Positions 1 through 64,000 of a stretch of 64,000 nucleotides of DNA are shown here, piece after piece. The translations under genes were made by a program, and so were the position numbers. Within the stretch, counting starts at the first letter, position 1. Each line of letters starts with the position of its first letter. The notes under the pieces are model-generated. The model was given only the letters and a program-made list of their open reading frames with translations. It had not been told where the DNA came from and did no database searches. Origin of the DNA: a virus; IMG/VR virus record IMGVR_UViG_3300002835_000148; one strand, given 5' to 3'.

Positions 1-285
1 GTGCAGGAGTACACACCCTCTAGGGGTAATGACAAGATAACAAGACTTAACGCAATCTCAGATATTTTTGCATCAGGTAAAGTATGGGCACCGAACAAGC
101 GCTGGGCAGACGAGCTGATAGATGAAGTCGCATCCTTCCCGTCCGGTCGTTACGATGACTTTGTGGATTGCGTTTCTCTTGCTCTGTCTAGGTTTCGTGC
201 TGGCGGATTCGTTGGAACGCAGCATGATAAGAATGATTACGAAGACGAATGGATGTACAAAAGTAGACGAGCAGCCTACTACTAA
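1..285 (+). CDS. Terminase large subunit, C-terminal fragment (gene begins upstream of window)
   Basis: Frame is open from base 1. The tail ...EVASFPSGRYDDFVDCVSLAL resembles the conserved C-terminal end of large terminases. It lies directly upstream of the portal gene. Confidence 0.8.
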   Translation: MQEYTPSRGNDKITRLNAISDIFASGKVWAPNKRWADELIDEVASFPSGRYDDFVDCVSLALSRFRAGGFVGTQHDKNDYEDEWMYKSRRAAYY

Positions 286-326
286 AGCAAAAACACACAA
301 GAAAACAAACGATGAGGAAACAACGA

Positions 327-719
327 ATGACACTAGAAGAGTTTGAAGCGATCTTCAAAGAAAGAGATGAAGCGAAGTCCCCAGATGAGTTGCACGCACA
401 GGTAGTGCGAACCAAACTCCAGAATAACCTGAGCGATCTAGCGAAACTATACAACCCACCAAAGCAAAAAACTCAAGAACAGAACACTCAAGAACAAAAA
501 ACCCACGCTCGGCAGGTAGGCGGCGACCACTACAAAACCAAATCCATTCAGCCGTGGGATGTGATAGATACGCTGCCTCATGCCGAAGCTATCGGATTTT
601 ACAGGGGAAATGCTATAAAATACCTCATGCGAGCAGGAGCTAAGACTGATAATCCAGCGCGACAGGATTACGAGAAGGCACTGCATTACATTGAGAAGTT
701 GCTAGATACCCTACGGTAG
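327..719 (+). CDS. DUF3310-like phage protein
   Basis: GGDHY...GNAIKYLMRAGAK motif recalled from the DUF3310 family. The ORF opens at 312, but GAGGA lies 8 nt before ATG 327. Confidence 0.6.
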   Translation: MTLEEFEAIFKERDEAKSPDELHAQVVRTKLQNNLSDLAKLYNPPKQKTQEQNTQEQKTHARQVGGDHYKTKSIQPWDVIDTLPHAEAIGFYRGNAIKYLMRAGAKTDNPARQDYEKALHYIEKLLDTLR

Positions 720-756
720 CACCCACAAAAGCCTCCCACGAACACAGGAACCCCAC

Positions 757-3234
757 ATGCCCATAGAACGCGCTCCCCAGCAAAGCCCCCTACAGGGTTA
801 CATAGAAGAGAACCTCCGTGCTCAAAGCCCACTGCTGAGTGAGAGCGAAGAAGAGCCTGTAGAGATTATTCTTGGGCCTGAAGACGGTGAGGAGGTATTT
901 TCCATAGAAACTACAGAAATCGAAGCGCCTAGCTTTGATGCTAACCTCGCTGAGTTTATGGATGAGTCAGAGCTTGCAGCCCTGTCTGCGGATTTGCTTG
1001 ATGATTTTAGTAACGACAAGGCAGCGCGTAGAGAGTGGGAAGAGACCTATGTAGACGGGCTGGACTTGCTTGGGTTGAAGCTGGAAGAAAGGACTGAGCC
1101 TTGGAACGGAGCGTGTGGAGTATTCCACCCCATGCTGACAGAAGCGGCTATTCGGTTCCAGAGCGAGATGATCTCAGAGACATTCCCAGCACAAGGGCCA
1201 GTCAAGGCGCGGATCATTGGTAAAACGGATAAAGAGACAGAGCAGGCGGCGGCGCGAGTCGTTGCAGATATGAACTATCAGCTCACTGAGCAGATGCAGG
1301 AGTTTCGGCCAGAGCATGAAAAGATGTTGTGGTCACTGTCTCTCTCGGGCGCTGCGTTCAAGAAGGTGTATTTTGACCCGACACTGAACCGCCCTACGTC
1401 GATGTTTGTGCCAGCGGAGGACATCTACCTGCCCTACGGGTCTAGCAGTGCTAACACTGCTGAGCGCATCACTCACAGCATGCGGAAGACCAAGAACGAG
1501 GTTAAGAAGCTACAGCACAGTGGGTTCTACCGCGACATAGACTTGAACGAGCCGACGAGAGACATAGACCGTATTCAGAAGCGCAAGGACGACGACTCTG
1601 GGTTCAGTGCTATCAACGACGATAGGTATAACTTGCTTGAGATGCAGGTCGAGTTGAATCTGCCGGGGTTTGAAGACGTTGATCCAGAAACAGGTGAAGA
1701 GACAGGTATCGCTCTGCCTTATGTTGTAACCCTCGAAAGGGGTACGGGCGAGGTGCTGGCTGTCAGGAGAAACTATGAAGAGCATGATGATTTTAAGCAG
1801 CCTCGTCAGCATATTGTTCAGTATACGTACATTCCGGGTTTTGGAGCGTATGGATACGGTCTCATTCATCTTATTGGTGGTGCTACCCAGTCAGCTACCT
1901 CGATAATTCGTCAGCTAATAGATGCAGGCACGCTGAGTAACCTGCCGGGTGGGTTCAAGACCACTGGACTACGAGTAAAAGGCGACGACACACCCATAGC
2001 ACCGGGTGAGTTCAGGGATGTGGATATTCCCAGCGGAGCGATGCGTGACAACATCATGCCTCTGCCGTACAAGGAGCCGAGTGCTACGCTGTTCCAGCTA
2101 TTGCAGAACGTAGTGGAGGAGGGCCGCAGGCTAGCAGCCGTGGCTGATGTTAAGCTCAACGAGATGAATGGTGAGGCTCCCGTCGGTACGACGCTGGCGA
2201 TCCTAGAGCGCACTCTGAAGGTTATGTCGGCAGTGCAGGCGCGGGTTCATGCGTCGATGGCTCAGGAGTTCAAGCTGATTGCGGCCCTGATAAGGGACTA
2301 CACCGCCCCTGACTATTCATACCTCCCGGATGACGTAGCCCCTGCTAGTGCTAAAAAGCAGGACTATGAGAAGACTGACATAATCCCAGTATCTGATCCT
2401 AACGCTACGACAATGGCGCAGAGGATCATTCAGTACCAAGCCGCGATACAGCTAGCGCAGATGGCTCCGCAGATTTATAACCTCCCACTGCTACACAGGC
2501 AGATGCTGGACGTTATGGGTATACGTGACGCAGATAAAATCATTGAGGTGGATGATGACCTCAAGCCGACCGATCCTGTTACGGAGAACATGCAGTTAAT
2601 CAAGATGAAACCAGCGAAAGCGTTCATCGAGCAGAACCATGACGCGCACTTGGCTGTGCATAATGCCTTCATACAAGACCCCAAAGTGGCCGCTCAGATG
2701 GGCCAGAATCCTCAAGCGCAGGCTATTATGCAGGCGTTTCAGGCGCATATCGCGGAGCATATCGGGTTCTCGTATAGAAAGCAGATTGAGTTACAGCTAG
2801 GCGTACCTCTACCCCCGCCCGACGAAGATATGCCTCCAGAATTGGAAGCAAGGGTGGCTCCGCTATTGGCACAGGCCGCACAGCAGGCGTTACAGCAGTC
2901 TCAGGCCGAGGCACAGGCGCAACAAGCCCAGCAGCAGGCTCAAGACCCCGTGATGCAGATGCAGATGAAAGAGCTTCAGCTTAAAGAGCAGGAGCTACAG
3001 ATGAAAGCGCAGATTGAGCAGGCCAAAATCCAAGCGGATAAGGAGATTGCCATTATGGACAATCAGACCAAACTCCAGATTCAAGGGGCCAAGGACAAGC
3101 AGGAAGGCTTCAAAGTAGGCTTCGATGCAGTTAAAGAGTACGTCATGAAGGATGGTGAACGCGCACACGGACGTGAGGAAAAGCAGAAAGATCGGGATCA
3201 CTCCGCAGCGCAAGAGCGCGGGAGGTCGGTTTGA
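757..3234 (+). CDS. Portal protein with long Q/A/E/K-rich C-terminal helical extension
   Basis: 825-aa ORF right after the terminase gene. Size, position and core segments (e.g. GAAFKKVYFDP) fit a podovirus portal. The last ~130 aa are Gln/Ala/Glu/Lys-rich and coiled-coil-like. Confidence 0.8.
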   Translation: MPIERAPQQSPLQGYIEENLRAQSPLLSESEEEPVEIILGPEDGEEVFSIETTEIEAPSFDANLAEFMDESELAALSADLLDDFSNDKAARREWEETYVDGLDLLGLKLEERTEPWNGACGVFHPMLTEAAIRFQSEMISETFPAQGPVKARIIGKTDKETEQAAARVVADMNYQLTEQMQEFRPEHEKMLWSLSLSGAAFKKVYFDPTLNRPTSMFVPAEDIYLPYGSSSANTAERITHSMRKTKNEVKKLQHSGFYRDIDLNEPTRDIDRIQKRKDDDSGFSAINDDRYNLLEMQVELNLPGFEDVDPETGEETGIALPYVVTLERGTGEVLAVRRNYEEHDDFKQPRQHIVQYTYIPGFGAYGYGLIHLIGGATQSATSIIRQLIDAGTLSNLPGGFKTTGLRVKGDDTPIAPGEFRDVDIPSGAMRDNIMPLPYKEPSATLFQLLQNVVEEGRRLAAVADVKLNEMNGEAPVGTTLAILERTLKVMSAVQARVHASMAQEFKLIAALIRDYTAPDYSYLPDDVAPASAKKQDYEKTDIIPVSDPNATTMAQRIIQYQAAIQLAQMAPQIYNLPLLHRQMLDVMGIRDADKIIEVDDDLKPTDPVTENMQLIKMKPAKAFIEQNHDAHLAVHNAFIQDPKVAAQMGQNPQAQAIMQAFQAHIAEHIGFSYRKQIELQLGVPLPPPDEDMPPELEARVAPLLAQAAQQALQQSQAEAQAQQAQQQAQDPVMQMQMKELQLKEQELQMKAQIEQAKIQADKEIAIMDNQTKLQIQGAKDKQEGFKVGFDAVKEYVMKDGERAHGREEKQKDRDHSAAQERGRSV

Positions 3235-3661
3235 CTACGCTAAAGGCGGTAAAGTAACACAAGACCCGTATGACTTTTCAGATAGATATAACACACCATT
3301 AACCCCCAAGGAGGAGCGTGCTTTTAAGGAGTGGGCTGGAGAAAAGGTAAAAGACCTGTATGACTATGACCTGAAAGGATTTTGGAAATCTGGTGCAGGC
3401 TTAGATGCTAGAGGGCATGGGTTAGATCAGTACAAAAAGCCTAACCATCCTACTTTTAGCAATCAGAGCTTGTACCACGGGGTTGATGGACAAACGGGCG
3501 GGGCTTGGTCTGAAGCTCCTGATGGGCAGGTTGTGTTTACTCCTTCTAGGCACAATCTTAAAAATATGCCTCTGCCCGTTATGAAACGCTACTTTGATGA
3601 ACGAGAACCGGGCGCGTTGATAAATATAGACCCAGCAACAATAGAGGAAATAAACGAATGA
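3152..3661 (+). CDS. Hypothetical virion-module protein (start uncertain)
   Basis: 169-aa ORF overlapping the portal 3' end by 83 nt, with no alternative start after the portal stop. It contains FDYAKGGKV and the segment YDLKGFW...KKPNHPTFS. Confidence 0.5.
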   Translation: MVNAHTDVRKSRKIGITPQRKSAGGRFDYAKGGKVTQDPYDFSDRYNTPLTPKEERAFKEWAGEKVKDLYDYDLKGFWKSGAGLDARGHGLDQYKKPNHPTFSNQSLYHGVDGQTGGAWSEAPDGQVVFTPSRHNLKNMPLPVMKRYFDEREPGALINIDPATIEEINE

Positions 3662-3843
3662 AAACGCCGGTTGATCTTGTTATAAAAAATCTCGAAGAGG
3701 CTATTTCTTGCCGCAGAGATGCTATTACAAAGGGGCCGATAAGCTCTTTTGAGGAGTATAAATACCTCACCGGGGTCATTGCTGGCCTACAGGCGGCGCT
3801 GGATGCTGTGAAAATAGCGCAGAAACAGTACGAAGAAGATTGA
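3658..3843 (+). CDS. Hypothetical protein (61 aa)
   Basis: ATGA start/stop overlap with the upstream ORF. A hairpin follows its stop. Confidence 0.5.
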   Translation: MKTPVDLVIKNLEEAISCRRDAITKGPISSFEEYKYLTGVIAGLQAALDAVKIAQKQYEED

Positions 3844-3850
3844 TTTTTTG

Positions 3851-3879
3851 TGGGGGATGGAATCAGGCCACATCCCCCA
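3851..3879 (+). terminator. Terminator-like hairpin
   Basis: tgggggatg / catccccca forms a 9-bp stem with an 11-nt loop, followed by ttatatt. The U-tract is only moderate. Confidence 0.4.
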
Positions 3880-3910
3880 TTATATTCTGGCCTGCTGTTA
3901 AGGAGCTTTT

Positions 3911-4300
3911 ATGTCAGTTGCTGATATTGATACGGAAAAAACGCAAGAAAATGCTGAAGCCTTGGCTTCTCGCCTACCCGACCCAGTAGGGTACAAAATG
4001 CTGGTTGTAAAACCAGAAATCGAAGCGCGTTCTGAAGGCGGTATTTTGAAGCCTAAAGAGTTCTTGGATAGAGAAAAAGCTGGTGCAGTAGTAGGGCTTG
4101 TCCTTAAACAAGGCGATCTTTGCTACAAAGATGAGGATAAGTTTCCCTCTGGCCCGTGGTGTAAGGAAGGGGATTTTGTCCTTATCGGAGCCTATAGAGG
4201 CTCTCGTTTTTCCGTAGACGGACAGGAGTTTGTCATTATTAACGACGACATGATCGAAGGTGTCGTTGCCGATCCTCGTGGAATTAACCGCGCATACTAG
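3911..4300 (+). CDS. GroES/Cpn10-like co-chaperonin fold protein
   Basis: KMLVVKPEIEARSEGGILKP...GLVLKQGD...EGDFVLIGAYRGSRFSVDGQEFVIINDDMIEGVV follows the GroES pattern as I recall it: hydrophobic strand, GGI-hydrophobic-x-P (here GGILKP), a G-x-V-x-x-x-G core strand (here the segment ending GLVLKQGD), GD-x-V, and a trailing D-I-hydrophobic motif near the C-terminus (here DDMIEGVV). Confidence 0.6.
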   Translation: MSVADIDTEKTQENAEALASRLPDPVGYKMLVVKPEIEARSEGGILKPKEFLDREKAGAVVGLVLKQGDLCYKDEDKFPSGPWCKEGDFVLIGAYRGSRFSVDGQEFVIINDDMIEGVVADPRGINRAY

Positions 4301-4309
4301 GAGTAAATC

Positions 4310-5281
4310 ATGGCTGAAATAGATGACGATTTTGGTGCTGAAGAGGAAGTCTACGTCGTAGGCTCCAACAAGGACAAACCCAAAGATGAAGTAGAAATCG
4401 AGATTGTCGATGACACTCCTGAAGAGGACAAAGGCAGAAAGCCCTTAAAAGCAGACAAGGAAGAAACGCAGGAAGATGAGCTAGACAAATACTCTGATGG
4501 CGTTCAGAAAAGATTCAACCAGCTTACTCATCGGTATCACGATGAGCGCCGCGCTAAAGAAGCCCTAGAAAAGCAGAATAGCGAAGCGGTAGCACTGGCG
4601 CAGGCCATTCTTGCTGAAAACGAAAAGCTCAAGCAGACCCTTACTTGGGGACAGCAAGAGTACGTTAATGAAGTAAACGCCAAGATTGACTACGCACAGA
4701 AGCTGGCCGAAGATAAGTACCGTCGTGCTTATGAGTCAGGTGATACGGAAGGGGTTTTGGATGCACAAAGAGCGCTACAGGATGTAGCTGTTCAGAAGTC
4801 CAGAATGAGCGATTTTAGACCGCCTATTCCTGAAGTAGAGCAACGTGAAAATAATGCTTTACAACAGCCACAACAACCTGTATATAATCAACCTCATATA
4901 GAGCAGCAGAAACCACAAGCGCCTGTACGCGACCCTAGAGCGGAAGAATGGGCTTCCAAAAATCCTTGGTTCGGTGCAGATGAGGAAATGACCTCCTTGG
5001 CTTATGGCTTGCACTCTAAGCTGGTAAATTCGGGTGTCGATCCGCAGTCAGATGAATACTATGCGACTATCGACAAACGCATCAGGGATGTATTTCCTGA
5101 ATACTTTGGAAAGACGAAAGAAAAGCCGCGAACCTCGTCCCCCGTGGCTCCTGCTGGCAGGTCAACTGCAAGTAGGAAAGTGACGCTAAATCCACATCAA
5201 GTGGCCCTAGCAAAGAAACTCGGCGTTCCATTAGCAGAATACGCTAAACACGTCGCTAAACTGGAGCAGCGCAATGGCTAA
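4310..5281 (+). CDS. Putative scaffolding protein
   Basis: 323 aa with an acidic N-terminus and long charged helical segments. It lies between the portal and capsid genes. Confidence 0.5.
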   Translation: MAEIDDDFGAEEEVYVVGSNKDKPKDEVEIEIVDDTPEEDKGRKPLKADKEETQEDELDKYSDGVQKRFNQLTHRYHDERRAKEALEKQNSEAVALAQAILAENEKLKQTLTWGQQEYVNEVNAKIDYAQKLAEDKYRRAYESGDTEGVLDAQRALQDVAVQKSRMSDFRPPIPEVEQRENNALQQPQQPVYNQPHIEQQKPQAPVRDPRAEEWASKNPWFGADEEMTSLAYGLHSKLVNSGVDPQSDEYYATIDKRIRDVFPEYFGKTKEKPRTSSPVAPAGRSTASRKVTLNPHQVALAKKLGVPLAEYAKHVAKLEQRNG

Positions 5282-5735
5282 TATCCAAATAGATAGAAAA
5301 CAAAGAACCAATGAAACACGGGAAGATGAGGTACGTCAAGTATCTTGGAGGCCCGCGCACGATCTGCCGACTCCCGCACCACAGGACGGCTATGTATTTC
5401 ATTGGAAACGTGTATCTATGGTAGGCCAAGCCGACCCCGCTAATATGGCTAAGGCGCGTCGTGAAGGATGGGAACCGTGCAAAGCGGAAGATCATCCTGA
5501 AATGCTGGCAGATTTCGCCGCTTTTGGGCTGCAAGCCACAGGGATCATTGAAATTGGTGGTCTCGTGCTCTGTAAGTCTACTGTTGAGAACGCACTGGCG
5601 CGTAAGGCGTACTATGAAAACGCAACTCACGCTCAGACTCAAGCAGTAGATCAGAACTTTTTACGTGAAAATGACCCGCGTATGCCTCTCTTTAAGGAAG
5701 GCAGGACAAAGGTTTCTTTCGGTCGCGGTTCCTGA
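5274..5735 (+). CDS. Hypothetical head-module protein (153 aa)
   Basis: Coding-like ORF overlapping the scaffold stop by 8 nt. No motif recognised. Confidence 0.5.
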   Translation: MANIQIDRKQRTNETREDEVRQVSWRPAHDLPTPAPQDGYVFHWKRVSMVGQADPANMAKARREGWEPCKAEDHPEMLADFAAFGLQATGIIEIGGLVLCKSTVENALARKAYYENATHAQTQAVDQNFLRENDPRMPLFKEGRTKVSFGRGS

Positions 5736-5772
5736 TTATTCGGGGCCGCTTAAAATTATTTAGGAGTTTACT

Positions 5773-6411
5773 ATGCCTAGTGTTTTCAATCCCGGCCCCT
5801 CCGGTTTCCTCCCGGTAAACCTGCTGGGTGGTCGTGTATATGCGGGTTCAACCCGACACATCCCGATTGCTTCTGGTTATGCTCAGAACATCGGTTTTGG
5901 TGATCTTGTCGCTCTTGACGCTAACGGTCAGGCCGTTCGTGTTGATACCTCTGCTGGTGCTAAGGCTGACTTTAATACCGCAAAGGTCATTGGTGTCTTC
6001 CTCGGTTGCGGTTATTCACAGACCTCTGGGCTGAAATATACGCTTAACGCTCAGAACTGGGTGTCAGGCACCACTGCTTCTGATGTTTATGCTGTTGTCG
6101 TAGATGACCCGGATGCCATTTTTCAGGTAACTCTGACCAATGCTTCTGGTGTTCAGTACACCTCTTCTGCGGCTACTCAGTCCAATGTTGGTAACAACAT
6201 CGGTTACTACCAGCCCGCTACGTTCGTTAATGCCTCTGGCAATAGCACCGTGTCTGCAAACCTTGCGTCTGCAACTACCACCAGCACCCTGCCCTTCCGT
6301 ATTATTGACGTAGTGCAGGAAAGTGCCCTACCGTCTGATGGATCGTTTACGCAGGTTCTGGTTACGTATAACTTCGGTCTGCATTTCTATCGTCAGGCTA
6401 CAGGCATCTAA
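5773..6411 (+). CDS. Virion structural protein, possible capsid decoration/cement protein
   Basis: 212-aa Gly/Thr/Ser/Val-rich, beta-type composition. A good AGGAG RBS precedes it, and it sits immediately upstream of the major capsid gene. Confidence 0.35.
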   Translation: MPSVFNPGPSGFLPVNLLGGRVYAGSTRHIPIASGYAQNIGFGDLVALDANGQAVRVDTSAGAKADFNTAKVIGVFLGCGYSQTSGLKYTLNAQNWVSGTTASDVYAVVVDDPDAIFQVTLTNASGVQYTSSAATQSNVGNNIGYYQPATFVNASGNSTVSANLASATTTSTLPFRIIDVVQESALPSDGSFTQVLVTYNFGLHFYRQATGI

Positions 6412-6424
6412 GGAGTAATTATCA

Positions 6425-7333
6425 ATGGCTGCTATTTCACGCGCGCAACTACTTAAAGAACTGCTCCCCGGCCTGAACGCCCTGTTCGGTCTGGAATACG
6501 CACGTTATGGTGAAGAATGGAAAGAACTGTTTGAGATCGAAAGTTCTGACCGTTCCTTTGAAGAAGAACAGAAGCTGTCCGGTTTCGGCGCTGCTCCTGT
6601 AAAGAACGAAGGCTCTGCTATCACCTATGACACCGCTCAGGAAGCATGGTCTACCCGATACACCCACGAAACCATCGCTCTTGGCTTCTCTCTGACCGAG
6701 GAAGCTGTAGAAGATAACCTGTATGACTCTCTGTCTGCTCGTTATACTAAGGCGCTGGCTCGTGCTATGGCGTACACCAAGGAAGTCAAGGGCGCTAACG
6801 TGCTCAACAACGGCTTCAACGCTAACTACCCCGGCGGCGACGGCAAACAGCTTTTCAGCAACGCTCACCCGTTGGTTAATGGCTCTACCCTGTCTAACGT
6901 ACCTTCTACCCCCACTGACCTGAATGAAACTTCTCTTGAGAACGCCGTCATTCAGATTTCTCTGTGGACTGACGAACGTGGACTGCTCATCGCAGCAAAA
7001 CCGAAGAAGCTGATTATTCCTCCGGCTCTTCAGTTCGTTGCTACCCGTCTGTTGGAAACCCAGCTTCGTGTTGGCACCACCGACAACGACATCAACGCTC
7101 TGGTTAACAACGGCTCTATTCCGGGCGGCTACAGCATCAACCACTTCTTGACCGACACGAACGCTTGGTTCTTGCAGACTGACGTTCCTAACGGCCTGAA
7201 GCACTTCGTTCGTGCTGCTCTGGCTACCTCTATGGATAGCGACTTCGATACCGGCAACGCCCGTTACAAGGCTCGTGAAAGGTACTCGTACGGTTGGAGT
7301 GACCCGCTGGCTATGTTCGGCTCGCAGGGCTAA
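6425..7333 (+). CDS. Major capsid protein (HK97-fold type)
   Basis: 302 aa. Position, strongly biased codon use and segments such as LFSNAHP and KPKKLIIPPAL resemble Mu gpT-like major head proteins. A strong terminator follows. Confidence 0.8.
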   Translation: MAAISRAQLLKELLPGLNALFGLEYARYGEEWKELFEIESSDRSFEEEQKLSGFGAAPVKNEGSAITYDTAQEAWSTRYTHETIALGFSLTEEAVEDNLYDSLSARYTKALARAMAYTKEVKGANVLNNGFNANYPGGDGKQLFSNAHPLVNGSTLSNVPSTPTDLNETSLENAVIQISLWTDERGLLIAAKPKKLIIPPALQFVATRLLETQLRVGTTDNDINALVNNGSIPGGYSINHFLTDTNAWFLQTDVPNGLKHFVRAALATSMDSDFDTGNARYKARERYSYGWSDPLAMFGSQG

Positions 7334-7355
7334 ACCTTGTAAATCAAGGACTTGG

Positions 7356-7378
7356 AAGGGGCTTCGGCCCCTTTCTTT
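7356..7378 (+). terminator. Rho-independent terminator after the major capsid gene
   Basis: aaggggc-ttcg-gcccctt (7-bp GC stem, TTCG loop) followed by tcttt. Confidence 0.8.
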
Positions 7379-7388
7379 GGATAAAATT

Positions 7389-8045
7389 ATGAACAAAACT
7401 ATTTTTGAAGGTAATAAAGCATTTATCGGCGCTGAACATGGGAAGCCCCTATTTTTGTCTGAAGTCGATAAGAGAAAGGTTAAAGCCATAGCAGGTAAAT
7501 ACGGTGTTTGGTACGAAGGCGCGGGGGGTGATGTTGAATCTAACGCAAGTTTGTTTGCGCCTGAAGACTACGAAGGGTCGTGGGATGACAAGTTTGCTGG
7601 CTCTGTACAAGGCTATCCCTATGAGTTTTTGTACACGATTTTCACTAATACCTCGGTTAACAAGCAAGCAAAAGCCTTGACTGCTCCCAGCAAAACCATA
7701 TTCGCCAGCATCATGGCCGCACAAGAAAAAGTAGGCTACTTCAAAGACAGAAAATTTGGAGAAAATACTCTGCGAAAATTTCTTATAAATTGTGCAAGTG
7801 TGGGCATAAATTTCTTGGTGATGAGCCAGAAGAAAGCTACTGCGGATAACGTGGCCCAGTTTCTTAAAGCGGGCGAACAGTTGATGTGGCCTTCAAACTG
7901 GTCGGAGTACCCCAATGCTGCGGGTAAAGCTATGAAAAAAGCCGAAGAAGCTAGGATAAAGTTCCTTAAAAGTGCCGCTTCTGGGGTATATGTAGTGGGT
8001 AAAGACCACTTAAAATTTTTAGTTGACACGCACCGAAAACCCTAG
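7389..8045 (+). CDS. Hypothetical protein in moron-like position (219 aa)
   Basis: ATG 7389 lies just after the capsid terminator; the ORF-track extension to 7212 overlaps the capsid gene. The sequence is visibly more A/T-rich than its neighbours. No motif recognised. Confidence 0.6.
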   Translation: MNKTIFEGNKAFIGAEHGKPLFLSEVDKRKVKAIAGKYGVWYEGAGGDVESNASLFAPEDYEGSWDDKFAGSVQGYPYEFLYTIFTNTSVNKQAKALTAPSKTIFASIMAAQEKVGYFKDRKFGENTLRKFLINCASVGINFLVMSQKKATADNVAQFLKAGEQLMWPSNWSEYPNAAGKAMKKAEEARIKFLKSAASGVYVVGKDHLKFLVDTHRKP

Positions 8046-8051
8046 TATAAG
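8023..8051 (+). promoter_or_regulatory. Sigma70-like promoter TTGACA-N17-TATAAG
   Basis: TTGACA at 8023-8028, a 17-nt spacer, TATAAG at 8046-8051. It overlaps the 3' end of the moron-like ORF and lies ~90 nt upstream of the 8142 gene. Confidence 0.55.
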
Positions 8052-8141
8052 AAAACTAAATCTGGGACTTTTTATTTTGCCTGTCAGACTGGCCCAGCAG
8101 ACTAGCACACGATTTCAGGCGCAAGTGCATGAGGAAATTCG

Positions 8142-8582
8142 ATGGCTTTTTCAACCTTCTCTGGCCCAATTCGCTCTGGTACTGTTCGTTACGGTACTGG
8201 CAATAATACCGGCGTTGCCGTTCTCGCACAGTCAGCCTCTCTTGGTCTGACTACTTCTGTTGCCTGCGTCCTCCCTGCTGGTGCACAGATTCTGAATATC
8301 TTCATTGACGTAACCACTACGTTCACTACCAGCTCGACGCTGGCTGTTGGCGACGGCACCACTGCTGATAAATACGTCACGGCGATTACCACTCCTACTG
8401 CTGGCCGTCAGACTATTACGTTCACCGCAGCGCAGCTCACGGCTATGTCTAACATTGGCACTACTGATGTGGCGGTAACTATCACTATGGCAGGCACCAC
8501 TGCTGTTGCAGGTGCGGGATTCATTACCGTTGTCTATGCACAGAAAGCTAGCGATGGCTCACAAGACCCAGCAACTCCGTAA
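8142..8582 (+). CDS. Putative virion structural protein (146 aa, Thr/Ala/Gly-rich)
   Basis: GAGGA RBS and beta-rich composition, lying downstream of the promoter at 8023. Confidence 0.45.
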   Translation: MAFSTFSGPIRSGTVRYGTGNNTGVAVLAQSASLGLTTSVACVLPAGAQILNIFIDVTTTFTTSSTLAVGDGTTADKYVTAITTPTAGRQTITFTAAQLTAMSNIGTTDVAVTITMAGTTAVAGAGFITVVYAQKASDGSQDPATP

Positions 8583-8593
8583 GTAGTTAGCAA

Positions 8594-8842
8594 ATGGTTA
8601 CACCAGTGGAACCGCAAGTTATAGTAGACGCTGTTATCGCACTGGTCGGTGCTTTGTTTGGTTGGTTGTTCAAGATGGTCTGGGATGCTATCAAAGAGCT
8701 ACAGAAAGACATCAAGGATACCAACCAAACTATCCATGAAAGCTACGTCAGAAAAGACGACTACCGCGTTGAGATTGCTGAGATCAAAGGCATGTTCAAC
8801 CGGATAATGGATAAGCTAGACGGCAAGGTAGATAAACAATGA
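8594..8842 (+). CDS. Small protein with N-terminal hydrophobic helix
   Basis: VIVDAVIALVGALFGWLFKMVW is followed by a charged helical region. It is either membrane-anchored or a virion protein. Confidence 0.45.
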   Translation: MVTPVEPQVIVDAVIALVGALFGWLFKMVWDAIKELQKDIKDTNQTIHESYVRKDDYRVEIAEIKGMFNRIMDKLDGKVDKQ

Positions 8843-9093
8843 CCAGACCTTCACGCGGAGTTGCCGCAATACAGAAAAAAGCCAGAGGAAATGATATGAA
8901 AGCTAAGAATGTTTCCATGAAAAAGACCAAGATGTCTGTCAAAAAGCCTATGGACAGAGCAAGCCTCGGCCCCGCTATGAGCGCCGGAGCTATTCCGGGC
9001 ATGAAAATGGGCGGTTCTTGTAAGGGTTATGCTAAGGGCGGCTCTATTGATGGTGTTGCTAAGAAAGGCAAAACCAAAGGCAAAATGTGCTAA
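8839..9093 (+). CDS. Lys-rich basic small protein
   Basis: ATGA overlap with the upstream stop. Very basic, and contains GYAKGGSIDG. Confidence 0.5.
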   Translation: MTRPSRGVAAIQKKARGNDMKAKNVSMKKTKMSVKKPMDRASLGPAMSAGAIPGMKMGGSCKGYAKGGSIDGVAKKGKTKGKMC

Positions 9094-9102
9094 GAGGGTA
9101 TT

Positions 9103-9810
9103 ATGGCTAAACCATATCAAAAGTACAGTAAAACGCGCCGCCCCGTTAGTAAAACTCCCGGAAAAGTCAGTGCAACGCCGGAAAAACTCCCTGAGCCTAA
9201 GACCTCCCGCATAGGAAGAATGGCCTCTCGCACTCTCGGCGGGTTGGGGCTTATGGCTTACAGCCCTGCGGTTGGAGAAGGATCAGATAAGCCCAAAAAC
9301 TATCCGGGAGAAGGGTTGAAAGCGAAGGAAAAATCTTCCCCTGCAAAGCCCACTGCTACCGGAATGGAGCGATATAGAGAACCTGCGACTTCGGCCCGTG
9401 CATCTTCTGCGGCGGCAAAGCCCGTGAGCGCCCCGGTGAAAGTTTCTGAATACCCGCCAAAAGGGTCGTCTATTGACACCACTGAGCTTAAACGCTATCG
9501 GGATACTAACGCAGCGGATAGTTCTAAAGCAAAACCTTCTACCCCCGCTTCCACTAAGCCGGTAAAACGCCCAGTGAAAAGCGCTAGCACCAGCTCTGCA
9601 AGTGCTAGAAAAAGTTCGGCAAGCGATAGATATGATCCAAACCTTGATTCTTCTGTAGCAGTGGGCACCACCGCCCGTGCTTCTATGGGGCCATCAGGTA
9701 TGCGCTATGAAAATACTCCTCGCGGGCAGACTTTCAAAAAGGGCGGGTCTGTCAAAAGCCGTGGTGACGGCATAGCGCAACGCGGGCATACTAAAGGAAG
9801 GTTTGTGTAA
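9103..9810 (+). CDS. Basic Ser/Pro/Ala/Lys-rich low-complexity protein (235 aa)
   Basis: Composition-biased ORF ending FKKGGSVKSRGDGIAQRGHTKGRFV. Confidence 0.55.
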   Translation: MAKPYQKYSKTRRPVSKTPGKVSATPEKLPEPKTSRIGRMASRTLGGLGLMAYSPAVGEGSDKPKNYPGEGLKAKEKSSPAKPTATGMERYREPATSARASSAAAKPVSAPVKVSEYPPKGSSIDTTELKRYRDTNAADSSKAKPSTPASTKPVKRPVKSASTSSASARKSSASDRYDPNLDSSVAVGTTARASMGPSGMRYENTPRGQTFKKGGSVKSRGDGIAQRGHTKGRFV

Positions 9811-10235
9811 TGGCTGGGGGAGGACAGAATATAGGCGAGCTGCTGAATCAGCAGAACCCGATGGGGCAGTTTAATACGCAGTCTGGCTATAATAATTTTG
9901 CCTCCCCTAACCAGAACTTCATGCAGTATCCACAGCAGGGGCAGCCAAACCAGCCCACCCAACCACCGGACTTTATGCCTGTGCTGGCAAGCCAAACACC
10001 TCCTGTTATCAACACGGGTGGGCCTAATGCTGGAGGGGATTACCCAAGCACGAACATGGGTTTTGACGGCAGTGGGAGTGATAGCGGAGTTGGAGGGCAG
10101 CCTGTAACGCAGCCGCAGACGCCTTTACAGCAAGGTAATAAGCCTATAGGATTGAATCAATATCGTCCACAGCAAGGGCTTCAGATTCAGGGTAATCCAA
10201 CTGCATCATTTGTGCAAAACCCCCAACAGAGATAA
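9810..10235 (+). CDS. Gln/Asn/Pro/Gly-rich low-complexity protein (141 aa)
   Basis: TAATG overlap with the upstream stop. Q/N/P-rich throughout. Confidence 0.5.
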   Translation: MAGGGQNIGELLNQQNPMGQFNTQSGYNNFASPNQNFMQYPQQGQPNQPTQPPDFMPVLASQTPPVINTGGPNAGGDYPSTNMGFDGSGSDSGVGGQPVTQPQTPLQQGNKPIGLNQYRPQQGLQIQGNPTASFVQNPQQR

Positions 10236-10238
10236 AAC

Positions 10239-10529
10239 ATGCAACCGCAAGTCCGATCACAGACAGCCGCAGGATCAACTTCTCCAATAGTCACAGACTA
10301 CTACATCTCTCCGTTCAATGTAGGGTTTGGCGTTGTGGTATCTGGCACTGTTAACTACACCGTGCAGCATACCTTCGATGGTACTACATGGTTTGACCAT
10401 CCAACCATAGCAAGTAAAGGCACTAATCAGGACGGCAACTATGCTTTTCCTGTACTACAAGTTCGCCTAACAGTAAACTCAGGGGGTGGTACGGCTACTC
10501 TCACGCTGATTCAGGCGGGTAAACCCTAA
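10239..10529 (+). CDS. Hypothetical virion-module protein (96 aa)
   Basis: Tightly packed in the operon with beta-type composition. Confidence 0.5.
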   Translation: MQPQVRSQTAAGSTSPIVTDYYISPFNVGFGVVVSGTVNYTVQHTFDGTTWFDHPTIASKGTNQDGNYAFPVLQVRLTVNSGGGTATLTLIQAGKP

Positions 10530-10828
10530 TGCCCTATGTGGGTGGTTGGGGTACTGGGCCTTGGGGCACTGGGCCTTGGGGCACAACAGGCGCCGTTATT
10601 TCGTATGTAGGGTTTACAGGCGTTGCCAATCTCGCAAACACTTCGACAGGAACGGCGATTAGCGTTGTCGCTAATGCCTATAGTGATTTTGGTGATGACG
10701 TAGGGGACCACGGTGTTGTTGATCTATACACCACATATGTACCGCTCCCCACTGATTCCTTCATATCTATGGAGTCTACAGGATACGTCCTGCAAGAATC
10801 CGACAGCAAAATTTACCTAGAGACCTAA
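10529..10828 (+). CDS. Hypothetical protein with GTGPWGTGPW repeat (99 aa)
   Basis: TAATG overlap. A 15-nt tandem repeat encodes GTGPW twice at the N-terminus. Confidence 0.5.
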   Translation: MPYVGGWGTGPWGTGPWGTTGAVISYVGFTGVANLANTSTGTAISVVANAYSDFGDDVGDHGVVDLYTTYVPLPTDSFISMESTGYVLQESDSKIYLET

Positions 10829-10831
10829 TCA

Positions 10832-11830
10832 ATGCCTGACACAAAAATCTCAGCAATGCCCGGTGCAGCTACCCTCACGGGTACAGAGATTGTGCCGTTG
10901 GTTCAAACTGGGGCTAATGTTCAAACGACAGTAACCAATTTTGTTGGGCAGGCTCTTGACGTTACTCCTGCCACGATACCCAGAGGTGGTACCAACCTAA
11001 CAACCTACACGCTGGGGGATACTCTCTACTCCTCTGCTGCGAACACGTTAGCAAAGCTGGCGGGCAACACCACCACTACGCAGAAATTCTTGACTCAGAC
11101 CGGCACAGGTGCAGCTTCTGCTGCACCTGTATGGAAAGCGCTTAGCCCATCTGACATAAACACTCAGTACGGTGCGTTTCATTACGACTATACCACTACC
11201 CTGACAAGCACTATTAACGGTACTGTTGGTACTATTCCAGTTGTCTCCACGACAGGTTTTTCTTCGACTGGTGCACTCATCATTGGTAACGAGATTATCA
11301 CGTACACGGGTATTACAGCTACTTCGTTTACCGGGTGTACTCGCGGGGTAAATAGTTCAGTAGATAGCACACATACGGCTGGTGCTTATGTAGGAGGAGC
11401 GCAGGTTGCTACAGCAAACACGGCTACTTTGCTTCAGATCAATACAGTCGATCTCAGTAATGGTGTGTCGCTTAACACTACGACAAATGAGTTATCGGTA
11501 GCAGTAGCAGGCACGTACAACCTCGCTTTTAGCATCCAACTATTTAACACAGGTAACAGCCAAGATTTTAGCAATGTTTGGTTCGTACTTGATGGGGCAA
11601 ATATAGCCTCTACAGCGAGTTGGGCAACTACGGCGGCGAGATCGGGGCAAGTACCCGGAGCAGTAATTATGGCTGCTAATGTGTTTTTGACGCTGACAAC
11701 ATCCAATAAAGTCACTATGAAATGGTTAACTACCAATGGAGATACTTCCGTTGTAACCTATGCGCCTAGCGTAAGCCCGTCATATCCGGCAGCCCCTGCT
11801 GTCATCGTAACCGTCAATCAGGTGTCTTAA
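10832..11830 (+). CDS. Tail fibre-like protein
   Basis: The N-terminus MPDTKISAMPGAATLTGTEIVPLVQTG matches an N-terminal motif recalled from many phage tail fibres. The remainder is Thr/Ala/Gly/Asn-rich. Confidence 0.55.
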   Translation: MPDTKISAMPGAATLTGTEIVPLVQTGANVQTTVTNFVGQALDVTPATIPRGGTNLTTYTLGDTLYSSAANTLAKLAGNTTTTQKFLTQTGTGAASAAPVWKALSPSDINTQYGAFHYDYTTTLTSTINGTVGTIPVVSTTGFSSTGALIIGNEIITYTGITATSFTGCTRGVNSSVDSTHTAGAYVGGAQVATANTATLLQINTVDLSNGVSLNTTTNELSVAVAGTYNLAFSIQLFNTGNSQDFSNVWFVLDGANIASTASWATTAARSGQVPGAVIMAANVFLTLTTSNKVTMKWLTTNGDTSVVTYAPSVSPSYPAAPAVIVTVNQVS

Positions 11831-11988
11831 TGGCTAAAGAAATCTGGGACAAACCAAGGCCGAAAGGATTGGGCAAACCGAAGAAACTAAGCTCGGCTAA
11901 AAAGACTGCGGCCAAGGCTATGGCTAAAAAAGCAGGTCGTCCGTATCCGAATCTCGTTGATAACTTAAGAGCTGCGAGGAAGAAATAA
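11830..11988 (+). CDS. Small basic protein (52 aa, below ORF-track cutoff)
   Basis: Hand translation: MAKEIWDKPRPKGLGKPKKLSSAKKTAAKAMAKKAGRPYPNLVDNLRAARKK. TAATG overlaps at both ends. Confidence 0.5.
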   Translation: MAKEIWDKPRPKGLGKPKKLSSAKKTAAKAMAKKAGRPYPNLVDNLRAARKK

Positions 11989-12248
11989 TGGCTAAATCAC
12001 CTGCATGGACTAGAGCAGAAGGTAAGAATCCGAAGGGCGGCCTCAATGCAAAGGGTCGCGCTAGTGCTAAAGCTCAGGGCATGAACCTGAAACCCCCCGC
12101 TCCTAAACCCAAAACAGAAAAAGACGCAGCTAGGCGTAAGTCATTTTGCTCCCGTATGAAGGGTATGAAAAAGGTTAATACCTCTGCTAAGACAGCTAAA
12201 GACCCTAACAGCCGTATAAATAAAAGTCTGCGTGCTTGGAATTGTTAA
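11988..12248 (+). CDS. Small basic protein (86 aa)
   Basis: SPAWTRAEGKNPKGGLNAKGRAS...RKSFCSRMKGMKK...RINKSLRAWNC resembles a widespread small conserved protein family whose name I do not recall. Confidence 0.5.
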   Translation: MAKSPAWTRAEGKNPKGGLNAKGRASAKAQGMNLKPPAPKPKTEKDAARRKSFCSRMKGMKKVNTSAKTAKDPNSRINKSLRAWNC

Positions 12249-12260
12249 CTAGGAAAAGCT

Positions 12261-13319
12261 ATGGCAACTTACTTTACTCTCGATTTGGTGCCGCAAGGCG
12301 GTGGGTTGCTAGGGTCTCCTGTGTCTGTTGGAGTGGTAAACAACGGCACAACCTTTGCCGTTCCTATCTTTGAAGACGAAGCGTTAACTATACCACTGGC
12401 TAACCCCTTCAACATAACTACTACAAACATACACTTTTGGGTAGCTAATGGGGCAATAAGCTACGACATCCTTCTTAATGGGGGCAATCTTTTATCCCCT
12501 GTTACGATCAGCAACATCTGGACGTTACCGGGGCCGATCTGGGCTGATGTGTCTACATTTTGGGAAGACCGTGCCTCCGAGTGGGCGTACATTTCTCCCT
12601 ACATTGTCGCCGTGGCTTCTCGGTCTGAAGAGGCAATGTGGACGCCAGACATGGCGGAAATCATTGAAGAAGCCTATGAGCGATGTGGGGTCGAGGTTCG
12701 TACCGGCTACCAATTCCGCACTGCTAGGCGCAGCTTGAATCTACTCTTTCAAGAGTGGGCTAATCGTGGGTTGAACCTCTGGACTATCGAGCAGGGCGAA
12801 ATTCCTTTGAATGTCGGGCAGGTTGCCTATGAACTGCCGAATGATACTGTTGACCTGATAGAGCATGTAATACGCCAAAACCAAGGCAGTCAGTACAATC
12901 AGGTTGACCTGCAAATCTCACGCATCGCGGTGCCTACATACGCCACTATACCCAATAAACTCGCACAGGGTAGACCTATTCAGCTTTATGTAGACAGGCA
13001 AGCACCGACTCCGATTGTCCGAGTGTGGCCTACTGCGAATGTGACGGGATACACTTTGGTGTACTGGAGACTGCGGCGTATCAGAGATGCCATGAAGCCG
13101 GGGTATGGGCAGATGGATATTCCGTTTCGTTTCATGCCACCACTGATCGCTGGCCTTTCCTATTACCTGTCTTTGAAGGAAGTCAGTGCTACGAACAGAA
13201 CCCCAATGCTCAAGCAGATGTATGACGAAGCATTTGATCTTGCTAGCCGTGAGGACAGAGATCGTTCACCAGTAAGGTTTGTGCCGAGGATTGTAGGGAT
13301 TGGTAGCGGTGGCTGGTAA
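12261..13319 (+). CDS. Putative head-tail adaptor / tail tubular A-like protein
   Basis: 352 aa. The central segment (IIEEAYERCG...RRSLNLLFQEWANRGLNLW...YELP) resembles podovirus adaptor or tail proteins from memory. Unverified. Confidence 0.35.
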   Translation: MATYFTLDLVPQGGGLLGSPVSVGVVNNGTTFAVPIFEDEALTIPLANPFNITTTNIHFWVANGAISYDILLNGGNLLSPVTISNIWTLPGPIWADVSTFWEDRASEWAYISPYIVAVASRSEEAMWTPDMAEIIEEAYERCGVEVRTGYQFRTARRSLNLLFQEWANRGLNLWTIEQGEIPLNVGQVAYELPNDTVDLIEHVIRQNQGSQYNQVDLQISRIAVPTYATIPNKLAQGRPIQLYVDRQAPTPIVRVWPTANVTGYTLVYWRLRRIRDAMKPGYGQMDIPFRFMPPLIAGLSYYLSLKEVSATNRTPMLKQMYDEAFDLASREDRDRSPVRFVPRIVGIGSGGW

Positions 13320-13663
13320 TGTCTAAGAACTTCGCTTCTGAAAAAAAAGCCATAGGGCTATGCGATAGATGCGCCCAAAGATACCCTCTTAAGAAACTGC
13401 GAACCTATGTTGTCAAAGGTCGGGTCATCAATCAAAGGGTTTGCCCTACGTGCTGGGACCCAGATCACCCGCAATTATGGGTAGGCATTATCGGTGCTCA
13501 AAAGGCAACTAACGATCCTCAAGCCCTGAGAAACCCTCGTCCTGACACTAACCTGAATGACAGCAGAGGGTTGTTTGCGTGGAATCCTGTCGCCACTCAG
13601 ACCATAGCAACGACAGTCAATAGTGTTATAATTTCACAATTCGATTCATTCTCTGAAACCTAA
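13319..13663 (+). CDS. Zinc-ribbon protein (114 aa)
   Basis: CDRC...x23...CPTCWDPDHPQ is a four-Cys ribbon. TAATG overlap with the upstream gene. Confidence 0.5.
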   Translation: MSKNFASEKKAIGLCDRCAQRYPLKKLRTYVVKGRVINQRVCPTCWDPDHPQLWVGIIGAQKATNDPQALRNPRPDTNLNDSRGLFAWNPVATQTIATTVNSVIISQFDSFSET

Positions 13664-13676
13664 CGAGGTTAGTAAG

Positions 13677-13901
13677 ATGGCTAAGACTAAATGGGAAGGT
13701 TCTGCTAAAGACGTTGCCCAAGACAAAAAACTAGCGAAAAAGCACAAGATGTCTTTTTCTGACTGGGAGAAATCTTCAATGGACAAAAAGCATGATACGC
13801 AGAAGTCCATGAAGGGTCTAAAGAAGGGCGGTGTCACCACTGCTGAAGCTAAGAAAATGGGCCGTAATCTGGCCCGCGTTGCAAATCAGAGGACAAAGTA
13901 A
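13677..13901 (+). CDS. Small Lys-rich protein (74 aa)
   Basis: Basic, and contains KGLKKGGVTT. A GAGG RBS precedes it. Confidence 0.5.
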   Translation: MAKTKWEGSAKDVAQDKKLAKKHKMSFSDWEKSSMDKKHDTQKSMKGLKKGGVTTAEAKKMGRNLARVANQRTK

Positions 13902-14086
13902 TGCGTAAATCCAAACCTGTATGCTGCGATCATAAAGAAGGCAGCGCTGAGTACGCGGGTGTTAAACAAGTAGAAACCCCTAAAGGCAACGGCTATCCTG
14001 TAGAACTGACCGCAGAAAAAACTGTACAGGTTCGTGGTACTGGCGCTGCTACTAAAGGAACTAAAGCATCTAGCAAAATGGGCTAA
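13901..14086 (+). CDS. Small protein (61 aa)
   Basis: TAATG overlap. Ends RGTGAATKGTKASSKMG. Confidence 0.45.
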   Translation: MRKSKPVCCDHKEGSAEYAGVKQVETPKGNGYPVELTAEKTVQVRGTGAATKGTKASSKMG

Positions 14087-14088
14087 AG

Positions 14089-14730
14089 ATGAGCTTAACA
14101 TACGCGCAGTTGTCCACCGCTATTCAGCAATACACTCAGGTCAATGAGACAAGTTTTATTGCTAACATACCTAACTTTGTCCAAAACACAGAGGTCATTG
14201 TTAACAATGCGGTGCAACTGCCTGCGTCTAGGCAAACTGCTACGCTTACGGCCACTGCTGGAAGCCAATATCTGACGCTTCCTACGGGATTTTTGTCGAT
14301 GTTTTCTCTGGCAGTGTCTAGCCCCACAGAAGGCTACGTGTACCTTCTGAACAAGGATGTTAACTACATCACTGAAGCCTATCCATACCAGACCGCTCGC
14401 GGTCTCCCCGTTGCCTATGCGCTGAACAACGCATCTCAGATGATTCTTGGGCCAATCCCAAACAGTGCCTACTCCTTGGTCTTGAATTACTACGCTTACC
14501 CGCAGAGCATTGTAACCGCAGGAACTAGCTGGCTGGGAGAGAACTTCTCGAACGTACTTCTCTGGGGGTCTATAACAGAAGCCTATATTTACCTGAAAGG
14601 GGAAGCGGATTTGATCCAGACCTATCAGGCTAAATTCCAAGAAGCTCTGGCAGAACTGAAACAGCTAGTCGATGGCAAAGATCGTGGCGATACATACCGC
14701 AGAGGGCAAGTTAGGGATATGGTGACGTAA
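14089..14730 (+). CDS. Putative neck/connector-associated structural protein
   Basis: 213 aa. The N-terminus MSLTYAQLSTAIQQYT...IPNFVQNTE resembles conserved head-completion or adaptor-type phage proteins from memory. Confidence 0.35.
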   Translation: MSLTYAQLSTAIQQYTQVNETSFIANIPNFVQNTEVIVNNAVQLPASRQTATLTATAGSQYLTLPTGFLSMFSLAVSSPTEGYVYLLNKDVNYITEAYPYQTARGLPVAYALNNASQMILGPIPNSAYSLVLNYYAYPQSIVTAGTSWLGENFSNVLLWGSITEAYIYLKGEADLIQTYQAKFQEALAELKQLVDGKDRGDTYRRGQVRDMVT

Positions 14731-15164
14731 TGGCTATTTACCAGACTGTCGTATCTACATTCAAAAGTGAACTGCTGAGCGGGGTGCATGACTTCGCTTC
14801 TGGCGGAAGCACTTTCAAAATTGCCCTGTACTCGTCTATGGCTAATCTTGACTCGGCTACAGTGAGCTATACCGGAACTACAGGTGAAGTTCCCAACGGA
14901 AGCGGATATACTACAGGCGGAAAGACGTTAACAGGTCAGTCTATTACAGCATCAGGAACCGTTAGCTTTGTTGATTTTTCTGATGTTTCATGGATGGGCG
15001 CGTCGTTCTCCGCCGCAGGTGCTTTGATTTATAATGACTCTGCTGTCGGAAAGCCTGCTGTCCTCGTGCTCAATTTTGGTGGAACCTATCTGTCTACTAG
15101 CAGCACTTTTACAGTGAGCTTCCCCAACGCAACTAGCACTACGGCGCTTCTGATACTTAACTAA
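14730..15164 (+). CDS. Hypothetical structural protein (144 aa)
   Basis: TAATG overlap and Ser/Thr/Gly-rich beta-type composition. Confidence 0.45.
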   Translation: MAIYQTVVSTFKSELLSGVHDFASGGSTFKIALYSSMANLDSATVSYTGTTGEVPNGSGYTTGGKTLTGQSITASGTVSFVDFSDVSWMGASFSAAGALIYNDSAVGKPAVLVLNFGGTYLSTSSTFTVSFPNATSTTALLILN

Positions 15165-15184
15165 CGAGCATAAAAGGCCGCACA

Positions 15185-15340
15185 ATGAAAGAAATATCTC
15201 TGTTCCTTACCGTCGATGAAGTCAACGCTATTCTGGCTGTGTTGGGTGATCTACCTACCAAGTCAGGGGCGTTTCCTCTGGTCATAAAGATCAAGGAGCA
15301 GGCTGAAGAGCAGGTAAAGTCTGACGAAAGCGAAGCGTAA
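15185..15340 (+). CDS. Small acidic protein (51 aa, below ORF-track cutoff)
   Basis: Hand translation: MKEISLFLTVDEVNAILAVLGDLPTKSGAFPLVIKIKEQAEEQVKSDESEA. It precedes the endolysin. Confidence 0.4.
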   Translation: MKEISLFLTVDEVNAILAVLGDLPTKSGAFPLVIKIKEQAEEQVKSDESEA

Positions 15341-15351
15341 GGAGTAACGAG

Positions 15352-15723
15352 ATGGCCTTTGGCTTAAGTTCTAAGTCCTTGAAACGCCTTGAAGGGGTGC
15401 ACCCTGACTTGGTGAAAGTCGTCAAACGCGCTATTGAGATCACACCTATTGATTTCGTAGTAATTGAGGGCTTACGGACGAAAGAACGCCAGCACTATCT
15501 GGTAGCCAAAGGTGCATCCCAAACCATGAACTCCTACCATCTCACAGGCCATGCAGTAGACATAGCGCCACTCGTAGATGGGCAAGCTAGTTGGGATTGG
15601 AAGTATTACCATCAGTTAGCCCCTGCTATTAAACAAGCAGCTAAAGAGTTGGGTGTAGACATCACTTGGGGCGGTGATTGGCGAAAATTCAAAGATGGCC
15701 CGCATTGGCAGATACCGAGATGA
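15352..15723 (+). CDS. Endolysin, peptidase M15 (VanY / L-Ala-D-Glu peptidase type)
   Basis: SYHLTGHAVDI and DGPHWQ metal-ligand motifs plus GLRTKERQ are typical of M15 cell-wall peptidases. Confidence 0.85.
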   Translation: MAFGLSSKSLKRLEGVHPDLVKVVKRAIEITPIDFVVIEGLRTKERQHYLVAKGASQTMNSYHLTGHAVDIAPLVDGQASWDWKYYHQLAPAIKQAAKELGVDITWGGDWRKFKDGPHWQIPR

Positions 15724-15905
15724 AATTAAACCCTTTAGCAAGTTGGCTGCTAGATAGACTACGAGAGAAATCTACATGGTATGCCGTGCTGGGCCTTTTG
15801 GCCGCCTTAGATGTTCACTTCAACCCTGAACTTACGCAAAATATAACCGAGTTAGCTGTAGCTGTCGCTAGTGTGATAGCTTTCGTAACCAAAGAGGAAA
15901 AATAA
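15720..15905 (+). CDS. Holin-like small membrane protein
   Basis: ATGA overlap with the endolysin stop; the ORF track starts earlier at 15678. It has two hydrophobic segments, WYAVLGLLAALDV and LAVAVASVIAFV. Confidence 0.4.
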   Translation: MKLNPLASWLLDRLREKSTWYAVLGLLAALDVHFNPELTQNITELAVAVASVIAFVTKEEK

Positions 15906-17606
15906 ATGGCGTCTACTTATTCCCCCAATCTTCGCATTGAACTCATCGGTTACGGCGAACAGAACAACACATGGGGTACTACGACCAATACCAACCTTGG
16001 TACGCTGATTGAGCAGTCGATTGCTGGTCAAGCTGCTATAAATGTAACCGCAGGAGATGTACCCCTGTCGGTTGCCAATGGCGCTACTGACCAAGCTCGT
16101 CAGATGATTTTGGGAATTACAGGTACTCCGGGCACTGCTCGAACTGTCACTGCCCCCAGTGTTAGCAAGGTATATGTAGTAGCTAACGGATCAAATGCTA
16201 CTGTTACTGTAAAAACAGCCGCAGGCACGGGTGTTCCAGTTTCTGCTGGTAAAGCTAAATTTGTTTACTGCAATGGTACGGACTTCTATGAAGCTACCAC
16301 TGAGCAGGCCAGCGCAGCTATTACGAACCTCACTGTATCAGGCAATACCATACTAGGCGATGCGTCAGCAGATACTGTGACTATCAACGGAACAGTTCAG
16401 CCCGGTGTGGTTATATCTGGGTCTTCTAGCTCTAATGCCTTACGAATCACGCAGACTGGTTCGGGCAATGCTCTGGTGGTAGAGGATGACACTAATCCTG
16501 ATAGCAGCCCGTTCGTTGTTGAAGCGACTGGCGATGTTTTGATTGGAACAGCTACATCTATTGCGGGAGCATTTTCGGATACAGGAAAGTTACAGGTAGC
16601 AACAAATACTGGCGAAGCAACACAACACAATTATGCGTTCCTAAGTAACCCGAATGGGTCAATTATTTATCTTAACAAGTCCCGTTCAGGTACAATCGGC
16701 GCTAACACAATAGTCCAGAACGCTGATATTCTTGGGCAATTAGTGTTTGCAGGTGCGGACGGGTCATCTTACACAAGGGGAGCGGCTATCATAGCGGAAG
16801 TAGACGGCACCCCCGGCACTAACGATATGCCCGGAAGGTTGGTGTTCAGCACTACAGCGGATGGCGCTTCCTCCCCTACAGAACGGATGAGGATTGATAA
16901 CGCGGGGCGCGTAGGCATTAACGGCACGATCAGCACCGCCGCTTTACTTTCCTTAAGAGGAACATACCCTACAGACTCAGTTGCCGCATGCACAGTAGCT
17001 AATATCCAAGGTACTATTCCTAGTACCGTAACAGGAACATATAACGGCGTCTTTAATTTCCCAAGCACTGCTGCGAGTACAGCACTTACCACATTCAGAG
17101 GTTTTTCTTCCGCATTACAGACACTGGGCGCTTCTTCAACAATATCTGTAATGCAGGGCTTTTATGCTGACTCATCGTTGGTATCAGGTACTACCAATTA
17201 CGGCTTCTACTCGAATATAGCTACCGCTTCAGGCCGCTACAACTTTTACGCTGCTGGCACTGCTGACAACTTTTTCCAAGGCCCGATTAAAAGCAATGGT
17301 ACTGTAGCTGGCGGGTATTTCGCCCATTCAGCAGGTACGACCGCAATGATGCTTGGTTCTTATAATGTGGTCAAAGTAACGCCAAACGCAACGGCAACTT
17401 ATACTACTACTGTAGCTCCGGCAGGTGCTGAATCTTCCATTATCATCGTGACGAGCGGCACGACATCTTACACCATTACCTTCGGTACGGGGTTCTTAAC
17501 AACGGGCACACTGGCTACTGGCACTGTCACGGCTAAGACTTTCGTTGTAAACTTCGTATCAGATGGTACCACTATGATCGAAACTTCTCGCACTGTAGCG
17601 ATGTAA
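15906..17606 (+). CDS. Tail fibre / tail spike protein
   Basis: 566 aa. The N-terminus YSPNLRIELIGYGEQNNTWGTTTNTNLGTLIEQSIAG is a recalled tail-fibre N-terminal motif. The remainder is Thr/Gly/Ala/Ser-rich. Confidence 0.65.
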   Translation: MASTYSPNLRIELIGYGEQNNTWGTTTNTNLGTLIEQSIAGQAAINVTAGDVPLSVANGATDQARQMILGITGTPGTARTVTAPSVSKVYVVANGSNATVTVKTAAGTGVPVSAGKAKFVYCNGTDFYEATTEQASAAITNLTVSGNTILGDASADTVTINGTVQPGVVISGSSSSNALRITQTGSGNALVVEDDTNPDSSPFVVEATGDVLIGTATSIAGAFSDTGKLQVATNTGEATQHNYAFLSNPNGSIIYLNKSRSGTIGANTIVQNADILGQLVFAGADGSSYTRGAAIIAEVDGTPGTNDMPGRLVFSTTADGASSPTERMRIDNAGRVGINGTISTAALLSLRGTYPTDSVAACTVANIQGTIPSTVTGTYNGVFNFPSTAASTALTTFRGFSSALQTLGASSTISVMQGFYADSSLVSGTTNYGFYSNIATASGRYNFYAAGTADNFFQGPIKSNGTVAGGYFAHSAGTTAMMLGSYNVVKVTPNATATYTTTVAPAGAESSIIIVTSGTTSYTITFGTGFLTTGTLATGTVTAKTFVVNFVSDGTTMIETSRTVAM

Positions 17607-17622
17607 TTTAGAGGAAACACAA

Positions 17623-17976
17623 ATGGCAATATCAATCGAATGGATCGTTACCCGTCTTGAAGTAATACACAAAGACGGCCTTGAAAATGTAGCTGTTCAG
17701 GCATGTTTCGATGTCGAAGGATCAGATGGAGACCTAAAAGGGTTTACGCAGAGTGATGTGTCTTTCGCTAGTACCGATCCAGCTACGTTCACGCCTATCG
17801 AGCAAGTAACGAAGGAGCAGGCTGCCGCATGGGTAAAGAAGGCTCTAGGTAGTCGCGTTACGGAGTTTGAAGACCGCGTTATAGAACAGATTGAAAGACA
17901 GCGTGCCCCACAACCTAAGTCAATCGACCTGCCGTGGATGGCGGCCAGCGAGCCTGAACAGGCACCATTGGGTTAA
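17623..17976 (+). CDS. Hypothetical protein between fibre genes (117 aa)
   Basis: Acidic protein. Its position suggests a fibre accessory or chaperone role, which is inference only. Confidence 0.4.
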   Translation: MAISIEWIVTRLEVIHKDGLENVAVQACFDVEGSDGDLKGFTQSDVSFASTDPATFTPIEQVTKEQAAAWVKKALGSRVTEFEDRVIEQIERQRAPQPKSIDLPWMAASEPEQAPLG

Positions 17977-17979
17977 GCT

Positions 17980-19035
17980 ATGTCAAATCTATCCAACCAG
18001 CAAATAAACCAAACCTTCAACGGTTTACTCCAAGTCCCCGGAGGAGTTACTTCTGCCCTGCAAACGGTGCAGGATGGTAACGGTGCAAGCACTCAGCTAA
18101 AAGTAAGCACCACGCAGGTTCAGGTCGGACTCGTAAACTCTGGGGATATTCTTCAAGTGCCGGGCGGTGTTACCTCCCAGCTTAAAACTGTTTATGATGG
18201 GGACAATGTAGCTACGGGGCTGCAAATAAGCACGACTGGAATTAACGCTGCTTACGCTCAACAGGACTACGGCAGCTATGCCAACTACGTTGAGTCACAG
18301 ACTATGACGTGGATAGCACACCGTGGCGGTGCGGGTATGGCTCCTGAAGACACGATGTCTTCTTTTGCGAATGGTATCGCACTGGGCAGTAAAATAATCG
18401 AGTGTGATGTGCAGATCAGCTTAGACAACGTACCTGTAATCATCCACGACTCTACTGTGGATCGTACTACCAATGGCACAGGCGCAGTCGCAGCATTGAA
18501 TTACTATAGCTACATGCGCGGGCTGGATGCTGGATCATTCTTTAACGCAAAGTTTAGTGACAGCTACATCCCTACACTAGACGAATACTTCGCACTATGT
18601 CGGGCGCGTAACGCGCTTGCAATGCCTGAAATCAAAGGGTATAAAACCCAGAGCAATATCCAGCTTATGCTGGATAGTATGAATAACAACAACTGCCAAC
18701 CGATTACGTGCTGGCAGTCTTTCAATTTTTCTGATCTACAGTACGTTAGAAATTTAGACGCTACTGTTAGCTTAGCCTATCTTTATACACCAACAACGCA
18801 GGCACAGTTGGACACTGTTATCGCTCAGTTAATTGCTCTCGGTGGCCCAGTAGAACTTGCCTGTAGTTATAGCACTGTACTAGCGAATCCCAGTATTACT
18901 TGGGTGTCATCAACAAGCGCAGCTAACATTAAGTTAACAGTTTGGACTGTAGACAGCCCGTATATTGCCAAGCAACTTATGGACTTAGGTATAAATCGAA
19001 TTATGTCTAATTACTATCTGGGGAGTATTATTTAA
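17980..19035 (+). CDS. Tail spike/fibre with glycerophosphodiester phosphodiesterase (GDPD) domain
   Basis: IAHRGGAGMAPEDT...IECDVQISLDNVPVIIHDSTVDRTTNGTG matches the GDPD signature. The N-terminus has two copies of QVPGGVTS-LxTVxDG and looks like a virion-attachment region. Confidence 0.8.
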   Translation: MSNLSNQQINQTFNGLLQVPGGVTSALQTVQDGNGASTQLKVSTTQVQVGLVNSGDILQVPGGVTSQLKTVYDGDNVATGLQISTTGINAAYAQQDYGSYANYVESQTMTWIAHRGGAGMAPEDTMSSFANGIALGSKIIECDVQISLDNVPVIIHDSTVDRTTNGTGAVAALNYYSYMRGLDAGSFFNAKFSDSYIPTLDEYFALCRARNALAMPEIKGYKTQSNIQLMLDSMNNNNCQPITCWQSFNFSDLQYVRNLDATVSLAYLYTPTTQAQLDTVIAQLIALGGPVELACSYSTVLANPSITWVSSTSAANIKLTVWTVDSPYIAKQLMDLGINRIMSNYYLGSII

Positions 19036-20183
19036 TGGCTATAGCAGCAGCAAATGTATGGACGCAATGGCAGTTACAAGGGTCAGGCGGGTCATACACC
19101 ATAGACTCTTCTGGAGTTCTAAACATAATTGACGGCTCCACAAGCACTAATCAATCATTGTATCTGACGATTAACGTGCAAGGTGGGGATGAAATAGAAT
19201 TTTCATGTAAAGCCAAAGCTAACTCCGGCCAAGGTCGGCAGTGGATTAACTATGGTTCCATCGGGAGTGCTTCTGGCGGAAAGCCAGAAATGATTATAGC
19301 TAACAACGCTGATTATCGACCATCTGTGCTGAAAGCTGTTGTTCCAGCGTCTTTCGATATTACAACGTGCTACATTGGCGTTGGGTGCACCACTCCAGAT
19401 ATTGGTGATATTTCTGTGATGGAGCCTGTTGTAACTCTCAATGGCACGCAGATTTACTTTGGGATTGACCCTAATAGCAATACCATTCGCTTTAACGCAA
19501 CCACAACGCCTAATCGTACTATTGTTGCACAATCATCATTTGTTGATGTAAACGGCGGTTATAATGGCTTGTACGCTAGCATTGGCTCACTTAACCCCGC
19601 TCTAAAAATGGTGGGGGGCACCAATGAAACTACGACTTTTGGTATCGCCCAATATGCTGATGATGCGGCAAGCGGGACAATCCGCTTCGGTAAAACGCGC
19701 ACCGCAGTCCCCGGAGATACACCAATCGCAACCGTCTTAAACGATTCTATAGGCGCAATAGACGCTAATGGCGATAATGGTACGGGATTTGTCCCCGGCG
19801 CTCGTATAGATTTTCTTCAAGATGGCGTAGCAGCGGCGTTTGTACCGACGGCAATTCGTTTTAGATGCAGCACGGATGTAGCTGATAGGACTACTCGTCT
19901 TACTATATCTTCAGATGGTAATTTACGCCCCGGTGCTAATAACGTGCAAGGCTTTGGCACTACTTCTCTGAGGTGGGCTAATGCCTATATCAATAATGTC
20001 TATAGCGCTAACTTTTATCCGGGTTCTTCTGGTACTGTTATATGGACTTCCGGTTTCGGCTCTCCTGAAGGAGTAGTGGCTGCGCCTGTGGGGTCTTTGT
20101 ATACAAGGACGAATGGTGGTGCTGGTTCTACTTTATTTGTTAAAGAGACAGGGGTAGGCGACACTGGATGGGTAGCCAAATAA
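19035..20183 (+). CDS. Tail fibre protein
   Basis: The C-terminus GSLYTRTNGGAGSTLFVKETGVGDTGWV is a recalled conserved tail-fibre C-terminal motif. Confidence 0.6.
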   Translation: MAIAAANVWTQWQLQGSGGSYTIDSSGVLNIIDGSTSTNQSLYLTINVQGGDEIEFSCKAKANSGQGRQWINYGSIGSASGGKPEMIIANNADYRPSVLKAVVPASFDITTCYIGVGCTTPDIGDISVMEPVVTLNGTQIYFGIDPNSNTIRFNATTTPNRTIVAQSSFVDVNGGYNGLYASIGSLNPALKMVGGTNETTTFGIAQYADDAASGTIRFGKTRTAVPGDTPIATVLNDSIGAIDANGDNGTGFVPGARIDFLQDGVAAAFVPTAIRFRCSTDVADRTTRLTISSDGNLRPGANNVQGFGTTSLRWANAYINNVYSANFYPGSSGTVIWTSGFGSPEGVVAAPVGSLYTRTNGGAGSTLFVKETGVGDTGWVAK

Positions 20184-20221
20184 CGCGGCTGCATACTTTT
20201 GAAAGCTGAATAGGAATCCAC

Positions 20222-22039
20222 GTGCCCTTACAAAAAGTCCAATTTAGACCCGGTATCTCCAGAGAATCCACCAACTACGCCAATGAAGGCGGGTGGTACG
20301 AGTGCGACAAAGTGCGCTTTCGCTCTGGGGCACCGGAAAAGCTAGGGGGCTGGGCATGGCAAGGTGACGAAGAGTATTTAGGTATTTGCCGCCATCTAAA
20401 CGAATGGACTTCTCTCTCAGGGTACTACTTGCTGGGCGTAGGCACTCACACCAATTTCTACATTTGGGTGCGCGAAAACTTTTATGATATTACTCCTTCG
20501 GGGCTAACTCCCGGCCTGCCCATAAATGAGTACGCCGCTGGCTGGGGTGTTGGACACTGGGGTACAGGGCATGGGTGGGGCACGCCGTCTCCTAGCACTT
20601 ACTCTCCTACGGTTACGGTCACTAGGCTGCGTACGTGGAGTGGGGACAACTTCGGGGAAGACCTCGTTTACAACCCAGCCAACCTGCCGATTTACTATTG
20701 GGATGCTTCTGTCAATCTGGACTCAAATGGGGTAGTGACTGGGGCGGGGGTAAATGTAAGGTTCCTACCGGGTGCTGACCTATGCGCTCCTTCTATAGCG
20801 TCTTGGGCTTTTGTCACCGAGGAGCGGCATATTGTTGCGCTAGGGGCTAATGTAACGATTCCGGTTTTAGCTGAGACTATTGTTATTGACACAAATTACA
20901 CCATAGCAGAAGTTGGTAACACAAATTTTATCCCTCTTGGAGCAGCATCTAATACCATCGGGGTTAGCTTTACCGCTATCTTGTCAGGGTCTACGGTAGC
21001 AGGCACTACGGGTACTGTTGTTAGTACAAACACTGCTCAGCAGCCCATGATGGTTAGCTGGTGCTCGCAAGAAAATCCTTTGATATGGAATCCATCTGAC
21101 ATCACAAACACTGCGGGCAATCAACTGCTGTCCATAGGTAGCCGCCTCATAACAGCGGAGAAAACGCGCCAAGAGTATTTGCTTTGGTCTGACGCTGCTC
21201 TGTACTCTATGCGCTATCTGGGTGCTCCGTATGTCTTTGGGTTCAATGTTATCTCAGCATCAATAAGCATCGCGTCCCCCAATGCCAAGGCTAGTGCAGC
21301 AGGTATGACTTTCTGGATGGGGGTAAACAAATTCTATGTATACACAGGAAGAGTGGATTCTCTCCCGTGCTCTTTGTATCAGTATGTCTTTTCAGATATA
21401 AACGCCGAGCAGCTAGACATGGTGTACGCAGGCACAAACGAGCGCTACAACGAAGTGTGGTGGCACTACCCCTCCGCTGAGTCATTGGTCAATGATAGGT
21501 ATGTTGTCTATAACTACTTAGAAAAACTCTGGTACTACGGCTCTTGGGATGCAGCGCAACAGCGCACGGCTTGGATGAACTCCACTCTGTTCAAATACCC
21601 TGTAGCGGCAGCGGGTGTTACGGCGAGTGGGAAAGTGCTGTTCCACGAGTTAGGAGCTGATGATGGCTTTGATATTCCGGCGGTTGCTATCGACGCTTAT
21701 ATTCGTAGTGCAGACTTTGACTTGGGTGAGGGCGATAGCTTTTCATTCATCAAGCGTATCATTCATGACGTAGATTTTATTGGGTCTGATACCACTGCTC
21801 CTGTTGCTGATGTTACGTTATCAGTGAGAAACTATCCGGGCCAAGCTAATTTTATGCAGTCGAATGACGCCGTTGTGGACGGCTCTGAAGTTACCATTCA
21901 GGTATACGAGTACACTCCTGATACGTGGCTCAGACTGAGAGGCAGGCAGGCTTCCTTCCGCATAGAAAGTGATGGCTTAGGCGTTCGCTGGCAGTTAGGT
22001 GTTCCTCGATTAGACATTAAGGCTGATGGCCGCAGGTAG
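20222..22039 (+). CDS. Putative tail tubular B / nozzle-like protein
   Basis: 605 aa with a GTG start. The N-terminus ...STNYANEGGWYECDKVRFRSGAPEKLGGW resembles podovirus tail proteins from memory. Confidence 0.45.
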   Translation: MPLQKVQFRPGISRESTNYANEGGWYECDKVRFRSGAPEKLGGWAWQGDEEYLGICRHLNEWTSLSGYYLLGVGTHTNFYIWVRENFYDITPSGLTPGLPINEYAAGWGVGHWGTGHGWGTPSPSTYSPTVTVTRLRTWSGDNFGEDLVYNPANLPIYYWDASVNLDSNGVVTGAGVNVRFLPGADLCAPSIASWAFVTEERHIVALGANVTIPVLAETIVIDTNYTIAEVGNTNFIPLGAASNTIGVSFTAILSGSTVAGTTGTVVSTNTAQQPMMVSWCSQENPLIWNPSDITNTAGNQLLSIGSRLITAEKTRQEYLLWSDAALYSMRYLGAPYVFGFNVISASISIASPNAKASAAGMTFWMGVNKFYVYTGRVDSLPCSLYQYVFSDINAEQLDMVYAGTNERYNEVWWHYPSAESLVNDRYVVYNYLEKLWYYGSWDAAQQRTAWMNSTLFKYPVAAAGVTASGKVLFHELGADDGFDIPAVAIDAYIRSADFDLGEGDSFSFIKRIIHDVDFIGSDTTAPVADVTLSVRNYPGQANFMQSNDAVVDGSEVTIQVYEYTPDTWLRLRGRQASFRIESDGLGVRWQLGVPRLDIKADGRR

Positions 22040-22044
22040 ATAAA

Positions 22045-22278
22045 ATGGCTAATAACAACAACGTACCCAACTCAGTCCTCCCTCTGCCTCCTTTAGAATA
22101 TGACACGCAGTATTTTAACAGCCTCGTTCGCCAGCTCAATTACATAATCCAGCAACAGGCGAATCCGGGGCAGATGCGCGGGGCGACCCTGACTTTGACT
22201 AATTTACCTACTTCTGCCGCAGGGCTGCCTTCTGGCTCTATCTGGAATAACGCGGGCGTTTTGAACATTGTACCTTAG
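22045..22278 (+). CDS. Hypothetical virion protein (77 aa)
   Basis: Compact ORF between the tail and ejection-protein genes. Confidence 0.45.
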   Translation: MANNNNVPNSVLPLPPLEYDTQYFNSLVRQLNYIIQQQANPGQMRGATLTLTNLPTSAAGLPSGSIWNNAGVLNIVP

Positions 22279-22286
22279 AGGCAATC

Positions 22287-23528
22287 ATGTACGGACTTGA
22301 AAATCTTTTTAGCCAAGGAATCACCGCTGTAGGAGCACCTGCACTATCCTCGTTTGTTAAGGAAGGCACGGGGGACATGATTGCTTCTGGGCTAAGTGGG
22401 CTGGATTTGAAACCGGATACGCTCAAGCTGCTGGGAGATATAGGCAGTGGGACTCTTGGTGCTTTGTCTGGTGCAGCTCTTGGTGCGGGTCTTGGCGCTC
22501 TTACTGGAGGGCAGGCAGGCGCAGCGGGCGGTGCGGCTACAGGTTTGCTAAGTGGCGGCTGGGGTGCATACAAGTCCAAAGATATACAGGGTGCGCTGGG
22601 CAACCCCATGACGCAGCAGGGTGTGGCAAATACTGGGTTTGGTGTGACTCCAGAACAGTTAGCAAAGCCTCAAGCCTTTGGCGTATCCAATCAGCAGTTA
22701 GCAGGGCAAAACGCATCTAGCCCCATAGCAGAAGCGTTCAATAAACCTATTGGCGAAATGCCTTCTGAAGTAACGGCACCCACTGCCGTTGCCTCCACTC
22801 CTGCGGAAGCTGCACCCGCTTCTTCTGATGTAGACTTAGAAAAATACTTTGATATAGCAGGCAAGGGGGCACTGCCTGCATTTACACTTGGCTCTGGTAT
22901 TGGCAGTAACATGGCGCTCAGCGACTACATGAGCGAGCAAGAACAGCAACTACAGCAGAAACGCCAGCAAGAAGCAGCCAAGTTAGCACAGTTGACTCAG
23001 GGATTATACAACTCTCCGGGCTATGCAGATGGCGGTGCGCTAGAAATTCATCCTCCCAACACTGATGCAACTATACGGTTCCCTGAGTGGTTTCTTGAAG
23101 ACTACCAACGGTCAGGTGGCCTCGCTGCGCTGAAAGATCGCTTTGCTAACGGCGGCTTTATTCATACCCAGCCCATAGACCCTAACGCAGCGTACCCACA
23201 GTCACAAATAGCTCGCGCCACTCCCTATCCAGCGGCCTCCCCTCAGCGGAGTGAAGTTGTAGATCATTACGAGCATGGGGGCTTGCTTGAGGGTGATGGA
23301 GATGGGATGAGCGACGATATTCCCGCTAATATCTCAGGACAGGAAGATGTACGAGTCGCTGATGGCGAGTATGTTGTGCCTAAGAAAATAGCGGAATCTA
23401 TGGAAGCTAAGTTAGACCGTATGCTCACAGCAGTACGAAGTGCCGCGCATTCGCATAAGGGCAAGCAGATTATTCAGGACGCTGCTAAAAAAGCCTTCAT
23501 CCATGCTATGACCGGAGTTAAAGCCTAA
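22287..23528 (+). CDS. Internal virion / ejection-type protein
   Basis: 413 aa. The N-terminal half is Gly/Ala-rich. The C-terminal half contains YADGGAL, FANGGFI, YEHGGLL and DGEYVVPKKI. Confidence 0.5.
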   Translation: MYGLENLFSQGITAVGAPALSSFVKEGTGDMIASGLSGLDLKPDTLKLLGDIGSGTLGALSGAALGAGLGALTGGQAGAAGGAATGLLSGGWGAYKSKDIQGALGNPMTQQGVANTGFGVTPEQLAKPQAFGVSNQQLAGQNASSPIAEAFNKPIGEMPSEVTAPTAVASTPAEAAPASSDVDLEKYFDIAGKGALPAFTLGSGIGSNMALSDYMSEQEQQLQQKRQQEAAKLAQLTQGLYNSPGYADGGALEIHPPNTDATIRFPEWFLEDYQRSGGLAALKDRFANGGFIHTQPIDPNAAYPQSQIARATPYPAASPQRSEVVDHYEHGGLLEGDGDGMSDDIPANISGQEDVRVADGEYVVPKKIAESMEAKLDRMLTAVRSAAHSHKGKQIIQDAAKKAFIHAMTGVKA

Positions 23529-23959
23529 TGAACGCTGTAGCAAAAGGGGCGCACCTCGCTGAGCTGAAAGCCAGCATGCACAATGCGATAGACTCTGGCG
23601 AGCTTACCCAGATTGAAGCCCCGTTGGATCACTACCATACGCCCGGCTTATATGGCAGAAGAATCTATGTCCCTGCGGGGGCGACGGTTGTAACTAAGGT
23701 GCATAAATCAGAGCATATAACGGTCGCGCTTAAAGGCCACTGCATTGTTGTAGATGAGCTAGGTAATAAGGCAGAGGTAATAGCCCCTGCGGTGTTTGTA
23801 ACTAAACCCGGAACGCAGCGAGCAGTATACGCAATAACCGACGTAGAGTGGCTAACAGTCCATGCTTGTCAAGAGCAAGTGCTGGAAAAGATAGAAAATT
23901 TTTTGGTTTGTGATACTATGACTGAATACAACAGTCTACAAATTGAGGATAAGTTATGA
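23528..23959 (+). CDS. Small beta-barrel (cupin-like) protein
   Basis: 143 aa. Alternating beta-strand pattern ...RRIYVPAGATVVTKVHKSEHITVALKGHCIVVD...; the fold assignment is tentative. Confidence 0.35.
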   Translation: MNAVAKGAHLAELKASMHNAIDSGELTQIEAPLDHYHTPGLYGRRIYVPAGATVVTKVHKSEHITVALKGHCIVVDELGNKAEVIAPAVFVTKPGTQRAVYAITDVEWLTVHACQEQVLEKIENFLVCDTMTEYNSLQIEDKL

Positions 23960-24711
23960 GCTTCGCCGCCCTTATCACTATCGGCACTACTATAGGCAAT
24001 GTCGCCGGGGCAGCGGCAGCTTCTCTTGGCGGCGTTTTAGGTGGAGCAGCGGGCACCGCTCTCGGTGCAGGGGCTGGCGCTGGTGGTTTGGGCACTATGG
24101 CTGGGGCTACTATGGCGGGCAGTGCAGGTTCTGCACTAGCAGGTACGGCACTTGCTCCTGCGGCGTCAACGACGGCTCTAGCTAATCTAGCTGCGGCGGG
24201 GGCGGGAGCAACGGCTCCAACGTCTTTAGCTTCTGGGGTGGGCGCAGGCGCAGCCGGTAAAATGGGGCTGGCTGGCTTACAGGGAGCGGTTCCCGCTAGT
24301 CCGGGCGTGGGTGTTACTTCTGCGGGTGTTACAGCACCAACAGCAGGAGGAGGTATGTCAACTGCTGCACTGCCTTCAGCGGCGCAGGGGGGACTAGGGG
24401 CTGTAGGAAACTTCTTAGGGCAAACGGCGACAGGGCAAGTAGTAGACCAAGGCGTCAAAGGTATTCAGGCCCAGCAGCAGCGTGCTTCGGTAAATGCGGC
24501 AAATCGTAACGCAACCAGACAGCAACAGCAGGAAGGGCAAAAAGCCCAAGAGCTAGGAGGCAATCTTATGAACCAAAAACTAGCACATGGCGGCTCAGTT
24601 AATCTTGAGAATGGGCAGTTTATTATCCCTGCCGACGTAGTAAGCGCTCTTGGTAATGGCTCAACTAAGGCGGGCGCTAAGTTTCTTGATGAGTTTTTCG
24701 GTAAAGTCTAG
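23956..24711 (+). CDS. Gly/Ala-rich internal virion / ejection-type protein
   Basis: 251 aa. A long hydrophobic Gly/Ala tract is followed by LAHGGSVNLENGQFIIPADVVSALG. Confidence 0.5.
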   Translation: MSFAALITIGTTIGNVAGAAAASLGGVLGGAAGTALGAGAGAGGLGTMAGATMAGSAGSALAGTALAPAASTTALANLAAAGAGATAPTSLASGVGAGAAGKMGLAGLQGAVPASPGVGVTSAGVTAPTAGGGMSTAALPSAAQGGLGAVGNFLGQTATGQVVDQGVKGIQAQQQRASVNAANRNATRQQQQEGQKAQELGGNLMNQKLAHGGSVNLENGQFIIPADVVSALGNGSTKAGAKFLDEFFGKV

Positions 24712-25124
24712 TGGCCTATAGCGTCCAAGAAGTACCCATAGAGTTTGTAAATAGAGCGTGGCCTGATGTAGAGAAGTTTATCACCACCTCTGTTGAGTAT
24801 GCTGATGGAGAGTTTACTTTAGACGAAGTGAAAGCGCGGCTGGTGCAGGGTTCTTGGGCTTTAGTTGTTGCAGTGGATGAGAGCAACACAGTGCGTGGAG
24901 TAGCTACCGTGGCTTATTATAATAGAACTGACCATCGCGTAGCTTTTGTGACTAATTTCGGCGGTAAGTTTGTGTCCAATCCAGAGGTGTTTTCTCAGTT
25001 CGCTTCTATCTTAGTGAGCAAGGGGGCTACATGTATGGAAGGGGCGGTTCGTGACTCGATGTTGCGCTTGTGGGCTAGGCTAGGTGCCCGGAAAAAATCC
25101 ACCAATATCCAAATCATATTGTAA
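24711..25124 (+). CDS. Hypothetical protein (137 aa, GTG start)
   Basis: Compact ORF. An acetyltransferase-like strand/helix pattern is possible but unsupported. Confidence 0.4.
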   Translation: MAYSVQEVPIEFVNRAWPDVEKFITTSVEYADGEFTLDEVKARLVQGSWALVVAVDESNTVRGVATVAYYNRTDHRVAFVTNFGGKFVSNPEVFSQFASILVSKGATCMEGAVRDSMLRLWARLGARKKSTNIQIIL

Positions 25125-25143
25125 AAATTTAGAAGGTAACATT

Positions 25144-26238
25144 ATGGCCTCAGCTCCCGGACAACTCGCCCAAACTTCATCCACCCAAATAACCGACCTT
25201 TCGGACTACGCTAAACAACTATTGTACGGGCAGCAGTTTGCTCCCGGTTCTGTCACCTTGCGCCGTGGCGCTCAAGATGCTCGTTTATACGAAGGCATGT
25301 ACGGTGGCAATCCTGAATACACTAGGCAGTGGGCGGGGTTAGCCCCCGATGCAGATTTGGCAGCATATAAATCCCAGCTAGGCACTGCCAACCCACCTGC
25401 TACCAAAGAAGCGCCAAAGGAAGAAGCGCCGAAAAAGGCGGCTGAAGGCGGCATCATGTCCCTACGTGGCTACAAAAAAGGCAAAGGCATTACCGCTGAC
25501 CGCGCTGATTTTCTCAGGACTAGGCAAGAGGAAGGCAAGAAATTAACACCTATGCAGCTAAAGAATCTCGCTGCATACGACAAAGCGGAGGCCAAAAGAG
25601 CTGCTGCATCCCCCTATACCCGTGCGGAAGCAGATGTAGGCGTAGTGCCATTCTACGACCCTAAAACAATGATGTCTACGAACCCTTACTTTCTTAGGGC
25701 TATTGAGGAAATAGAAAAAAGAAAGTCGTGGACTGATCCGGGCGTGTCTGAGCAATACATGAGTCCCTACATAAAGAATGTCATTGACGAGCAGAAGCAG
25801 CAGGCTAATAGGGACTTTGCTCAACAGCAGAATCTGCTCCGTTCAAATCAGGTCGGCCTGGGTGCGTTTGGTGGCTCTCGCGGTGCATTGATGGAAACGG
25901 AAGGCCAGCGCAACCAGAATTTCCTGCTAAACAAAATAGCCCAAGAAGGCTTGCAGAACGCTTACACGCAAGGTATGGGTCAGTTTAACACGGGGCAGGA
26001 TCAGCTAATGGCAGGTGCTCAGGGCTGGGGTGCCGCAGGGCAAACGCTACAAGGTCTGGGCCAAGACTACTACAACACCAGACAGCAGAGCGCTAAAAAT
26101 TATTGGGGTGGCGCAACGCAAGCAGCGAGTCCGGGAGTAACCATGATAACAGGTATGCCGGGATCAGCTACGACGGGGCAATATACTCAGGTGCCTAGCT
26201 ATTGGGGTGCAGGTAAAGCTAAAGGGGGCAAAGTATGA
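25144..26238 (+). CDS. Internal virion / ejection-type protein
   Basis: ATG 25144 (MASAPGQL) is preferred over the ORF-track start at 25084. The protein is Gln/Gly-rich and ends GAGKAKGGKV. Confidence 0.5.
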   Translation: MASAPGQLAQTSSTQITDLSDYAKQLLYGQQFAPGSVTLRRGAQDARLYEGMYGGNPEYTRQWAGLAPDADLAAYKSQLGTANPPATKEAPKEEAPKKAAEGGIMSLRGYKKGKGITADRADFLRTRQEEGKKLTPMQLKNLAAYDKAEAKRAAASPYTRAEADVGVVPFYDPKTMMSTNPYFLRAIEEIEKRKSWTDPGVSEQYMSPYIKNVIDEQKQQANRDFAQQQNLLRSNQVGLGAFGGSRGALMETEGQRNQNFLLNKIAQEGLQNAYTQGMGQFNTGQDQLMAGAQGWGAAGQTLQGLGQDYYNTRQQSAKNYWGGATQAASPGVTMITGMPGSATTGQYTQVPSYWGAGKAKGGKV

Positions 26239-28379
26239 GCCAAGGAATTGTTGACCAGCTAACTTCTGCTTTCAAGGTATACAGTGCCAATCCTAATGCG
26301 GCTAAGCAAGCTGTAGCCGCCGCTGCTCAAGGACAACCTATAGGGCCGAAAGGACTCGCCGCCGCCGCTGCGCTGCAACAAGCACCGCAGGCACAAACCC
26401 CCGCACCCCAAGGCACAGTGATGCAGCACCTTGCTCAACAGCAAGGTATTATGGGCCAGCTCCCTGCTATGCAGGGACAGCTTCCTCCGGCGCAGCCACA
26501 ACCTGAACCTGAAATGGGTATGGCAGGTGGTGGTCTAGTGTCTTTTGCTCAAGGCGGTGTAATCCCCCCTGATGTTCTTGAGGCTATCCAAGAGCACTTT
26601 GCTCAAGGTGGCGCAGTGCGTGGATTCCCCACAGGTGGCTCCTTACAGGCGCTATCAAAAATGATACCTGATGCTCCGGGCTACTACGAATCTGGGGATA
26701 TACTCAGCCGAGAAGATGAAAAGCTGATGCAGGAGTTATTGCGGGAGCAAGACACGGCGACCAGAGCGCGGCTAGAAGAAGAGGCAGCGCGGAGAGGATT
26801 ACGAGGAGAGCGCTCTAGTCCTTCTGCATATCAACAGCGGGCGGGTATGGTCTCTGACCAACCGGAGCCAACACAAGGGCGGGCCACGCCCAAGTCAATT
26901 CAAGGGCTATCTGAAGCAGACTCTGCTACAGAAATGGAGCGGTTGAACCGCCGCCTCAAATGGCAGAATTTAGACAAAAGCGTTGGGTATGAACTACCTA
27001 AAGAGCCGCCTCCGGCAAAAGCCCCCCGTGGTATGGACACCAGCAAACTTAGCAAAGAAGCACGAGAGTTTCTTAGCAGGGAGATACCACAGGCAGAAAA
27101 ACTCGCAGTGCCTGAAGCAGAAAGCCTAGCAACTAAACTAGGTAAAGTGGGTAGGGCCGCAGGTAAGTTCGGCAAAGGGCTTGGGCCAGTAGGCGAAGTG
27201 CTTGGGCCAGTAGGCAAAGTGCTTGGGCCAGTGGGCGTAGCACTGGGCGCTTGGGATATGATTGACTCACTCGCTAACCCACAATTCCAAAAACAGTATG
27301 CTGAGGACTGGAAAGAGTACATGCCCTCATGGATGGGAGGCAAAGCGGCACCGCAAGAGGAAACAAAAGGAGTTACTGCCCCGCCAAAAAATGGAGCCTC
27401 CTCTGATAAAACAAGGCTAGGCGTTACTGAGCAACAGATGGCGAAAGTCTTTCCTAGTGCAGGGCTAGGCTCTCTAAAACAGGAAGGCAAACAGGTTGGT
27501 AAACAGGAACCTACTACGGGCGCATCTGTAACACCTCGTGCGGAGCCTACTCCAGAAGCGAAAAAAGCTGGGTATACGCCACCTGAAGAGCAGACCATAA
27601 AGACAAATAGCCAAGCGGCCCCTGCTGCTACAGAAGCCTCTCCGCAGGGTGCATCCTCTCTCATGCCGGGAGAAAGCTATGGCATACCCTCTCTTGAAGG
27701 CCAAGTCAAAATGCTGGACGAACTGCGTGGGTTATCCAACGCTAAGATGTCTGACGCGCAGGCTAAACGCCTTGAAGAAATGCAGACTGGTGCTAAGGAA
27801 GACAAATGGCTAGGTGCCCTTATGGGTATGATTTCTGGCACATTGGGTTCTTCATCGCCCTATCTAGGTCAAGCTATCGGGACTGGTGGCATCCAAGCGC
27901 TATCCGCTTACCAGCAAGGAGCTAAAGAAGAAGCAGACATTGCACGTAAAGCCTATGACATATATGGAGAAGAAGAAAAAGCCCCTCAACTGGAGCATGC
28001 TCGCAACGTCGATACAATTTTGAAACTGTTGCAGCAGAAAGCTGAAATGGCAAGCGAAGAGCGTAGAGCGGCGAATAGAGGGAGGATGCCTTTTGAAGAG
28101 AGATGGGCCTTAGACCGAGAAAAAGGGATAGAGGCTGAAAAACGCGCTGCGCTTGTGTCTGGTAAAACTAATGCAGCTATTGAGCATGCTGCTCTCCAGC
28201 AAGCGGTGGCTGATTATAATGCAGCAAGAGACAAGGGCGAAAACCCCAATTTTGACCAAATACTAACCAAGGCGCGAGTTCAATATGGGCTTACCCCGTT
28301 AGGGCTAGGCGGTGGCGAGCTAGGCGGGGGCGGGCTGGGTGGCGGTTTAACAGTTACAAGACAAGGCGTAAGGCAGTAA
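26235..28379 (+). CDS. Internal virion / ejection-type protein (714 aa)
   Basis: Contains MAGGGLVSFAQGGVIPP and HFAQGGAVRGFPTGG motifs, a 21-nt x3 repeat (LGPVGxV) at 27179-27241 and a Gly-rich C-terminus. Confidence 0.5.
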   Translation: MSQGIVDQLTSAFKVYSANPNAAKQAVAAAAQGQPIGPKGLAAAAALQQAPQAQTPAPQGTVMQHLAQQQGIMGQLPAMQGQLPPAQPQPEPEMGMAGGGLVSFAQGGVIPPDVLEAIQEHFAQGGAVRGFPTGGSLQALSKMIPDAPGYYESGDILSREDEKLMQELLREQDTATRARLEEEAARRGLRGERSSPSAYQQRAGMVSDQPEPTQGRATPKSIQGLSEADSATEMERLNRRLKWQNLDKSVGYELPKEPPPAKAPRGMDTSKLSKEAREFLSREIPQAEKLAVPEAESLATKLGKVGRAAGKFGKGLGPVGEVLGPVGKVLGPVGVALGAWDMIDSLANPQFQKQYAEDWKEYMPSWMGGKAAPQEETKGVTAPPKNGASSDKTRLGVTEQQMAKVFPSAGLGSLKQEGKQVGKQEPTTGASVTPRAEPTPEAKKAGYTPPEEQTIKTNSQAAPAATEASPQGASSLMPGESYGIPSLEGQVKMLDELRGLSNAKMSDAQAKRLEEMQTGAKEDKWLGALMGMISGTLGSSSPYLGQAIGTGGIQALSAYQQGAKEEADIARKAYDIYGEEEKAPQLEHARNVDTILKLLQQKAEMASEERRAANRGRMPFEERWALDREKGIEAEKRAALVSGKTNAAIEHAALQQAVADYNAARDKGENPNFDQILTKARVQYGLTPLGLGGGELGGGGLGGGLTVTRQGVRQ

Positions 28380-28412
28380 AATACCTCAAGCAACTTTAAC
28401 TCAGGAAACCGC

Positions 28413-31400
28413 ATGGATAAGTACGCTGGCCTTGCTTCTTTGTTCGACCCTTCTGTTGGCTCTGGCGATGCCGCGCTAGACGAGCTTATAGGGATACGCC
28501 CCTATACGGCCAAAGAACGGGAAGAGGATAAGCGGCGAGAGCTAGCGGATATAGAAGCCTACATGGGTGGCGAGGCTAGGCCAATGCAGGGTGATGGTGA
28601 GCAGAATCTCGCCTATGCCCGTAGATACTTAGAAGCTAAGGGGTTCCCTGCACATATTGCTGCTGGTGCAGTTGGTAACTTTGCACAAGAGTCAAGCGGT
28701 ATTTCGGGGGGTTCCTTAAACAAGGAGGGTGGGCTAGGTATCGCTCAATGGCGCAAAGAAAGGCTCTATGGCGGTGGCGGGTATGAAGGGCTAATCCCTT
28801 TTGCAAAACGCCAAGGGCGCTCTCCGCAAGACCTTACTACGCAGCTCGATTATTTTGTTAGTGAGTTACAAGGGCCAGAAAGAGCTGCTCTCGAAAAAGC
28901 TATGCAGACGCGCACTCCTGAGCAAGCTGCTGTCATACTTGGGCGCTACTATGAACGTCCGAATGAACAGTATGCCAACTATGAAAATAGGGCCGCGCAA
29001 GCGCGGCGCTTCGCTGCTATCCCTGACGAGCAAATACAGAACGCTCCGTCTGGAATGTACTTAGATGTAACAGGTGGTAGGCCATTCCAACAACGGCAGG
29101 GACAATCCCCACAATACTCTCAGCTAGAAACCACCCCCATGCAGTTAAGCACAGGGCAGACGATCAATGTTGAGAAGGGCATGACTCATGCCGAGGTAGC
29201 GGCTATGCTGAAAAAAGAAGGCATAGAAGGCGTTCCGCTACGCCAATTCCAAGCGCCCAATGGTCAGACTGTCAACGCTGAATATGATATGTCTGATGAC
29301 GAGGTGCTGGGTATGCTTCGCAAAGAAGCCCCTGAATATGCTACTCCTCAAGGCGCTCCCACTCCCAATAAGTCAAGCTATGGCGCTGCGGCTAAAGAAT
29401 CGCTTCTGACAAGCGGTGCAGGGATATTTACAGGGCTTGGTGGAGAAACAAAAGAGCTAGGGAAAGCTGTGGCTGACACTGAACTGCTGGGGCAGTATGC
29501 GAAGCCTATAGGGGAAGCCATTACAGGTGCTGGGGAGTCGATGCGTGGCTATGGCGAAGAGCTAGGTCATAGAGCAGAGGGCGTCTTTGAGATGCCTAAA
29601 GATGCAAGTTGGTTTGAGAAGACTGTAGGCTACCCAATCGTTCAAACAGGTGCGGGGATTGTCCCTTACGCTGCTGCGTATGCTATTCCGGGTGTAGGCC
29701 CAGCTACGGGCACTGCTGCTCTGTATGGCGGCGCTATGGGTGGGCTTGAAGAACGCGCTAAGGAAACAGGCAAAGAGTTTGTACCTAGCGAGGCACGCCC
29801 CTATGCTGTGGGCGAGACTGCCCTTGATTATGTAGGCGGCAGACTGCTCGGCCCGTTGAAAAAGTTATTCAGTGATGACGTAGTGCTGGGTGCTAGAGAG
29901 ACTATTATAAAGGCTGTAGAAAAAGGCGGTATTGAAGAAGCCAAGAAACTCGTAGGCTCACGCCTCGGCAATATAGCTAAACAGGTAGGCATCACGGATG
30001 CAGCCTTCACCAGCAGTGAAGTAGCTGAGAATGTCATAGAACGCGCCTATGCTGGACAGCCCTTATTTGATGACTCTGCTCTACAGGAATATGCTGACAC
30101 TGCTAAACAAGTTGCAGGTTTTGGTGGCGTTGCCGGTGTAGCGCAAGGTCTTGGCAGACACCACATCAAGGCTACAGAAGTAGCCCGCATCGAAGAGCAG
30201 AAAGCTACGGAAGAGGCGTTAGCCGCACAGAAAGCAGCCCAGCTCGCTCAGCAAACAGCCCTAGAAGAACAAGCTGTTGCTAAGGCAGAAAAGAGGAAAG
30301 AGCGCCAACCTATCGAGATACCTGAAGAATTACAAGGTATGCCCTATAAGGACGCTGTGCGCTACATGCAGATGCAGGAAGCCAAGGCACAACCCCCAGT
30401 AGAAGAAGTACCAGAACCTACGGTGCAAGAGAAGCCCTACTACGAACAATTAGGGTTGAAGGCGCGTAAGAATACCCTAGTCATGAAGGGATTGAAGCAG
30501 CTTAACCCAGATGACCCTTCTCATGGCCCCACTATCAATGCGTTTCTTGATGAAATAGAAGCGAAGAATATGCCCCGCGATCAGCAGGCTATAGACGCTT
30601 TACGCACTAAACTTAACGAGGTACAACAAAATGCCCAGCAAGTCTCCGAAACAGGCCCGACTGATGGCAGCGGCGGCGCACAACCCAGCGTTCTCGAAGA
30701 AGGTGGGGATCAAACAATCAGTGGCGAAGGAATGGAACCAAGCCGACAAGGGGAGCAAGATGTTGAAGTCGATGACGAAGAACCCACGGAAAAAGTAAAA
30801 GCTGTCGCGGAAGAGGTTCCTACGGGGATGGTAAATCCTCGTGAGTTTATGCACTATAAGGATGTAACCAAGCGCACTGCTGAGTTAACCCAAGCGGCGG
30901 AGCAATTAGCTGCTGGGGAAATTACTAAGGAAGACTACGCTGCACTGGTAAACAAATATAAACCTGTTACAGCATATCGTAGTATCCCCAAGCCTGCCTC
31001 ACTGGAAGAAATGTACAACGCTTTATCTAAAGATAAAGTAGACAAAATAGGTGAGGCGAGCGGCACTCTGGAGGAAGGGGAAAATATAGGATTGCGCTTA
31101 GACATCCCCGCCTACAGGGATCACGGCGCTTGGGTAGTCACGGTGCATACACCGCGTCGAGGGGGGTTTGCGGGTAAGCCTATTGGGTACGAAAGTGTCG
31201 CAGGAGCTACGGATGTATCTTTTGGGATTACTGAAAAAGCTGCATTAAACATAGCTAAGGGTTCTGGTAAAGCCACCATAGCGACAATGGAAGGTAAGTG
31301 GAAGCCTGTATCCCCAGAAGAAGCTGCAACGCTGGGAAAGCAATACCTTAATGACCCAGAATGGATTCAGGTGGGCATGGACCCGGAGCGCCATAGCTAC

Positions 31401-34400
31401 TTCTATGATCGCGCTAACATGGAACCCGTTACTCATGCTGAGGAGGTTTTGCAAATCGGCGGTCTAGTGTTCGCTAAAAATCCTACCTATGCCCCAGCAA
31501 GCAAATTCCTTTTCTCCGGTAGGGGCAAAAACCCAGACAAAGGAGTGCTCTCCTTACCAATACAAGAGTTCGAGTCAGCAACAGATGCTAAAGACCTGCT
31601 GAACAGATACGTCAAAATAGCTACGGATTCTCGCCTACATGATCTTGCTAAGACGTATTTAACATCTCCTCATATTGCGGCAGCCAAGGTTACATTCTTC
31701 AAGCAAGGAGACAAGATACCGCGTAATGTTAAAAATGCCTTTGATGCAGCCAAGGCGGGTGCAGTTACCGTAGTGGGCGAAGATGGTGCTCATCTCTATT
31801 TCAAAGCAGATGATCCTAACGTTTTCCGCGAAGACAACGTAATCCACGAAGTCACCCATGCTTTAACTGAGGCAGCTCTGGTGCGGAACCCATCTGCACG
31901 GGCGGAGCTAACAGGTCTATCGGACAAAATAAGTCGCGTACTTCATTCCAACAACCCAAAGTACGGGAAATTCTGGGATGACATAATAGGCAAAGACCCT
32001 AGTGAAACGCTGGCATACAGCTTGACTTTGCCTTCTTTCCGACAGGTTTTAAGCAAGTACGACGAAGATGGGCATAGGCTGAAAGCTAAGCCTGCTGCAT
32101 TTAAGGGCCAAGCACCTGTACGCACCCTGTGGCAGAAATTCGTTGACACTCTTACAAGATTATTCGGCTTACCCAGCAAGCAGAAACAGGCGTATGACAC
32201 TGCACTAAACGAGTATCTCGACCGCAAAGCAGAGTACGAAAAGCAAGTTGCTGACTACAACGCCCAGCGCCCAATGCAGGCTAAGCTGGATAGCATCCTA
32301 CAAGAATTGCTAAAAACTACTGCGGCTGAAGGCGTTGCTATGCCTAGCGACACCGCTGTTAAAGCAGTTTACGCAGGAAAGAGCGCTGTTGGCGCTGACT
32401 TAGGCAAACTTGAGGAAGCTGAAAAACGAACCACTGCTGGAGAAAGCGCCCAAAAAGTCCGTAAGGATACAGGCTGGTTCAAAGGCACGGAGGGCGAATG
32501 GCGTTTTGAAATTCCAGACGACAAGGCTGAATGGGCGACAGACTGGGAAAAAATATCGGAAGCATCTGTAAGAGGCAAAGGGCTTCGTCTTGAGGATGTA
32601 CTAGACGCTCCTGAATTATTCGCTGCTTATCCTGAGCTAAAGGGGGTAAAGTTCACTAAGCGCCCTGCCCTGTTTGACTTTTATGACGAGAGTTTAGGTT
32701 GGTTTGACCCTGCAACTAACACTCTAAACGTGACACCTAACAACCTTTCTGCTGACGCCGCGCTCGGCACTGCCCTGCACGAAATACAGCATTGGGTTCA
32801 AACAAAGGAGGGTTTTGCTCGCGGCGGCAATAGTAATTCGGTGCGCTTAAGCAACATAGATTCCTTAAATAAGCTAGCAAAATACTGGGCACGCAGCGCC
32901 CCCTCTAACTATGACGCGCTCAATGCACTGGCTATGGAAGAGCAGGGTGTGCCCTTTAGTAAGGTTAAAAGTCGTTACAACAGAGAAGATATGGTAGCTA
33001 GTGTTTTTTACGCTAAGCCTTATGACGAACTCACTGAAGCGCAGCAGCAAACTGTACGCAATAGTGCTAGCGCTAAAGCATTACAGCGCGAATTTTTAGC
33101 TTACGAGAGGGAAAAGACCGCCCCGATTGAAGAGCTTAAGGAAAATGCTGGTAAAAACGCTGCTTTATACGAAAGGGTTAACAATGCTGAAACTACGGTT
33201 AAGCTGCTAAAAGAGTATATTGCTGATAAGAAAAGAGAGTTTAAGGGCGCTTACGATACCTCAGTAAAAGCTCGACAGTATGACCTTGCTGGAAAAATCG
33301 AAAGCACGCATAAAGCCGAAATAGAAAAGCTGGAAACTTCCCTAGATGAGAAGAAAGCAGAACTAATAGAGGCAACCGATGCCCTTAACGACTTTACTAG
33401 CCAATTCGCTGATATTCAACACGCGCTGTATAAGCTCCTAGCTGGTGAGCGAGAAGCGCGAGATGTCGCAGGGCGGCGCAAACTGACTGCTGAGCAGCGC
33501 AGAGAGAGTGCCCCCTATACAGCGGAGGATATTAGGGAAGATGAGGCTATAATCGTAACAGGTGCTGGAGCAGATGCCGCTAGAGTAATGTCTCGACAAA
33601 CCCCTAGAGGGCAAAGAGGATTAGCAGGCAAGCTAAAGGACAAGGACTTTGGCGAAAAACTTTCAGAAGCTGCGCGTGACGTTCTTACATCAGGGCGGCA
33701 TACTTCTTTGCGTAGTGAATGGCTTGACCAGTCTGAAGCATTGGGCAAGGTTACAGAAAACCTGCCTACTATGGTCGGTAAAAAGGCCCGTGTTGATTTC
33801 CTAGCTAGCCATTTCGCGCAGGTGGGCAATGTCATTGCTGACTCTATCCATAACGGATTCGTAAAAGATGTAGGCGACGGCTCTGTGATGACGATTAAAG
33901 ATCACAGTTTAGCCCCAGAGAAGATATTCAGGCGAGTAGCTGAGACAGGCAAAAAAGAACTGTTCAACGAAATGCTGGTAGCACTTAGAGGTCGATCCAT
34001 ACGCGAGGCTGACATAAAAACCAAAGCCCTTGCTGATGATCTGCTGACTAAAGCAGACGAGCTGGATGACTATGCTAGCACTCTACAGGACAAGAAGAAG
34101 CGAGCGAGCTTCACTCGGTCAGCGCAAAACCTTCGCACTCTTGCTGAGAAAAAGCTAGAGGGTATCAACTATGATAGAGGCCGCACCGAAGTCTCTGAAG
34201 AGGATATTCGTAAAGCAGAGGAGCTAGAACGCGCCGAGCCTGAGTTGGCCCGCGAAGCACAAAACGTCTATGACCTGCTGAGAAAGTCCGTTGATCTTCT
34301 CGAAGATAGCGGATTGATAGATTCTAAAACAGCCAAGCAGTATCGGGAGTACCCTAACTACATACCTCTGTACAAGGTGCAAGACTTTGAAGAGGCTATG

Positions 34401-36308
34401 ATTGACCCTAAAAAGCACCTGCAACTCATCATCAGCAAAATGGGTAGAGGTGCAAACAAACTGCCTGAGATAAAGCGGCAGAAAGCTCACTTCCATGAGG
34501 TTATGGTAGAGAGTAACATTCTCAAGCACATCGCACTGTGCACCATGACAGCAGCTAAGAACAATCTCAACAAAGCCGCAGCACTACAGATGGAACTCGT
34601 GGGTGCAGCAGAGCCTAGCAGATTAGGTAAAGACGATCCTGATGCTGTGCAATTCCGTGACAAGGGTGAGGTTAAATACTACACCATCAAAGATAAGCAG
34701 GCGTTGTTCGCTTTGCAAGCCGCGCAGCCTCTAATCAATCCTATCTTCAAACAGCTTAAGAAAGTATCAGGCGTCGTGCGCGGCGCTATGGTTATGAACC
34801 CGCTGTTCTGGTATCGGCAGTTGGTGCGTGAGCCACTGACCGCTAGCCTTGTTGGTAGAACAGGGTTGGTGACGCCTTTTGATACTCTTGCTGAAATAAC
34901 CAAGATAGCCGCAGGTAAGTCCAAGCGGTATGAAGACCTGAAGCGCAGAGGCATAGTCGCAGCACAGGACGTTATCACTGACCCTATAGAGTTCATCAAA
35001 TATGTCGAGAAAGGCAAAGGCTGGACAACCAAGGGCATCGAGCGGATTAAGGAAATACATGAAGCGGTGGACGGTGCTACTAGAGCGGTGGTTGCTGAAC
35101 GCGCATATCAAGATGCTATCAGTAAAGGTCTCAGCGAAGAGGATGCGAATAATCTGGCGGCGATAAAAGCACGGGAGATTATCAACTTCTCCAAGCAGGG
35201 TAGATCACAGAATGTTCGGGTCATGAGGGCCACTACGCCTTTCTTCGGCGCTGCGCTAAACGGTTTGGATGTACTGATGAAAGCCGCCATGCCTAGAAAA
35301 TACGGGCGGTTGAGCAAAGCTGAAGCAATGGAAGCTAGACGTATGTTCTACTCTCGTGCGTCTATGATAGCGCTGTACACCGCAGCTTACACTATGGCAA
35401 GTTCAGATGATGAAGATTATCTGAGCACTGTAGACCGCGCTGGTAATTGGCTGGTGCCGATAGGTAATAAGGACAACCCCTTTACCAAAATATCTATCCC
35501 CTACGAATTGGGCTTCTTCATTAAGACGCTGCCTGAGCTTATTACGCTCCTGAACATGGGGGCTATCTCTACTAAAAAGGCCGTAACAGAAGCGGGCAAA
35601 GCAGCTTGGGAAACGGTGGTTCCCCCTATGCCGACTATCTATGCAATCAAACCCTTGGTAGAAGCCTTTATAAACTTTGACTTCCATACGCAAAGCCCCA
35701 TAGAAACAGGCTCCGATTCCAGAGGAATGATACACCTCAGAAATAAGAAGGCGGGTGAGCTAACCAAAGCGGTTGCAAGCAAGCTGCACGATGCAGGGAT
35801 AGACCTAGAAACTCTGTCTCCTGATCGTATGGAGCACATAATGGAGGGCTTCTTTGGGCAGATATGGGGTGTGACTCGCGCCGTGTCAGACTATTTTATG
35901 TACGATGGCCCTGAGAAACCTGAGAAGATTCTTTCAGATTTACCCCTGATCGGCGGTGCATTTACCAAAGGCGCTAGGGATGCTGCGGTGAATGACTTCT
36001 ACACGGTTTATAACAATGTTCGAGACCTTGCTGAGAGTGTGTCCAAGTTGGAAAAGGGCGGTGACGTAGATACCCTAGAGAAGCTGCGCGAAGACAAAAA
36101 CTACGCAAAGTACATGAGAGCTAACACCCCGCTAGGCGACAAGATGCAGGCTATGGATAATAAAATGCAGATCATAACGCGCATCGAGAAAGACCCTACG
36201 ATAGACGCTGCGGAAAAGAAACGCAGGATAGACATTCAGAACGAACAGCGCAATACGCTCGCCAAGCAAGGACTGGATATTGCTAGAAAGCTAGGTCTGG
36301 AGTTTTAG
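28413..36308 (+). CDS. Giant polyvalent virion protein (2631 aa): N-terminal lysozyme-like domain and two HExxH motifs
   Basis: AAGAVGNFAQESSG...GLGIAQWRKER matches the recalled phage tail lysozyme family. HEVTH is at 31845-31859 and HEIQH at 32778-32792. Long helical and charged regions fill the rest. No T7-like RNA polymerase motifs were noticed. Confidence 0.65.
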   Translation: MDKYAGLASLFDPSVGSGDAALDELIGIRPYTAKEREEDKRRELADIEAYMGGEARPMQGDGEQNLAYARRYLEAKGFPAHIAAGAVGNFAQESSGISGGSLNKEGGLGIAQWRKERLYGGGGYEGLIPFAKRQGRSPQDLTTQLDYFVSELQGPERAALEKAMQTRTPEQAAVILGRYYERPNEQYANYENRAAQARRFAAIPDEQIQNAPSGMYLDVTGGRPFQQRQGQSPQYSQLETTPMQLSTGQTINVEKGMTHAEVAAMLKKEGIEGVPLRQFQAPNGQTVNAEYDMSDDEVLGMLRKEAPEYATPQGAPTPNKSSYGAAAKESLLTSGAGIFTGLGGETKELGKAVADTELLGQYAKPIGEAITGAGESMRGYGEELGHRAEGVFEMPKDASWFEKTVGYPIVQTGAGIVPYAAAYAIPGVGPATGTAALYGGAMGGLEERAKETGKEFVPSEARPYAVGETALDYVGGRLLGPLKKLFSDDVVLGARETIIKAVEKGGIEEAKKLVGSRLGNIAKQVGITDAAFTSSEVAENVIERAYAGQPLFDDSALQEYADTAKQVAGFGGVAGVAQGLGRHHIKATEVARIEEQKATEEALAAQKAAQLAQQTALEEQAVAKAEKRKERQPIEIPEELQGMPYKDAVRYMQMQEAKAQPPVEEVPEPTVQEKPYYEQLGLKARKNTLVMKGLKQLNPDDPSHGPTINAFLDEIEAKNMPRDQQAIDALRTKLNEVQQNAQQVSETGPTDGSGGAQPSVLEEGGDQTISGEGMEPSRQGEQDVEVDDEEPTEKVKAVAEEVPTGMVNPREFMHYKDVTKRTAELTQAAEQLAAGEITKEDYAALVNKYKPVTAYRSIPKPASLEEMYNALSKDKVDKIGEASGTLEEGENIGLRLDIPAYRDHGAWVVTVHTPRRGGFAGKPIGYESVAGATDVSFGITEKAALNIAKGSGKATIATMEGKWKPVSPEEAATLGKQYLNDPEWIQVGMDPERHSYFYDRANMEPVTHAEEVLQIGGLVFAKNPTYAPASKFLFSGRGKNPDKGVLSLPIQEFESATDAKDLLNRYVKIATDSRLHDLAKTYLTSPHIAAAKVTFFKQGDKIPRNVKNAFDAAKAGAVTVVGEDGAHLYFKADDPNVFREDNVIHEVTHALTEAALVRNPSARAELTGLSDKISRVLHSNNPKYGKFWDDIIGKDPSETLAYSLTLPSFRQVLSKYDEDGHRLKAKPAAFKGQAPVRTLWQKFVDTLTRLFGLPSKQKQAYDTALNEYLDRKAEYEKQVADYNAQRPMQAKLDSILQELLKTTAAEGVAMPSDTAVKAVYAGKSAVGADLGKLEEAEKRTTAGESAQKVRKDTGWFKGTEGEWRFEIPDDKAEWATDWEKISEASVRGKGLRLEDVLDAPELFAAYPELKGVKFTKRPALFDFYDESLGWFDPATNTLNVTPNNLSADAALGTALHEIQHWVQTKEGFARGGNSNSVRLSNIDSLNKLAKYWARSAPSNYDALNALAMEEQGVPFSKVKSRYNREDMVASVFYAKPYDELTEAQQQTVRNSASAKALQREFLAYEREKTAPIEELKENAGKNAALYERVNNAETTVKLLKEYIADKKREFKGAYDTSVKARQYDLAGKIESTHKAEIEKLETSLDEKKAELIEATDALNDFTSQFADIQHALYKLLAGEREARDVAGRRKLTAEQRRESAPYTAEDIREDEAIIVTGAGADAARVMSRQTPRGQRGLAGKLKDKDFGEKLSEAARDVLTSGRHTSLRSEWLDQSEALGKVTENLPTMVGKKARVDFLASHFAQVGNVIADSIHNGFVKDVGDGSVMTIKDHSLAPEKIFRRVAETGKKELFNEMLVALRGRSIREADIKTKALADDLLTKADELDDYASTLQDKKKRASFTRSAQNLRTLAEKKLEGINYDRGRTEVSEEDIRKAEELERAEPELAREAQNVYDLLRKSVDLLEDSGLIDSKTAKQYREYPNYIPLYKVQDFEEAMIDPKKHLQLIISKMGRGANKLPEIKRQKAHFHEVMVESNILKHIALCTMTAAKNNLNKAAALQMELVGAAEPSRLGKDDPDAVQFRDKGEVKYYTIKDKQALFALQAAQPLINPIFKQLKKVSGVVRGAMVMNPLFWYRQLVREPLTASLVGRTGLVTPFDTLAEITKIAAGKSKRYEDLKRRGIVAAQDVITDPIEFIKYVEKGKGWTTKGIERIKEIHEAVDGATRAVVAERAYQDAISKGLSEEDANNLAAIKAREIINFSKQGRSQNVRVMRATTPFFGAALNGLDVLMKAAMPRKYGRLSKAEAMEARRMFYSRASMIALYTAAYTMASSDDEDYLSTVDRAGNWLVPIGNKDNPFTKISIPYELGFFIKTLPELITLLNMGAISTKKAVTEAGKAAWETVVPPMPTIYAIKPLVEAFINFDFHTQSPIETGSDSRGMIHLRNKKAGELTKAVASKLHDAGIDLETLSPDRMEHIMEGFFGQIWGVTRAVSDYFMYDGPEKPEKILSDLPLIGGAFTKGARDAAVNDFYTVYNNVRDLAESVSKLEKGGDVDTLEKLREDKNYAKYMRANTPLGDKMQAMDNKMQIITRIEKDPTIDAAEKKRRIDIQNEQRNTLAKQGLDIARKLGLEF

Positions 36309-36316
36309 GCAAAAAG

Positions 36317-36343
36317 AAGCCACCTATGGAGGGAAGGTGGCTT
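36317..36343. terminator. Hairpin at the convergence point (U-tract on the minus-strand side)
   Basis: aagccacct / aggtggctt forms a 9-bp stem with a 9-nt loop. aaaaag on the plus strand gives CUUUUU after the stem on minus-strand RNA. Confidence 0.6.
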
Positions 36344-36384
36344 AAGGGTAGGTATAGGAACGAGAGAACAAAACGAAATGCAAT

Positions 36385-36403
36385 GGAGGGATACTACCCC
36401 TCC
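36385..36403 (-). terminator. Terminator-like hairpin after the primase-helicase gene
   Basis: Minus strand GGAGGG-GTAGTAT-CCCTCC followed by ATTGCATTTCGTTTTGTT. Confidence 0.5.
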
Positions 36404-36420
36404 TCAATGCGGTTGTCAAG

Positions 36421-39354
36421 CTATAATATGATGCTTAGCAGTCTGGTGTTAAAGCGGTAGACCCTCACGGGTGCTGTGGAGTATACCTTGGTGTCGAAGC
36501 CTATATTCAGCATCTGCTCTGTCTCCAGTGCATTAGACGCCCTCAATGCTTCCACTAGCTGAGTTGTCGGTAGGCGCTTCTCACTCATCCATGCCTCGAA
36601 GTCAGCGATAGTCAGATATAGCCTTTCTTTTGACACTTCGTAGCGCCCCTTCAACGAGCCTATCACGGGCTTGAAAGTAGACTGCCTCATCAGTATATCA
36701 TCAACTTCTGATGCCCCTGCGCTTACGACAAGAATATGCTGGTGCTTTTCATTCCAGTAACGGCTTATTATTTCTTCGTATTTATTATCCTCGTTGACGA
36801 TAGATGACTTACGAATGGTAGCACGGGTGGTTGTCACTAAGCCTAGCGCCCACTCCCATATAGGCTCTATAGGCACCTTGATTAGACCCAAGCGATTAGC
36901 GATTTCCGCCCCCGTGAACGCCGCCGCAAAACAGGCAGAGTAGAAACGGTCTTTGCTCTTCAGCCCTGCTTCCTTATCGAACTTGTCGTGTATCTCTTTC
37001 ATGCGTTCAATCACGTTGTCCAGATTAGGCACAACATACTTCATGAACTCTTCGCCTGCTATGCCGTAATGTCTAGGCAAGGTATAACTGAATAGGTCAT
37101 CTGCTTCCTGTTTTGTCAAGCTCTTGTCCAACGGCACAGGGATTTCAAGGATACGATACATCTCACCTTCTACAGATGCCTTGTGTTGTTTAAGCACATC
37201 GTACAGGCTGTTGTTGCCTGAAGTCTGGAATATCGTAGCCCATGTTGTCTCGTTGACTCGCTCCTCATTTGCATTACTAGCCATGCGATTTCTGCCACGG
37301 CCAGAGGACAAGTCAAACGCCAGCCTGCTCACGGCTTCAGGTGCCATATTGGTCAGCTCGTCTATGCAGACAGGGATATTGTTCAACACACCTGCTCTAT
37401 GCAGCTTGGCATTGTTGGTGTCGTTGTCTGTCAGCATACCCTCTACAGGATTACCCCATACGCTTGTTGCTACCTTCTGTGCGGTGGATTTACCCACGCC
37501 AGAAGCTACGTTAGTCAGGTGCAACAACATGCTGCCTTCGCCAATAAACTTGTAGAGGGGCGCACCGAAACTTGCAAACAGACTGAAGCCTCGCGCCTCA
37601 TTTCCCGGCATAGCATAGGTATTGGCTACTTTCTGCCACATCGCTAACTCACCCTGCTTGGAGTAAATCTTAGCTACGTTCTCTACATTCTTTGCAATAG
37701 GGCAGAATTTGATATTGCCGGTGCGATCTATTTCTCTAGTGCCTATTACAAAGCTCTGCCCGTTATCATGCCAGCCAAACTGCATCCTTGATCTTTCCGC
37801 CGCGCTGTCCTTTTGCAGCTTGTGAACCCATGCCGCTAAGTATTTTCTTAGTAGCTCTAGGCGCTTAGGATTCGCTGCGGCGCTGACACCCTTCTTGGAT
37901 AGTAACTCTTGCAGCTTGTCTGTCTTGAATACAACGGTCAGGGGTGCAGTAAACTCAGCGATACCATCATTAGGCAGTCGCCTAGCAATTACAATGTATT
38001 CCTCCTGCCCGTCACACATCCTGCTCTTAACCCACAAGTCATGCTCATACACCATAACTTCATCAGGGTCAGCGTCAGGGTCTTCTGAAGGTGCTGCATC
38101 CTCTGGGCTTCCTCTAAATGCCACACCACCTGTCTTGGGTCTTAGCCAAGGAAAAGGGTAGTCACTAGGTATTTCTACTGTAACTGTTTCGCCAAGGCTC
38201 TCGTGCTTATCCTCGAAAACATTGTCTTCAGGTGTAGCTTCTTCAATCATTACACCTAACAGCAGAGGAGTGCTGATCTTGCCTCTATGGATACACTGCC
38301 CACAAAGCTGCGGCTGGTCTAATTCTTTCCACTTCTCGCATAAGCGTGGCCCCACTTTGCGCTCAGCCTTCGCATAGGCTTCGGCAAATACATAGTCGGG
38401 GTGGTCTCTCGACACCATGTCGATAGCTTCGTTTTTATCTATGCAGTGCCATGCAATAGATAGAGCGGCATCCCACATAGGCTCTTCTAGTGATGCTCTA
38501 TTGGCAACGCAGTAGGCGATCTGCGGGCACCCTGCGCTTTTCTGAATCTTCTTGTTGACGAGGCGGATTGCTTTCTTGCCGTCCTCTTGTAGATACTCTT
38601 CCTCTACCTGTTCCGTAACCTCAATAGTCTCAATGCTTTTCTTGTATATGCGGCTGAATTTGTACTTCGTGCTGTTCTTCAGCAGTGCATCCATCACAGG
38701 GTCAGCGTTATTGGCTGAGTATGATCCCCGCGCTATGTAGCCTATCTTGGATGCAAAGTCCTCTAAGGAAATAGCAGCGCAAGTTTTCTTTAACGTGACT
38801 AACTTGTGAGCATTGTTGCGCTTTTTGTTCGTAGTCCCCGGTATGCGAAGGATTCGCGCACCGTCTGCTGTAACTACATTGTCTGCTTTTAGTCCCTTCT
38901 CAATCGTCTTTCTTTTCAGAGCATCAGCTACGGGCTTCCATGCGTTATAGTCTACCGATTCGTCCAAGGGCCAGTAGGTGTGAACTCCGAATCCTGAATC
39001 TACTAGTGTCGGTATGGGCAGTCCGACCTCTTTGCAGAACGCTGTCAGTGCTAGTATTGCTGTCTTTTGGTCTGGGTAGCTCTTGTCTTTCCCGCAATCT
39101 AAGTCTAAATAAAATGTTTTAAGACTATGGACATTACGAACATCCTTAGCCTTAGATGAATCAACGTAACTTGCACACCCGAAATAAACTTCGCGCCCTG
39201 CCTCATCAAGCGACCTGATGCACTCATCTGCCTCCTCACTCCCCATGTTGAAATACTTAACAACAGGAGGTGCAGACCTATCACTCATCAACCCTACGAT
39301 GCAAAGCAAGCCGTTTTCGGGCAACACAACATCTAATAATTCTTGTCCTATCAT
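36421..39354 (-). CDS. Bifunctional primase-polymerase (AEP) / SF3-type helicase
   Basis: AEP motifs YLDLDCG and SGFGVHTYW at the N-terminus. Walker A is VASGVGKST and Walker B is VCIDELT in the C-terminal half. 977 aa. Confidence 0.8.
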   Translation of the reverse strand: MIGQELLDVVLPENGLLCIVGLMSDRSAPPVVKYFNMGSEEADECIRSLDEAGREVYFGCASYVDSSKAKDVRNVHSLKTFYLDLDCGKDKSYPDQKTAILALTAFCKEVGLPIPTLVDSGFGVHTYWPLDESVDYNAWKPVADALKRKTIEKGLKADNVVTADGARILRIPGTTNKKRNNAHKLVTLKKTCAAISLEDFASKIGYIARGSYSANNADPVMDALLKNSTKYKFSRIYKKSIETIEVTEQVEEEYLQEDGKKAIRLVNKKIQKSAGCPQIAYCVANRASLEEPMWDAALSIAWHCIDKNEAIDMVSRDHPDYVFAEAYAKAERKVGPRLCEKWKELDQPQLCGQCIHRGKISTPLLLGVMIEEATPEDNVFEDKHESLGETVTVEIPSDYPFPWLRPKTGGVAFRGSPEDAAPSEDPDADPDEVMVYEHDLWVKSRMCDGQEEYIVIARRLPNDGIAEFTAPLTVVFKTDKLQELLSKKGVSAAANPKRLELLRKYLAAWVHKLQKDSAAERSRMQFGWHDNGQSFVIGTREIDRTGNIKFCPIAKNVENVAKIYSKQGELAMWQKVANTYAMPGNEARGFSLFASFGAPLYKFIGEGSMLLHLTNVASGVGKSTAQKVATSVWGNPVEGMLTDNDTNNAKLHRAGVLNNIPVCIDELTNMAPEAVSRLAFDLSSGRGRNRMASNANEERVNETTWATIFQTSGNNSLYDVLKQHKASVEGEMYRILEIPVPLDKSLTKQEADDLFSYTLPRHYGIAGEEFMKYVVPNLDNVIERMKEIHDKFDKEAGLKSKDRFYSACFAAAFTGAEIANRLGLIKVPIEPIWEWALGLVTTTRATIRKSSIVNEDNKYEEIISRYWNEKHQHILVVSAGASEVDDILMRQSTFKPVIGSLKGRYEVSKERLYLTIADFEAWMSEKRLPTTQLVEALRASNALETEQMLNIGFDTKVYSTAPVRVYRFNTRLLSIIL

Positions 39355-39422
39355 GGTGTCCCTGCTTGCATGTGGAAAGGGCGGCGATTATACGCCGCCC
39401 CAAAGGATAAAGGAACTAACCC

Positions 39423-40298
39423 TTAATCGTCGGTAGCCCAGTCATCCAGTGTGTCTTCTATGGACTCCTCTTTAGCAGGGACTGGCTTGCTCTTGTTGCT
39501 ACGCACCACAGGCTCGGCCTCTTCACGGAATGGCGTCGGCGCTACTGCCACATCTTTTCTTGCACTTGCATCAAGAGTGCCCGGATTGAACACGATAGCT
39601 GCTTCTGCTTCAGGGCTAGCACCCTTCTCTGCTGCTATGGTTAACTCGTCGCCCTTGAGCCTACGCACCGCACGGAAATACAGGCGGGGTGTATCTGAGT
39701 GTTCATCGAAGCGCATTTCAGTCACAACCCGCGTGATTGAATAGTTGTACGCTGCGAGGTGCTTAACATAAGCGTCCAAGCCCATGTGGTCTTCATCGGG
39801 AGCTTTGCCAAACAGTGAAGTAGGTGCAAGCTGCATCTGATACACGTCACTGTTCTCTATGTTGTTGCCCAGCAGAACTGCCAACCTGCGAGAGTATTTG
39901 CAAGCGCGGCTCTTGCCATTAGAACCTGACCCCGATTTGTTCATGGGGCAAGTCTCACAGGTTTTGCCCTGCGGTGCCGCTGACCTTGCGTCAGGCTTTA
40001 TGCCATCATTCGACCAGCAGTCAGGTACGGAAATAGCATTGGGGTCATACAGCTTCGCGTAATAGGCTCGGCTAACATGAGGTGCGGCATTGACGATAAC
40101 TACATCCATCTTGGAGTCAGGGCTACGCGCCGCTTCCTGCCCATTAACGATCATGCGGAATTTGCCACCCTTTATAGAAATGCGCTTGTAGTTCGCATTG
40201 CCCAGCAGTCGTTTAGTAATCTCATCAAGACCTGTGCTGTCAGCTTTGTTGATAACAAGGTCAGTCTCATCGCGGAATAAAGTTACATTAGTAGCCAT
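39423..40298 (-). CDS. Putative ssDNA-binding protein with Cys cluster
   Basis: 291 aa with PDCWSNDG...CETCP...SRACK, and an acidic C-terminal tail DTLDDWATDD like SSB tails. It sits between the primase and helicase genes. Confidence 0.45.
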   Translation of the reverse strand: MATNVTLFRDETDLVINKADSTGLDEITKRLLGNANYKRISIKGGKFRMIVNGQEAARSPDSKMDVVIVNAAPHVSRAYYAKLYDPNAISVPDCWSNDGIKPDARSAAPQGKTCETCPMNKSGSGSNGKSRACKYSRRLAVLLGNNIENSDVYQMQLAPTSLFGKAPDEDHMGLDAYVKHLAAYNYSITRVVTEMRFDEHSDTPRLYFRAVRRLKGDELTIAAEKGASPEAEAAIVFNPGTLDASARKDVAVAPTPFREEAEPVVRSNKSKPVPAKEESIEDTLDDWATDD

Positions 40299-40318
40299 TG
40301 TGTTTTCCTATTTACGTA

Positions 40319-40735
40319 TTAAATTTTCTTGGTAGGGCGGCGAACCATGACAGTGTAGGCACTGTCAACATTCATTCCAGCGGGGTGTGCCTCTGGATGC
40401 TCTTCCAAGAACTCTTTCATTGCAGAACCGCAAATGCGCTTTTCGAGTAGGTACGGTGCGTTATACTTGATGATTACACCGTGTAGTGAACCCCAGTCGT
40501 TTGTCCAATAGCGCGTAGTGGTTGTGCGAATAATCGTCCCGTGCGGTGTGCGTATGCTAGACGCCCCCTGTGTGTTGCACAGAACATTCATCTGGGCGCG
40601 TATGTCCTCCATTCTATCCTTCAATACGGCTTGTTCTTTTTTATGCTTGTCTTCGAGAATCTCCAGTTCTGTTTTTAGTTCTATGTATTCTTTCGCCAAA
40701 AGGCTAGCGTCTACAATTTGCGCTTCATTTTCCAT
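40319..40735 (-). CDS. Hypothetical protein (138 aa)
   Basis: Coiled-coil-like N-terminus. It lies downstream of the promoter at 40784-40812. Confidence 0.5.
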   Translation of the reverse strand: MENEAQIVDASLLAKEYIELKTELEILEDKHKKEQAVLKDRMEDIRAQMNVLCNTQGASSIRTPHGTIIRTTTTRYWTNDWGSLHGVIIKYNAPYLLEKRICGSAMKEFLEEHPEAHPAGMNVDSAYTVMVRRPTKKI

Positions 40736-40758
40736 GTTAACCTCTGTTGTCTAGTTCC

Positions 40759-40776
40759 CACCGAATACCTTCGGTG
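40759..40776 (-). promoter_or_regulatory. 5' stem-loop next to the promoter at 40784-40812
   Basis: Minus strand CACCGAA-GGTA-TTCGGTG, starting 7 nt after the -10 element. Confidence 0.5.
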
Positions 40777-40783
40777 TGCGGGT

Positions 40784-40812
40784 ATTATACTGTTTTTACT
40801 ATGTTTTTACAA
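40784..40812 (-). promoter_or_regulatory. Sigma70-like promoter TTGTAA-N17-TATAAT
   Basis: Read on the minus strand. The -35 element overlaps the helicase stop codon. Confidence 0.55.
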
Positions 40813-43293
40813 GGCACCTCCCAAAAAGCTCTGATACATTTCCAACAAACTTTTTTGCGCCAGTGTGCGGCTGGCTAGCGCTTTGTACAATTTGGTCTCA
40901 ACAGGACTGCTGCATAGGTGGACTACCAAACAAGGATTCTTCTGCCCCGATCTATGCACCCGTGCATTGGCCTGTAAATATGTCTCCGCCGATGTCGTTG
41001 GGGAGAACCATACTACCGTATTAGCTGCTGTCAGTGTAACCCCATGTGCCGCCGCCTGTGGCTGAATGACTAGCACCTGTGGGTTTTTATCAGTCTGAAA
41101 CTCTTTGAAAATAACCGTGCGCTTTTTAGCCGACACATCACCGTGTATCGCTGCTGTGGTTATGCCATGCTTATTCAGGTAGCGCTCGACCAAATCTATC
41201 GAGTGCCGAAAGGCGCAAAACACTAGCGTTTTATGCGAGACTTGCTGAACAATGTCCAGCAATTCTTCCAGTTTGTTAGAGCAGTCAAACTCAACAACCT
41301 CTCCAGTGTCAGAATACACTGATCCACAATTATGCACAATAAGCGGCCCTTGGTGCCCAGCTACAACAAACCTAGCCCTGGGTCCGCAGTTAAGTAAGTC
41401 GTAAGTTTTTTGCTCTTGTCTGGAGGCACCATCAGGGCTATTTCTACGGGCCAACCCGCCTTTAGGCGTCTTCTCAATGTGATAGGCTTGATCCCATACG
41501 CCTTCGCCGCTTGTGCTATGGGCATTAAACCTTTCGGGGTGTCTATGAGTACATTCGTCCGTTTGTTCAGCCCCTGCTGTTCTGCGGTAGCCCATCGGCA
41601 ATTTTCTGGGGAATATGGGCCATTGTTGTCTATTCGATCCAGTGTGAGCCCCTTCTTGTATACCGGCCCCATATCTAACCAAAACGCCGCGAATGAATAC
41701 CGCCAACTTTCGCATACTGCTATACCCCGTGCCCCGTAATTTTTGTAGTCCTTGTTGGAGGGATTGTGACAACGGAGTATCATGTTTTGATAATTGGAAT
41801 ACGCCTGATGGTAACTCATTTTGTGCGTTTCGTTCCCGTGGTGGCAGCCACAACTCCTTGGGTATTTTCTGTGCTTCGCCCGCAAGTATTGGCTCTCCCT
41901 TTCCGTAATGTTCCCACAATCGCAAAGACAAAGCCATCTGGCTTTTTTTGCTTTCCCAACTGATGTTCCGGCCCTTGCTATCACAGTCAGGTAGCCGAAC
42001 TTTCGCTGCATCAAATCTATAGCCGGATTTGCCATATAGTATATCTCCTGCTGTGCGCCAACCTTGTGTAGTAAGGACATTATGATCTAGTGTCATAGAT
42101 ACCCCGTAGCAGTCCTCTACTTGCTTAACTCCTCGGAATATGACTCCACCATGATCTACCCATTCCTCTCCATCCCAGACTTTATGCTTGGCTGATACGT
42201 CTTGTATAGGTATCCAGCCTATATCCGTGAGTACCGGAGTATTATACACTATGCACGAAATTTGCAATAGCTTCCCCATCTGCACAGCGGCATTTACCGC
42301 TGATATATCCGTCCCCGCCGCCTGAATGAGCTGCTCTTTCCTCAGCTTATCATAGTATTTTTTCTGCTGCGCTGTCATAGGTATTTGCCTATCTGAATAC
42401 AGCATATCCGGTAAGTCTAGGCAGTCTTCTGTCTTGTATCGAATGGCTGGCTGAAGCGCTTCATACACAATATCTTGAGCTTCTGGGCGCGGAACGTATT
42501 TGAACTGCGACGTTTTCAGCATCACTTTGTCTTTCCATGCTCCAGCATATCCCGGCACAGCGCTTGGATTCACTAGCCTAGCCTGACCATACGCATCTTC
42601 TGGTGACTGCGCTGCGGGTGTTCCTGTCAATAGCCAGAGCCATGTGTCTGCCTTTATCAATGAGTTTAGCGTCTTCCATCGCCTTGTCTTTACATTCTTT
42701 AGCGCAGTGCTCTCGTCACACACAATCAGGTCAAAGCCACCCTGCAATATCTCATCGCGCACCACTTCAATCCCGTCATAGTTGATGATGACAAAATCGG
42801 CCTTACCCTTTATAACGGCGATGCGCTGCTCTTTCGTGCCGTGGGCTATACCCACTCGCCTGTGCATAACTGTATTGAATAGGTCTGACCGCCATGCACA
42901 ATCCATGATAGACAGTGGGCATACGATCAACACGCGCTTTATTGCTTTGGTGTTCAGCAGGTAGTCTGCGGCCCACGCTACAGCAGAGGTCTTCCCCGTC
43001 CCCATCGCATTAAGGCAAAACGCTCTCCTGTGCAATGTCAGAAACGATGCAGTGTCCCTCTGATGGTCAAACGGGCTGTATATTCCGGGCCAGTCGTACT
43101 TACCAAGGATAGGTGACAGCACCTTTTTGAAGCCTAGGTTTTTCAGAATCATGGCATTGCCCAGATTCCAATGCACAGCAACATCGTGCACTCCATGCCC
43201 TTCTTTTATAACCTTGGACTTTTGAATCACCTGAGTGATTTTGTCTGGGTTCTTTGTACGCACAACAAGTGCGCTATTTGCTAATACTTCCAT
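40807..43293 (-). CDS. SNF2/DEAD-like helicase interrupted by an intein
   Basis: Motifs LNAMGTGKT, DESTALKN, LTGTP and QANARVHRSGQ are present. The extein junction is ...KLLQIS|C...VHN|CGSVY. Confidence 0.85.
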   Translation of the reverse strand: MEVLANSALVVRTKNPDKITQVIQKSKVIKEGHGVHDVAVHWNLGNAMILKNLGFKKVLSPILGKYDWPGIYSPFDHQRDTASFLTLHRRAFCLNAMGTGKTSAVAWAADYLLNTKAIKRVLIVCPLSIMDCAWRSDLFNTVMHRRVGIAHGTKEQRIAVIKGKADFVIINYDGIEVVRDEILQGGFDLIVCDESTALKNVKTRRWKTLNSLIKADTWLWLLTGTPAAQSPEDAYGQARLVNPSAVPGYAGAWKDKVMLKTSQFKYVPRPEAQDIVYEALQPAIRYKTEDCLDLPDMLYSDRQIPMTAQQKKYYDKLRKEQLIQAAGTDISAVNAAVQMGKLLQISCIVYNTPVLTDIGWIPIQDVSAKHKVWDGEEWVDHGGVIFRGVKQVEDCYGVSMTLDHNVLTTQGWRTAGDILYGKSGYRFDAAKVRLPDCDSKGRNISWESKKSQMALSLRLWEHYGKGEPILAGEAQKIPKELWLPPRERNAQNELPSGVFQLSKHDTPLSQSLQQGLQKLRGTGYSSMRKLAVFIRGVLVRYGAGIQEGAHTGSNRQQWPIFPRKLPMGYRRTAGAEQTDECTHRHPERFNAHSTSGEGVWDQAYHIEKTPKGGLARRNSPDGASRQEQKTYDLLNCGPRARFVVAGHQGPLIVHNCGSVYSDTGEVVEFDCSNKLEELLDIVQQVSHKTLVFCAFRHSIDLVERYLNKHGITTAAIHGDVSAKKRTVIFKEFQTDKNPQVLVIQPQAAAHGVTLTAANTVVWFSPTTSAETYLQANARVHRSGQKNPCLVVHLCSSPVETKLYKALASRTLAQKSLLEMYQSFLGGAL
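41329..42255 (-). mobile_element. Intein (309 codons) in the SNF2 helicase
   Basis: Begins CIVYNTPVL (block A). TLDHNVLT is block B. It ends YDLLNCGPRARFVVAGHQGPLIVHN, followed by a +1 Cys. Confidence 0.85.
41361..42035 (-). CDS. Homing-endonuclease-like protein nested in the helicase intein, in a different frame
   Basis: AGGAGA lies 8 nt before ATG 42035; the ORF track opens at 42080. The protein has a Zn-ribbon CLCDCG...SCGC, the core YKNYGARGIAVCESW...LDRIDNNGPYSPENCRWAT and a C-terminal HTH-like segment. Confidence 0.75.
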   Translation of the reverse strand: MANPAIDLMQRKFGYLTVIARAGTSVGKAKKARWLCLCDCGNITERESQYLRAKHRKYPRSCGCHHGNETHKMSYHQAYSNYQNMILRCHNPSNKDYKNYGARGIAVCESWRYSFAAFWLDMGPVYKKGLTLDRIDNNGPYSPENCRWATAEQQGLNKRTNVLIDTPKGLMPIAQAAKAYGIKPITLRRRLKAGWPVEIALMVPPDKSKKLTTYLTADPGLGLL

Positions 43294-43347
43294 AATTTCA
43301 CCACATCGCTTAGGGAGCGACGACCCATGTTGTTTCGCTAGATACTT

Positions 43348-43584
43348 TTAGAGAATGTCGTAGGTGTCATCCTCACTTGATATTTTAAGAACATCCTGCA
43401 CATCGGGTTTGATAACATCGCCGCTGTGCACCCACTCCTTGATCTGTTTGTAGCAGTGCTTCCTCTCCCGACGGGCTACCACAAAGGTCATGTTTATCAA
43501 CTCATCCAAGAACCGATCTATGACCTCTTGCGGCATCCCAGCGTTTCGTGCTAACTGCTTAACGCTTTTAGTTGTTACTCTCAT
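43348..43584 (-). CDS. Hypothetical protein (78 aa)
   Basis: ATGA-type overlap with the upstream ORF. No motif recognised. Confidence 0.5.
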   Translation of the reverse strand: MRVTTKSVKQLARNAGMPQEVIDRFLDELINMTFVVARRERKHCYKQIKEWVHSGDVIKPDVQDVLKISSEDDTYDIL

Positions 43585-43874
43585 TTTTTCTTTTTCGGAC
43601 TGTCATAAGTTGCTTTGGGTTTGTGGTTGCTAGCTCTAGCATAGCTACGGTTGTCATGCTTAGAGGTTAAAAAATATCCGTCTGCATTAGAGCCACCTTT
43701 GGACAAAGCCTTTTTATGCGCTATGTCTTTGCCGGTTCTATCCACACCTTCTTTATCCAGTTTATACCTAGCACGCTGACGGGCCAGCTTAGCTTGAAGG
43801 ACACCGCCGTCTTTTTTCTGCCGTGCCTTTTCATTCTGCCAATCACGCTTGTAGTCTCTCACCTTAGAGGGCAT
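43581..43874 (-). CDS. Small basic protein, possible HNH-like
   Basis: GKDIAHKKALSKGGSN...HDN resembles a minimal HNH motif, tentatively. The protein is Lys/Arg-rich. Confidence 0.35.
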   Translation of the reverse strand: MPSKVRDYKRDWQNEKARQKKDGGVLQAKLARQRARYKLDKEGVDRTGKDIAHKKALSKGGSNADGYFLTSKHDNRSYARASNHKPKATYDSPKKKK

Positions 43875-43883
43875 CGCCTTCTC

Positions 43884-44564
43884 CTATCTATTTCTGCCGT
43901 TATGCTCACAAGATAGTGCTTCGCACCACTTGCCACATAAACCATTCGGTTTTGGGTTGAACACGCCTGTTTCATAAGACATTTCTCGTTGTGCAAGTAT
44001 ACCATGCAGGTCAGAGAAAATAGTGAAAGCCTCGTCACGGGTGTAGACACTCTGTATGCGGTCATTAGGCACGATGAACCACAGCATAGCCTTCACTTTT
44101 TCCAACTGCGGAAACTTAGCGAACATACACGCTGCCATCAGCGCCAACTGCTTTATGTCTGCATAACGAGAGCTTTTGCCTGTCTTGTAGTCCAGCACCC
44201 AGCCTGTGCTGTCATTTATGATAATCAGGTCGGCTATGCCTCTAAACCATACGTCCTTGTCAAAGAAGTCACAGGCTACCAGCTTACCGTCCTCTTTCTT
44301 CAACCCCATTTTGAGTTCGCAATGCTTATCACCGGGGAATCTCTTTAGGCTGTCTAGGTAAGACTGTATATGAGAAAACTTGGGCAGGAGTGGCTTGTCA
44401 TCGCGTACGTACTCTTCCGCTGCGGTATGCAGCTCTTTTCCGTAAAGTGTAGCCTCAGTGTCAGTGAATACTACTTCTTTGGTGATCTTCTCCGCCTCGT
44501 ACTTACGAGGGCATAGCTCATACAATTTTATTGATGAGAAACTCCATGCTCCGGGTTTTTTCAT
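43884..44564 (-). CDS. PD-(D/E)XK exonuclease, Cas4/RecB-like
   Basis: An N-terminal Cys (YELCPRKY), GIADLIII...LDYKTGK, QLALMA and the C-terminal cluster CGKWCEALSC. Confidence 0.8.
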   Translation of the reverse strand: MKKPGAWSFSSIKLYELCPRKYEAEKITKEVVFTDTEATLYGKELHTAAEEYVRDDKPLLPKFSHIQSYLDSLKRFPGDKHCELKMGLKKEDGKLVACDFFDKDVWFRGIADLIIINDSTGWVLDYKTGKSSRYADIKQLALMAACMFAKFPQLEKVKAMLWFIVPNDRIQSVYTRDEAFTIFSDLHGILAQREMSYETGVFNPKPNGLCGKWCEALSCEHNGRNR

Positions 44565-44575
44565 CTGTACCTTCC

Positions 44576-47272
44576 TTAAAAATAACTCTCTAACTTCTTC
44601 ATTTTGAATGATAAATTATCTCCGAACCCGCACTCGGCGTCCAGCGGTATGTTGGGCAGCCACTCTGGAGGTCTACGAAGCTCCTCTACAATAAACTTCA
44701 TAGCTTCTAGTGATTGCTCGGTCGGTACAATACCGTAGAGCGCGTCATGGATAGTCAGCCCGACAGGGTACTTCTTGTGTACTCTTACCATAGCCTCGCC
44801 CATCACGCACCTAGCCAATGCCTGAATGATATTCTGAAAGCATTTGGCGGCGTGTATATGCACTGGCCCTTTGCGCGTTTTGTACACCCATTGTAGCCTG
44901 TTCGAGCTATCCATAGAGGGTGTCAGGTCATTATAGGTCATATACAAATTGGAAGGTAGCCTGATGCCCCGCGCTCCGATAACTTTCAGCGATAGCGCTC
45001 CTAAACCAATGTCGTATTCTTCATTTTGTGCAATCGCGTACAGCGCGTTACCTGCATCATGCCAAGCTTTTTTGACCATATAGTAATCATCTCGGTAAAT
45101 TTCTACGACTTTTTTAGCAAATGTTTCTCCAATGTCCCTACCGGATAGCATCTTGATTTGCTCACGTAATTTCACATGGCCTGTGCCATAGATCAAACTT
45201 AACTGACAGTTATGTACAATTATTGGGCCGGAATCAGTCAAGATCGTAAATCTGTTCCTCGGCCCGGCGCAAAGCAAGTCGTAAACGGGCAATCTCCGCC
45301 TCAAGCTCACTGATTTGGCGCTTGTTTCTGGTATTCTCCGCTCTGGAGATAAACCTAATGTTGCCCGGTTCGTAATTACCATTATTGTCGATGCGATCCA
45401 TGTCAAACTCTGGAACATCCCAACCATCAAGTGTTTGCGCGTGCGCGAGAAACTGCGCTTTATCCATGCGCCATAGTGCGTACACCGTGATGCCTCGGCC
45501 CCCATAGTTTTTATAGTTGCCGTCTTTGGTGTTATGGCAGCGGTTAATTGCTGCGGCGATTCGGTTAAGCAACCTACGCCGATGCTGGTCATTAGGCATG
45601 GCTTTGGTGTAAGCCCAGAACCTTTTAGTCCGACCTGCTGTAAGCCCGCATTGATGGCATCTAGTGCTTTTGAAGTCTTTGAAATTATGCTTATCCACAG
45701 TGTATTCAGGGAGGCCGCAGTCGCATTGGACAATAAGCGCGGCAACTCCCCCTCGCGGGCCTTGAATGTAGCCTGTAACGGTAAGTTTGCCGCTCCTATA
45801 CCCAATGCTTGGGAGAGGATGGACGCATCTGAAACCACTGATTGACTTTCCAACCACTGAGTCCCTGACCACACTAGATGATCCGGTGTTAACCAACTCC
45901 CGCAAAGACTCAATGTTTCTTTGTAACCTTTCGACACTAATCCTTGGTGGCATACCCACTCCTCCCCATCCCATACTTTGTCTGACAAAGAAACCGCTTC
46001 AATCGGCTTCCATCCTGAGTAGCATAATACTAGAGTTCCCTCGGCAATACAAGTTTTTCCAACGAAGCGCTGCTCGTCTGTGACATCTGCATATCTTATG
46101 TTAAACGCTGATGCAGCAAAGTCTTTATACAGGTCAAGCCCATCGCCCAGCATCTCTAGCTTATCCATCTGCCCAGCAAAGTACAGGCCCACACGCAGCT
46201 CGATGTTAGACAAGTCAGCACCCACTATGCTATAGCCCAAAGGCGCGACGATAGCCTTCTTTAGCGGAGAAGTGCGAGGCAAATTCTGCAGATTGATTGA
46301 GTCCACTGCCGACCAGCGCCCTGTGATCGCGCCATAGTATTTTAGAGGTACAGGTAGCGAACCACTCTCTTCTGCTATGCGAATGAAGCGCTCTGTGCGG
46401 GTTTCTTCGAGTGTGCTCTTGACGCCTAGCCTAGCAGCAACTACAGCCTGTACACTGAAATTATCATGCTCCAGCAGTGCTTTGAACTCTGCATCACTCT
46501 TGGCAAAAGCGTAGGCAATCTTGCCCGTTCGCGGGCTTACTTTCACCGGAGGTGTAACACCAAAACTTTTAAGCACTTCCGCCAGCTTCGGGTTCGACAT
46601 CAAGTCTTCTTTAGCAATACCGCTCTCTATAAGCAGGATTGTTTTCCTACCACGCACATCCGTTAAGTGCTCGTGTAACAGTGCGGTGTCTAGTTGAAAT
46701 TGTGGCTTTGTGTGCATCTTGATCGTCATGTCGATCAACGCAATTTCCGACTTGATAAATGCTGGGGCTAGTCGCTTGAACAACTCATAGGTTAGCTCTA
46801 CGTCATTCTTGCAGTATTCCCCATACGCCTTTAACTCTAACTCTGCGAAATCTGCACGGCGTTTACCCATAGCAAGGACAACTTCTTCACCCTTTACCCC
46901 TAGCTCGTAGCGTTCAGCTAGCGCTTTGAGCGATCCACCTGCGTCAACACCATGTACGGCGCGGGCCATAGACAGAGTATCGAGTATCAGCTTAGGGTGA
47001 ATCCCGAACCGCCACGCTAGAATAGACGCATCAAACAGCGCATTGTGAGCCAGCATAAACGCATTGGCCCAGTCAAAACAACCAAGCCAGTCCCTAATTT
47101 CTTCATGCGTTCCGCTAAACCATGCTGCCGGTTCATCGTTCTTCTTTACTGCAACGCCGATAGTTTCATATCGTTCGTCATCTACGTAGCTCTGAGTCGT
47201 TACGTCTTTGCGTGATAAGCTGTACTCTTTGCTATAGTAGGTTTCTATATCCACCGTAAACATATTTAGCAT
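44576..47272 (-). CDS. Family A DNA polymerase with 3'-5' exonuclease domain, interrupted by an intein
   Basis: Exo motifs VDIET, HNALFD and YCKNDV. Pol motif A is DLSNIELRV. Motif B, RFVGKT|intein|CQLSLIYG, is split by the intein. Motif C is TIHDAL. Confidence 0.9.
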   Translation of the reverse strand: MLNMFTVDIETYYSKEYSLSRKDVTTQSYVDDERYETIGVAVKKNDEPAAWFSGTHEEIRDWLGCFDWANAFMLAHNALFDASILAWRFGIHPKLILDTLSMARAVHGVDAGGSLKALAERYELGVKGEEVVLAMGKRRADFAELELKAYGEYCKNDVELTYELFKRLAPAFIKSEIALIDMTIKMHTKPQFQLDTALLHEHLTDVRGRKTILLIESGIAKEDLMSNPKLAEVLKSFGVTPPVKVSPRTGKIAYAFAKSDAEFKALLEHDNFSVQAVVAARLGVKSTLEETRTERFIRIAEESGSLPVPLKYYGAITGRWSAVDSINLQNLPRTSPLKKAIVAPLGYSIVGADLSNIELRVGLYFAGQMDKLEMLGDGLDLYKDFAASAFNIRYADVTDEQRFVGKTCIAEGTLVLCYSGWKPIEAVSLSDKVWDGEEWVCHQGLVSKGYKETLSLCGSWLTPDHLVWSGTQWLESQSVVSDASILSQALGIGAANLPLQATFKAREGELPRLLSNATAASLNTLWISIISKTSKALDAINAGLQQVGLKGSGLTPKPCLMTSIGVGCLTESPQQLTAAITPKTATIKTMGAEASRCTHYGAWIKRSFSRTRKHLMVGMFQSLTWIASTIMVITNRATLGLSPERRIPETSAKSVSLRRRLPVYDLLCAGPRNRFTILTDSGPIIVHNCQLSLIYGTGHVKLREQIKMLSGRDIGETFAKKVVEIYRDDYYMVKKAWHDAGNALYAIAQNEEYDIGLGALSLKVIGARGIRLPSNLYMTYNDLTPSMDSSNRLQWVYKTRKGPVHIHAAKCFQNIIQALARCVMGEAMVRVHKKYPVGLTIHDALYGIVPTEQSLEAMKFIVEELRRPPEWLPNIPLDAECGFGDNLSFKMKKLESYF
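45209..46051 (-). mobile_element. Intein (281 codons) in DNA polymerase motif B
   Basis: Begins CIAEGTLVL. Block B is LTPDHLV. It ends VYDLLCAGPRNRFTILTDSGPIIVHN, followed by a +1 Cys. Confidence 0.85.
45234..45953 (-). CDS. Homing-endonuclease-like protein nested in the polymerase intein, in a different frame
   Basis: GGAGGAG lies 5 nt before ATG 45953; the ORF track opens at 45974. The protein has QCDCG...CHQCG and the core YKNYGGRGITV...MDRIDNNGNYEPGN. Confidence 0.75.
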   Translation of the reverse strand: MPPRISVERLQRNIESLRELVNTGSSSVVRDSVVGKSISGFRCVHPLPSIGYRSGKLTVTGYIQGPRGGVAALIVQCDCGLPEYTVDKHNFKDFKSTRCHQCGLTAGRTKRFWAYTKAMPNDQHRRRLLNRIAAAINRCHNTKDGNYKNYGGRGITVYALWRMDKAQFLAHAQTLDGWDVPEFDMDRIDNNGNYEPGNIRFISRAENTRNKRQISELEAEIARLRLALRRAEEQIYDLD

Positions 47273-47760
47273 ATGCCTTTCTCCTGCATAAACGCCCTAA
47301 CTATTGCTTCCTTTTCTGGGCTTAATCTGGCGCAATTAAAGCCTTCTTTGTCTTTGTGCCTTACTCGCCAAATGTAATGATGCGCGGTCATTGTCTTCAC
47401 ACCCATGAGGACGCCTAATTCCCATGCCATAGTTTTAGCATAGTTGCGATTTCGCGCCTGTGTTTGTCGTGTAGCCCAACAGCAATTATCAGGGCTGTAC
47501 CCTTTGTTTACATCAACTCTTTCTAGTGTGTGCTTGCTCGTAGGGCGTCGCCCCATATCCGATAAGAAATTTTCGTAGAGCAACCATTCAGCTATGACAG
47601 AGATTCCCCGCCCCCCGTAGTGCTTATAATCTACGGCTCTAGTGTTGAAACACCTATTTTTCATCATTTGCCATGAGCGATATTCTGGAGTAGCCACGCG
47701 CCGCCCATTTACGTAGCGCACTTCCCCGCACGCTTTTACAGCCATTACTTTATCAGGCAT
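47266..47760 (-). CDS. Free-standing homing-endonuclease-like protein, paralogue of the two nested ones
   Basis: YKHYGGRGISVIAEW...FLSDMG...LERVDVNKGYSPDNCCWAT shares its core with the ORFs at 41361 and 45234. It overlaps the polymerase start by 7 nt. Confidence 0.7.
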   Translation of the reverse strand: MPDKVMAVKACGEVRYVNGRRVATPEYRSWQMMKNRCFNTRAVDYKHYGGRGISVIAEWLLYENFLSDMGRRPTSKHTLERVDVNKGYSPDNCCWATRQTQARNRNYAKTMAWELGVLMGVKTMTAHHYIWRVRHKDKEGFNCARLSPEKEAIVRAFMQEKGIC

Positions 47761-48067
47761 CCTCCCTCCAATTTTTTAATAGCCTTTGCAGGTCTTCTTT
47801 CAGTGTGCCTAAGCCTGCTTCATTAACGACGAGAGCGCACCCACCAGCAGTGCTTATTCTTTTTAGCTCTCGCTCCTGCAACGCCGTGGTCTTCCCCTTT
47901 CCAGCTTTGCACTCTATTCCAAAAAAATACCCATTCAAACAACCGCATATATCAGGCACCCCACTTTTTCCATAGCCGCCCGTAACAGGGCTAAAATGAT
48001 ATGCTCCCAACTCATCCAAGATTTTCTTAACTACTGCTTTTACTTTAGCCTCTGGCGTAGTTGCCAT
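47753..48067 (-). CDS. VRR-NUC domain nuclease
   Basis: GVPDICGCL...FGIECKAGKGKTTALQ matches the D...ExK core recalled for VRR-NUC. Confidence 0.75.
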   Translation of the reverse strand: MATTPEAKVKAVVKKILDELGAYHFSPVTGGYGKSGVPDICGCLNGYFFGIECKAGKGKTTALQERELKRISTAGGCALVVNEAGLGTLKEDLQRLLKNWREDA

Positions 48068-48081
48068 TCACTCCTCCTTTG

Positions 48082-48312
48082 TTAACCATCACCGCTACCC
48101 TCGCCATCACCGTAGCCAGCACCACTGCCACTACCGTGGCTGAAACTACTACCTATGTCAGTGCCAAAGCCCTCTACCGCTTCAAAGTACCATTCAGGGC
48201 AATCGTTTACACCATCGCCAGCACCAGCGCCATTACCGATACCCCACCCGTGACCACGCCCTGAGTAGTGGCCTGAGTTATCTCCTTCGTTAGTGAGTTT
48301 ATAGGGTGGCAT
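48082..48312 (-). CDS. Gly-rich small protein G5 (76 aa)
   Basis: MPPYKLTNEGDNSGHYSGRGHGWGIGNG... Its ATG is embedded in the last codons of G4 and preceded by GGGAGGTGGGAAG. Confidence 0.55.
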   Translation of the reverse strand: MPPYKLTNEGDNSGHYSGRGHGWGIGNGAGAGDGVNDCPEWYFEAVEGFGTDIGSSFSHGSGSGAGYGDGEGSGDG

Positions 48313-48550
48313 CTTCCCACCTCCCGCTGTAACCGCCCTCACCATCGCCATAACCCGCACCGCCCCCCTCCCCCTCGCCACTGCCCTCGCCAGCGCAGCC
48401 TCCAATACCCCCATCCGCGCCGTCCCCACCGCCAGTGCTATCACCAGCGCCAGCATCATATCCGTAAGTAGATAGATCGCCCCAGCCCCTACCCTGCCCT
48501 GTGCCGAGGCATAAGTTATCTCCATTGTTAGTGAATCTATAGGTCAACAT
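48299..48550 (-). CDS. Gly-rich small protein G4 (83 aa)
   Basis: MLTYRFTNNGDNL...GYSGRWEDATL, with the same junction architecture as G5. Confidence 0.55.
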   Translation of the reverse strand: MLTYRFTNNGDNLCLGTGQGRGWGDLSTYGYDAGAGDSTGGGDGADGGIGGCAGEGSGEGEGGGAGYGDGEGGYSGRWEDATL

Positions 48551-48809
48551 CTTCCCACCTCCCGTTGTAGCCACCCTCACCTGCGCCTCCGCCGGAGCCA
48601 TCTCCATCACCATAGCCATCGGCATAGCTGTCTTCATTGACCTCACAATCACCATTCCCAAAACCGTCGCCAGAGCCACTATACCTGCCGTGACCTATTC
48701 TAACGTGGCTGAGAGTAGCAGCATTACCGGAGCCGTAACCCCATCCCCAACAGCGACCTGAGTCGTGGCCTGAGCTATCTCCTCCGTTAGTAAGTTTATA
48801 GGTCAACAT
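48537..48809 (-). CDS. Gly-rich small protein G3 (90 aa)
   Basis: MLTYKLTNGGDSSGH...GGYNGRWEDVDL. The start lies 14 nt inside G2. Confidence 0.55.
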   Translation of the reverse strand: MLTYKLTNGGDSSGHDSGRCWGWGYGSGNAATLSHVRIGHGRYSGSGDGFGNGDCEVNEDSYADGYGDGDGSGGGAGEGGYNGRWEDVDL

Positions 48810-48996
48810 CTTCCCACCTCCCAGTAGCGCTCCCTCTACCCTCGCCGGAACCACCGCCGAAGCCGTTGCCGTCGCCGTCGCCGTCGCCGTTGCCATAGCC
48901 GTTGCCGTAGCCGTATCCGCTGCCGTTGCCGTAGCCGTGGCCGTGGCCGTAGCCCCATTGGGAATCGTGGTCGTTACTCAGTATCTTAGGGGACAT
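48796..48996 (-). CDS. Gly/Tyr/His/Asp-rich small protein G2 (66 aa)
   Basis: MSPKILSNDHDSQWGYGHGHGYGNGSGYGYGNGYGNGDGDGDGNG...GRWEDVDL. Confidence 0.55.
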   Translation of the reverse strand: MSPKILSNDHDSQWGYGHGHGYGNGSGYGYGNGYGNGDGDGDGNGFGGGSGEGRGSATGRWEDVDL

Positions 48997-49022
48997 AGGG
49001 GTCAATGCCTTCGCTAGTGAGT

Positions 49023-49310
49023 TTATAGGGCATTGTCTTTCCAGCTCCCATCACGACCTCCTCTACCGTTGCCAGAACCCCAGCCGATGCCCACGCCAGT
49101 GCCCAAGCCGGAGCCTCCCACCGCACCGCCGCCGGAGCCTTCTACCCTGCCAGCATCTGTTATGACAGTCCCGTGTGATCGACCCATGCCGTCGCCGTAG
49201 CCGGAACCGGAAAGGCTAATAGCACCGTAGCCATAGCCATTACCGGAAGCAGTGCCGCGCCCCCTGCCATTAGTAGAGCCACAGTCGTTATTCAGTATCT
49301 TAGGGGACAT
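49023..49310 (-). CDS. Gly-rich small protein G1 (95 aa)
   Basis: MSPKILNNDCGSTNGRGRG...GSWKDNAL. ATG 49310 is preferred over the TTG at 49319. Confidence 0.55.
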   Translation of the reverse strand: MSPKILNNDCGSTNGRGRGTASGNGYGYGAISLSGSGYGDGMGRSHGTVITDAGRVEGSGGGAVGGSGLGTGVGIGWGSGNGRGGRDGSWKDNAL

Positions 49311-49593
49311 AGGGGTCAATGCCTACGACAAGTATCGTCTGGGCTGTGCCTGTGCAGGGAATCACTTCAATCACCCCCGTTAGGTAAATATCATCGACGG
49401 TAACAGACAGCTTGGACGAAGTAGCCAAACCATTCTTGCTGATCTCGCTGAGAGTGAACGCACCTTCCCATGACCAGATACGCCGCGCTTGTGTGAGTAC
49501 GCATATGTCCCTATCCAACTCCTCTACGATGCCGACATGAACGCCAGCGCTAACGGTACGAACTACTACGTATTTACCAATGTACTTTTTCAT
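49300..49593 (-). CDS. Hypothetical protein (97 aa)
   Basis: Ordinary composition (VVVRTVSAGVHVGIVEE...ARRIWSWEGAFTL). It lies immediately upstream of the Gly-rich array. Confidence 0.55.
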   Translation of the reverse strand: MKKYIGKYVVVRTVSAGVHVGIVEELDRDICVLTQARRIWSWEGAFTLSEISKNGLATSSKLSVTVDDIYLTGVIEVIPCTGTAQTILVVGIDPYVP

Positions 49594-49853
49594 TCTTCAA
49601 TCTCCACAGTCACAGTACGCTTTACCTTTACGATCTTGCCTGTGCTCAGTTCTCTGGTGTAATGACTGCCAGCCCATGTTACATCAGTGGGATGCTGCAA
49701 GAACTTAGCGCGGATTTTAGGTATGAACTTCACATTTTTTAAAGTGGGGTCTTTCCATCCGCAAGCCGTTTCCCGTCCATCAGCATAGGTCTCACCCCAT
49801 GCCAGTCCATCTTTCATAATCATCACGCCTTCTTCAGTGTGTTCGTATTTCAT
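49590..49853 (-). CDS. Hypothetical protein (87 aa)
   Basis: ATGA overlaps at both ends. Confidence 0.5.
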   Translation of the reverse strand: MKYEHTEEGVMIMKDGLAWGETYADGRETACGWKDPTLKNVKFIPKIRAKFLQHPTDVTWAGSHYTRELSTGKIVKVKRTVTVEIEE

Positions 49854-50164
49854 TCTTCATCTCCTATCCTGTAATGTTTCTCAGCAAAGCAAATCCCAGC
49901 CAAAAAACTAAGCAAGTGTACTCCGTCGTCTCTGTCCCGTAACTCAATGAACCCTTGCAGTCGCTCGTTGCTGGTCAGCGGCTTTCTTTTTGGATTGGAT
50001 ATTGTGTATAGGGGTATATTGTTTTCGCCAAGGAAAGCGCGGATTTCTTCGATTATTGGTGGGCTACGCCAAGGCTGCATACCGCAAAACTCGGCGCATA
50101 TTGTTTCGTCTTGGTCAATCAACTCAGCAAGCGCCCGCCTCAGCAGTTCAACCGGATTGCTCAT
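49850..50164 (-). CDS. Hypothetical protein (104 aa)
   Basis: ATG 50164 overlaps the upstream stop as ATGA and follows GGAGGA. The ORF track starts at 50179. Confidence 0.5.
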   Translation of the reverse strand: MSNPVELLRRALAELIDQDETICAEFCGMQPWRSPPIIEEIRAFLGENNIPLYTISNPKRKPLTSNERLQGFIELRDRDDGVHLLSFLAGICFAEKHYRIGDEE

Positions 50165-50352
50165 TCTTCTTCCTCCCATTCGATACGGACACAGGCTTTT
50201 GGTTTTTGTGTAGCAACTCTATCTCTCATTGCGTCAGCTTGTTCCTTTGTAGGCCAAATACCATTGTTCCCAGCTCCATAGTAATAGACATTCACCCACC
50301 CCTCTTTTTTCACACGCCCTTCTTTTTTCTCGGATTTGTGCTCAGTTCCCAT
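50161..50352 (-). CDS. Hypothetical protein (63 aa)
   Basis: Compact ORF in the operon. Confidence 0.45.
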   Translation of the reverse strand: MGTEHKSEKKEGRVKKEGWVNVYYYGAGNNGIWPTKEQADAMRDRVATQKPKACVRIEWEEEE

Positions 50353-50578
50353 TTTCTTCCTCCATCGCTTCCAGTGCAGCGTTAACGCGACTTTCGTAGT
50401 CGAACCAATCTTTATCTTCCTCTGCCGTGGCGGTATTCCATTCTTTTAGTAGACTGGCTAATTCCTCTACTAAGTCTGCGCGGATATATTTATTTCTACA
50501 CCTGAAGGCTACATATCCAGCGAGTAGTTTCCCGGTTTCAGCAACCTCGACCCAAATCTTCTTCGGTGCTTCGTTCAT
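50342..50578 (-). CDS. Hypothetical protein (78 aa)
   Basis: ATG 50578 (MNEAPKK) forms an ATTTCATGA junction with the upstream small ORF. An alternative start is at 50590. Confidence 0.45.
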   Translation of the reverse strand: MNEAPKKIWVEVAETGKLLAGYVAFRCRNKYIRADLVEELASLLKEWNTATAEEDKDWFDYESRVNAALEAMEEENGN

Positions 50579-50715
50579 GAAATCAACCATATAAATAAAT
50601 ATGCAGGGATGAATAGGATTGCAATCATAATAGTACTACCCACAGCTAACCCAACACTAAAAACAATACAATCAGCCAAGAAGCCTTTTAAGTCTTTCAT
50701 TATATGTTTGCTCAT
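50575..50715 (-). CDS. Small single-pass membrane protein (46 aa, below ORF-track cutoff)
   Basis: Hand translation: MSKHIMKDLKGFLADCIVFSVGLAVGSTIMIAILFIPAYLFIWLIS. Confidence 0.45.
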   Translation of the reverse strand: MSKHIMKDLKGFLADCIVFSVGLAVGSTIMIAILFIPAYLFIWLIS

Positions 50716-50825
50716 GAAATCACCCATACGAAGAATTTAACGACTACGTATGCTGCTCCTATAAAAGCGCCAGCTAACGCACCAAGGAATACAGCTCCTA
50801 GTAAAGACGTAATAGTGTCGTTCAT
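50712..50825 (-). CDS. Small single-pass membrane protein (37 aa, below ORF-track cutoff)
   Basis: Hand translation: MNDTITSLLGAVFLGALAGAFIGAAYVVVKFFVWVIS. It has the same W-x-IS end and ATTTCATGA junction as its neighbour. Confidence 0.45.
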   Translation of the reverse strand: MNDTITSLLGAVFLGALAGAFIGAAYVVVKFFVWVIS

Positions 50826-50835
50826 TTCATCTCCC

Positions 50836-51066
50836 TCAAGTTTCAAACGACGCAACTATGCCGGGTTCGTAGGTTACGGCTGAGTCTAGCTTAAACTCCT
50901 TGACTGAGCGCACAGATATGCGTAAGTCGAAGTATACTTCATGCCTCTTGAACCGCTCAGTCAGTATCTTTCCACATTGCTTGGGAGACTCGGCTATCAC
51001 TGCAACCATCCCGCCGTATTCAGAACGGGGGAATTTAACAGGCATATCGCAAATGTATATGTTCAT
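50836..51066 (-). CDS. Hypothetical protein (76 aa)
   Basis: Preceded by AACGAGAGAAACACAATG, almost the same initiation region as the MoxR-like gene. Confidence 0.5.
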   Translation of the reverse strand: MNIYICDMPVKFPRSEYGGMVAVIAESPKQCGKILTERFKRHEVYFDLRISVRSVKEFKLDSAVTYEPGIVASFET

Positions 51067-51232
51067 TGTGTTTCTCTCGTTAAAGTGCCAGCGCTAACGC
51101 GGCTGGCGAGCGATTGTCGGTCGGTACTTTCGCCTCTCGTTGCCACACAAAAATAAAAGCCCAACCGACGAATGGGTGCCGCCCCAGTGGTTCCAATACT
51201 CCCATTAAAAATAGGTAAGGGCGGCATTAAAC

Positions 51233-51868
51233 CTAAGCCATCAGTGCAGCCCAACTCACGGGGAATAACTGCTGAATAAACCCGCTAAACTCCTCAACCA
51301 CATCTCTCGTTTCCTTCTGTGCGTGTGAGTCTAGTCTTAGTTTGCACACCCGAGCGAAGAAAACCAGCGAGCCTGTCCATATCCATGTGGTTTCTGAGCA
51401 TATAGGGATGACCACACGCGCTTGTTCAGGACATACACCACTTTCAATCAAGTAGTCGTATGTAGCCAAACATTGATCCATTAGTTGATTTATATGCTCT
51501 TGATCTACGTTTACTAGCTCATCGCTTGAGCCTTGCTTCACATTCTCTGCGGCTCTGCGCCATTTGGTAGGCACATCTAACACAGGTGAGGTACTTACAT
51601 ACCGCCTGCTCACCTCATTAACAACCCCACCGACTTGATGTTTAGCCAACTGACGGGCTACATAGATAGGCATAGTCACCCTAAACTTTATGCTCGTGTG
51701 CGCGAACGGAGTCCAGTGTTTGTTCTTTGCGAGGTAGTGGATTAACTTCGCATCCTTTTCTGACAAAATAATTGCCGATTCGTACTCTGACTCTTTATCA
51801 AAGCTGACTCGCGCTGCGTTCACCACATCCAAATCGTCGCCCATGTAGTCTAGTAATTCAACGTGCAT
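51233..51868 (-). CDS. thyX: ThyX-like flavin-dependent thymidylate synthase family protein (divergent signature)
   Basis: VELLDYMGDDLDVVNAARVSF and HWTPFAHTSIKFRV...ARQLAKH...EVSRRYV follow the ThyX layout. The canonical RHR of the signature reads KHQ here. Confidence 0.6.
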   Translation of the reverse strand: MHVELLDYMGDDLDVVNAARVSFDKESEYESAIILSEKDAKLIHYLAKNKHWTPFAHTSIKFRVTMPIYVARQLAKHQVGGVVNEVSRRYVSTSPVLDVPTKWRRAAENVKQGSSDELVNVDQEHINQLMDQCLATYDYLIESGVCPEQARVVIPICSETTWIWTGSLVFFARVCKLRLDSHAQKETRDVVEEFSGFIQQLFPVSWAALMA

Positions 51869-51871
51869 AGT

Positions 51872-51949
51872 CTATTTTTCCATTAAGTAAAAGCTAAGAA
51901 TAAGCAGGGCGAACGCCCATAACACAGGATCATGTAGAACATTTACCAT
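51872..51949 (-). CDS. Possible 25-aa hydrophobic peptide
   Basis: Hand translation: MVNVLHDPVLWAFALLILSFYLMEK. It overlaps the upstream stop. Too short to judge. Confidence 0.25.
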   Translation of the reverse strand: MVNVLHDPVLWAFALLILSFYLMEK

Positions 51950-52203
51950 ACATCCTCCCCCACATCGTCTGTTTTTCGCATCTCTTCGGGGGACATTTGG
52001 ATGAAGGTAGCAGGCTCGTTAGGTGGAATGACAACGTACCCATTGCTGGTCTTGTTGATTGTCGTAATGCCCTTACCACTCAGGCTGCTGATAGCATAGC
52101 CATAAGAAGTCTCCTGCACATCTGCTGCACCATCCGGCCCCCAGATAAACAATGCCTGTGCAGGTAGGGAAAATACTACGCCTAGTAAAAATAGCTTTTT
52201 CAT
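51943..52203 (-). CDS. Small secreted protein (86 aa)
   Basis: Signal-peptide-like N-terminus MKKLFLLGVVFSLPAQA. Confidence 0.55.
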   Translation of the reverse strand: MKKLFLLGVVFSLPAQALFIWGPDGAADVQETSYGYAISSLSGKGITTINKTSNGYVVIPPNEPATFIQMSPEEMRKTDDVGEDVW

Positions 52204-52691
52204 ATCTCAAACCTCTCGTCGATACCAACCTTCTCATCTAGCAAAATGTCCAAGAGCTTTATGTGAACCATGCGAGACATCTTGTACAGCATCTTCCTCT
52301 CACCAATTTTGATGCCCTCTTTAATCCCAGCGGCTTTAGCACGACCCAGCATGTCATAAGAAGGTGCAATCTCATCAGCTAACTTAGCGGCCTCTTCTAC
52401 TACCTCCTCGACTTCAGGTTCTTCTTCCATTACCTCCTCAACAACTTCTTCAACTACCTCTTCAACGGCTTCTTCCACTACCTCCTCAGCTTTATACTCT
52501 CTATTGAAACTCAGCCACTCAATGCCATCATCACTCACAACCCGCAGCACTTGGCCGCTATCAATAAGCAGCTTCAAAGGTTTTCTGATTCTGTCTTTGC
52601 TCATTCCCAATGCGTTTACAATCTGACCGCGTGTCATTTCACAGCGAGTGCTTAACAAATCAAGTAGGCAGATGCGTGTACTCATGCTCAT
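52200..52691 (-). CDS. Winged-helix-like DNA-binding protein with acidic EEVV repeat
   Basis: The N-terminus LLDLLSTRCEMTRGQIVNALGMSKDRIRKPLKLLIDSGQV is wHTH-like. A central (EEVV/EEAV)n tandem repeat follows. Confidence 0.5.
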   Translation of the reverse strand: MSMSTRICLLDLLSTRCEMTRGQIVNALGMSKDRIRKPLKLLIDSGQVLRVVSDDGIEWLSFNREYKAEEVVEEAVEEVVEEVVEEVMEEEPEVEEVVEEAAKLADEIAPSYDMLGRAKAAGIKEGIKIGERKMLYKMSRMVHIKLLDILLDEKVGIDERFEI

Positions 52692-52700
52692 ATTTTTACC

Positions 52701-53015
52701 TCACACTATATCTTTTACGAAAATACCGTTGACCATCTTGCCACTGCGCTTGCGAATGACATTGTAGGAGTCTGTCAGGCATGTCATCAGATCAGTGTCG
52801 ATCAATTCAGATAGCAGAATAAGCGTAACCAATACGTCACCAATATCATCTTGCGCTGCTTCGTAATTACCAACGGCTATGTTATCCGCCAACTCACCTG
52901 CTTCTGATATAAATTTTAAGCACTGAGTTTTAGGGTCACTGCTAACTAGAATCCCTCGGCTATCAGCCCATGCAACAACAGCCGCTTTGAGCTGCTCATA
53001 CGTCATCTCATTCAT
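52701..53015 (-). CDS. mazG: MazG-like nucleoside triphosphate pyrophosphohydrolase
   Basis: EAGELADNIAVGNYEAAQDDIGDVLVTLILL matches the recalled MazG metal-binding pattern, roughly E-x-x-E ... E-x-x-D. Confidence 0.7.
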   Translation of the reverse strand: MNEMTYEQLKAAVVAWADSRGILVSSDPKTQCLKFISEAGELADNIAVGNYEAAQDDIGDVLVTLILLSELIDTDLMTCLTDSYNVIRKRSGKMVNGIFVKDIV

Positions 53016-53233
53016 TTCATAACCTCAATTTTAAGTTCACATTGTTCTGCATCGTAAGGCGATGCGTCCATATAGGGTGTCCACCAAGCTGTACTTAGTC
53101 TATCAGATTGAGCATCCCTGTCAATCTGCAAGTACCTTTCACAAGTATTTTTTTGGCGACACAGGCTCCCCGCGCACCTCGCTACATCCGTCGGTAGCCC
53201 ACTTATTTTGTATAAACGCCGCGATTTTTTCAT
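53012..53233 (-). CDS. Cys-rich small protein (start uncertain)
   Basis: MKKSRRLYKISG...CAGSLCRQKNTCERY. The ORF opens at 53281. Either start overlaps the upstream ORF. Confidence 0.4.
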   Translation of the reverse strand: MKKSRRLYKISGLPTDVARCAGSLCRQKNTCERYLQIDRDAQSDRLSTAWWTPYMDASPYDAEQCELKIEVMK

Positions 53234-53423
53234 GCTGCTCCGGTGAAAGTTTAGGGAGGGGGCACCATGCAGAGAACTCACCCTCCTCGTACCAATGCCC
53301 TATGACTGCCGATCCCCATGATGTTAGCAAAAGCACCTTAGTGCTTAGGGGCGCAGGCTCCTCGAACTGCAACCGCCATTCTGGTTTGAACTCAGCCGCG
53401 TATTTCTCATGTAGTCTATCCAT
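53139..53423 (-). CDS. Hypothetical protein, DUF551-like C-terminus
   Basis: ...GHWYEEGEFSAWCPLPKL resembles the W-x-P-x-P end recalled for DUF551 phage proteins. Confidence 0.4.
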   Translation of the reverse strand: MDRLHEKYAAEFKPEWRLQFEEPAPLSTKVLLLTSWGSAVIGHWYEEGEFSAWCPLPKLSPEQHEKIAAFIQNKWATDGCSEVRGEPVSPKKYL

Positions 53424-53571
53424 AATGTCCTCTGCCTTGCGGTACTCTGTTGGGGTGGTAACGGTACACTTTTACCAGCGGCCCGTACTTGTCGATCACT
53501 TTGTAAAACAGGTTGCCTTTTCTGTATATCTGCCCGATGTACTTATCAATCCCTAGCGTTATCATGTTCAT
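53416..53571 (-). CDS. Small ORF (51 aa, below ORF-track cutoff)
   Basis: Hand translation: MNMITLGIDKYIGQIYRKGNLFYKVIDKYGPLVKVYRYHPNRVPQGRGHYG. It is chained to its neighbours by overlaps. Confidence 0.35.
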   Translation of the reverse strand: MNMITLGIDKYIGQIYRKGNLFYKVIDKYGPLVKVYRYHPNRVPQGRGHYG

Positions 53572-53719
53572 TGCTTACCTCTGGTTCTTTCATCTGGCAC
53601 TCATCGCTTAAGACCAACACCCTCTTAACAACGGGGCAGTAGTAGTAAAAGAAATGGTGCTTGAATTGCTCAACTCTATGCTTGTCACCGCACTTCTTGC
53701 ATACGGCTTGCTCGCTCAT
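53546..53719 (-). CDS. Small zinc-ribbon-like ORF (57 aa, below ORF-track cutoff)
   Basis: Hand translation: MSEQAVCKKCGDKHRVEQFKHHFFYYYCPVV...DEC... ATGA overlap with the upstream stop. Confidence 0.35.
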   Translation of the reverse strand: MSEQAVCKKCGDKHRVEQFKHHFFYYYCPVVKRVLVLSDECQMKEPEVSNEHDNARD

Positions 53720-53904
53720 GTATCACCTCGGCTTCGTATCATAGCTATGATTTCCTCGCGCTCTTCTCTCTTTGCTTTAGCCATCATCTCATTCCACGCA
53801 GTAAAAAATATGAGCGCATCAGGGTGCTTCGCAATGATAGCCCCCTCCTTGGTTATGACTACCTCTATCTTTACGCTGTCGCTGCCATCTATTTCATCAA
53901 TCAT
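53716..53904 (-). CDS. Hypothetical protein (62 aa)
   Basis: Compact ORF with ATGA-type overlaps. Confidence 0.45.
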   Translation of the reverse strand: MIDEIDGSDSVKIEVVITKEGAIIAKHPDALIFFTAWNEMMAKAKREEREEIIAMIRSRGDT

Positions 53905-54164
53905 AATGAATCCGCTCTCCGTAATGCACTGCTCACTTCATATCTGAACAGCAGGTTAGCTGGCGTTTTAGGCGGGGTATGCTTGCTCTCATCCCAAAAC
54001 TGCTTGTATGTACCCACGGGTTTTTTGCTATCAGGTATAGCTACATAGATCGTATAGTCTCCGCGTGACAGCACTATGTAATTGCCGGATTTCATCGCCG
54101 TGACGTTAGGTATACTGTCAAGTTCGGCCATCATATTTTTAAGGCTTGGTCTAAAATTACTCAT
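53901..54164 (-). CDS. Hypothetical protein (87 aa)
   Basis: Compact ORF with no motif recognised. Confidence 0.45.
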   Translation of the reverse strand: MSNFRPSLKNMMAELDSIPNVTAMKSGNYIVLSRGDYTIYVAIPDSKKPVGTYKQFWDESKHTPPKTPANLLFRYEVSSALRRADSL

Positions 54165-54165
54165 G

Positions 54166-54453
54166 TTACTCTCCTAGTGATCCTTTTATGGTCAAGTAAA
54201 ATACGTTGTCGGTCATTCTGTATCCTACGCCCTCCAGTTCAGTTCCGTTCTCTACTATAAACAGCAGTGCCATACTCTCACGCACCCAGCGGGGCGCTTC
54301 CTCTACTCGCCACGAACCCATCGCAAAGGGGCCATACATATCAGGGCCGTCGTTGAGATTAGTCCAAGAGTATATTGGGCTTGACGCCTCGTCCACACAT
54401 GTCTCTATGCGTAGACGAAGCATACTAGGCTTGGTGCTATCTTTTGCACTCAT
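54166..54453 (-). CDS. Hypothetical protein (95 aa)
   Basis: ATG 54453 (MSAKDS) overlaps the VWA-gene stop as ATGA. The ORF-track start at 54621 would overlap that gene by ~170 nt. Confidence 0.5.
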   Translation of the reverse strand: MSAKDSTKPSMLRLRIETCVDEASSPIYSWTNLNDGPDMYGPFAMGSWRVEEAPRWVRESMALLFIVENGTELEGVGYRMTDNVFYLTIKGSLGE

Positions 54454-55586
54454 GTGTTTATATGAATTGTGCTGCCAGCGGGGGCTAGGATATGCTCTGA
54501 AGTTATGGCCCACAGCGTCGGATACTTGATGATGTTTGGGAAGGGTGTGTATCCGTCGGTCAGCACGATTATAGCCTCTGGCTCTAGCTTGTTCTCTTCG
54601 ACGTACTCGAAGATTCGACACATATCTGTACCACCACCGCCCTTGAATGACTTCTTCTGCTCTAGCGAATCGAATGTCTCTCGGTCATACACGGTGTGGG
54701 CCTGCACTTTAGCATCGACTTCCAGCAAGTGCAATGTAGTGGGTGACACTGTGTTACATATAGCGACGATCTCAGAGAGGAAGCAAGCTAGTTCCTTATC
54801 TCCCAGACTGCCAGACGTATCAACACCTACCACCACAGCCCCCATAGTTTCAGAGAACGACTGCGGCATATACAAATCGTGCTGCAACCACCGACGGCTG
54901 GGTCTAGCCCATGTGCTGTCATCCTTACCTGCTGATACTGAAGACACGAACTCTCTCAACTGCTCACGCCAGTCAACCTGCGGTCGCATCAACTCGCCAA
55001 ACAATCTATTGGCATCACCTGACATTTTACTCGCAAGCATCGCCCCCTGTCGTACAGCCTGCTCAATCTCTTTGGATAACTCGTGACACTCTGCCTCGCT
55101 TATCTCATCGAAGCGATGCTCGTCCATACCACCCTGCCCACCATTACCACCTTTTTCTTTCAGCTTGCTAAAGACCTCTTGGGTGTTCATCCCTCTAAAG
55201 CCCTCATCAAGCAAAGCACAGTCAGGTAGCTTGACGAACCCCTTATGCTTCTTCTCCATGTCAGCAATCTCTAAGTTGATAACATAGTCTGCCGCTTGGT
55301 TAGCGAGCTGAGCATTTTCTTTCCACAGGTGCTTCCATAGCCAGTGATGCTGATAGACTTTATGCAGGTTCTCATGAAGCACCAGACCTACGATCTCCGA
55401 ATCCTCTAGGCTGCGAATGAAATCCGCACCGTATAAAACATCACGCCCATTAGTACACGCGGTGGGTATGTCATCTCTAACCTCAGTGTCACCCACCATC
55501 AGTATCGCACTGTAAGATAGCGTAGCTGGGTGGCCCATCATACGCACATGGATTTTCTGTAGTCTCTGTTCTGGTGTAAGTTTCAT
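54450..55586 (-). CDS. Metallopeptidase-like (HExxH) plus VWA domain protein
   Basis: HENLH lies in the N-terminal half. The C-terminal half has a VWA-like VVVGVDTSGSL MIDAS-type segment. The architecture resembles the recalled DUF2201/VWA partners of MoxR ATPases. Confidence 0.65.
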   Translation of the reverse strand: MKLTPEQRLQKIHVRMMGHPATLSYSAILMVGDTEVRDDIPTACTNGRDVLYGADFIRSLEDSEIVGLVLHENLHKVYQHHWLWKHLWKENAQLANQAADYVINLEIADMEKKHKGFVKLPDCALLDEGFRGMNTQEVFSKLKEKGGNGGQGGMDEHRFDEISEAECHELSKEIEQAVRQGAMLASKMSGDANRLFGELMRPQVDWREQLREFVSSVSAGKDDSTWARPSRRWLQHDLYMPQSFSETMGAVVVGVDTSGSLGDKELACFLSEIVAICNTVSPTTLHLLEVDAKVQAHTVYDRETFDSLEQKKSFKGGGGTDMCRIFEYVEENKLEPEAIIVLTDGYTPFPNIIKYPTLWAITSEHILAPAGSTIHINT

Positions 55587-55604
55587 CTCTGTTCCTCTCT
55601 ATTG

Positions 55605-55958
55605 TTATGCTGTTAAAGCTGCAAAGTCTGCGGGTTCCATGATCGTGCCATCCTCATCGCACTCGCGCACTGCACTTCCCCACGCTTGTAGTTGTTTATA
55701 GTTCAGCATGGTTGCGTCGTATATCTTGTGCTTCTTGATTACCTCTACATTGGGTACGCTGTAGGTAATCATGTAGTCCACATTGTCTTTGCCTGAGCGA
55801 TACGTGTAGTCAAGCCCTACAGCGTTCTCAGCTATCAGAGCCTGTATCTGATGCGCTACATGAAGTGGCACCATGATCGTCCCGTTGAGGTGCATCTTAG
55901 CCATGATCTGATTTTGCGCGGGCAGGGTAATAGTAGGGGTTTGTTTTGTTTTGCTCAT
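55605..55958 (-). CDS. Hypothetical protein (117 aa)
   Basis: An AGGAGAG RBS precedes it. It lies between the MoxR-like and VWA genes. Confidence 0.5.
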   Translation of the reverse strand: MSKTKQTPTITLPAQNQIMAKMHLNGTIMVPLHVAHQIQALIAENAVGLDYTYRSGKDNVDYMITYSVPNVEVIKKHKIYDATMLNYKQLQAWGSAVRECDEDGTIMEPADFAALTA

Positions 55959-55976
55959 TGTTACTCTCCTGTTGTG

Positions 55977-55996
55977 GGGGCTACCTAAGTAGCCCC
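55977..55996 (-). promoter_or_regulatory. GC-rich hairpin between palindrome copy 1 and the RBS
   Basis: ggggctac-ctaa-gtagcccc forms an 8-bp stem. No U-tract follows on the minus strand. Confidence 0.4.
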
Positions 55997-55999
55997 ATG

Positions 56000-56022
56000 A
56001 AAACTTATACCGTATAAGTTTT
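56000..56022 (-). promoter_or_regulatory. 23-bp inverted repeat AAAACTTATAC-C-GTATAAGTTTT, copy 1 of 7
   Basis: Exact copy between the MoxR-like gene stop and the 55605-55958 gene, 41 nt from its ATG. Confidence 0.9.
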
Positions 56023-56026
56023 TACC

Positions 56027-57103
56027 TTATGAAAATAAGAAGCTGTTTTGTGCAGCCCATGTTATGAACGTCTTGTGTGTAGATGCCATGCCCTGCTTCT
56101 CACTACGCATGATGGTCTTGGCAAACAGCGCGGCTACCTCTTTGGGCATACGCTCTACATACTCCATCCACGCCGAGAATGTCTCGCGCTCTAGTCTCAT
56201 GCAAGCCTTGGCTACCAACATACAGCACGCTGCGCCAGACTTAGGGATCGCTGTACCAGTAGGGTCTTTGAGTATCTGCTCCCATCTTGGCAGGTCATTG
56301 TTTAGCTTACGCATGGTCAACAAGTCCATAGCAGCGGCCTCACCTACTGTACCCATGAGAGCGTGGATAATTACGCTATCGGGCAGATGCTCAGTAGCCT
56401 TGAGAATATCGCTGGCCTTCTCCATTGCCCTGTGAGTTACGAACGCAGCACGCTGTGCCTTAGGGTGGTTGATATAGTGATTATTGCTAGGGTGTTCCAC
56501 ATGAATGTCATCCTCGAACATAGAAGGAAACTCCAGCACCGTGCCGATAACTATGGGGTGGATGTTATTCTTGAGCGCCCAATTCTCTACCCACTCCATA
56601 GCCGAAGACTTAGTGATTGCTGCTTGACACATCCTGTTGCGCTCATGGGGTAGGAACACATCGCCCAGCCCCTCACTAGACCTGTTAGTGGTAGCAAACA
56701 CTATGCTCCCTTCTGGCAAAGCATAAGTGCCTATCATTCTATCCAGCATGACCCTCAACAGGCCGTTCTTCACCGCTTTGCTAGTCTTGCCTATCTCGTC
56801 AAGCATTATGATGACAGGCTTTTTCAGGTGACAACCAAACGCTTCGTTAGGTACGAACGACACAACATCAGTGCCGTCGATGGTCTTGAACTTCGGCATC
56901 TGCAAGTCACCCAAGTCCATTAGCTGCGCTTCTACATACACAGGGTGGTGGTCAGGGAACCTAGCTGCCAGCTCCTTGAGAATAGACGACTTGCCGCATC
57001 CCATCGGGCCAGTGACTAGCACTGTAACTTTGTCGCCAATAGCTGCGATCAGATCAGTCGCGCCAGCCAAAGATATGTAGTTGTATTCTTTCTGTATTTT
57101 CAT
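56027..57103 (-). CDS. MoxR/AAA_5-type ATPase
   Basis: Walker A is GPMGCGKS and Walker B is IIMLDEIG, with sensor-like ATTN. ATG 57103 follows CGAGAGAAACAGCA; the ORF track starts at 57148. Confidence 0.75.
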   Translation of the reverse strand: MKIQKEYNYISLAGATDLIAAIGDKVTVLVTGPMGCGKSSILKELAARFPDHHPVYVEAQLMDLGDLQMPKFKTIDGTDVVSFVPNEAFGCHLKKPVIIMLDEIGKTSKAVKNGLLRVMLDRMIGTYALPEGSIVFATTNRSSEGLGDVFLPHERNRMCQAAITKSSAMEWVENWALKNNIHPIVIGTVLEFPSMFEDDIHVEHPSNNHYINHPKAQRAAFVTHRAMEKASDILKATEHLPDSVIIHALMGTVGEAAAMDLLTMRKLNNDLPRWEQILKDPTGTAIPKSGAACCMLVAKACMRLERETFSAWMEYVERMPKEVAALFAKTIMRSEKQGMASTHKTFITWAAQNSFLFS

Positions 57104-57141
57104 TGCTGTTTCTCTCGTTGTGTTGTGTTTATTTCTGCTTA

Positions 57142-58023
57142 CTACCAAGCGAACTTATCTAACAGTGCGTCCACCTCCTCCTTCATATACTTCCTCACCA
57201 CTTCATCCTTGCGTAACTCTGCTGGTTCATACCCAGTCAACACCATCCGTATGTTGCTCTTTAACTCCTCTATCTCTACGTCCCTTGTCAGGTTGAACCC
57301 ATCCAGTGCATCGCATAACTCAAGCGCGCTCTCAATAGTCACATCATGGATGCGCCCCTTCTTACCATTCTCATCTACCCTGAGTTGCTTGGATATTTTC
57401 TCAAGCGAACTCTTGACTCTGCTACGCACCTCAGTCATAGCCCCATTCAACCTAGCATCCTGCTGTCTGGCAAACTGCTCACGCAATTCACTCAATCCTT
57501 GATTGCCTATATCTACACGGAAGTCCCCTGTCTCCGGCAGTGGGTACACCGCGCTACGCATCTCGAACTTAGCAGGTATCTCTGACGGGTCAGGGTAGTC
57601 GTCAGCCTTGAACATAGCACCAAGGGAGAACTGCGCTGCTTGTACTAACAAGGTGTACTCATTCACGAACGCTTGCACCCTGCGATTGTATTCCGCTTCG
57701 TGCGCCCCGTACTGCGCCATGTATTCTTGTAAGCGTGCGGCTGGTAATAGCCGCGTCCCTGAGTCCGACCAAGGCAGAGTGTTCCAGTTGTGCCATTGCC
57801 TGATGATGGCAGCGTACTTTGTTATGTCATCCAGTTGCCCTGACCCTGCAAGCAGGTTCTTCTGATACACACCTGCTCTGTTAGTCGCGCCCTTGTTCTG
57901 CCCTACCTCATCGGACACTTCCTTGTCCTGCTTTTTAGCAGTCCATCCTCTGATGGTCAGGTCTACCAGCACTGCGCTAGATGCAATCGTTACGTCGTTG
58001 TTGTTTACGTTGTTCATGCTCAT
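57142..58023 (-). CDS. DUF3150-like protein linked to the MoxR/VWA pair
   Basis: 293 aa. ...LVDLTIRGWTAKKQDK...TLPWSDSGTRLLP... resembles DUF3150 as I recall it. Unverified. Confidence 0.45.
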   Translation of the reverse strand: MSMNNVNNNDVTIASSAVLVDLTIRGWTAKKQDKEVSDEVGQNKGATNRAGVYQKNLLAGSGQLDDITKYAAIIRQWHNWNTLPWSDSGTRLLPAARLQEYMAQYGAHEAEYNRRVQAFVNEYTLLVQAAQFSLGAMFKADDYPDPSEIPAKFEMRSAVYPLPETGDFRVDIGNQGLSELREQFARQQDARLNGAMTEVRSRVKSSLEKISKQLRVDENGKKGRIHDVTIESALELCDALDGFNLTRDVEIEELKSNIRMVLTGYEPAELRKDEVVRKYMKEEVDALLDKFAW

Positions 58024-58042
58024 CGTTATATCCTCATTGTTG

Positions 58043-58065
58043 AAAACTTATACCGTATAAGTTTT
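58043..58065 (-). promoter_or_regulatory. 23-bp inverted repeat, copy 2 of 7
   Basis: Exact copy 19 nt upstream of ATG 58023. Confidence 0.9.
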
Positions 58066-58104
58066 TGCTGCTTTACATCAGCGGGTAAGGCCCGCCACCT
58101 CTTT

Positions 58105-58123
58105 CTACGTTTCTTCAACGTAG
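58105..58123 (-). promoter_or_regulatory. 5' stem-loop next to the promoter at 58128-58157
   Basis: Minus strand CTACGTT-GAAGA-AACGTAG, starting 4 nt after the -10 element. Confidence 0.5.
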
Positions 58124-58127
58124 ATAT

Positions 58128-58157
58128 ATTATAGCACAACTATAATACAAAAGTCAA
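58128..58157 (-). promoter_or_regulatory. Sigma70-like promoter TTGACT-N18-TATAAT
   Basis: Read on the minus strand, in the intergenic region upstream of the 57142-58023 gene. Confidence 0.55.
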
Positions 58158-58300
58158 ATTTAGACCGCGTTAACCATCAGCGGCGTAGGACTACATCCTA
58201 GTGGGAGAGAGGTGCAGAATTACGATAACTGCAATTCGACACTATATGTAGCAGCCACGGTTATTACGCAAGTGAGGCACTCATGGCTTACCCTCTTTTG

Positions 58301-58564
58301 TTAACTAAAAATTATTGCGATGACCGGCGCTTGCTGGTCTATAAAATCTCTTACGTGCCGTGGCAGTTGTGCGTAGTACACACACTGCGTCTCTCTCAGG
58401 TTGTTTGGCCCACCATAGGCTACGCTCTGTGGTGGCTCTCCCGCATTGTAGGTATAGTACCAGTATTTAGTACCCTTGATTTTGAACCTTGTCAACACTC
58501 GGGTAAACCGCTCGTCCTCAATTAAGTCATGTGTCAGATTAGTCACTTCGTATTTCATACTCAC
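58301..58564 (-). CDS. Hypothetical protein (87 aa), tandem paralogue
   Basis: Its C-terminus QQAPVIAIIFS parallels the neighbour's EQLPIIAIMLS. Confidence 0.5.
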   Translation of the reverse strand: MSMKYEVTNLTHDLIEDERFTRVLTRFKIKGTKYWYYTYNAGEPPQSVAYGGPNNLRETQCVYYAQLPRHVRDFIDQQAPVIAIIFS

Positions 58565-58565
58565 C

Positions 58566-58826
58566 TCACGAAAGCATGATCGCTATTATTGGTAGCTGCT
58601 CAGTGATTGTTCTCTGCACCCACTTGGGTGCGCTGCATGTCCTAATGGACACTCCGGTTGCTGCGTTCGTCACACGGCCTGGGCCTAGTAGACGGCACTT
58701 GGACTCCTTAAATACATGTGTTTGGTACGTCGTCCCCCTGTCATTGGTCATGGTGATCGTCACAAAATGTGACCACGCATGCCCTACATCCCACAGCTCA
58801 TGCTTAACCTCAATCTTACCGGCCAT
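58566..58826 (-). CDS. Hypothetical protein (86 aa), tandem paralogue
   Basis: Same length class and C-terminal motif as the ORF at 58301-58564. Confidence 0.5.
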   Translation of the reverse strand: MAGKIEVKHELWDVGHAWSHFVTITMTNDRGTTYQTHVFKESKCRLLGPGRVTNAATGVSIRTCSAPKWVQRTITEQLPIIAIMLS

Positions 58827-59028
58827 CGGCGTAGTCCTCGCAGTGCATGTTCAGTACCCACAGGGATACCAAGTCGTCTAGCTGTTCTTGAGTGAGGCAC
58901 CCTCTTATATCCACGAACTTATAAACAACTCGATGCACGTACCACTCACCCTCATCCTTACAGTAGGCGCACTCCAACTCTACCTGCTGTTCGTTTATTC
59001 CTATTTGTGCTTTCATACTAATTTTCAT
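58816..59028 (-). CDS. Hypothetical protein (70 aa)
   Basis: Compact ORF containing CAYCKDEGEWY. Confidence 0.45.
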   Translation of the reverse strand: MKISMKAQIGINEQQVELECAYCKDEGEWYVHRVVYKFVDIRGCLTQEQLDDLVSLWVLNMHCEDYADGR

Positions 59029-59594
59029 AACAGCTCACCCTCCTCGTCGAACTCGCACTCGTTTGCGAGTATGGATTCTTCAATAGCCTCATCGCTCGTC
59101 AGCCAGTCGTATTCCTTTTGCAGTGTGTCCTGTATCCAATCGGCAAAGCCATTGAATGCTTGCTCGATTACCTCACCATTTAGCAAGTCCTCTATTTCTT
59201 CATCGTCGTCTGCGTCACACACTTCCCAATCTACGTTCAATGAAGTGCGGTGTGATGGTGTAATCGACGCCCATAGGTAGCTACCCTGCGTATGGATAGC
59301 GCATAGTGCAGATTGCTCAACCAGAGGGTCGATGATATGTTTTAAGTCCTCTCTCTGCACATCGGTGAAGTCATCGAGCCTCATATTTTTAGAATTAAAC
59401 CGCGCCTCATACTGGACATACGCTCCATAAACTAGGCCGAATCCCTTGATCTCGAAGCCATATATCCCCAATCCAAACGCCACGTCTGCAACGTATTTGT
59501 ATACGTGCTCCCACCAATCGTGATCGACGTTGATGTCAGCGAAGCGGTCGCGGGCTTTCTCTTTTGCTTCGTTGCTCAGTTGTTCGTACTTCAT
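59025..59594 (-). CDS. Hypothetical acidic protein (189 aa)
   Basis: LSNEAKEKARDRF...DWWEHVY...ILANECEFDEEGELL resembles a plasmid or phage family I cannot name. Palindrome copy 3 lies 16 nt upstream. Confidence 0.5.
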   Translation of the reverse strand: MKYEQLSNEAKEKARDRFADINVDHDWWEHVYKYVADVAFGLGIYGFEIKGFGLVYGAYVQYEARFNSKNMRLDDFTDVQREDLKHIIDPLVEQSALCAIHTQGSYLWASITPSHRTSLNVDWEVCDADDDEEIEDLLNGEVIEQAFNGFADWIQDTLQKEYDWLTSDEAIEESILANECEFDEEGELL

Positions 59595-59610
59595 GCTGCT
59601 CTCTCCTGCG

Positions 59611-59633
59611 AAAACTTATACCGTATAAGTTTT
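59611..59633 (-). promoter_or_regulatory. 23-bp inverted repeat, copy 3 of 7
   Basis: Exact copy 16 nt upstream of ATG 59594. The symmetry extends to gcg...cgc (59608-59636). Confidence 0.9.
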
Positions 59634-59654
59634 CGCCTTGTTATTTTGTTACTC

Positions 59655-60104
59655 TTACCACCAAGCGGGTGCTGTGGCGCGATCCCAAGAGGCGAAGCTC
59701 TTGGTTCTGTAGTATGTGCGGTATGATTCTACCGCATCATCCGTCTTACACGCATCTGGCATAGCCAGAGCGAATGGCGTTAGCCCTGCATTGGGCAGGG
59801 TTGAGATAAAGCCAGTCCTTCCTAAATGTACGCACTTGGCAAGGGCTAAGTGATTGTCGTGCTTACCCCACCTCTTCTTGTACTCCTCATTTAGCCACAC
59901 CATTAACTCCCATAGCCACGTAGCATTATCTTGTGACTGTGCCACCCACCTAGTGCATGGGTGGTTTTTATGGGTGGGCTTGTATGGGCCGTTAAGGGCT
60001 GTGGATAACATCTGCGCGCTCTCTAATATCATCTTCGGCACATGCTTATCGCAATGTGCCTGAGCCGCAAGGCGCGGCTCCTCGTCTAATACAAATATAT
60101 TCAT
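59655..60104 (-). CDS. Conserved phage protein (149 aa), function unknown
   Basis: ATG 60104 (MNIFVLDEEPRLAAQAHCDKHVPKMILESAQML) overlaps the upstream stop as ATGA. It resembles a widespread phage and giant-virus family, and a glycosylase-like role is only a guess. Confidence 0.5.
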   Translation of the reverse strand: MNIFVLDEEPRLAAQAHCDKHVPKMILESAQMLSTALNGPYKPTHKNHPCTRWVAQSQDNATWLWELMVWLNEEYKKRWGKHDNHLALAKCVHLGRTGFISTLPNAGLTPFALAMPDACKTDDAVESYRTYYRTKSFASWDRATAPAWW

Positions 60105-60337
60105 TGCTTTCTCTCCTCGTCCTCGTAGAATTTTGCCTCGACGCAATTCCCCCACAAACCCGTGACTTCACACAATGCGAAGCCCACTTCATCGCCACAG
60201 TCCCATGTGCCTGTACCTGCCGTAGCTAAGAAGGCATTGAGCATACCTTCTTCCTCATCCTCCAGCCCTGAGTAGTCGCCATTGATAATGGCGGGCAGGA
60301 AGTGTTCGCCTATTGTGTATTCGATTGGCTCTCTCAT
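60101..60337 (-). CDS. Hypothetical acidic protein (78 aa)
   Basis: Compact ORF with ATGA overlaps. Confidence 0.45.
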   Translation of the reverse strand: MREPIEYTIGEHFLPAIINGDYSGLEDEEEGMLNAFLATAGTGTWDCGDEVGFALCEVTGLWGNCVEAKFYEDEERKQ

Positions 60338-60699
60338 CTCAATTCCTCCGGTACATCTACCTCATCGCCTAATTTACTAGCCACATAGCAGCGCATAGCT
60401 GCGATAAGGGGGGTCGTGCCGTGAAAGTGGTCAGACCGTTTTTGTTTACGGCAGGCAAACCAGTCAGGGTTTGCTTCCTTGAATGCTTTTGCTTGTGCAA
60501 GGGTCAGGTTACACAGCACCTCTATGCCCTCCCGCTCAATGATCGGCCCACCTTGCTCCCATTTGGTCGAGGGGCTAAAAAACCCTTGTTTTACGCCATC
60601 TATGGCGATCTTACCAAGCATCAAGCCTTCACACTTTGCCACTGCCCAGTCAAGGGCAGCGCCACTCAGTCGATATGTTTTCATACTCTCGTATCTCAT
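60334..60699 (-). CDS. DUF2591-like phage protein
   Basis: LSGAALDWAVAKCEG near the N-terminus is recalled from DUF2591 (NinX-like) proteins. Confidence 0.5.
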   Translation of the reverse strand: MRYESMKTYRLSGAALDWAVAKCEGLMLGKIAIDGVKQGFFSPSTKWEQGGPIIEREGIEVLCNLTLAQAKAFKEANPDWFACRKQKRSDHFHGTTPLIAAMRCYVASKLGDEVDVPEELR

Positions 60700-60714
60700 C
60701 GTTGTTCCTCCTGT

Positions 60715-60737
60715 AAAACTTATACCGTATAAGTTTT
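60715..60737 (-). promoter_or_regulatory. 23-bp inverted repeat, copy 4 of 7
   Basis: Exact copy 15 nt upstream of ATG 60699. Confidence 0.9.
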
Positions 60738-60744
60738 CGTGTTG

Positions 60745-61014
60745 TTACTCGCCATATGCGCTTTCGATGCGCTCCCCGCTGTGGGCGCAGTACCAGTCGT
60801 ACTCGCCCCAATTCACGTCCATATAAATGACGCGCCATCCGTAATCGCTCTGTTCCCTGACAGCTCGCAATACTTCCTTGTAATTCTCCTTGACTGCCTT
60901 AAATGATAAGGCTTCGCCATCGCTGGCGATGAAATACACTGGATACCCGCCCGGCCACGCATAGGGGCCAGAGCGGAGGGCGTTCTTCAAATCTTTGCTG
61001 TTTTTTATTTCCAT
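60745..61014 (-). CDS. Hypothetical protein (89 aa)
   Basis: Compact early ORF with no motif recognised. Confidence 0.45.
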   Translation of the reverse strand: MEIKNSKDLKNALRSGPYAWPGGYPVYFIASDGEALSFKAVKENYKEVLRAVREQSDYGWRVIYMDVNWGEYDWYCAHSGERIESAYGE

Positions 61015-61016
61015 TG

Positions 61017-61247
61017 CTACTCCTCCTCTATGAACATCACTACGCAGTCGCCGTTTTTGGGGTGCAGCACTATGGTGTCATGCCCATACTGCACATCACA
61101 GGGTATACCTGCCCACCCCGCCACTGCCTTGGCAGCGCGGATTTTTGCCAGTCGGGTGTTTGTCTTGGTCTCGGCCTCGTACCGACGCACCCACGCATAG
61201 TTTGCGTCTCCTCCGAATGTATCAGTCACTTCTACTTTTATTTTCAT
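61017..61247 (-). CDS. Hypothetical protein (76 aa), first gene after promoters P2/P1
   Basis: An AGGAGAG RBS precedes it. Palindrome copy 5 lies 18 nt upstream of the ATG. Confidence 0.5.
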   Translation of the reverse strand: MKIKVEVTDTFGGDANYAWVRRYEAETKTNTRLAKIRAAKAVAGWAGIPCDVQYGHDTIVLHPKNGDCVVMFIEEE

Positions 61248-61265
61248 TGCGCTCTCCTATGTTTG

Positions 61266-61288
61266 AAAACTTATACCGTATAAGTTTT
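61266..61288 (-). promoter_or_regulatory. 23-bp inverted repeat, copy 5 of 7
   Basis: Exact copy 18 nt upstream of ATG 61247. Confidence 0.9.
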
Positions 61289-61397
61289 CGTTGGGTTTGT
61301 TGTGATGATGTGTTGTGTCTAGCTGGTAAGGCCAGCCGTCCTATATGTGAATGAAATGCGCAACGTGTAAACCTATACAAGCACCGCTCATTCATCG

Positions 61398-61417
61398 CAC
61401 CGTTTTCTCAAACAGTG
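61398..61417 (-). promoter_or_regulatory. 5' stem-loop next to promoter P1
   Basis: Minus strand CACTGTTT-GAGA-AAACGGTG. It has one U-G wobble relative to the P2 copy. Confidence 0.55.
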
Positions 61418-61422
61418 GGGAT

Positions 61423-61451
61423 ATTATACTCTAATATCTGGTTGCTGTCAA
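61423..61451 (-). promoter_or_regulatory. Promoter P1: consensus sigma70 TTGACA-N17-TATAAT
   Basis: Minus strand TTGACAGCAACCAGATATTAGAGTATAAT. Confidence 0.7.
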
Positions 61452-61519
61452 GCATTTAATTTTAGGTCATTCATCATCATCCAGCAGCACCTAAAACTCT
61501 CTGCCCTCAGCCTCCGTCC

Positions 61520-61539
61520 CACTGTTTTCTCAAACAGTG
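61520..61539 (-). promoter_or_regulatory. 5' stem-loop next to promoter P2
   Basis: Minus strand CACTGTTT-GAGA-AAACAGTG, a perfect 8-bp stem starting 5 nt after the -10 element. Confidence 0.55.
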
Positions 61540-61544
61540 GGGAT

Positions 61545-61573
61545 ATTGTACGCCTATTCTACTTCTTTGTCAA
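61545..61573 (-). promoter_or_regulatory. Promoter P2: TTGACA-N17-TACAAT
   Basis: Minus strand TTGACAAAGAAGTAGAATAGGCGTACAAT, lying 122 bp upstream of P1. Confidence 0.65.
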
Positions 61574-61604
61574 GTCTTTGTTTTTGTTGGCTTTTTCTGC
61601 GTTT

Positions 61605-62732
61605 TTACCATAGGGGTCTTACCTTTAGTGGGCTGAGTGGGATGAAGTTGGTTTTCTCCCAGTAGTTTACTGGGTCTGCATCGGGTAGCACGTGGCTTCC
61701 GTCTGCTTTTAACTCGTCCACCTTGTTTCCAGCACTGTCTATCACTACCTGCCATCCTGTCGGCTGGCCTATGGGTTTTGTGTTGCTACTGGGTTTTGTG
61801 TTGCTACTGGGTTTTGCGTTGCTACTGGGTTTTGCGTTGCTACTGGGTTTTGCGTTTTCCTGCCCCCACTCATTTTCCTCGCCTCTGCCCCATGCTTCCA
61901 GTGCATCGAGCAGGGTCATCATGTCGGCTTCGTCTATTATCCGCAGGCTCTTAGCGTATGGGGTCTGGTACTTGAGCCAATGCTCGCGTGTGTTGTTTAT
62001 AACCTGTAAGAATGAAGCCGTACTCACACCACCTAACAAGCCCGCATCTATGCTACCGCCACCTAATAGGCCAGCGCCTCCCAAGCCAGTCCCTCCGCCT
62101 ACCAGCCAATTAAATGTGTAGGCACTTTTAGCAGCCTTTTCAGCGCGTTCTGTCGCGCTGTTGCCCTTGTTCCTATTCATTATAGAAGGTAGATACATGG
62201 TAGAAGCACCCTCTGCCCTGAAATCCTGCTTGTGGTCGATGCAGTATTTGTTCTTAACATCCTCAATCAAGGCAGCACTAGGGATAATAATGGAGTGGCG
62301 CACCGTTTCGACGTAATTCACAGCACCCCCATGCGCTTCTACTCCATAGTACGACACTATGCCTTTCCTAGCTGCTATGCCTGCATTACGCATGTTCAAC
62401 GTGTTTTCTGATGCGTACCTTGTGCTTAGAAATTCTCCACGCTGGCGCGTGATGTATACAAGGTAGTCTAGTTCGGGTAGGTAGAGTCCTTCTGGCATGA
62501 ACTCCCGTGTCTTAGCACGAGGGCTTTTCCTTGGGCTTCTTTGGTTGTTTGTGTCGGTGGCGGTGGTGATTTTTATGGGCTGGTGGTTGGTGCTTTGTTG
62601 GGCGTTTTGCTGTAGGTTTTCTATCTGGTGCGTCAGTTTTTTTATCTCATCCATCATCATTGCCACCGTCTTTTCCAGCATTTTTTCACGGTCTTGGGCA
62701 CTTTCGGGGGAGGGGGAGAATTGTGATGTCAT
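61605..62732 (-). CDS. Hypothetical early protein (375 aa) with KPSSN(A/T) repeat and Gly/Leu-rich tract
   Basis: ATG 62732 (MTSQFSP) follows AGGA. The ORF-track TTG start at 62789 is itself a TTGACA hexamer. No family recognised. Confidence 0.55.
   Translation of the reverse strand: MTSQFSPSPESAQDREKMLEKTVAMMMDEIKKLTHQIENLQQNAQQSTNHQPIKITTATDTNNQRSPRKSPRAKTREFMPEGLYLPELDYLVYITRQRGEFLSTRYASENTLNMRNAGIAARKGIVSYYGVEAHGGAVNYVETVRHSIIIPSAALIEDVKNKYCIDHKQDFRAEGASTMYLPSIMNRNKGNSATERAEKAAKSAYTFNWLVGGGTGLGGAGLLGGGSIDAGLLGGVSTASFLQVINNTREHWLKYQTPYAKSLRIIDEADMMTLLDALEAWGRGEENEWGQENAKPSSNAKPSSNAKPSSNTKPSSNTKPIGQPTGWQVVIDSAGNKVDELKADGSHVLPDADPVNYWEKTNFIPLSPLKVRPLW
61773..61857 (-). repeat. 18-nt tandem repeat x ~4.7 (encodes KPSSNA/KPSSNT)
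   Basis: gggttttg(t/c)gttgctact units at 61773, 61791, 61809 and 61827, plus a partial fifth unit. Confidence 0.9.
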
Positions 62733-63025
62733 GGTGAATCCTATAATTAGATGTAACGAATCGTTCTTGTATTTGAAATAACTTGTCAAATTTAGGGGGG
62801 TTGAAAGTTACCGCTCTTACTCGGATATGATGGGGGCGTAAGCGGATTAAGTCAATAGGCTTTTTGTATTTATATTGGATTGGGGGATTGATTGGATTAG
62901 GGAAAAAATAGTGATGTTTATGGCTCTTAATTTTGGTTGTTTTTCAGTGTGAAAGTTTAACCTGTGGATAAAATTAAGGCGTTGATTTGGAAGGAGTTTT
63001 TCGACGGCGATTAAGGAAATGCGCG

Positions 63026-63152
63026 ATATAATAACCTATTCTATTAAAGAGAAAAGAGAGAGACCCTATAAGAGGGGTCGTAGGAAAACGGGCGGCTGGG
63101 AAAATCTCTACGACGCCCTCTCTTTCTTCTTTAATAGAATACATTATTATAT
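63026..63152. repeat. Large interrupted inverted repeat (~35-nt A/T-rich arms) enclosing two smaller hairpins
   Basis: Arms at 63026-63062 and 63118-63152 match except for about 4 positions. The inner stems are gaccc/gggtc (63062-63079) and gtcgtag/ctacgac (63077-63114). Confidence 0.8.
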
Positions 63153-63217
63153 CTTCTACTTTTTTCTTTTTTCGCGGGGTTCGCGCCCACCTCACCCCTG
63201 CCTCAAACGCACCCCCA

Positions 63218-63240
63218 AAAACTTATACCGTATAAGTTTT
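63218..63240 (-). promoter_or_regulatory. 23-bp inverted repeat, copy 6 of 7
   Basis: Exact copy in the non-coding control region. Confidence 0.9.
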
Positions 63241-63319
63241 GCATCCCTGCCACGCAACACGAAAACGCCCAAAGGCCTCAGTCCTAGTAATAAGGAACTG
63301 GCTTGGTGGAACTGGCTTG

Positions 63320-63342
63320 AAAACTTATACCGTATAAGTTTT
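63320..63342 (-). promoter_or_regulatory. 23-bp inverted repeat, copy 7 of 7
   Basis: Exact copy in the non-coding control region, 102 bp from copy 6. Confidence 0.9.
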
Positions 63343-63411
63343 CAGCCTCGCGCATGCGCGAACGCTAATCGAAGTGAGAATGAGAATCATTCTCAACAAA
63401 AAGTTGAGGCC

Positions 63412-63435
63412 AAAAAAGCCGCGCATACGCGCGGC
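63412..63435 (-). terminator. Rho-independent terminator of the rightmost gene
   Basis: Minus strand GCCGCGC-GTAT-GCGCGGC followed by TTTTTTGG, ~20 nt after the stop at 63454. Confidence 0.8.
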
Positions 63436-63453
63436 TATGTTGGTGAGTGCGTG

Positions 63454-64000
63454 CTACTTGCTAGACTTAGCCTTGAGCGCGTCGCCCGCTTTGCGGGTTT
63501 CCTGTTCGCTTTGTATCAAAGCATTTTTTAAGTCCACGTACTTTATGCCTAGGATTCCCGCAGTGTTTTTAATGTACTCGACTGTCAAGGGGTGCCGTTG
63601 AAATTGCAATAGTATCGTGTACCAATGCTCCAGCTCTGATAGCGCGTCCGTGTCGTCTGTTTTGCTTACTATTTTGGATAGTGTTGCGTCCGCATCTTGC
63701 ACTTGTTTTGGTGGGACTTTACCCGCTGGAGCTGGAGCTGGAGCTGGAGCTGGAGCTGGAGCTGGAGCTGGAGCTGGAGCTGGAGCTGGAGCTGGAGCTG
63801 GAGCTGGAGCTGGAGCTGGAGCTGGAGCTTTATCCGCTGATGCCGGAGCTTTATCCGCTGATGCCGGAGCTTTATCCGCTGATGCCGGAGCTGATGCCTT
63901 GCTAACAGCCCTATTGATCGTTTTGCCGTCCCAGCCTATCCACGCTTTTGCCGTTTTTAGCCTATGCGGGTTTAAGTCCGTTGGGATTATTCGCTCTTGA
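63454..64000 (-). CDS. Partial CDS (N-terminus beyond window) with (Pro-Ala)n and SADKAPA repeats
   Basis: The frame of ORF 63454-63702 stays open to base 64000. Read by hand it is ...WIGWDGKTINRAVSKASAPASADKAPASADKAPASADKA(PA)17...GKVPPKQVQDADATLSK... The GTG at 63702 is only the first in-window start codon. Confidence 0.6.
   Translation of the reverse strand, partial: QERIIPTDLNPHRLKTAKAWIGWDGKTINRAVSKASAPASADKAPASADKAPASADKAPAPAPAPAPAPAPAPAPAPAPAPAPAPAPAPAPAGKVPPKQVQDADATLSKIVSKTDDTDALSELEHWYTILLQFQRHPLTVEYIKNTAGILGIKYVDLKNALIQSEQETRKAGDALKAKSSK
63725..63826 (-). repeat. Perfect hexanucleotide tandem repeat (GCTGGA)17
   Basis: Counted directly. It encodes (Pro-Ala)17 in the minus-strand frame. 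Confidence 0.95.
63827..63889 (-). repeat. 21-nt tandem repeat x3 (gctttatccgctgatgccgga)
   Basis: Three exact units encoding the heptad SADKAPA (register arbitrary), read as APASADK in the flanking sequence, on the minus strand. Confidence 0.9.

Follow-up and report, generated by a model that had tools for sequence, protein, structure and literature searches.

Tandem genes for glycine-rich (Gly-X)n proteins adjoin a gene for a predicted Sm-like DUF6948 protein in the early region of a viral genome

Within the 64,000-nucleotide stretch of viral DNA analysed here (IMG/VR record IMGVR_UViG_3300002835_000148, hereafter the window), the minus strand harbours, between positions 48082 and 49310, five small glycine-rich open reading frames designated G1 to G5 (Table 1). 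They had been recognised in a first-pass annotation of this DNA, and the peptide quoted there as an example falls in G2. The location of the array in the early/replication arm beside nucleases, likewise claimed before, is confirmed: G5 is followed by a gene for a VRR-NUC/Hjc-like nuclease, which possesses its own Shine-Dalgarno (SD) sequence 15 nt downstream. G5 itself differs from P0003 by one residue. Strong Gly-rich segments such as those of the array are rare elsewhere in the window. The window as a whole has no nucleotide match to known phages, and its DNA polymerase shares no more than 35% identity with its closest relative, which is from Rhizobium phage RHph_TM3_14A. No DNA match was obtained in E. 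coli genomes, nor did Rfam and tRNA scans reveal any RNA gene.

Table 1. Coordinates of the array genes and of associated features (SD, Shine-Dalgarno sequence).
Feature	Position	Strand	Length	Remarks
DUF6948 gene	49300-49593	-	97 aa	Pfam PF22253 (E 5.7e-26); predicted Sm-like fold; directly upstream of G1
G1	49023-49310	-	95 aa	leader MSPKILNND; ATG within the stop region of the DUF6948 gene, no SD; pI 9.0; orthologues in L001, L003 and L005
Relay ORF	48986-49033	-	15 codons	MPYKLTSEGIDPYVP, then stop; 11-nt overlap with the G1 stop and with the G2 start
G2	48796-48996	-	66 aa	most regular (Gly-X)n member of the array; pI 4.45
G3	48537-48809	-	90 aa	leader MLTYKLTNGGD; 14-nt overlap with G2; SD GGGAGG at 48817-48822
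G4	48299-48550	-	83 aa	leader MLTYRFTNNGD; 14-nt overlap with G3; SD at 48558-48563; basis includes P0001
G5	48082-48312	-	76 aa	leader MPPYKLTNEGD; 14-nt overlap with G4; SD at 48320-48325; ends in GEGSGDG

The encoded proteins share a common layout in which a short conserved N-terminal block precedes a variable Gly-X stretch containing Tyr, Trp, His, Asp and Ser, a hydrophobic core being absent. The two N-terminal types described earlier are found as MSPKIL.N. and M..Y[KR][LF]TN.GD, and G1 to G4 indeed have the C-terminal motif G[RS]W[EK]D in common, with three further residues after it. Glycine accounts for 29-36% of the residues and recurs with a period of two. The fraction of glycines with a second glycine at i+2 amounts to 0.87 in G2, 0.74 in G5, 0.62 in G1, 0.58 in G3 and 0.57 in G4 (57-87%), compared to 0-30% with a glycine at i+1 or i+3. 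In the class to which we refer as DUF6948-coupled (Gly-X)n proteins, which is defined in this analysis and has no curated model, the median of the i+2 fraction is 0.93. The window genes are thus less regular than the class and contain more Ala, Glu, Trp, His and Cys. G2 alone among them is still a tandem repeat at the nucleotide level (6/12/18 nt, 48855-48954). Within the class, X is mostly Ser, Tyr, Asp or Asn; the idea that X is limited to NAY codons read by queuosine tRNAs was dropped since Ser (TCC/TCT) is the commonest X.

The net charge ranges from -6 to -10 in G2 to G5 (pI 4.0-4.5; class median of the charge -7) and is +2 in the basic G1. None of the five proteins contains a hydrophobic segment, the maximum Kyte-Doolittle value over 15 residues being at most 0.92. 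The AlphaFold2 model of G3, calculated from an 11-sequence alignment, has a pLDDT of 30.9 over 90 residues with each residue below 50, and with G3 as the modelled example the G1 to G5 proteins are predicted to be disordered. Of the acidic, disordered character suggested previously, the disorder agrees with the G3 model and the acidity with G2 to G5, whereas G1 does not fit.

At the G2/G3, G3/G4 and G4/G5 junctions the genes overlap by 14 nt each, with gggaggtgggaagATG and the arrangement GGGAGG-N7-ATG. Over 55 nt these three junctions are 75-80% identical (repeat family D3) compared to 50-62% for the gene interiors, which bears out the notion of a conserved junction between diverged interiors. 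The accompanying claim, by which every gene starts 14 nt within its predecessor, holds for three of the four junctions (starts of G3, G4 and G5) and fails for G2, which starts at 48996 while G1 ends at 49023. At this position lies a chimeric relay ORF in which a G3-type start is joined to a duplicated 3' end of DUF6948. Its 3' half corresponds to a 44-nt copy, 95% identical, of the DUF6948 gene end (D5; 48970-49013 versus 49284-49327), and the same ORF is present in L001 and L005. The start of G1, in turn, overlaps the last 11 nt of the upstream DUF6948 gene. To judge by the sequence, these overlapping starts suggest translational coupling.

Four independent metagenome contigs contain the same array in the same frames, with copy numbers of 5, 6 and 7, while a single Gly-X gene is found in 39 of 55 viral loci and five copies in 2 of 55. 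The interior of G4 is nucleotide-identical to gene 4 of L005, and gene 3 of L003 is chimeric, combining G5-like with G4 sequence. The remnant of a DUF6948 3' end between G1 and G2 has a counterpart of the same kind in the unrelated contig L007/L044. The array has grown via tandem duplication of units together with their coupling junction, and recombination takes place among its members. Comparing copy number and junctions in relatives had been proposed as a check on the array; the outcome is 5-7 copies, with Shine-Dalgarno sequence and ATG start codon retained in every array unit of four relatives.

Among 24 orthologue pairs pN/pS amounts to 0.59 in the Gly frame versus 0.92 and 0.96 in the other frames, as calculated from alignments which were built on the Gly frame and hence favour it. 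Within an ungapped block of 17 codons past the overlap the corresponding values are 0.68 versus 1.00 and 0.96. This indicates weak purifying selection confined to the Gly frame, and it accords with the earlier claim that the small genes are real and read in this frame (0.59-0.68 versus 0.92-1.00 in the other two). T7, G10, D11 and W23 are almost invariant in 20 family members, and Gly codons vary synonymously. In the wider class the codon usage is strongly biased, GGC making up 73% of the Gly codons and X being encoded mainly by TCC, TAC and GAC; this bias could instead originate from slippage or from a constraint at the nucleic-acid level.

The sensitive homology search recommended in the first-pass annotation was carried out, and family scans of G1 to G5 yielded no significant match. 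Scans against Pfam, PHROGs, NCBIfam and PADLOC gave either sub-threshold, composition-driven matches (TrAA12, keratin head, phrog_18306) or none, and a PDB sequence search returned artificial linkers, the SmD1 tail and GR20 only, none of them significant. HMMER against 1.84 billion representatives retrieved about 8 true G3-type clusters, the remainder being low-complexity noise, so that ordinary homology search cannot trace the (Gly-X)n class. The statement that no family is known for these genes nevertheless needs revision, for the array starts at the stop codon of a DUF6948 gene and presents itself as a local expansion of a DUF6948-linked (Gly-X)n gene. In the literature searched on DUF6948, on Gly-rich early proteins of phages and on Sm-like proteins with glycine repeats, DUF6948 and the pairing go unmentioned. 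As we found no description of it, the DUF6948/(Gly-X)n pairing is apparently undescribed.

The AlphaFold2 model of the DUF6948 protein is well defined (pLDDT 94.4, pTM 0.86). When it was compared to the PDB by means of Foldseek, the best 50 matches all were Sm, LSm or SmAP proteins (probability 1.0, E from 7e-4) with target-normalised TM-scores of up to 0.78. The protein is accordingly predicted to adopt an Sm/LSm fold consisting of an N-terminal helix and a strongly bent five-stranded beta-sheet. The Foldseek E-values are modest, at about 1e-3. At the sequence level, a Pfam scan matched neither the LSM nor the Hfq models and reported, apart from DUF6948, just a spurious match to YmiC (E up to 1), and a PDB sequence search returned zero matches at E up to 1.

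The pairing of both gene types extends far beyond the window. A (Gly-X)n ORF is located at most 600 nt downstream of DUF6948 in 107 of 110 loci from uncultured viral contigs and bacterial genomes, compared to 8 of 138 for a Gly-rich ORF in the upstream control. In 80 of 81 loci (78 viral contigs and three cultured phages) the Gly-rich ORF starts between -35 and +39 nt from the DUF6948 stop, a 13-nt overlap being the commonest arrangement. A fusion of DUF6948 and repeat by conserved programmed frameshifting was considered and rejected, the Gly frame lying at -1 in about 46 loci and at +1 in about 23 when the overlap classes are tallied. The same pairing was found in 59 of 63 genome loci from many phyla. 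Conversely, 60 of 68 matches coding for GYGDGSGSGYG are directly preceded by DUF6948; of the remaining eight, one exceeds the Pfam cut-off for DUF6948 and another gives a weak match below it (20.3 bits, E 6e-4). Around the pair there is no third conserved gene, as the most frequent flanking family occurs in at most 13 of 198 loci.

The pair is found in hundreds of viral contigs, in prophages or binned contigs from a wide range of bacterial phyla and in the cultured phages NK-7 of Ralstonia, Ymer of Pectobacterium and phiPLPE of Iodobacter. It lies among early, replication and recombination genes of lytic as well as temperate phages, often near SSB, Erf or RecT genes. In Pectobacterium phage Ymer it constitutes a stand-alone two-gene unit with opposite-strand genes on both sides. 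Neisseria gonorrhoeae has three DUF6948 copies per genome, with a (Gly-X)n partner at the one examined. The partner gene is often unannotated, called in the wrong frame or named "fibroin-like". Thirteen related Gly-X proteins bear a C-terminal domain of about 150 amino acids which has at least 193 relatives, all unnamed, and no match in Pfam or PHROG. Some (Gly-X)n proteins possess additional domains, and in these the repeat may represent a general-purpose linker and not a dedicated Sm partner.

Starting 11 nt inside the DUF6948 gene, G1 agrees with the adjacency rule of the class, i.e. same strand and a start within about 40 nt of the DUF6948 stop. G2 follows a copied DUF6948 3' end, and G3 to G5 come next in this array of overlapping genes. 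The leaders KILNN and YKLTN are similar to MRLTNN, MGKVND and MSRLVNN of other loci, the shared hydrophobic-x-Asn motif being loose. G3 to G5 are not adjacent to DUF6948 and are linked to it via the array structure and the shared leader motif [KR][IL][TL]N.

We consider it fairly probable that G1 to G5 are genuine, fast-evolving genes for disordered (Gly-X)n proteins, resulting from a five-fold, lineage-specific expansion (5-7 copies among close relatives) of the DUF6948 partner gene, and that they serve as separately supplied tails or partners of the Sm-like protein. The array is contained within one minus-strand early operon in which terminating ribosomes probably re-initiate at the overlapping starts, which would lead to joint synthesis of the Sm-like protein and its Gly-X partners. 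The N-terminal block may then dock on the Sm-like oligomer, and the Gly-X stretch, being acidic and aromatic, would represent a tail which is delivered as a separate protein. Such a tail might compete with nucleic acid for the binding surfaces of the ring or, alternatively, confer multivalent, condensate-like behaviour on the complex during early infection. In Hfq, which in E. coli has an acidic tip, acidic residues of the C-terminus and RNA compete for the protein core, and the proposed tail mechanism is modelled on this behaviour. In its specifics, the docking of separate tails is a tentative proposal which we would rather doubt than endorse. Equally guarded is our view of the generalisation that DUF6948 and (Gly-X)n proteins form a widespread, hitherto undescribed "split Sm protein" system of tailed phages, in which an Sm-like ring would receive co-translated, separate low-complexity tails that tune nucleic-acid binding or condensate-like assemblies early in infection; we regard it as possible, with the odds against it.

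Several other explanations have to be weighed against the interpretation of G1 to G5 as partners of the Sm-like protein. The Gly-X proteins might be independent effectors, namely polyanionic nucleic-acid mimics or decoys directed against restriction, abortive infection or nucleases, with DUF6948 as helper or chaperone or functionally unrelated. G2 to G5 are, as such a role would imply, acidic and predicted to be disordered, they are encoded in an early-gene region with adjoining nucleases, and their rapid turnover in length and sequence as well as the expansion of paralogues would be expected in an arms race; the Ymer pair, moreover, is moron-like, i.e. an extra, independently transcribed gene cassette. 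Yet no PADLOC model matches, anti-restriction families give no significant match (the sole one, Lar-like with E 0.043, concerns a neighbouring ORF), and an independent effector would have no need to remain attached to the DUF6948 stop, as is seen in about 97% of loci from many phyla. We therefore consider this explanation unlikely, albeit to a lesser degree than the ones which follow. Alternatively, the repeat might act as RNA or DNA, with incidental ORFs; a (GGC-NNC)n element could, for instance, serve the Sm-like protein as a binding site in autoregulation, or take part in recombination or replication. This would suit the extreme codon bias with its 6-nt periodicity, the three frames which are all open across repeats and the length differences between near-identical contigs. 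It is difficult to reconcile with the fact that 80 of 81 loci have the start of the Gly frame at the stop of DUF6948 despite variable overlap, with a pN/pS below 1 in the Gly frame only, and with the window genes, in which Ser is encoded by TCN and AGY and Gly by all four GGN codons. These genes have diverged, and G2 alone is tandem, yet they keep the Gly periodicity and the N-terminal block. The Rfam scan was also negative in this respect, its sole match being isrG at 19 bits versus a gathering threshold of 100. A nucleic-acid function of the repeat thus appears very unlikely.

That the array is a single gene expressed as a polyprotein by programmed +1 frameshifting at each junction, an outcome which according to the first-pass annotation would have refuted the array, seems scarcely credible. 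Successive ORFs are in fact each shifted by +1, and ahead of each ATG the downstream frame contains no stop over 29-71 codons, but this out-of-frame upstream stretch is Ala/Val/Met filler. Each unit keeps its own GGGAGG-N7-ATG in all relatives, the overlap lengths differ (11, 14 and 29 nt), the ...GAC CTA TAA A... site contains, by our own reading of the sequence, no known +1 slippery motif, and 39 of 55 phages have one Gly-X gene. Just as improbable is a function as secreted Gly-rich antimicrobial peptides or microcins, or as silk-like or beta-solenoid structural proteins of the virion. The composition resembles that of Gly/His/Tyr peptides, and GenBank labels the homologue of Ralstonia phage NK-7 "fibroin heavy chain-like protein". 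The array proteins, however, have no signal peptide and no hydrophobic stretch, AlphaFold shows no fold for G3, and the genes are situated in the early arm on the strand opposite to the structural genes. The RTX nonapeptide GGXGXDX[LIVWYF]X is absent from G1 to G5, a single DxDxDG occurring in G2, and their period of 2 deviates from the period of 3 in polyglycine-II proteins; neither this period nor the absence of a confident AlphaFold structure for G3 agrees with a polyglycine-II or antifreeze-type bundle. The scanned flanking ORFs (49300-50179 upstream and 47266-48067 downstream) correspond to DUF6948, nuclease, HNH or no family, with DNA polymerase A beyond, and match no exporter, immunity or modification family. 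The analogy to antimicrobial peptides and microcins drawn previously is consequently not upheld, given Kyte-Doolittle maxima below 1 and scanned neighbours without a match to an export or modification family.

If the proteins of the DUF6948/(Gly-X)n pair act together, they would represent a new build of an Sm-type nucleic-acid chaperone whose disordered tail is a separate protein, and would offer a tractable bacterial and phage model for the function of dipeptide-repeat and low-complexity proteins. If true, the 5-7 diverged paralogues could furnish one ring with mixed tails, which would parallel, by convergence, the RG tails on the heteroheptameric Sm ring of eukaryotes. In practical terms, assemblies of phage metagenomes frequently break at the repeat, which also gives rise to spurious ORF calls in alternative frames.

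Compared to known systems, the array shares with Gly-rich microcins, Gly/His/Tyr peptides and silk fibroin the composition only, as it lacks leader or export features, hydrophobic segments, accessory genes and a predicted fold. Likewise, the build of class II microcins, with a leader of 15-25 aa ending in GG or GA, a hydrophobic mature region and linked genes for a C39-peptidase ABC exporter and for immunity, is not seen in the array and the flanking ORFs scanned. In bacterial SSB a disordered, Gly-rich linker connects the OB-fold core to an acidic tip, and this tail mediates cooperativity and phase separation. SSB resembles the phage pair as proposed here in being a small beta-barrel nucleic-acid binder with a Gly-rich, disordered, acidic tail, and differs from it in that the fold is OB and not Sm and the tail is fused and devoid of a period-2 repeat.

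T4 GoF, MotB.1 as well as Frd.2 represent, as is supposed for DUF6948, early phage proteins with an LSm-like fold predicted by AlphaFold, and are suspected to act on RNA (PMC12152347). They belong to a separate sequence family of the Tevenvirinae, and the abstract of that article makes no mention of a Gly-X partner gene. In the Hfq of Acinetobacter and other Moraxellaceae, a bacterial Sm-like ring is extended by a repetitive low-complexity region rich in Gly (PMC5663733). In Hfq, unlike the phage system, the tail is fused and contains another repeat; DUF6948 is no sequence member of the Hfq family, and the phage partners have multiplied to 5-7 paralogues. Tandem RG dipeptides are found in the C-termini of Sm and Lsm proteins (PMC3710371). 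The G1 to G5 profile aligned, among PDB sequences, with residues 94-116 of the SmD1 tail at a non-significant E of 0.37. Eukaryotic Sm/LSm proteins with Arg-Gly tails (SmD1, SmD3, SmB, LSm4) and the phage system both combine an Sm-fold core, predicted in the case of DUF6948, with a disordered period-2 Gly-X repeat. The likeness does not imply homology. In eukaryotes the tail is fused and X is Arg, whereas the phages encode the repeat in an overlapping gene of its own and X is the acidic or aromatic set Ser/Tyr/Asp/Asn.

The gene directly upstream of G1, a context which the first-pass annotation overlooked, encodes a DUF6948 protein (Pfam E 5.7e-26) with many relatives, all of them uncharacterised. 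Loci around DUF6948 genes were fetched and their downstream side was inspected for an ORF with Gly at every second position, (Gly-X)n. Such an ORF follows DUF6948 in 80 of the 81 loci with enough downstream sequence (78 viral contigs and three cultured phages) and in 59 of 63 loci from bacterial and metagenome-assembled genomes. In the former set it starts between -35 and +39 nt from the DUF6948 stop codon, an overlap of 13 nt being the commonest arrangement (25 loci). When one criterion is applied throughout (a 30-aa window with at least 40% Gly, within 600 nt downstream), 107 of 110 loci are positive, compared to 8 of 138 in the upstream control. Conversely, scanning viral contigs for DNA encoding GYGDGSGSGYG showed that DUF6948 immediately precedes 60 of the 68 usable matches; among the eight exceptions one lies above the Pfam DUF6948 cut-off, one weakly below it, and three resemble remote relatives. 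The pairing is near-obligatory. No third conserved gene accompanies the pair in 198 distinct loci, its neighbours being typical early, replication and recombination genes in temperate and lytic phages alike.

Genome matches include Neisseria, Moraxella, Pectobacterium, Sphingomonas and Desulfovibrio as well as Acidobacteria, Planctomycetes, Cyanobacteria and Saccharibacteria. The pair is present in Ralstonia phage NK-7, with the partner bearing the annotation “fibroin heavy chain-like protein”, in Pectobacterium phage Ymer and its relatives, and in Iodobacter phage phiPLPE (partner without annotation). N. gonorrhoeae prophages carry three DUF6948 copies per genome (three matches in each of two chromosome-sized records filed as plasmids in PLSDB), and the DUF6948 protein occurs on at least 1000 contigs. 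At the gonococcal locus examined (L288, 2812-3572; NZ_CP119142.1, ~533 kb) the 158-aa DUF6948 gene leads into a 95-aa (Gly-Asn/Tyr/Ser)n ORF, the two sharing an ATGA overlap.

The AlphaFold2 model of the DUF6948 protein of the window is confident (pLDDT 94.4, pTM 0.86), and every one of its best 50 matches in the PDB is a protein of the Sm, LSm or archaeal Sm-like (SmAP) type, with probability 1.0, E-values from 7e-4 and target-normalised TM-scores of up to 0.78. A search of a viral structure library yields other DUF6948 proteins as best matches, some weaker ones being annotated as Sm-like. The sequence matches neither LSM or Hfq models nor any solved structure; hence the predicted Sm fold is supported, while family membership by sequence is not.

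The five consecutive ORFs described in the first-pass annotation were borne out by a minus-strand reading of 47800-49600 and by an ORF listing.

Features of the window discussed in the text
Feature	Position	Strand	Product	Remarks
DUF6948 gene	49300-49593			11-nt overlap with G1
G1	49023-49310	minus	95 aa	leader MSPKILNND
Bridging ORF	48986-49033		15 codons, MPYKLTSEGIDPYVP (stop)	between G1 and G2, 11-nt overlap with each
G2	48796-48996	minus	66 aa	leader MSPKILSND
G3	48537-48809	minus	90 aa	leader MLTYKLTNGGD
G4	48299-48550	minus	83 aa	leader MLTYRFTNNGD
G5	48082-48312	minus	76 aa	leader MPPYKLTNEGD
HNH endonuclease gene	47266-47760	minus		phrog_374, E 5.5e-36
DNA polymerase A ORF	44576-47272	minus	898 aa	
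Single ORF, structural arm	28413-36308	plus	2631 aa	
18-nt x4.7 tandem repeat	61772-61856	minus		98% matches, inside ORF 61605-62789
(GCTGGA) x17.5, then 21-nt x3.3	63725-63892			both perfect
Putative ORF	63617-64000	plus		would read (Ala-Gly)n across (GCTGGA)

G1-G5 contain 29-36% Gly, and 57-87% of these residues have another Gly at i+2, compared to 0-30% at one or three positions on. The pI is 4.0-4.5 for G2-G5 and 9.0 for G1; none of the five has a hydrophobic window. The array is packed as a tight operon with overlapping starts. That each start lies 14 nt inside the preceding gene holds for G3, G4 and G5, whose junctions (G2/G3, G3/G4 and G4/G5) read gggaggtgggaagATG; it fails for G2, which does not start inside G1. 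Conservation of the junctions over diverged interiors is confirmed, with 75-80% identity over 55 nt (repeat family D3) versus 50-62% in the interiors. A strong Shine-Dalgarno sequence precedes G3-G5 and none precedes G1 and G2.

Over 44 nt, the second half of the bridging ORF and the G2 start reproduce the DUF6948/G1 junction with 95% identity (repeat family D5). This remnant of the DUF6948 3' end demonstrates that the coupling junction was part of the duplicated unit; on an unrelated contig (L007/L044) with three Gly-X genes, a similar remnant precedes the second and the third. In the second junction type, that of G3-G5, the codons of the C-terminal G-R-W-E-D (GGG AGG TGG GAA GAT) serve as the Shine-Dalgarno sequence for the gene that follows. 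A single Gly-X copy is the rule and the lineage of the window stands at the extreme: among 55 loci, 39 have one such gene, 12 two, two three and two five. Gene 3 of the related contig L003 combines a G5-like N-terminus with a G4 body identical to that of the window; thus, paralogues recombine. Repeat length varies even among near-identical contigs (L027/L028; L030-L033).

No deposited phage matches the window at the nucleotide level. A profile built from the five proteins retrieved six metagenomic relatives, in whose contigs both array and position are conserved, with seven (L001/L002), six (L003/L004) or five genes (L005/L008). Gene callers often extend these genes upstream in the wrong frame because in Gly-rich DNA no frame contains stop codons. 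Comparison of 24 orthologue pairs gives a pN/pS of 0.59 for the Gly frame versus 0.92 and 0.96 for the others, with 263, 242 and 354 differences at codon positions 1, 2 and 3. Values of 0.68 versus 1.00 and 0.96 are obtained for an ungapped block of 17 codons that was selected by motif and lies beyond the overlaps. The N-terminal block M-x-[TP]-Y-K-L-T-N-x-G-D-x-S-G-(3)-G-x-G-x-G-W-G is common to twenty G3-type members, with T7, G10, D11 and W23 almost unchanged throughout and a freely varying middle. The ATG following a purine-rich, Shine-Dalgarno-like stretch (GG[GT]GG/TGG-GAAAG) is kept in every unit of every relative. Frame-wise pN/pS, N-terminal block and kept start together indicate weak but frame-specific selection. 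No RNA family or tRNA gene was found. On these sequence comparisons we conclude that G1-G5 are in all likelihood protein-coding genes.

Pooled partner proteins contain 44% Gly, 17% Ser, 11% Tyr and 11% Asp, with a median period-2 Gly of 93% and a median net charge of -7. The Gly-X proteins are acidic, contain aromatic residues and are predicted to be disordered; behind a conserved N-terminal block the rest of the sequence varies. G3, modelled with 11 relatives, shows a pLDDT of 30.9 throughout, which is consistent with intrinsic disorder. Leaders of the class are short, with a median of ~7 residues, and loosely follow a hydrophobic-x-Asn pattern (MGKVND, MRLTNN, MSRLVNN), which KILNN and YKLTN of the window resemble; members of the G3 type form a narrow subfamily of ~8 clusters in a set of 1.84 billion representatives.

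In 13 loci (L169, L177, L179, L189, L202, L214, L216, L217, L221, L229, L230, L239, L241; about 300-1100 nt after the DUF6948 start) leader and repeat are fused to a conserved ~150-aa C-terminal domain (...FAHGETL...WHHxLTGSC...). This domain has at least 193 unnamed relatives and no match in Pfam or PHROG; in these proteins the repeat can serve as a linker to a globular domain. In L045, L068 and L087 the Gly-X protein just after DUF6948 starts with a ~50-aa domain containing AADWLEE.G, weakly resembling the TIGR02996 “repeat-companion” domain (E 0.036, below cut-off). Repeat codons are strongly skewed across unrelated phages (pooled ORFs of loci L008-L090), GGC making up 73% of Gly codons and X codons being mostly TCC, TAC or GAC; all four Gly codons are used in the Gly-X genes of the window. 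Slippage, translational optimisation or nucleic-acid constraint could account for the skew. Assemblies systematically break at the repeat: contigs terminate within it very often (e.g. L014, L016, L018, L019, L021, L025, L028, L031), many DUF6948 proteins of N. gonorrhoeae draft contigs are “partial” at contig ends, and gene callers frequently choose a wrong frame there.

Elsewhere in the window, DNA polymerase A compares to 614-617 aa in close relatives (L001, L003) and its tblastn matches fall in two pieces; the extra ~280 aa (CIAEGTLV...VHNC) look like an intein. The HNH gene, situated between a VRR-NUC/Hjc-like nuclease and the polymerase, is absent from L003/L004, where a 104-aa nuclease abuts PolA, and hence is probably a mobile homing-endonuclease insertion. 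In a 394-aa early protein, the 18-nt repeat gives rise to NAKPSS/NTKPSS units.

We consider the identity of the Gly-X proteins and their partnership with the Sm-like protein reasonably probable. Ribosomes ending one ORF would re-initiate on the next, the proteins thus being made together; the Gly-X proteins may then work together with the Sm-like protein, the simplest version being that of separately supplied tails whose N-terminal block would dock while the acidic Gly-X stretch might either act as a competitor of nucleic acid for the core or confer multivalency. This specific biochemical reading is tentative. That the Gly-X proteins are instead independent polyanionic effectors or decoys is compatible with their early position and fast evolution, yet leaves the near-universal attachment to DUF6948 unexplained, and we regard it as rather unlikely. 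A function of the repeat at the nucleic-acid level would fit the GGC/NNC codon bias, while the conserved start codon, the use of Ser from two codon families, the diverged, non-repetitive genes of the window and the frame-specific selection render it quite improbable. We give hardly any credence to the array being a frameshift polyprotein, and equally little to its products being secreted peptides or structural proteins.

Full-text literature searches returned no paper naming DUF6948 and none on its pairing with Gly-X proteins; the nearest published case is a different LSm-like-fold early protein family of T4-type phages (PMC12152347). Sm-type proteins whose tail is a Gly dipeptide repeat are of a known kind; new here is that the putative tail is split into separate overlapping genes, multiplied, and acidic and aromatic rather than basic. 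Hfq is autoregulated by means of its acidic tail, which parallels the proposed tails, as does the Gly-rich linker in SSB. Eukaryotic Sm/LSm proteins, which carry RG dipeptide tails (PMC3710371), and Acinetobacter Hfq, whose C-terminal domain is Gly-rich (PMC5663733), provide further parallels.

Follow-up and report, generated by a model that had tools for sequence, protein, structure and literature searches.

A dyad-symmetric palindrome repeated in the early region of a phage genome and its lineage-specific counterparts in related freshwater phages

Palindrome copies and their surroundings

The window, i.e. the whole 64,000-nt stretch of viral DNA analysed here, falls about 3.1 kb short of the complete genome; terS, an HNH gene and the 5' portions of both terL and the first early gene lie outside it. 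The window contained seven exact copies of a 23-bp palindrome, AAAACTTATAC-C-GTATAAGTTTT on the plus strand (full form AAAACTTATACCGTATAAGTTTT; Table 1), matching the set previously noted from the letters, with a chance expectation of 0 (100 dinucleotide-preserving shuffles). The mismatch-tolerant search proposed in that sequence-only reading recovered no eighth site at up to three mismatches across the whole 64 kb, and the core TATAC.GTATA was confined to the same seven sites of the window. The late arm (1-36308) and the replication genes contained no copy, as had been stated, and no extra one was found on contig L002 in the 1.5 kb from the window end to the start of terS.

Table 1. Palindrome copies and neighbouring features in the window
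Feature	Position	Strand	Context
Candidate reader, 163-aa winged-helix protein	52200..52691	-	best candidate reader
GC hairpin ggggctacttaggtagcccc	55977..55996	-	between copy 1 and SD; without U tract
Palindrome copy 1	56000..56022		4 nt past the stop of the AAA-ATPase gene
Palindrome copy 2	58043..58065		within leader of promoter 58128-58157
Hairpin	58081..58095	-	GCGGG-CCTTA-CCCGC, between promoter and copy 2
Transcript 5'-end hairpin	58104..58124	-	CTACGTT GAAG AACGTAG, directly after the 58157 promoter
Sigma70-type promoter	58128..58157	-	TTGACT-18-TATAAT with TG
Palindrome copy 3	59611..59633		16 nt to ATG 59594 of a 189-aa gene
Palindrome copy 4	60715..60737		15 nt to ATG 60699 of a NinX-like gene (60334-60699)
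Palindrome copy 5	61266..61288		within leader of promoter 61423-61451
Hairpin	61322..61336	-	GCTGG-CCTTA-CCAGC, between promoter and copy 5
Sigma70-type promoter	61423..61451	-	TTGACA-17-TATAAT, 12/12 match
Sigma70-type promoter	61545..61573	-	TTGACA-17-TACAAT; tandem duplicate of the 61423-61451 cassette
Palindrome copy 6	63218..63240		non-coding stretch downstream of first early gene
Palindrome copy 7	63320..63342		about 75 nt past the terminator of the first early gene
Intrinsic terminator of first early gene	63417..63436	-	
First early gene, 3' part	63454..64000	-	264 aa in L002; runs off window end

Each of the seven copies occupied either a leader or a gap between cistrons on the transcribed strand. 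Copies 2 to 5 stood 19, 16, 15 and 18 nt from a start codon, in accordance with the 15-19 nt described for four copies; copies 2 and 5 preceded ATG 58023 of the DUF3150 gene (57142-58023) and ATG 61247 of a 76-aa gene, respectively, and the dyad of copy 3 was lengthened by GCG/CGC flanks. Copy 1, which had been described as set apart from its gene by a GC hairpin, was indeed followed by this hairpin, then by a Shine-Dalgarno (SD) sequence and, 41 nt from the copy, by ATG 55958 of a 117-aa gene. Copies 6 and 7 headed a non-coding stretch of about 690 nt just downstream of the terminator of the first early gene; their earlier description as non-coding held, but they do not lie in the divergent early/late control region. 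Copy 7 was followed by the conserved AAGCCAGTTC...TAGGACT, and the order terminator, element, aagccagttc... recurred in L008 (3955) and L014 (5490). The stems of the two CCTTA hairpins, at 58081 and 61322, differed by a compensatory change, and the loop of the former was identical to the 3' terminus of the anti-SD sequence of 16S rRNA.

Lineage-specific palindromes in related phages

The search of relatives, also suggested earlier, showed that related uncultured freshwater phages possess an element of this kind at orthologous junctions between early genes, each lineage with its own sequence. At least 15 core types, including TAGAC.GTCTA, CATAG.CTATG, CATAC.GTATG and CGTAC.GTACG, were present in about 35 of 80 further loci. 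The palindrome differed between orthologous junctions, whereas the flanking hairpin, SD and gene start were almost identical. The site of copy 1 was occupied by TAGAC.GTCTA (L010), CATAG.CTATG (L015) or TAGTC..GACTA (L011), and its GC hairpin kept its structure but not its sequence in L006, L010, L011 and L015. Orthologs of copy 3 read AAACCTCATAGGCTATGAGGTTT in L015 and AAAGTCATACGGTATGACTTT in L097, and the DUF3150 gene was preceded by an element in L006, L011, L012, L014, L015 and L097.

Types switched in a concerted and symmetric manner. The window palindrome (AAAACTTATAC-G-GTATAAGTTTT) and that of L015 (AAACCTCATAG-G-CTATGAGGTTT) were separated by three changes, mirrored on both arms. When eight types were aligned, 9 of the 11 arm positions had changed on both sides, with 22 double-change cells and no one-sided (wobble) change; paired cells reached 94% compared to 66% in shuffles, and no G·U substitution occurred in 88 arm cells across types. 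Imperfect copies were also free of G·U (wobble) bias on the coding strand, and the outer A/T flanks were frequently non-complementary (TT/TT, AA/AA). Within one genome the arms were invariant and the centre free. On the minus (coding) strand, all seven window copies had a central G, so that the fixed orientation previously emphasised was correct for the window but not as a general feature: among the 238 copies from 30 loci, the centre was G in 69, C in 67, A in 44 and T in 22, and the ortholog of copy 5 in L097, an 87-97% identical relative, had a C. Apparently functional type-B copies (L008, L014) had a centre of 0, 1 or 2 nt.

These 238 copies were restricted to the first ~10 kb of the early operon, spanning -6 to +5 kb around the DUF3150 gene. 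They were coupled to promoters, as 51 of the 67 strong sigma70-type promoters (76%) had a copy at +1 to +200, and at +25 to +49 in 37 of these. A start codon was located within 90 nt downstream of 69% of the copies, with a peak at 20-34 nt. In L006, L011, L012, L016 and L001, a copy preceded the promoter of the first early gene or overlapped its -35, where it is probably untranscribed DNA. Several genes of L014, L018 and L019 began 4-5 nt past an element without any SD, seven such ATGs lying 10-11 nt from the palindrome centre; in L014-type genes an SD-like AAGGAG lay upstream of two hairpins and would meet the AUG only if the RNA folds, which suggests that folded RNA may matter there. Some copies were located inside genes.

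The role of recombination cassette boundary, also raised earlier, has one direct example: at the copy 5 site, L097 possessed two elements (the proximal one being the copy with centre C) enclosing an extra 128-aa gene, whose boundaries relative to the window fell exactly at the two copies. L097 also contained an inserted element flanked by an 11-bp direct repeat and, at the copy 4 junction, an extra small gene in place of the element, and L015 had an extra gene between an element and a relic element. Elements moved together with duplicated promoter cassettes. The relic in L015, a type-E phage, was a type-A half element, and L097 held a heterotypic palindrome; both indicate type-specific maintenance after recombination.

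Proposed duplex-DNA operators and alternative roles

On comparative grounds, the 23-mer represents, in this phage, a dyad-symmetric cis element whose sequence is specific to the phage type and which belongs to a family-wide system. Among the four roles listed in the sequence-only reading, which had expressed no preference, that of operator for a dimeric phage regulator is best supported by the comparison, through the concerted switching of types, the strictness of the dyad symmetry, A/T flanks that do not pair and the lack of wobble changes. The complete proposal, to which we give an even chance, is that the palindromes would be duplex-DNA operators for a phage-encoded dimeric regulator of host-RNAP early units and would also serve as recombination joints. 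A homodimeric regulator would read the 23-mer as double-stranded DNA, both within the leaders of early promoter cassettes used by host RNAP (sigma70) and in the short gaps between immediate-early cistrons, and once bound would block or modulate transcription over the first ~10 kb of the early operon. As an operator at +25 to +49 is clear of RNAP, repression would need a roadblock, and early shut-off by such a roadblock is the outcome we infer. The copies would double as homologous recombination joints, where gene or promoter cassettes may be gained or lost, because all of them are identical and because the cassette indel in the close relative spans exactly element to element. Among the points against DNA operators, a centre length of 0-2 nt fits a hairpin loop more readily than the gap between rigid dimer half-sites, and most copies are transcribed and adjoin ribosome-binding sites.

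Both would suit an RNA-level operator, i.e. a transcribed hairpin 5' of the ribosome-binding site that a phage RNA-binding protein or endoribonuclease would read, with early mRNAs being shut off, activated or processed through RegA-like repression or Cas6-like stem recognition and cleavage. The start codons downstream of most copies, the transcribed position of all window copies, the hairpin predicted for all seven (-5.9 to -16.7 kcal/mol) and the L014-type starts are in its favour. However, conservation resides in the stems and not in the loops, whose base is free, whereas the neighbouring GC hairpins keep structure but not sequence; G·U substitutions and coding-strand wobble bias are absent, pairing is often lacking in the outer A/T-rich flanks, the folding energy of many type-B hairpins is marginal (-0.8 to -1.1 kcal/mol), and copies occur upstream of first-gene promoters. 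The early ORFs showed no RNA-binding domain, and Rfam gave no match. The RegA-like operator suggested earlier is possible but rather unlikely, and less favoured than the DNA operator. Still less probable are pure recombination joints, i.e. repeats that shuffle cassettes like the promoter-early/stem-loop (PeSL) motifs of T4 and are homogenised by gene conversion, without a trans-acting reader. They would account for the enclosed 128-aa gene and the inserted element of L097, the extra gene of L015 and the elements accompanying duplicated promoter cassettes, but recombination requires identity and not dyad symmetry, which leaves the mirrored changes in at least 15 types unaccounted for. Moreover, a 23-bp repeat (11-bp core) is short for efficient homologous exchange, direct repeats in an essential operon would be deleterious unless maintained by some other selection, and the sharp +25 to +49 promoter geometry and early-only placement favour a regulatory function.

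A promoter role is unlikely, and the palindrome had rightly been judged not to be a sigma70 promoter. An N4-type promoter, in which a phage RNA polymerase, possibly carried in the virion, would read the extruded hairpin and start ~11 nt 3' of the loop centre, yielding short-leader or leaderless early or middle mRNAs, would fit the window stem (3-nt loop with central purine), the seven SD-less ATGs of L014, L018 and L019, and a 2631-aa virion polyvalent protein with long unannotated stretches. It is nonetheless very improbable: no RNAP was detected by PHROG or Pfam, the 2631-aa protein had no PDB sequence match, perfect sigma70 promoters 25-150 nt upstream already drive these units, a promoter that is perfectly palindromic, with no orientation at its centre (G 69 : C 67), would fire both ways, and certain copies fall within genes. 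An intrinsic terminator/attenuator or RNase III site between early cistrons is scarcely credible. The window version does combine a stem with an A tract and a U4 run, and copy 3, because of its GCG/CGC extension, passed a terminator-like scan, but on the plus strand, antisense to the early genes. The terminator role was rejected, in line with the earlier wording of a weak terminator at best, as the stem is A/U-rich, its only four U are themselves paired, type B has its U tract 5' and its A tract 3', and type F has no U tract. RNase III substrates typically span about two helical turns, well above the stem of the palindrome (10-11 bp or less, weaker in relatives), and the processing site proposed earlier was not supported; neither role requires sequence identity.

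Comparable systems and candidate readers

Among known systems, the 17-bp dyad repeat of Cluster O mycobacteriophages (TGTTCGG-NNN-CCGAACA) comes closest; binding by a dimeric DNA-binding protein was predicted for it (PMC4351075). As here, many copies per genome share invariant inverted arms, a variable centre and no meaningful orientation, lie mainly between genes or close to their 5' ends, with a higher density in the non-structural arm, and the phage is apparently not temperate. The present elements differ by their centre (1 nt compared to 3 nt) and flanks (A/T-rich compared to G/C-rich), their confinement to the first ~10 kb of the early operon, their coupling to 76% of strong sigma70 promoters (Cluster O sites being mostly not near promoters), their many types, with different sequences at orthologous sites of related phages, and at least one element-bounded indel (Cluster O repeats being involved in few if any rearrangements). 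Cluster A stoperators, the sites of the L5 gp71 and Bxb1 repressors (PMC6550527, PMC9283540), are likewise short phage-specific sites, present by dozens in short intergenic gaps of transcribed operons, whose motif varies between related phages, with motif distances tracking repressor distances, and for which an elongation block (roadblock) was proposed. They are, however, asymmetric 13-mers oriented with transcription, bound by a monomeric repressor and located in both genome arms of temperate phages, while the elements here are palindromic, unoriented and limited to the early region, and neither an integrase nor an immunity cassette was seen.

The PeSL cassettes of T4-like phages (PMC2839356, PMC4122927) are also repeated composite regulatory motifs beside small early genes, with host-type early promoters and with indels between close relatives that stop at the motifs. 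Each PeSL joins a promoter to a terminator-like stem-loop, and its sequence is not a strictly invariant palindrome; no switching of types through mirrored changes in the arms has been described for such cassettes, and the palindrome here also stands alone between cistrons. T1-like phages (T1, Stevie) possess 22-bp intergenic repeats (PMC4319613). With 16-20 copies of ~22 bp, mostly intergenic and in a lytic phage, these resemble the present elements, but they lack symmetry and follow the direction of transcription. Multi-operator regulons of IncP plasmids (KorB OB, TTTAGCSGCTAAA; KorA OA, GTTTAGCTAAAC) also rely on numerous short palindromes of identical sequence, one class having a single central base, at varying promoter distances, read by a dimeric regulator acting globally on the early functions of a mobile element. 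They belong to plasmids and not phages, their operators are not known to diversify between close relatives, and no ParB/KorB-like protein was detected here.

As for the reader, the protein at 52200-52691 had previously been taken for a winged helix-turn-helix (wHTH) protein, which was corroborated by its AlphaFold model (residues 1-65, pLDDT 84-94, topology H-S-H-H-S-S) and by Foldseek matches to wHTH domains of MarR/ArsR/ROK repressors (rmsd 1.4-2.0 A over ~60 columns). Dimers of the MarR family recognise compact palindromes, e.g. SlyA TTAGCAAGCTAA, and their wings touch flanking A/T minor grooves. From this modelled fold, the protein is a plausible reader of the palindrome, an assignment that we make tentatively and with low confidence. 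A weaker second candidate is the first early gene product, in which an (AP)n linker connects a conserved N-terminal domain to a variable helical C-terminal domain of ~60 aa. Within the ranges examined, the wHTH family was not detected in L006, L012, L016 or more distant palindrome-bearing loci. It was present in palindrome types A, B, C and E, with a variable wHTH joined to a conserved C-terminal domain, and the recognition helix began with SKDRIRK (A), T[KR][ED]Q[LV][RK] (B), FNRKLSK (C) or SNDQVRK (E). L014 and L019, with identical palindromes, had substantially different wHTH domains but shared the first recognition-helix residues (R-x-Q-V-K/R).

The palindrome and its lineage-specific types

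The window covers most of a phage genome of ~67 kb, and a pattern search of its 64 kb recovered AAAACTTATACCGTATAAGTTTT exactly at seven sites (56000, 58043, 59611, 60715, 61266, 63218 and 63320), with 7/7 copies identical over all 23 nt and zero matches expected from dinucleotide-preserving shuffles. The seven-copy inverted repeat described in the sequence-only reading was thereby recovered in full, and the mismatch-tolerant search which that reading had proposed detected no eighth site across the whole 64 kb with up to three mismatches. The 11-bp core TATAC.GTATA was confined to the same seven sites. Apart from its centre base the element is a perfect palindrome, and hence not an asymmetric site. 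Its placement also agreed with the earlier description for four copies, which end 15-19 nt before an ATG equipped with a GGAG-type Shine-Dalgarno (SD) sequence, and for the 56000 copy, which is separated from its downstream gene by a GC hairpin. The two copies previously assigned to a control region are indeed non-coding, but they follow the intrinsic terminator (63417-63436) of the first early gene, which runs off the window end. Contigs L002 and L004, which reach past the window into that gene (264 aa), an HNH gene and the start of terS, added no further 23-mer. In public collections the exact 23-mer occurred in only five short viral or metagenomic contigs and in no bacterial genome, so that a host element and a widespread mobile element are both excluded.

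No GenBank phage was matched by megablast of the early region, and tblastn with the proteins retrieved distant isolates only (Pseudomonas phage Rollin, 32% for the primase; cyanophages, 28% for DUF3150); no characterised relative was found by these searches. About 100 loci were fetched from metagenomes and IMG/VR using the AAA-ATPase (56027-57148) and the DUF3150 protein (57142-58023) as queries. Each related phage possessed its own repeated palindrome in the same genome region, with arms likewise invariant among the copies of one genome (types A to F, see table). Further IMG/VR loci carried CGTAC.GTACG in up to 15 copies, or other cores including CATAT.ATATG, CTGTC.GACAG, GGGAC.GTCCC, GACAT.ATGTC and CCTAT.ATAGG.

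Coordinates of features in the window and in related phage loci (L handles), and palindrome types
Feature	Genome	Position	Strand	Content or sequence
Late genes	window	1-36308	+	portal, tail fibres, 2631-aa polyvalent virion protein
Replication and early genes	window		-	DUF927 primase-helicase, SNF2 helicase, family A DNA polymerase, then ~35 small genes
Consensus sigma70-type promoters	window	61573-61545, 61451-61423, 58157-58128	- (early)	
CCTTA-loop hairpins	window	58081-58095, 61322-61336	-	
CCTTA-loop hairpins	L006	~4380, ~8505		
CCTTA-loop hairpin	L014	8251-8267		
Palindrome copies with an SD-less start 4-5 nt after them	L014	8291, 10001, 11384		
Palindrome copies with an SD-less start 4-5 nt after them	L018/L019	9474, 10954		
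Palindrome type A	window			AAAACTTATAC-G-GTATAAGTTTT
Palindrome type B	L006, L008, L014; L010 (AAAAC...GTTTT flanks)			TTTTAGAC-N-GTCTAAAA
Palindrome type C	L011			GTTAGTC-NN-GACTAAC
Palindrome type D	L012			TAATCGAAAC-N-GTTTCGATTA
Palindrome type E	L015			AAACCTCATAG-S-CTATGAGGTTT; type-E site AAACCTCATAGGCTATGAGGTTT
Palindrome type F	L016			CCTCATAC-N-GTATGAGG

Motif types switch between related phages at orthologous sites. By alignment of their surroundings, the palindrome sites of the window and of the type-E locus L015 are orthologous: in the stretch 3' of the AAA-ATPase gene, the two genomes agree almost completely in the GC hairpin, the SD and the opening codons of the gene for the 117-aa protein, and the palindrome differs at three positions, mirrored in both arms. 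Upstream of the 189-aa gene, the surroundings are again conserved and the differences in the palindrome again mirrored. When eight types were aligned over the 11 arm positions, 9/11 positions changed on both sides, the cells comprised 22 double changes and 0 one-sided changes, and 94% of cells were complementary, compared to 66% in shuffles. An apparent deletion between two elements of L006 relative to L007 proved to be a scaffold gap of Ns.

Family counts drew on 30 typed loci with 238 elements between them. A single-base centre was present in 85% of copies (G 69, C 67, A 44, T 22), and the near-equal G and C counts indicate that it has no orientation relative to transcription. The fixed orientation proposed from the window (7/7 G) thus does not extend to the family and is an accident of lineage; even in L097, which shares 85-97% identity with the window, C stands at the centre of the copy orthologous to that at 61266. 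Elements occurred at a density of ~1 per kb from -6 to +5 kb around the DUF3150 gene start, and none was found in the late genes, distal early genes or replication genes of the 30 typed loci. A start codon followed within 90 nt for 69% of elements, the distances peaking broadly at 20-34 and 40-44 nt. On the early strand, 67 promoters were strong (11 or more of 12 matches); 51 of them had an element within +1 to +200, 37 of these at +25 to +49.

Over-representation of an 8-mer, GTTTAAAC, in L013, a 76-kb contig from a distant relative, was judged a different phenomenon. It occurs 22 times in 21 kb, overlaps start codons and often lies between SD and start codon (GGAGT-GTTTAAAC-ATG), and a sigma70-like factor is encoded at the locus; it looks like a different repeat system.

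Promoter leaders and the nature of the site

All three early-strand sigma70-type promoters have a 5' hairpin directly downstream. After two of them (61451-61423 and 58157-58128), the order is 5' hairpin, CCTTA-loop hairpin, palindrome, SD and ATG, so that at least two copies sit in the leaders of host-RNAP transcripts. Cassettes of promoter, 5' hairpin and palindrome occur duplicated, yet ~75% of copies have no strong promoter nearby. The duplication in the window is in tandem (61545-61573 with hairpin 61518-61541, and 61423-61451 with hairpin 61398-61417), CCCACTGTTTGAGAAAACAGTGGG being the 5' hairpin after each promoter, and in the second hairpin copy pairing is preserved by a G·U change, a sign of structure at the RNA level. 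The CCTTA-loop hairpin is a second conserved leader motif, placed between sigma70 promoter and palindrome, and its stems vary by compensatory changes (GCGGG-CCTTA-CCCGC, GCTGG-CCTTA-CCAGC, CTGCG-CCTTA-CGCAG). As CCUUA is the anti-SD 3' end of 16S rRNA, the loop could pair with the AAGG of the SD. Within the ~690-nt non-coding stretch downstream of the first early gene, a large inverted repeat with ~35-nt arms (ataataatgtattctattaaagaagaaagagag ... ctctctcttttctctttaatagaataggttattat, ~63030-63160) may be an origin or a structured RNA, and the sequence AAGCCAGTTC...TAGGACT adjoining copy 7 (63320) is conserved and common to the type-B loci L008 and L014.

Several roles were rejected. An intrinsic terminator requires a G+C-rich stem and a U tract, but the stem here is A/U-rich (-5.2 kcal/mol for the bare 23-mer) and relatives carry an A tract, or no tract, 3' of it, in keeping with the sequence-only view of a weak terminator at best. 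That reading had likewise discounted a sigma70 promoter, correctly in that the element lacks a -35 and consensus promoters lie upstream, but its suggestion of an RNase III site fails: such sites, of the T7 early region type, have some 20 or more base pairs of duplex RNA, and this stem is too short (window, 10-11 bp; type B, 4-8 bp). REP/RAYT elements were dismissed in the absence of a Y1 (HUH) transposase domain in the scanned ORFs and of a GTAG/CGTC head, and an Rfam scan over 54-64 kb returned nothing. A hairpin promoter of the N4 type is unlikely, as the large ORFs, including the 2631-aa protein, gave no RNA polymerase match in Pfam, PHROGs or PDB sequences (bar a very divergent enzyme), the centre is unoriented whereas N4-type elements are directional, and consensus sigma70 promoters are already present upstream.

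Between a site in duplex DNA and one in RNA, the chances that the element acts as a duplex-DNA operator are put at about even. Within a genome, sequence is kept beyond structure, the opposite of the neighbouring GC hairpins; the stem is conserved and the would-be loop base free; no wobble-type change separates the types, and imperfect copies show no G·U bias on the coding strand. Moreover, the outer A/T flanks are often non-complementary, the stability of type-B RNA falls to as little as -0.8 kcal/mol, and in five lineages the promoter of the first early gene has a copy 5' of it or overlapping its -35. Function at the RNA level is rather improbable, even though nearly all copies are transcribed and close to ribosome-binding sites, and the type-B centre is 0, 1 or 2 nt long. 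The same reading would draw on L014, L018 and L019, where several genes begin 4-5 nt past the element without an SD and AAGGAG or AAGGGAG is found ~35-43 nt upstream, 5' of two hairpins, an arrangement that may form a split ribosome-binding site joined by RNA folding.

A candidate reader of the palindrome

Pfam and PHROGs searches of essentially all early ORFs revealed no clear DNA- or RNA-binding domain. The 163-aa protein encoded at 52200-52691 (-), named as a candidate winged-helix (wHTH) regulator in the sequence-only reading, gained support from its predicted structure, with a winged helix over residues 1-65 (pLDDT 84-94) and Foldseek matches to MarR/ArsR/ROK repressors (rmsd 1.4-2.0 Å, E about 1e-3); its Pfam HTH_5 and MarR_2 matches were sub-threshold and its C-terminal domain was predicted at low confidence (pLDDT 48-67). 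HMM searches defined a family with a variable N-terminal wHTH, a low-complexity linker and a conserved C-terminal domain, encoded downstream of the element-rich zone at a distance of a few kb. Members were found with type A (window, L097-L102), B (L008, L014, L019), C (L011) and E (L015), and the start of the recognition helix differs between these four sampled types, but the B-type members are also unlike one another. The family was not found within the fetched ranges of L006, L012, L016 or more distant loci, and L014 and L019 share a palindrome but have substantially different wHTH proteins. Given these discrepancies, the 52200-52691 protein remains a plausible candidate reader. An IMG/VR search for the family yielded just 7 loci and no new palindrome types.

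Other candidates were set aside. The C-terminal domain of the first early gene product is variable but resisted assignment to any fold or family, and the homolog search was swamped by low complexity. None of the small ORFs after the first gene or of the conserved 95-aa and 117-aa families had DNA-binding features, and Serglycin matches were an artefact of the GS linkers in a concatenated polyprotein of early ORFs. An identity screen (within-type vs between-type) of gene families from 30 loci gave no clear reader candidate, being noisy due to spurious ORFs and phylogenetic confounding.

Recombination, known systems and other genome features

Compared to the window, L097 has a single additional gene (128 aa) whose two ends coincide exactly with elements, the one clear case of its kind. 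An inserted element in L097 is accompanied by an 11-bp direct repeat at its flanks. Where the window has its 59611 copy, the orthologous site in L097 is occupied by another palindrome, AAAGTCATAC-G-GTATGACTTT, beside a recombinant segment, and L015 retains a relic type-A half element, TTATACTGTAT, next to an inserted gene. The elements therefore mark module joints, a secondary property resembling that of PeSLs (PMC4122927), where an indel between close relatives likewise ends in the motif. Foreign palindrome types are not retained after recombination, which fits a type-specific reader.

Multi-copy dyad repeats are already known in phages, and by analogy Cluster O mycobacteriophages offer the closest published case, a 17-bp dyad repeat with invariant arms, a free and unoriented centre and a predicted dimeric binder (PMC4351075). 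The present element similarly has arms invariant within a genome and a centre variable and unoriented across the family, and the counterpart of that predicted binder would be the wHTH protein, a candidate from structure prediction. Stoperators of Cluster A mycobacteriophages are asymmetric, point in one orientation, belong to temperate phages with an immunity cassette and have a motif that tracks repressor divergence (PMC6550527, PMC9283540); many phage-specific sites within operons are shared with them, but the element is palindromic and unoriented, and no integrase was detected among the phage proteins scanned. It also differs by its symmetry from the asymmetric T1-type 22-bp repeats (PMC4319613). 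New are the many symmetric sequence types at conserved positions in a large uncultured phage group, the tight coupling to host-type promoters, the confinement to the immediate-early region and the evidence for cassette exchange at the elements.

These phages constitute a natural experiment, in which dozens of relatives keep an element tied to consensus host promoters at fixed positions and exchange its sequence, symmetrically in every case. The operator reading, if true, shows how early genes are timed and shut off in widespread freshwater phages without their own RNA polymerase, offers orthogonal repressor-operator pairs for synthetic biology, and makes the palindrome type a sequence marker of phage lineage and recombination history; an RNA-level role would make the element a phage-specific operator of a new class, acting in translation or processing. 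A speculative and rather improbable extension of the operator reading is a rapidly diversifying 'private code', with an operator and cognate reader per lineage, in these uncultured, apparently lytic phages. Such a code would gate every host-RNAP early promoter cassette and thereby time the shut-off of immediate-early genes. In co-infection, mutual 'heteroimmunity' would hold between related phages, since a resident would silence early genes solely in invaders with the same code. The elements would also serve as portable joints for recombination, and a cassette passing from one phage to another would therefore need re-coding to the recipient palindrome.

Among other genome features, the 2631-aa virion protein (28413-36308) contains a tail lysozyme domain, LPD23 and LPD38, and for more than 1500 of its residues neither a family nor a PDB sequence match could be detected. 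Insertions of ~0.85-0.93 kb at 45205-46053 and 41326-42255, in the genes for the DNA polymerase (898 aa) and SNF2 helicase (828 aa), respectively, are missing from the 97% identical relative L097, whose proteins measure 617 and 519 aa, and as both insertions have PHROG 'endonuclease' matches they are probably inteins or homing-endonuclease insertions. Low-complexity tandem codon repeats occur in the first early gene ((AP)n and SADKAP, 63700-63890) and in a 375-aa ORF (SNAKP, 61780-61850), the repeat lengths of early proteins varying among relatives (L001, L003, L005), and a series of paralogous small ORFs at 48082-49319 encodes glycine-rich GYG/GNG repeat proteins. In the lineage of the window, the interval from terS to the first early gene has an inserted HNH/AP2-type homing endonuclease gene (L002, 255-848); the related L001 lineage has a 23-mer copy and iteron-like repeats (aatgagaatgaatcgcaaatgagaatcaatcgc) there instead.
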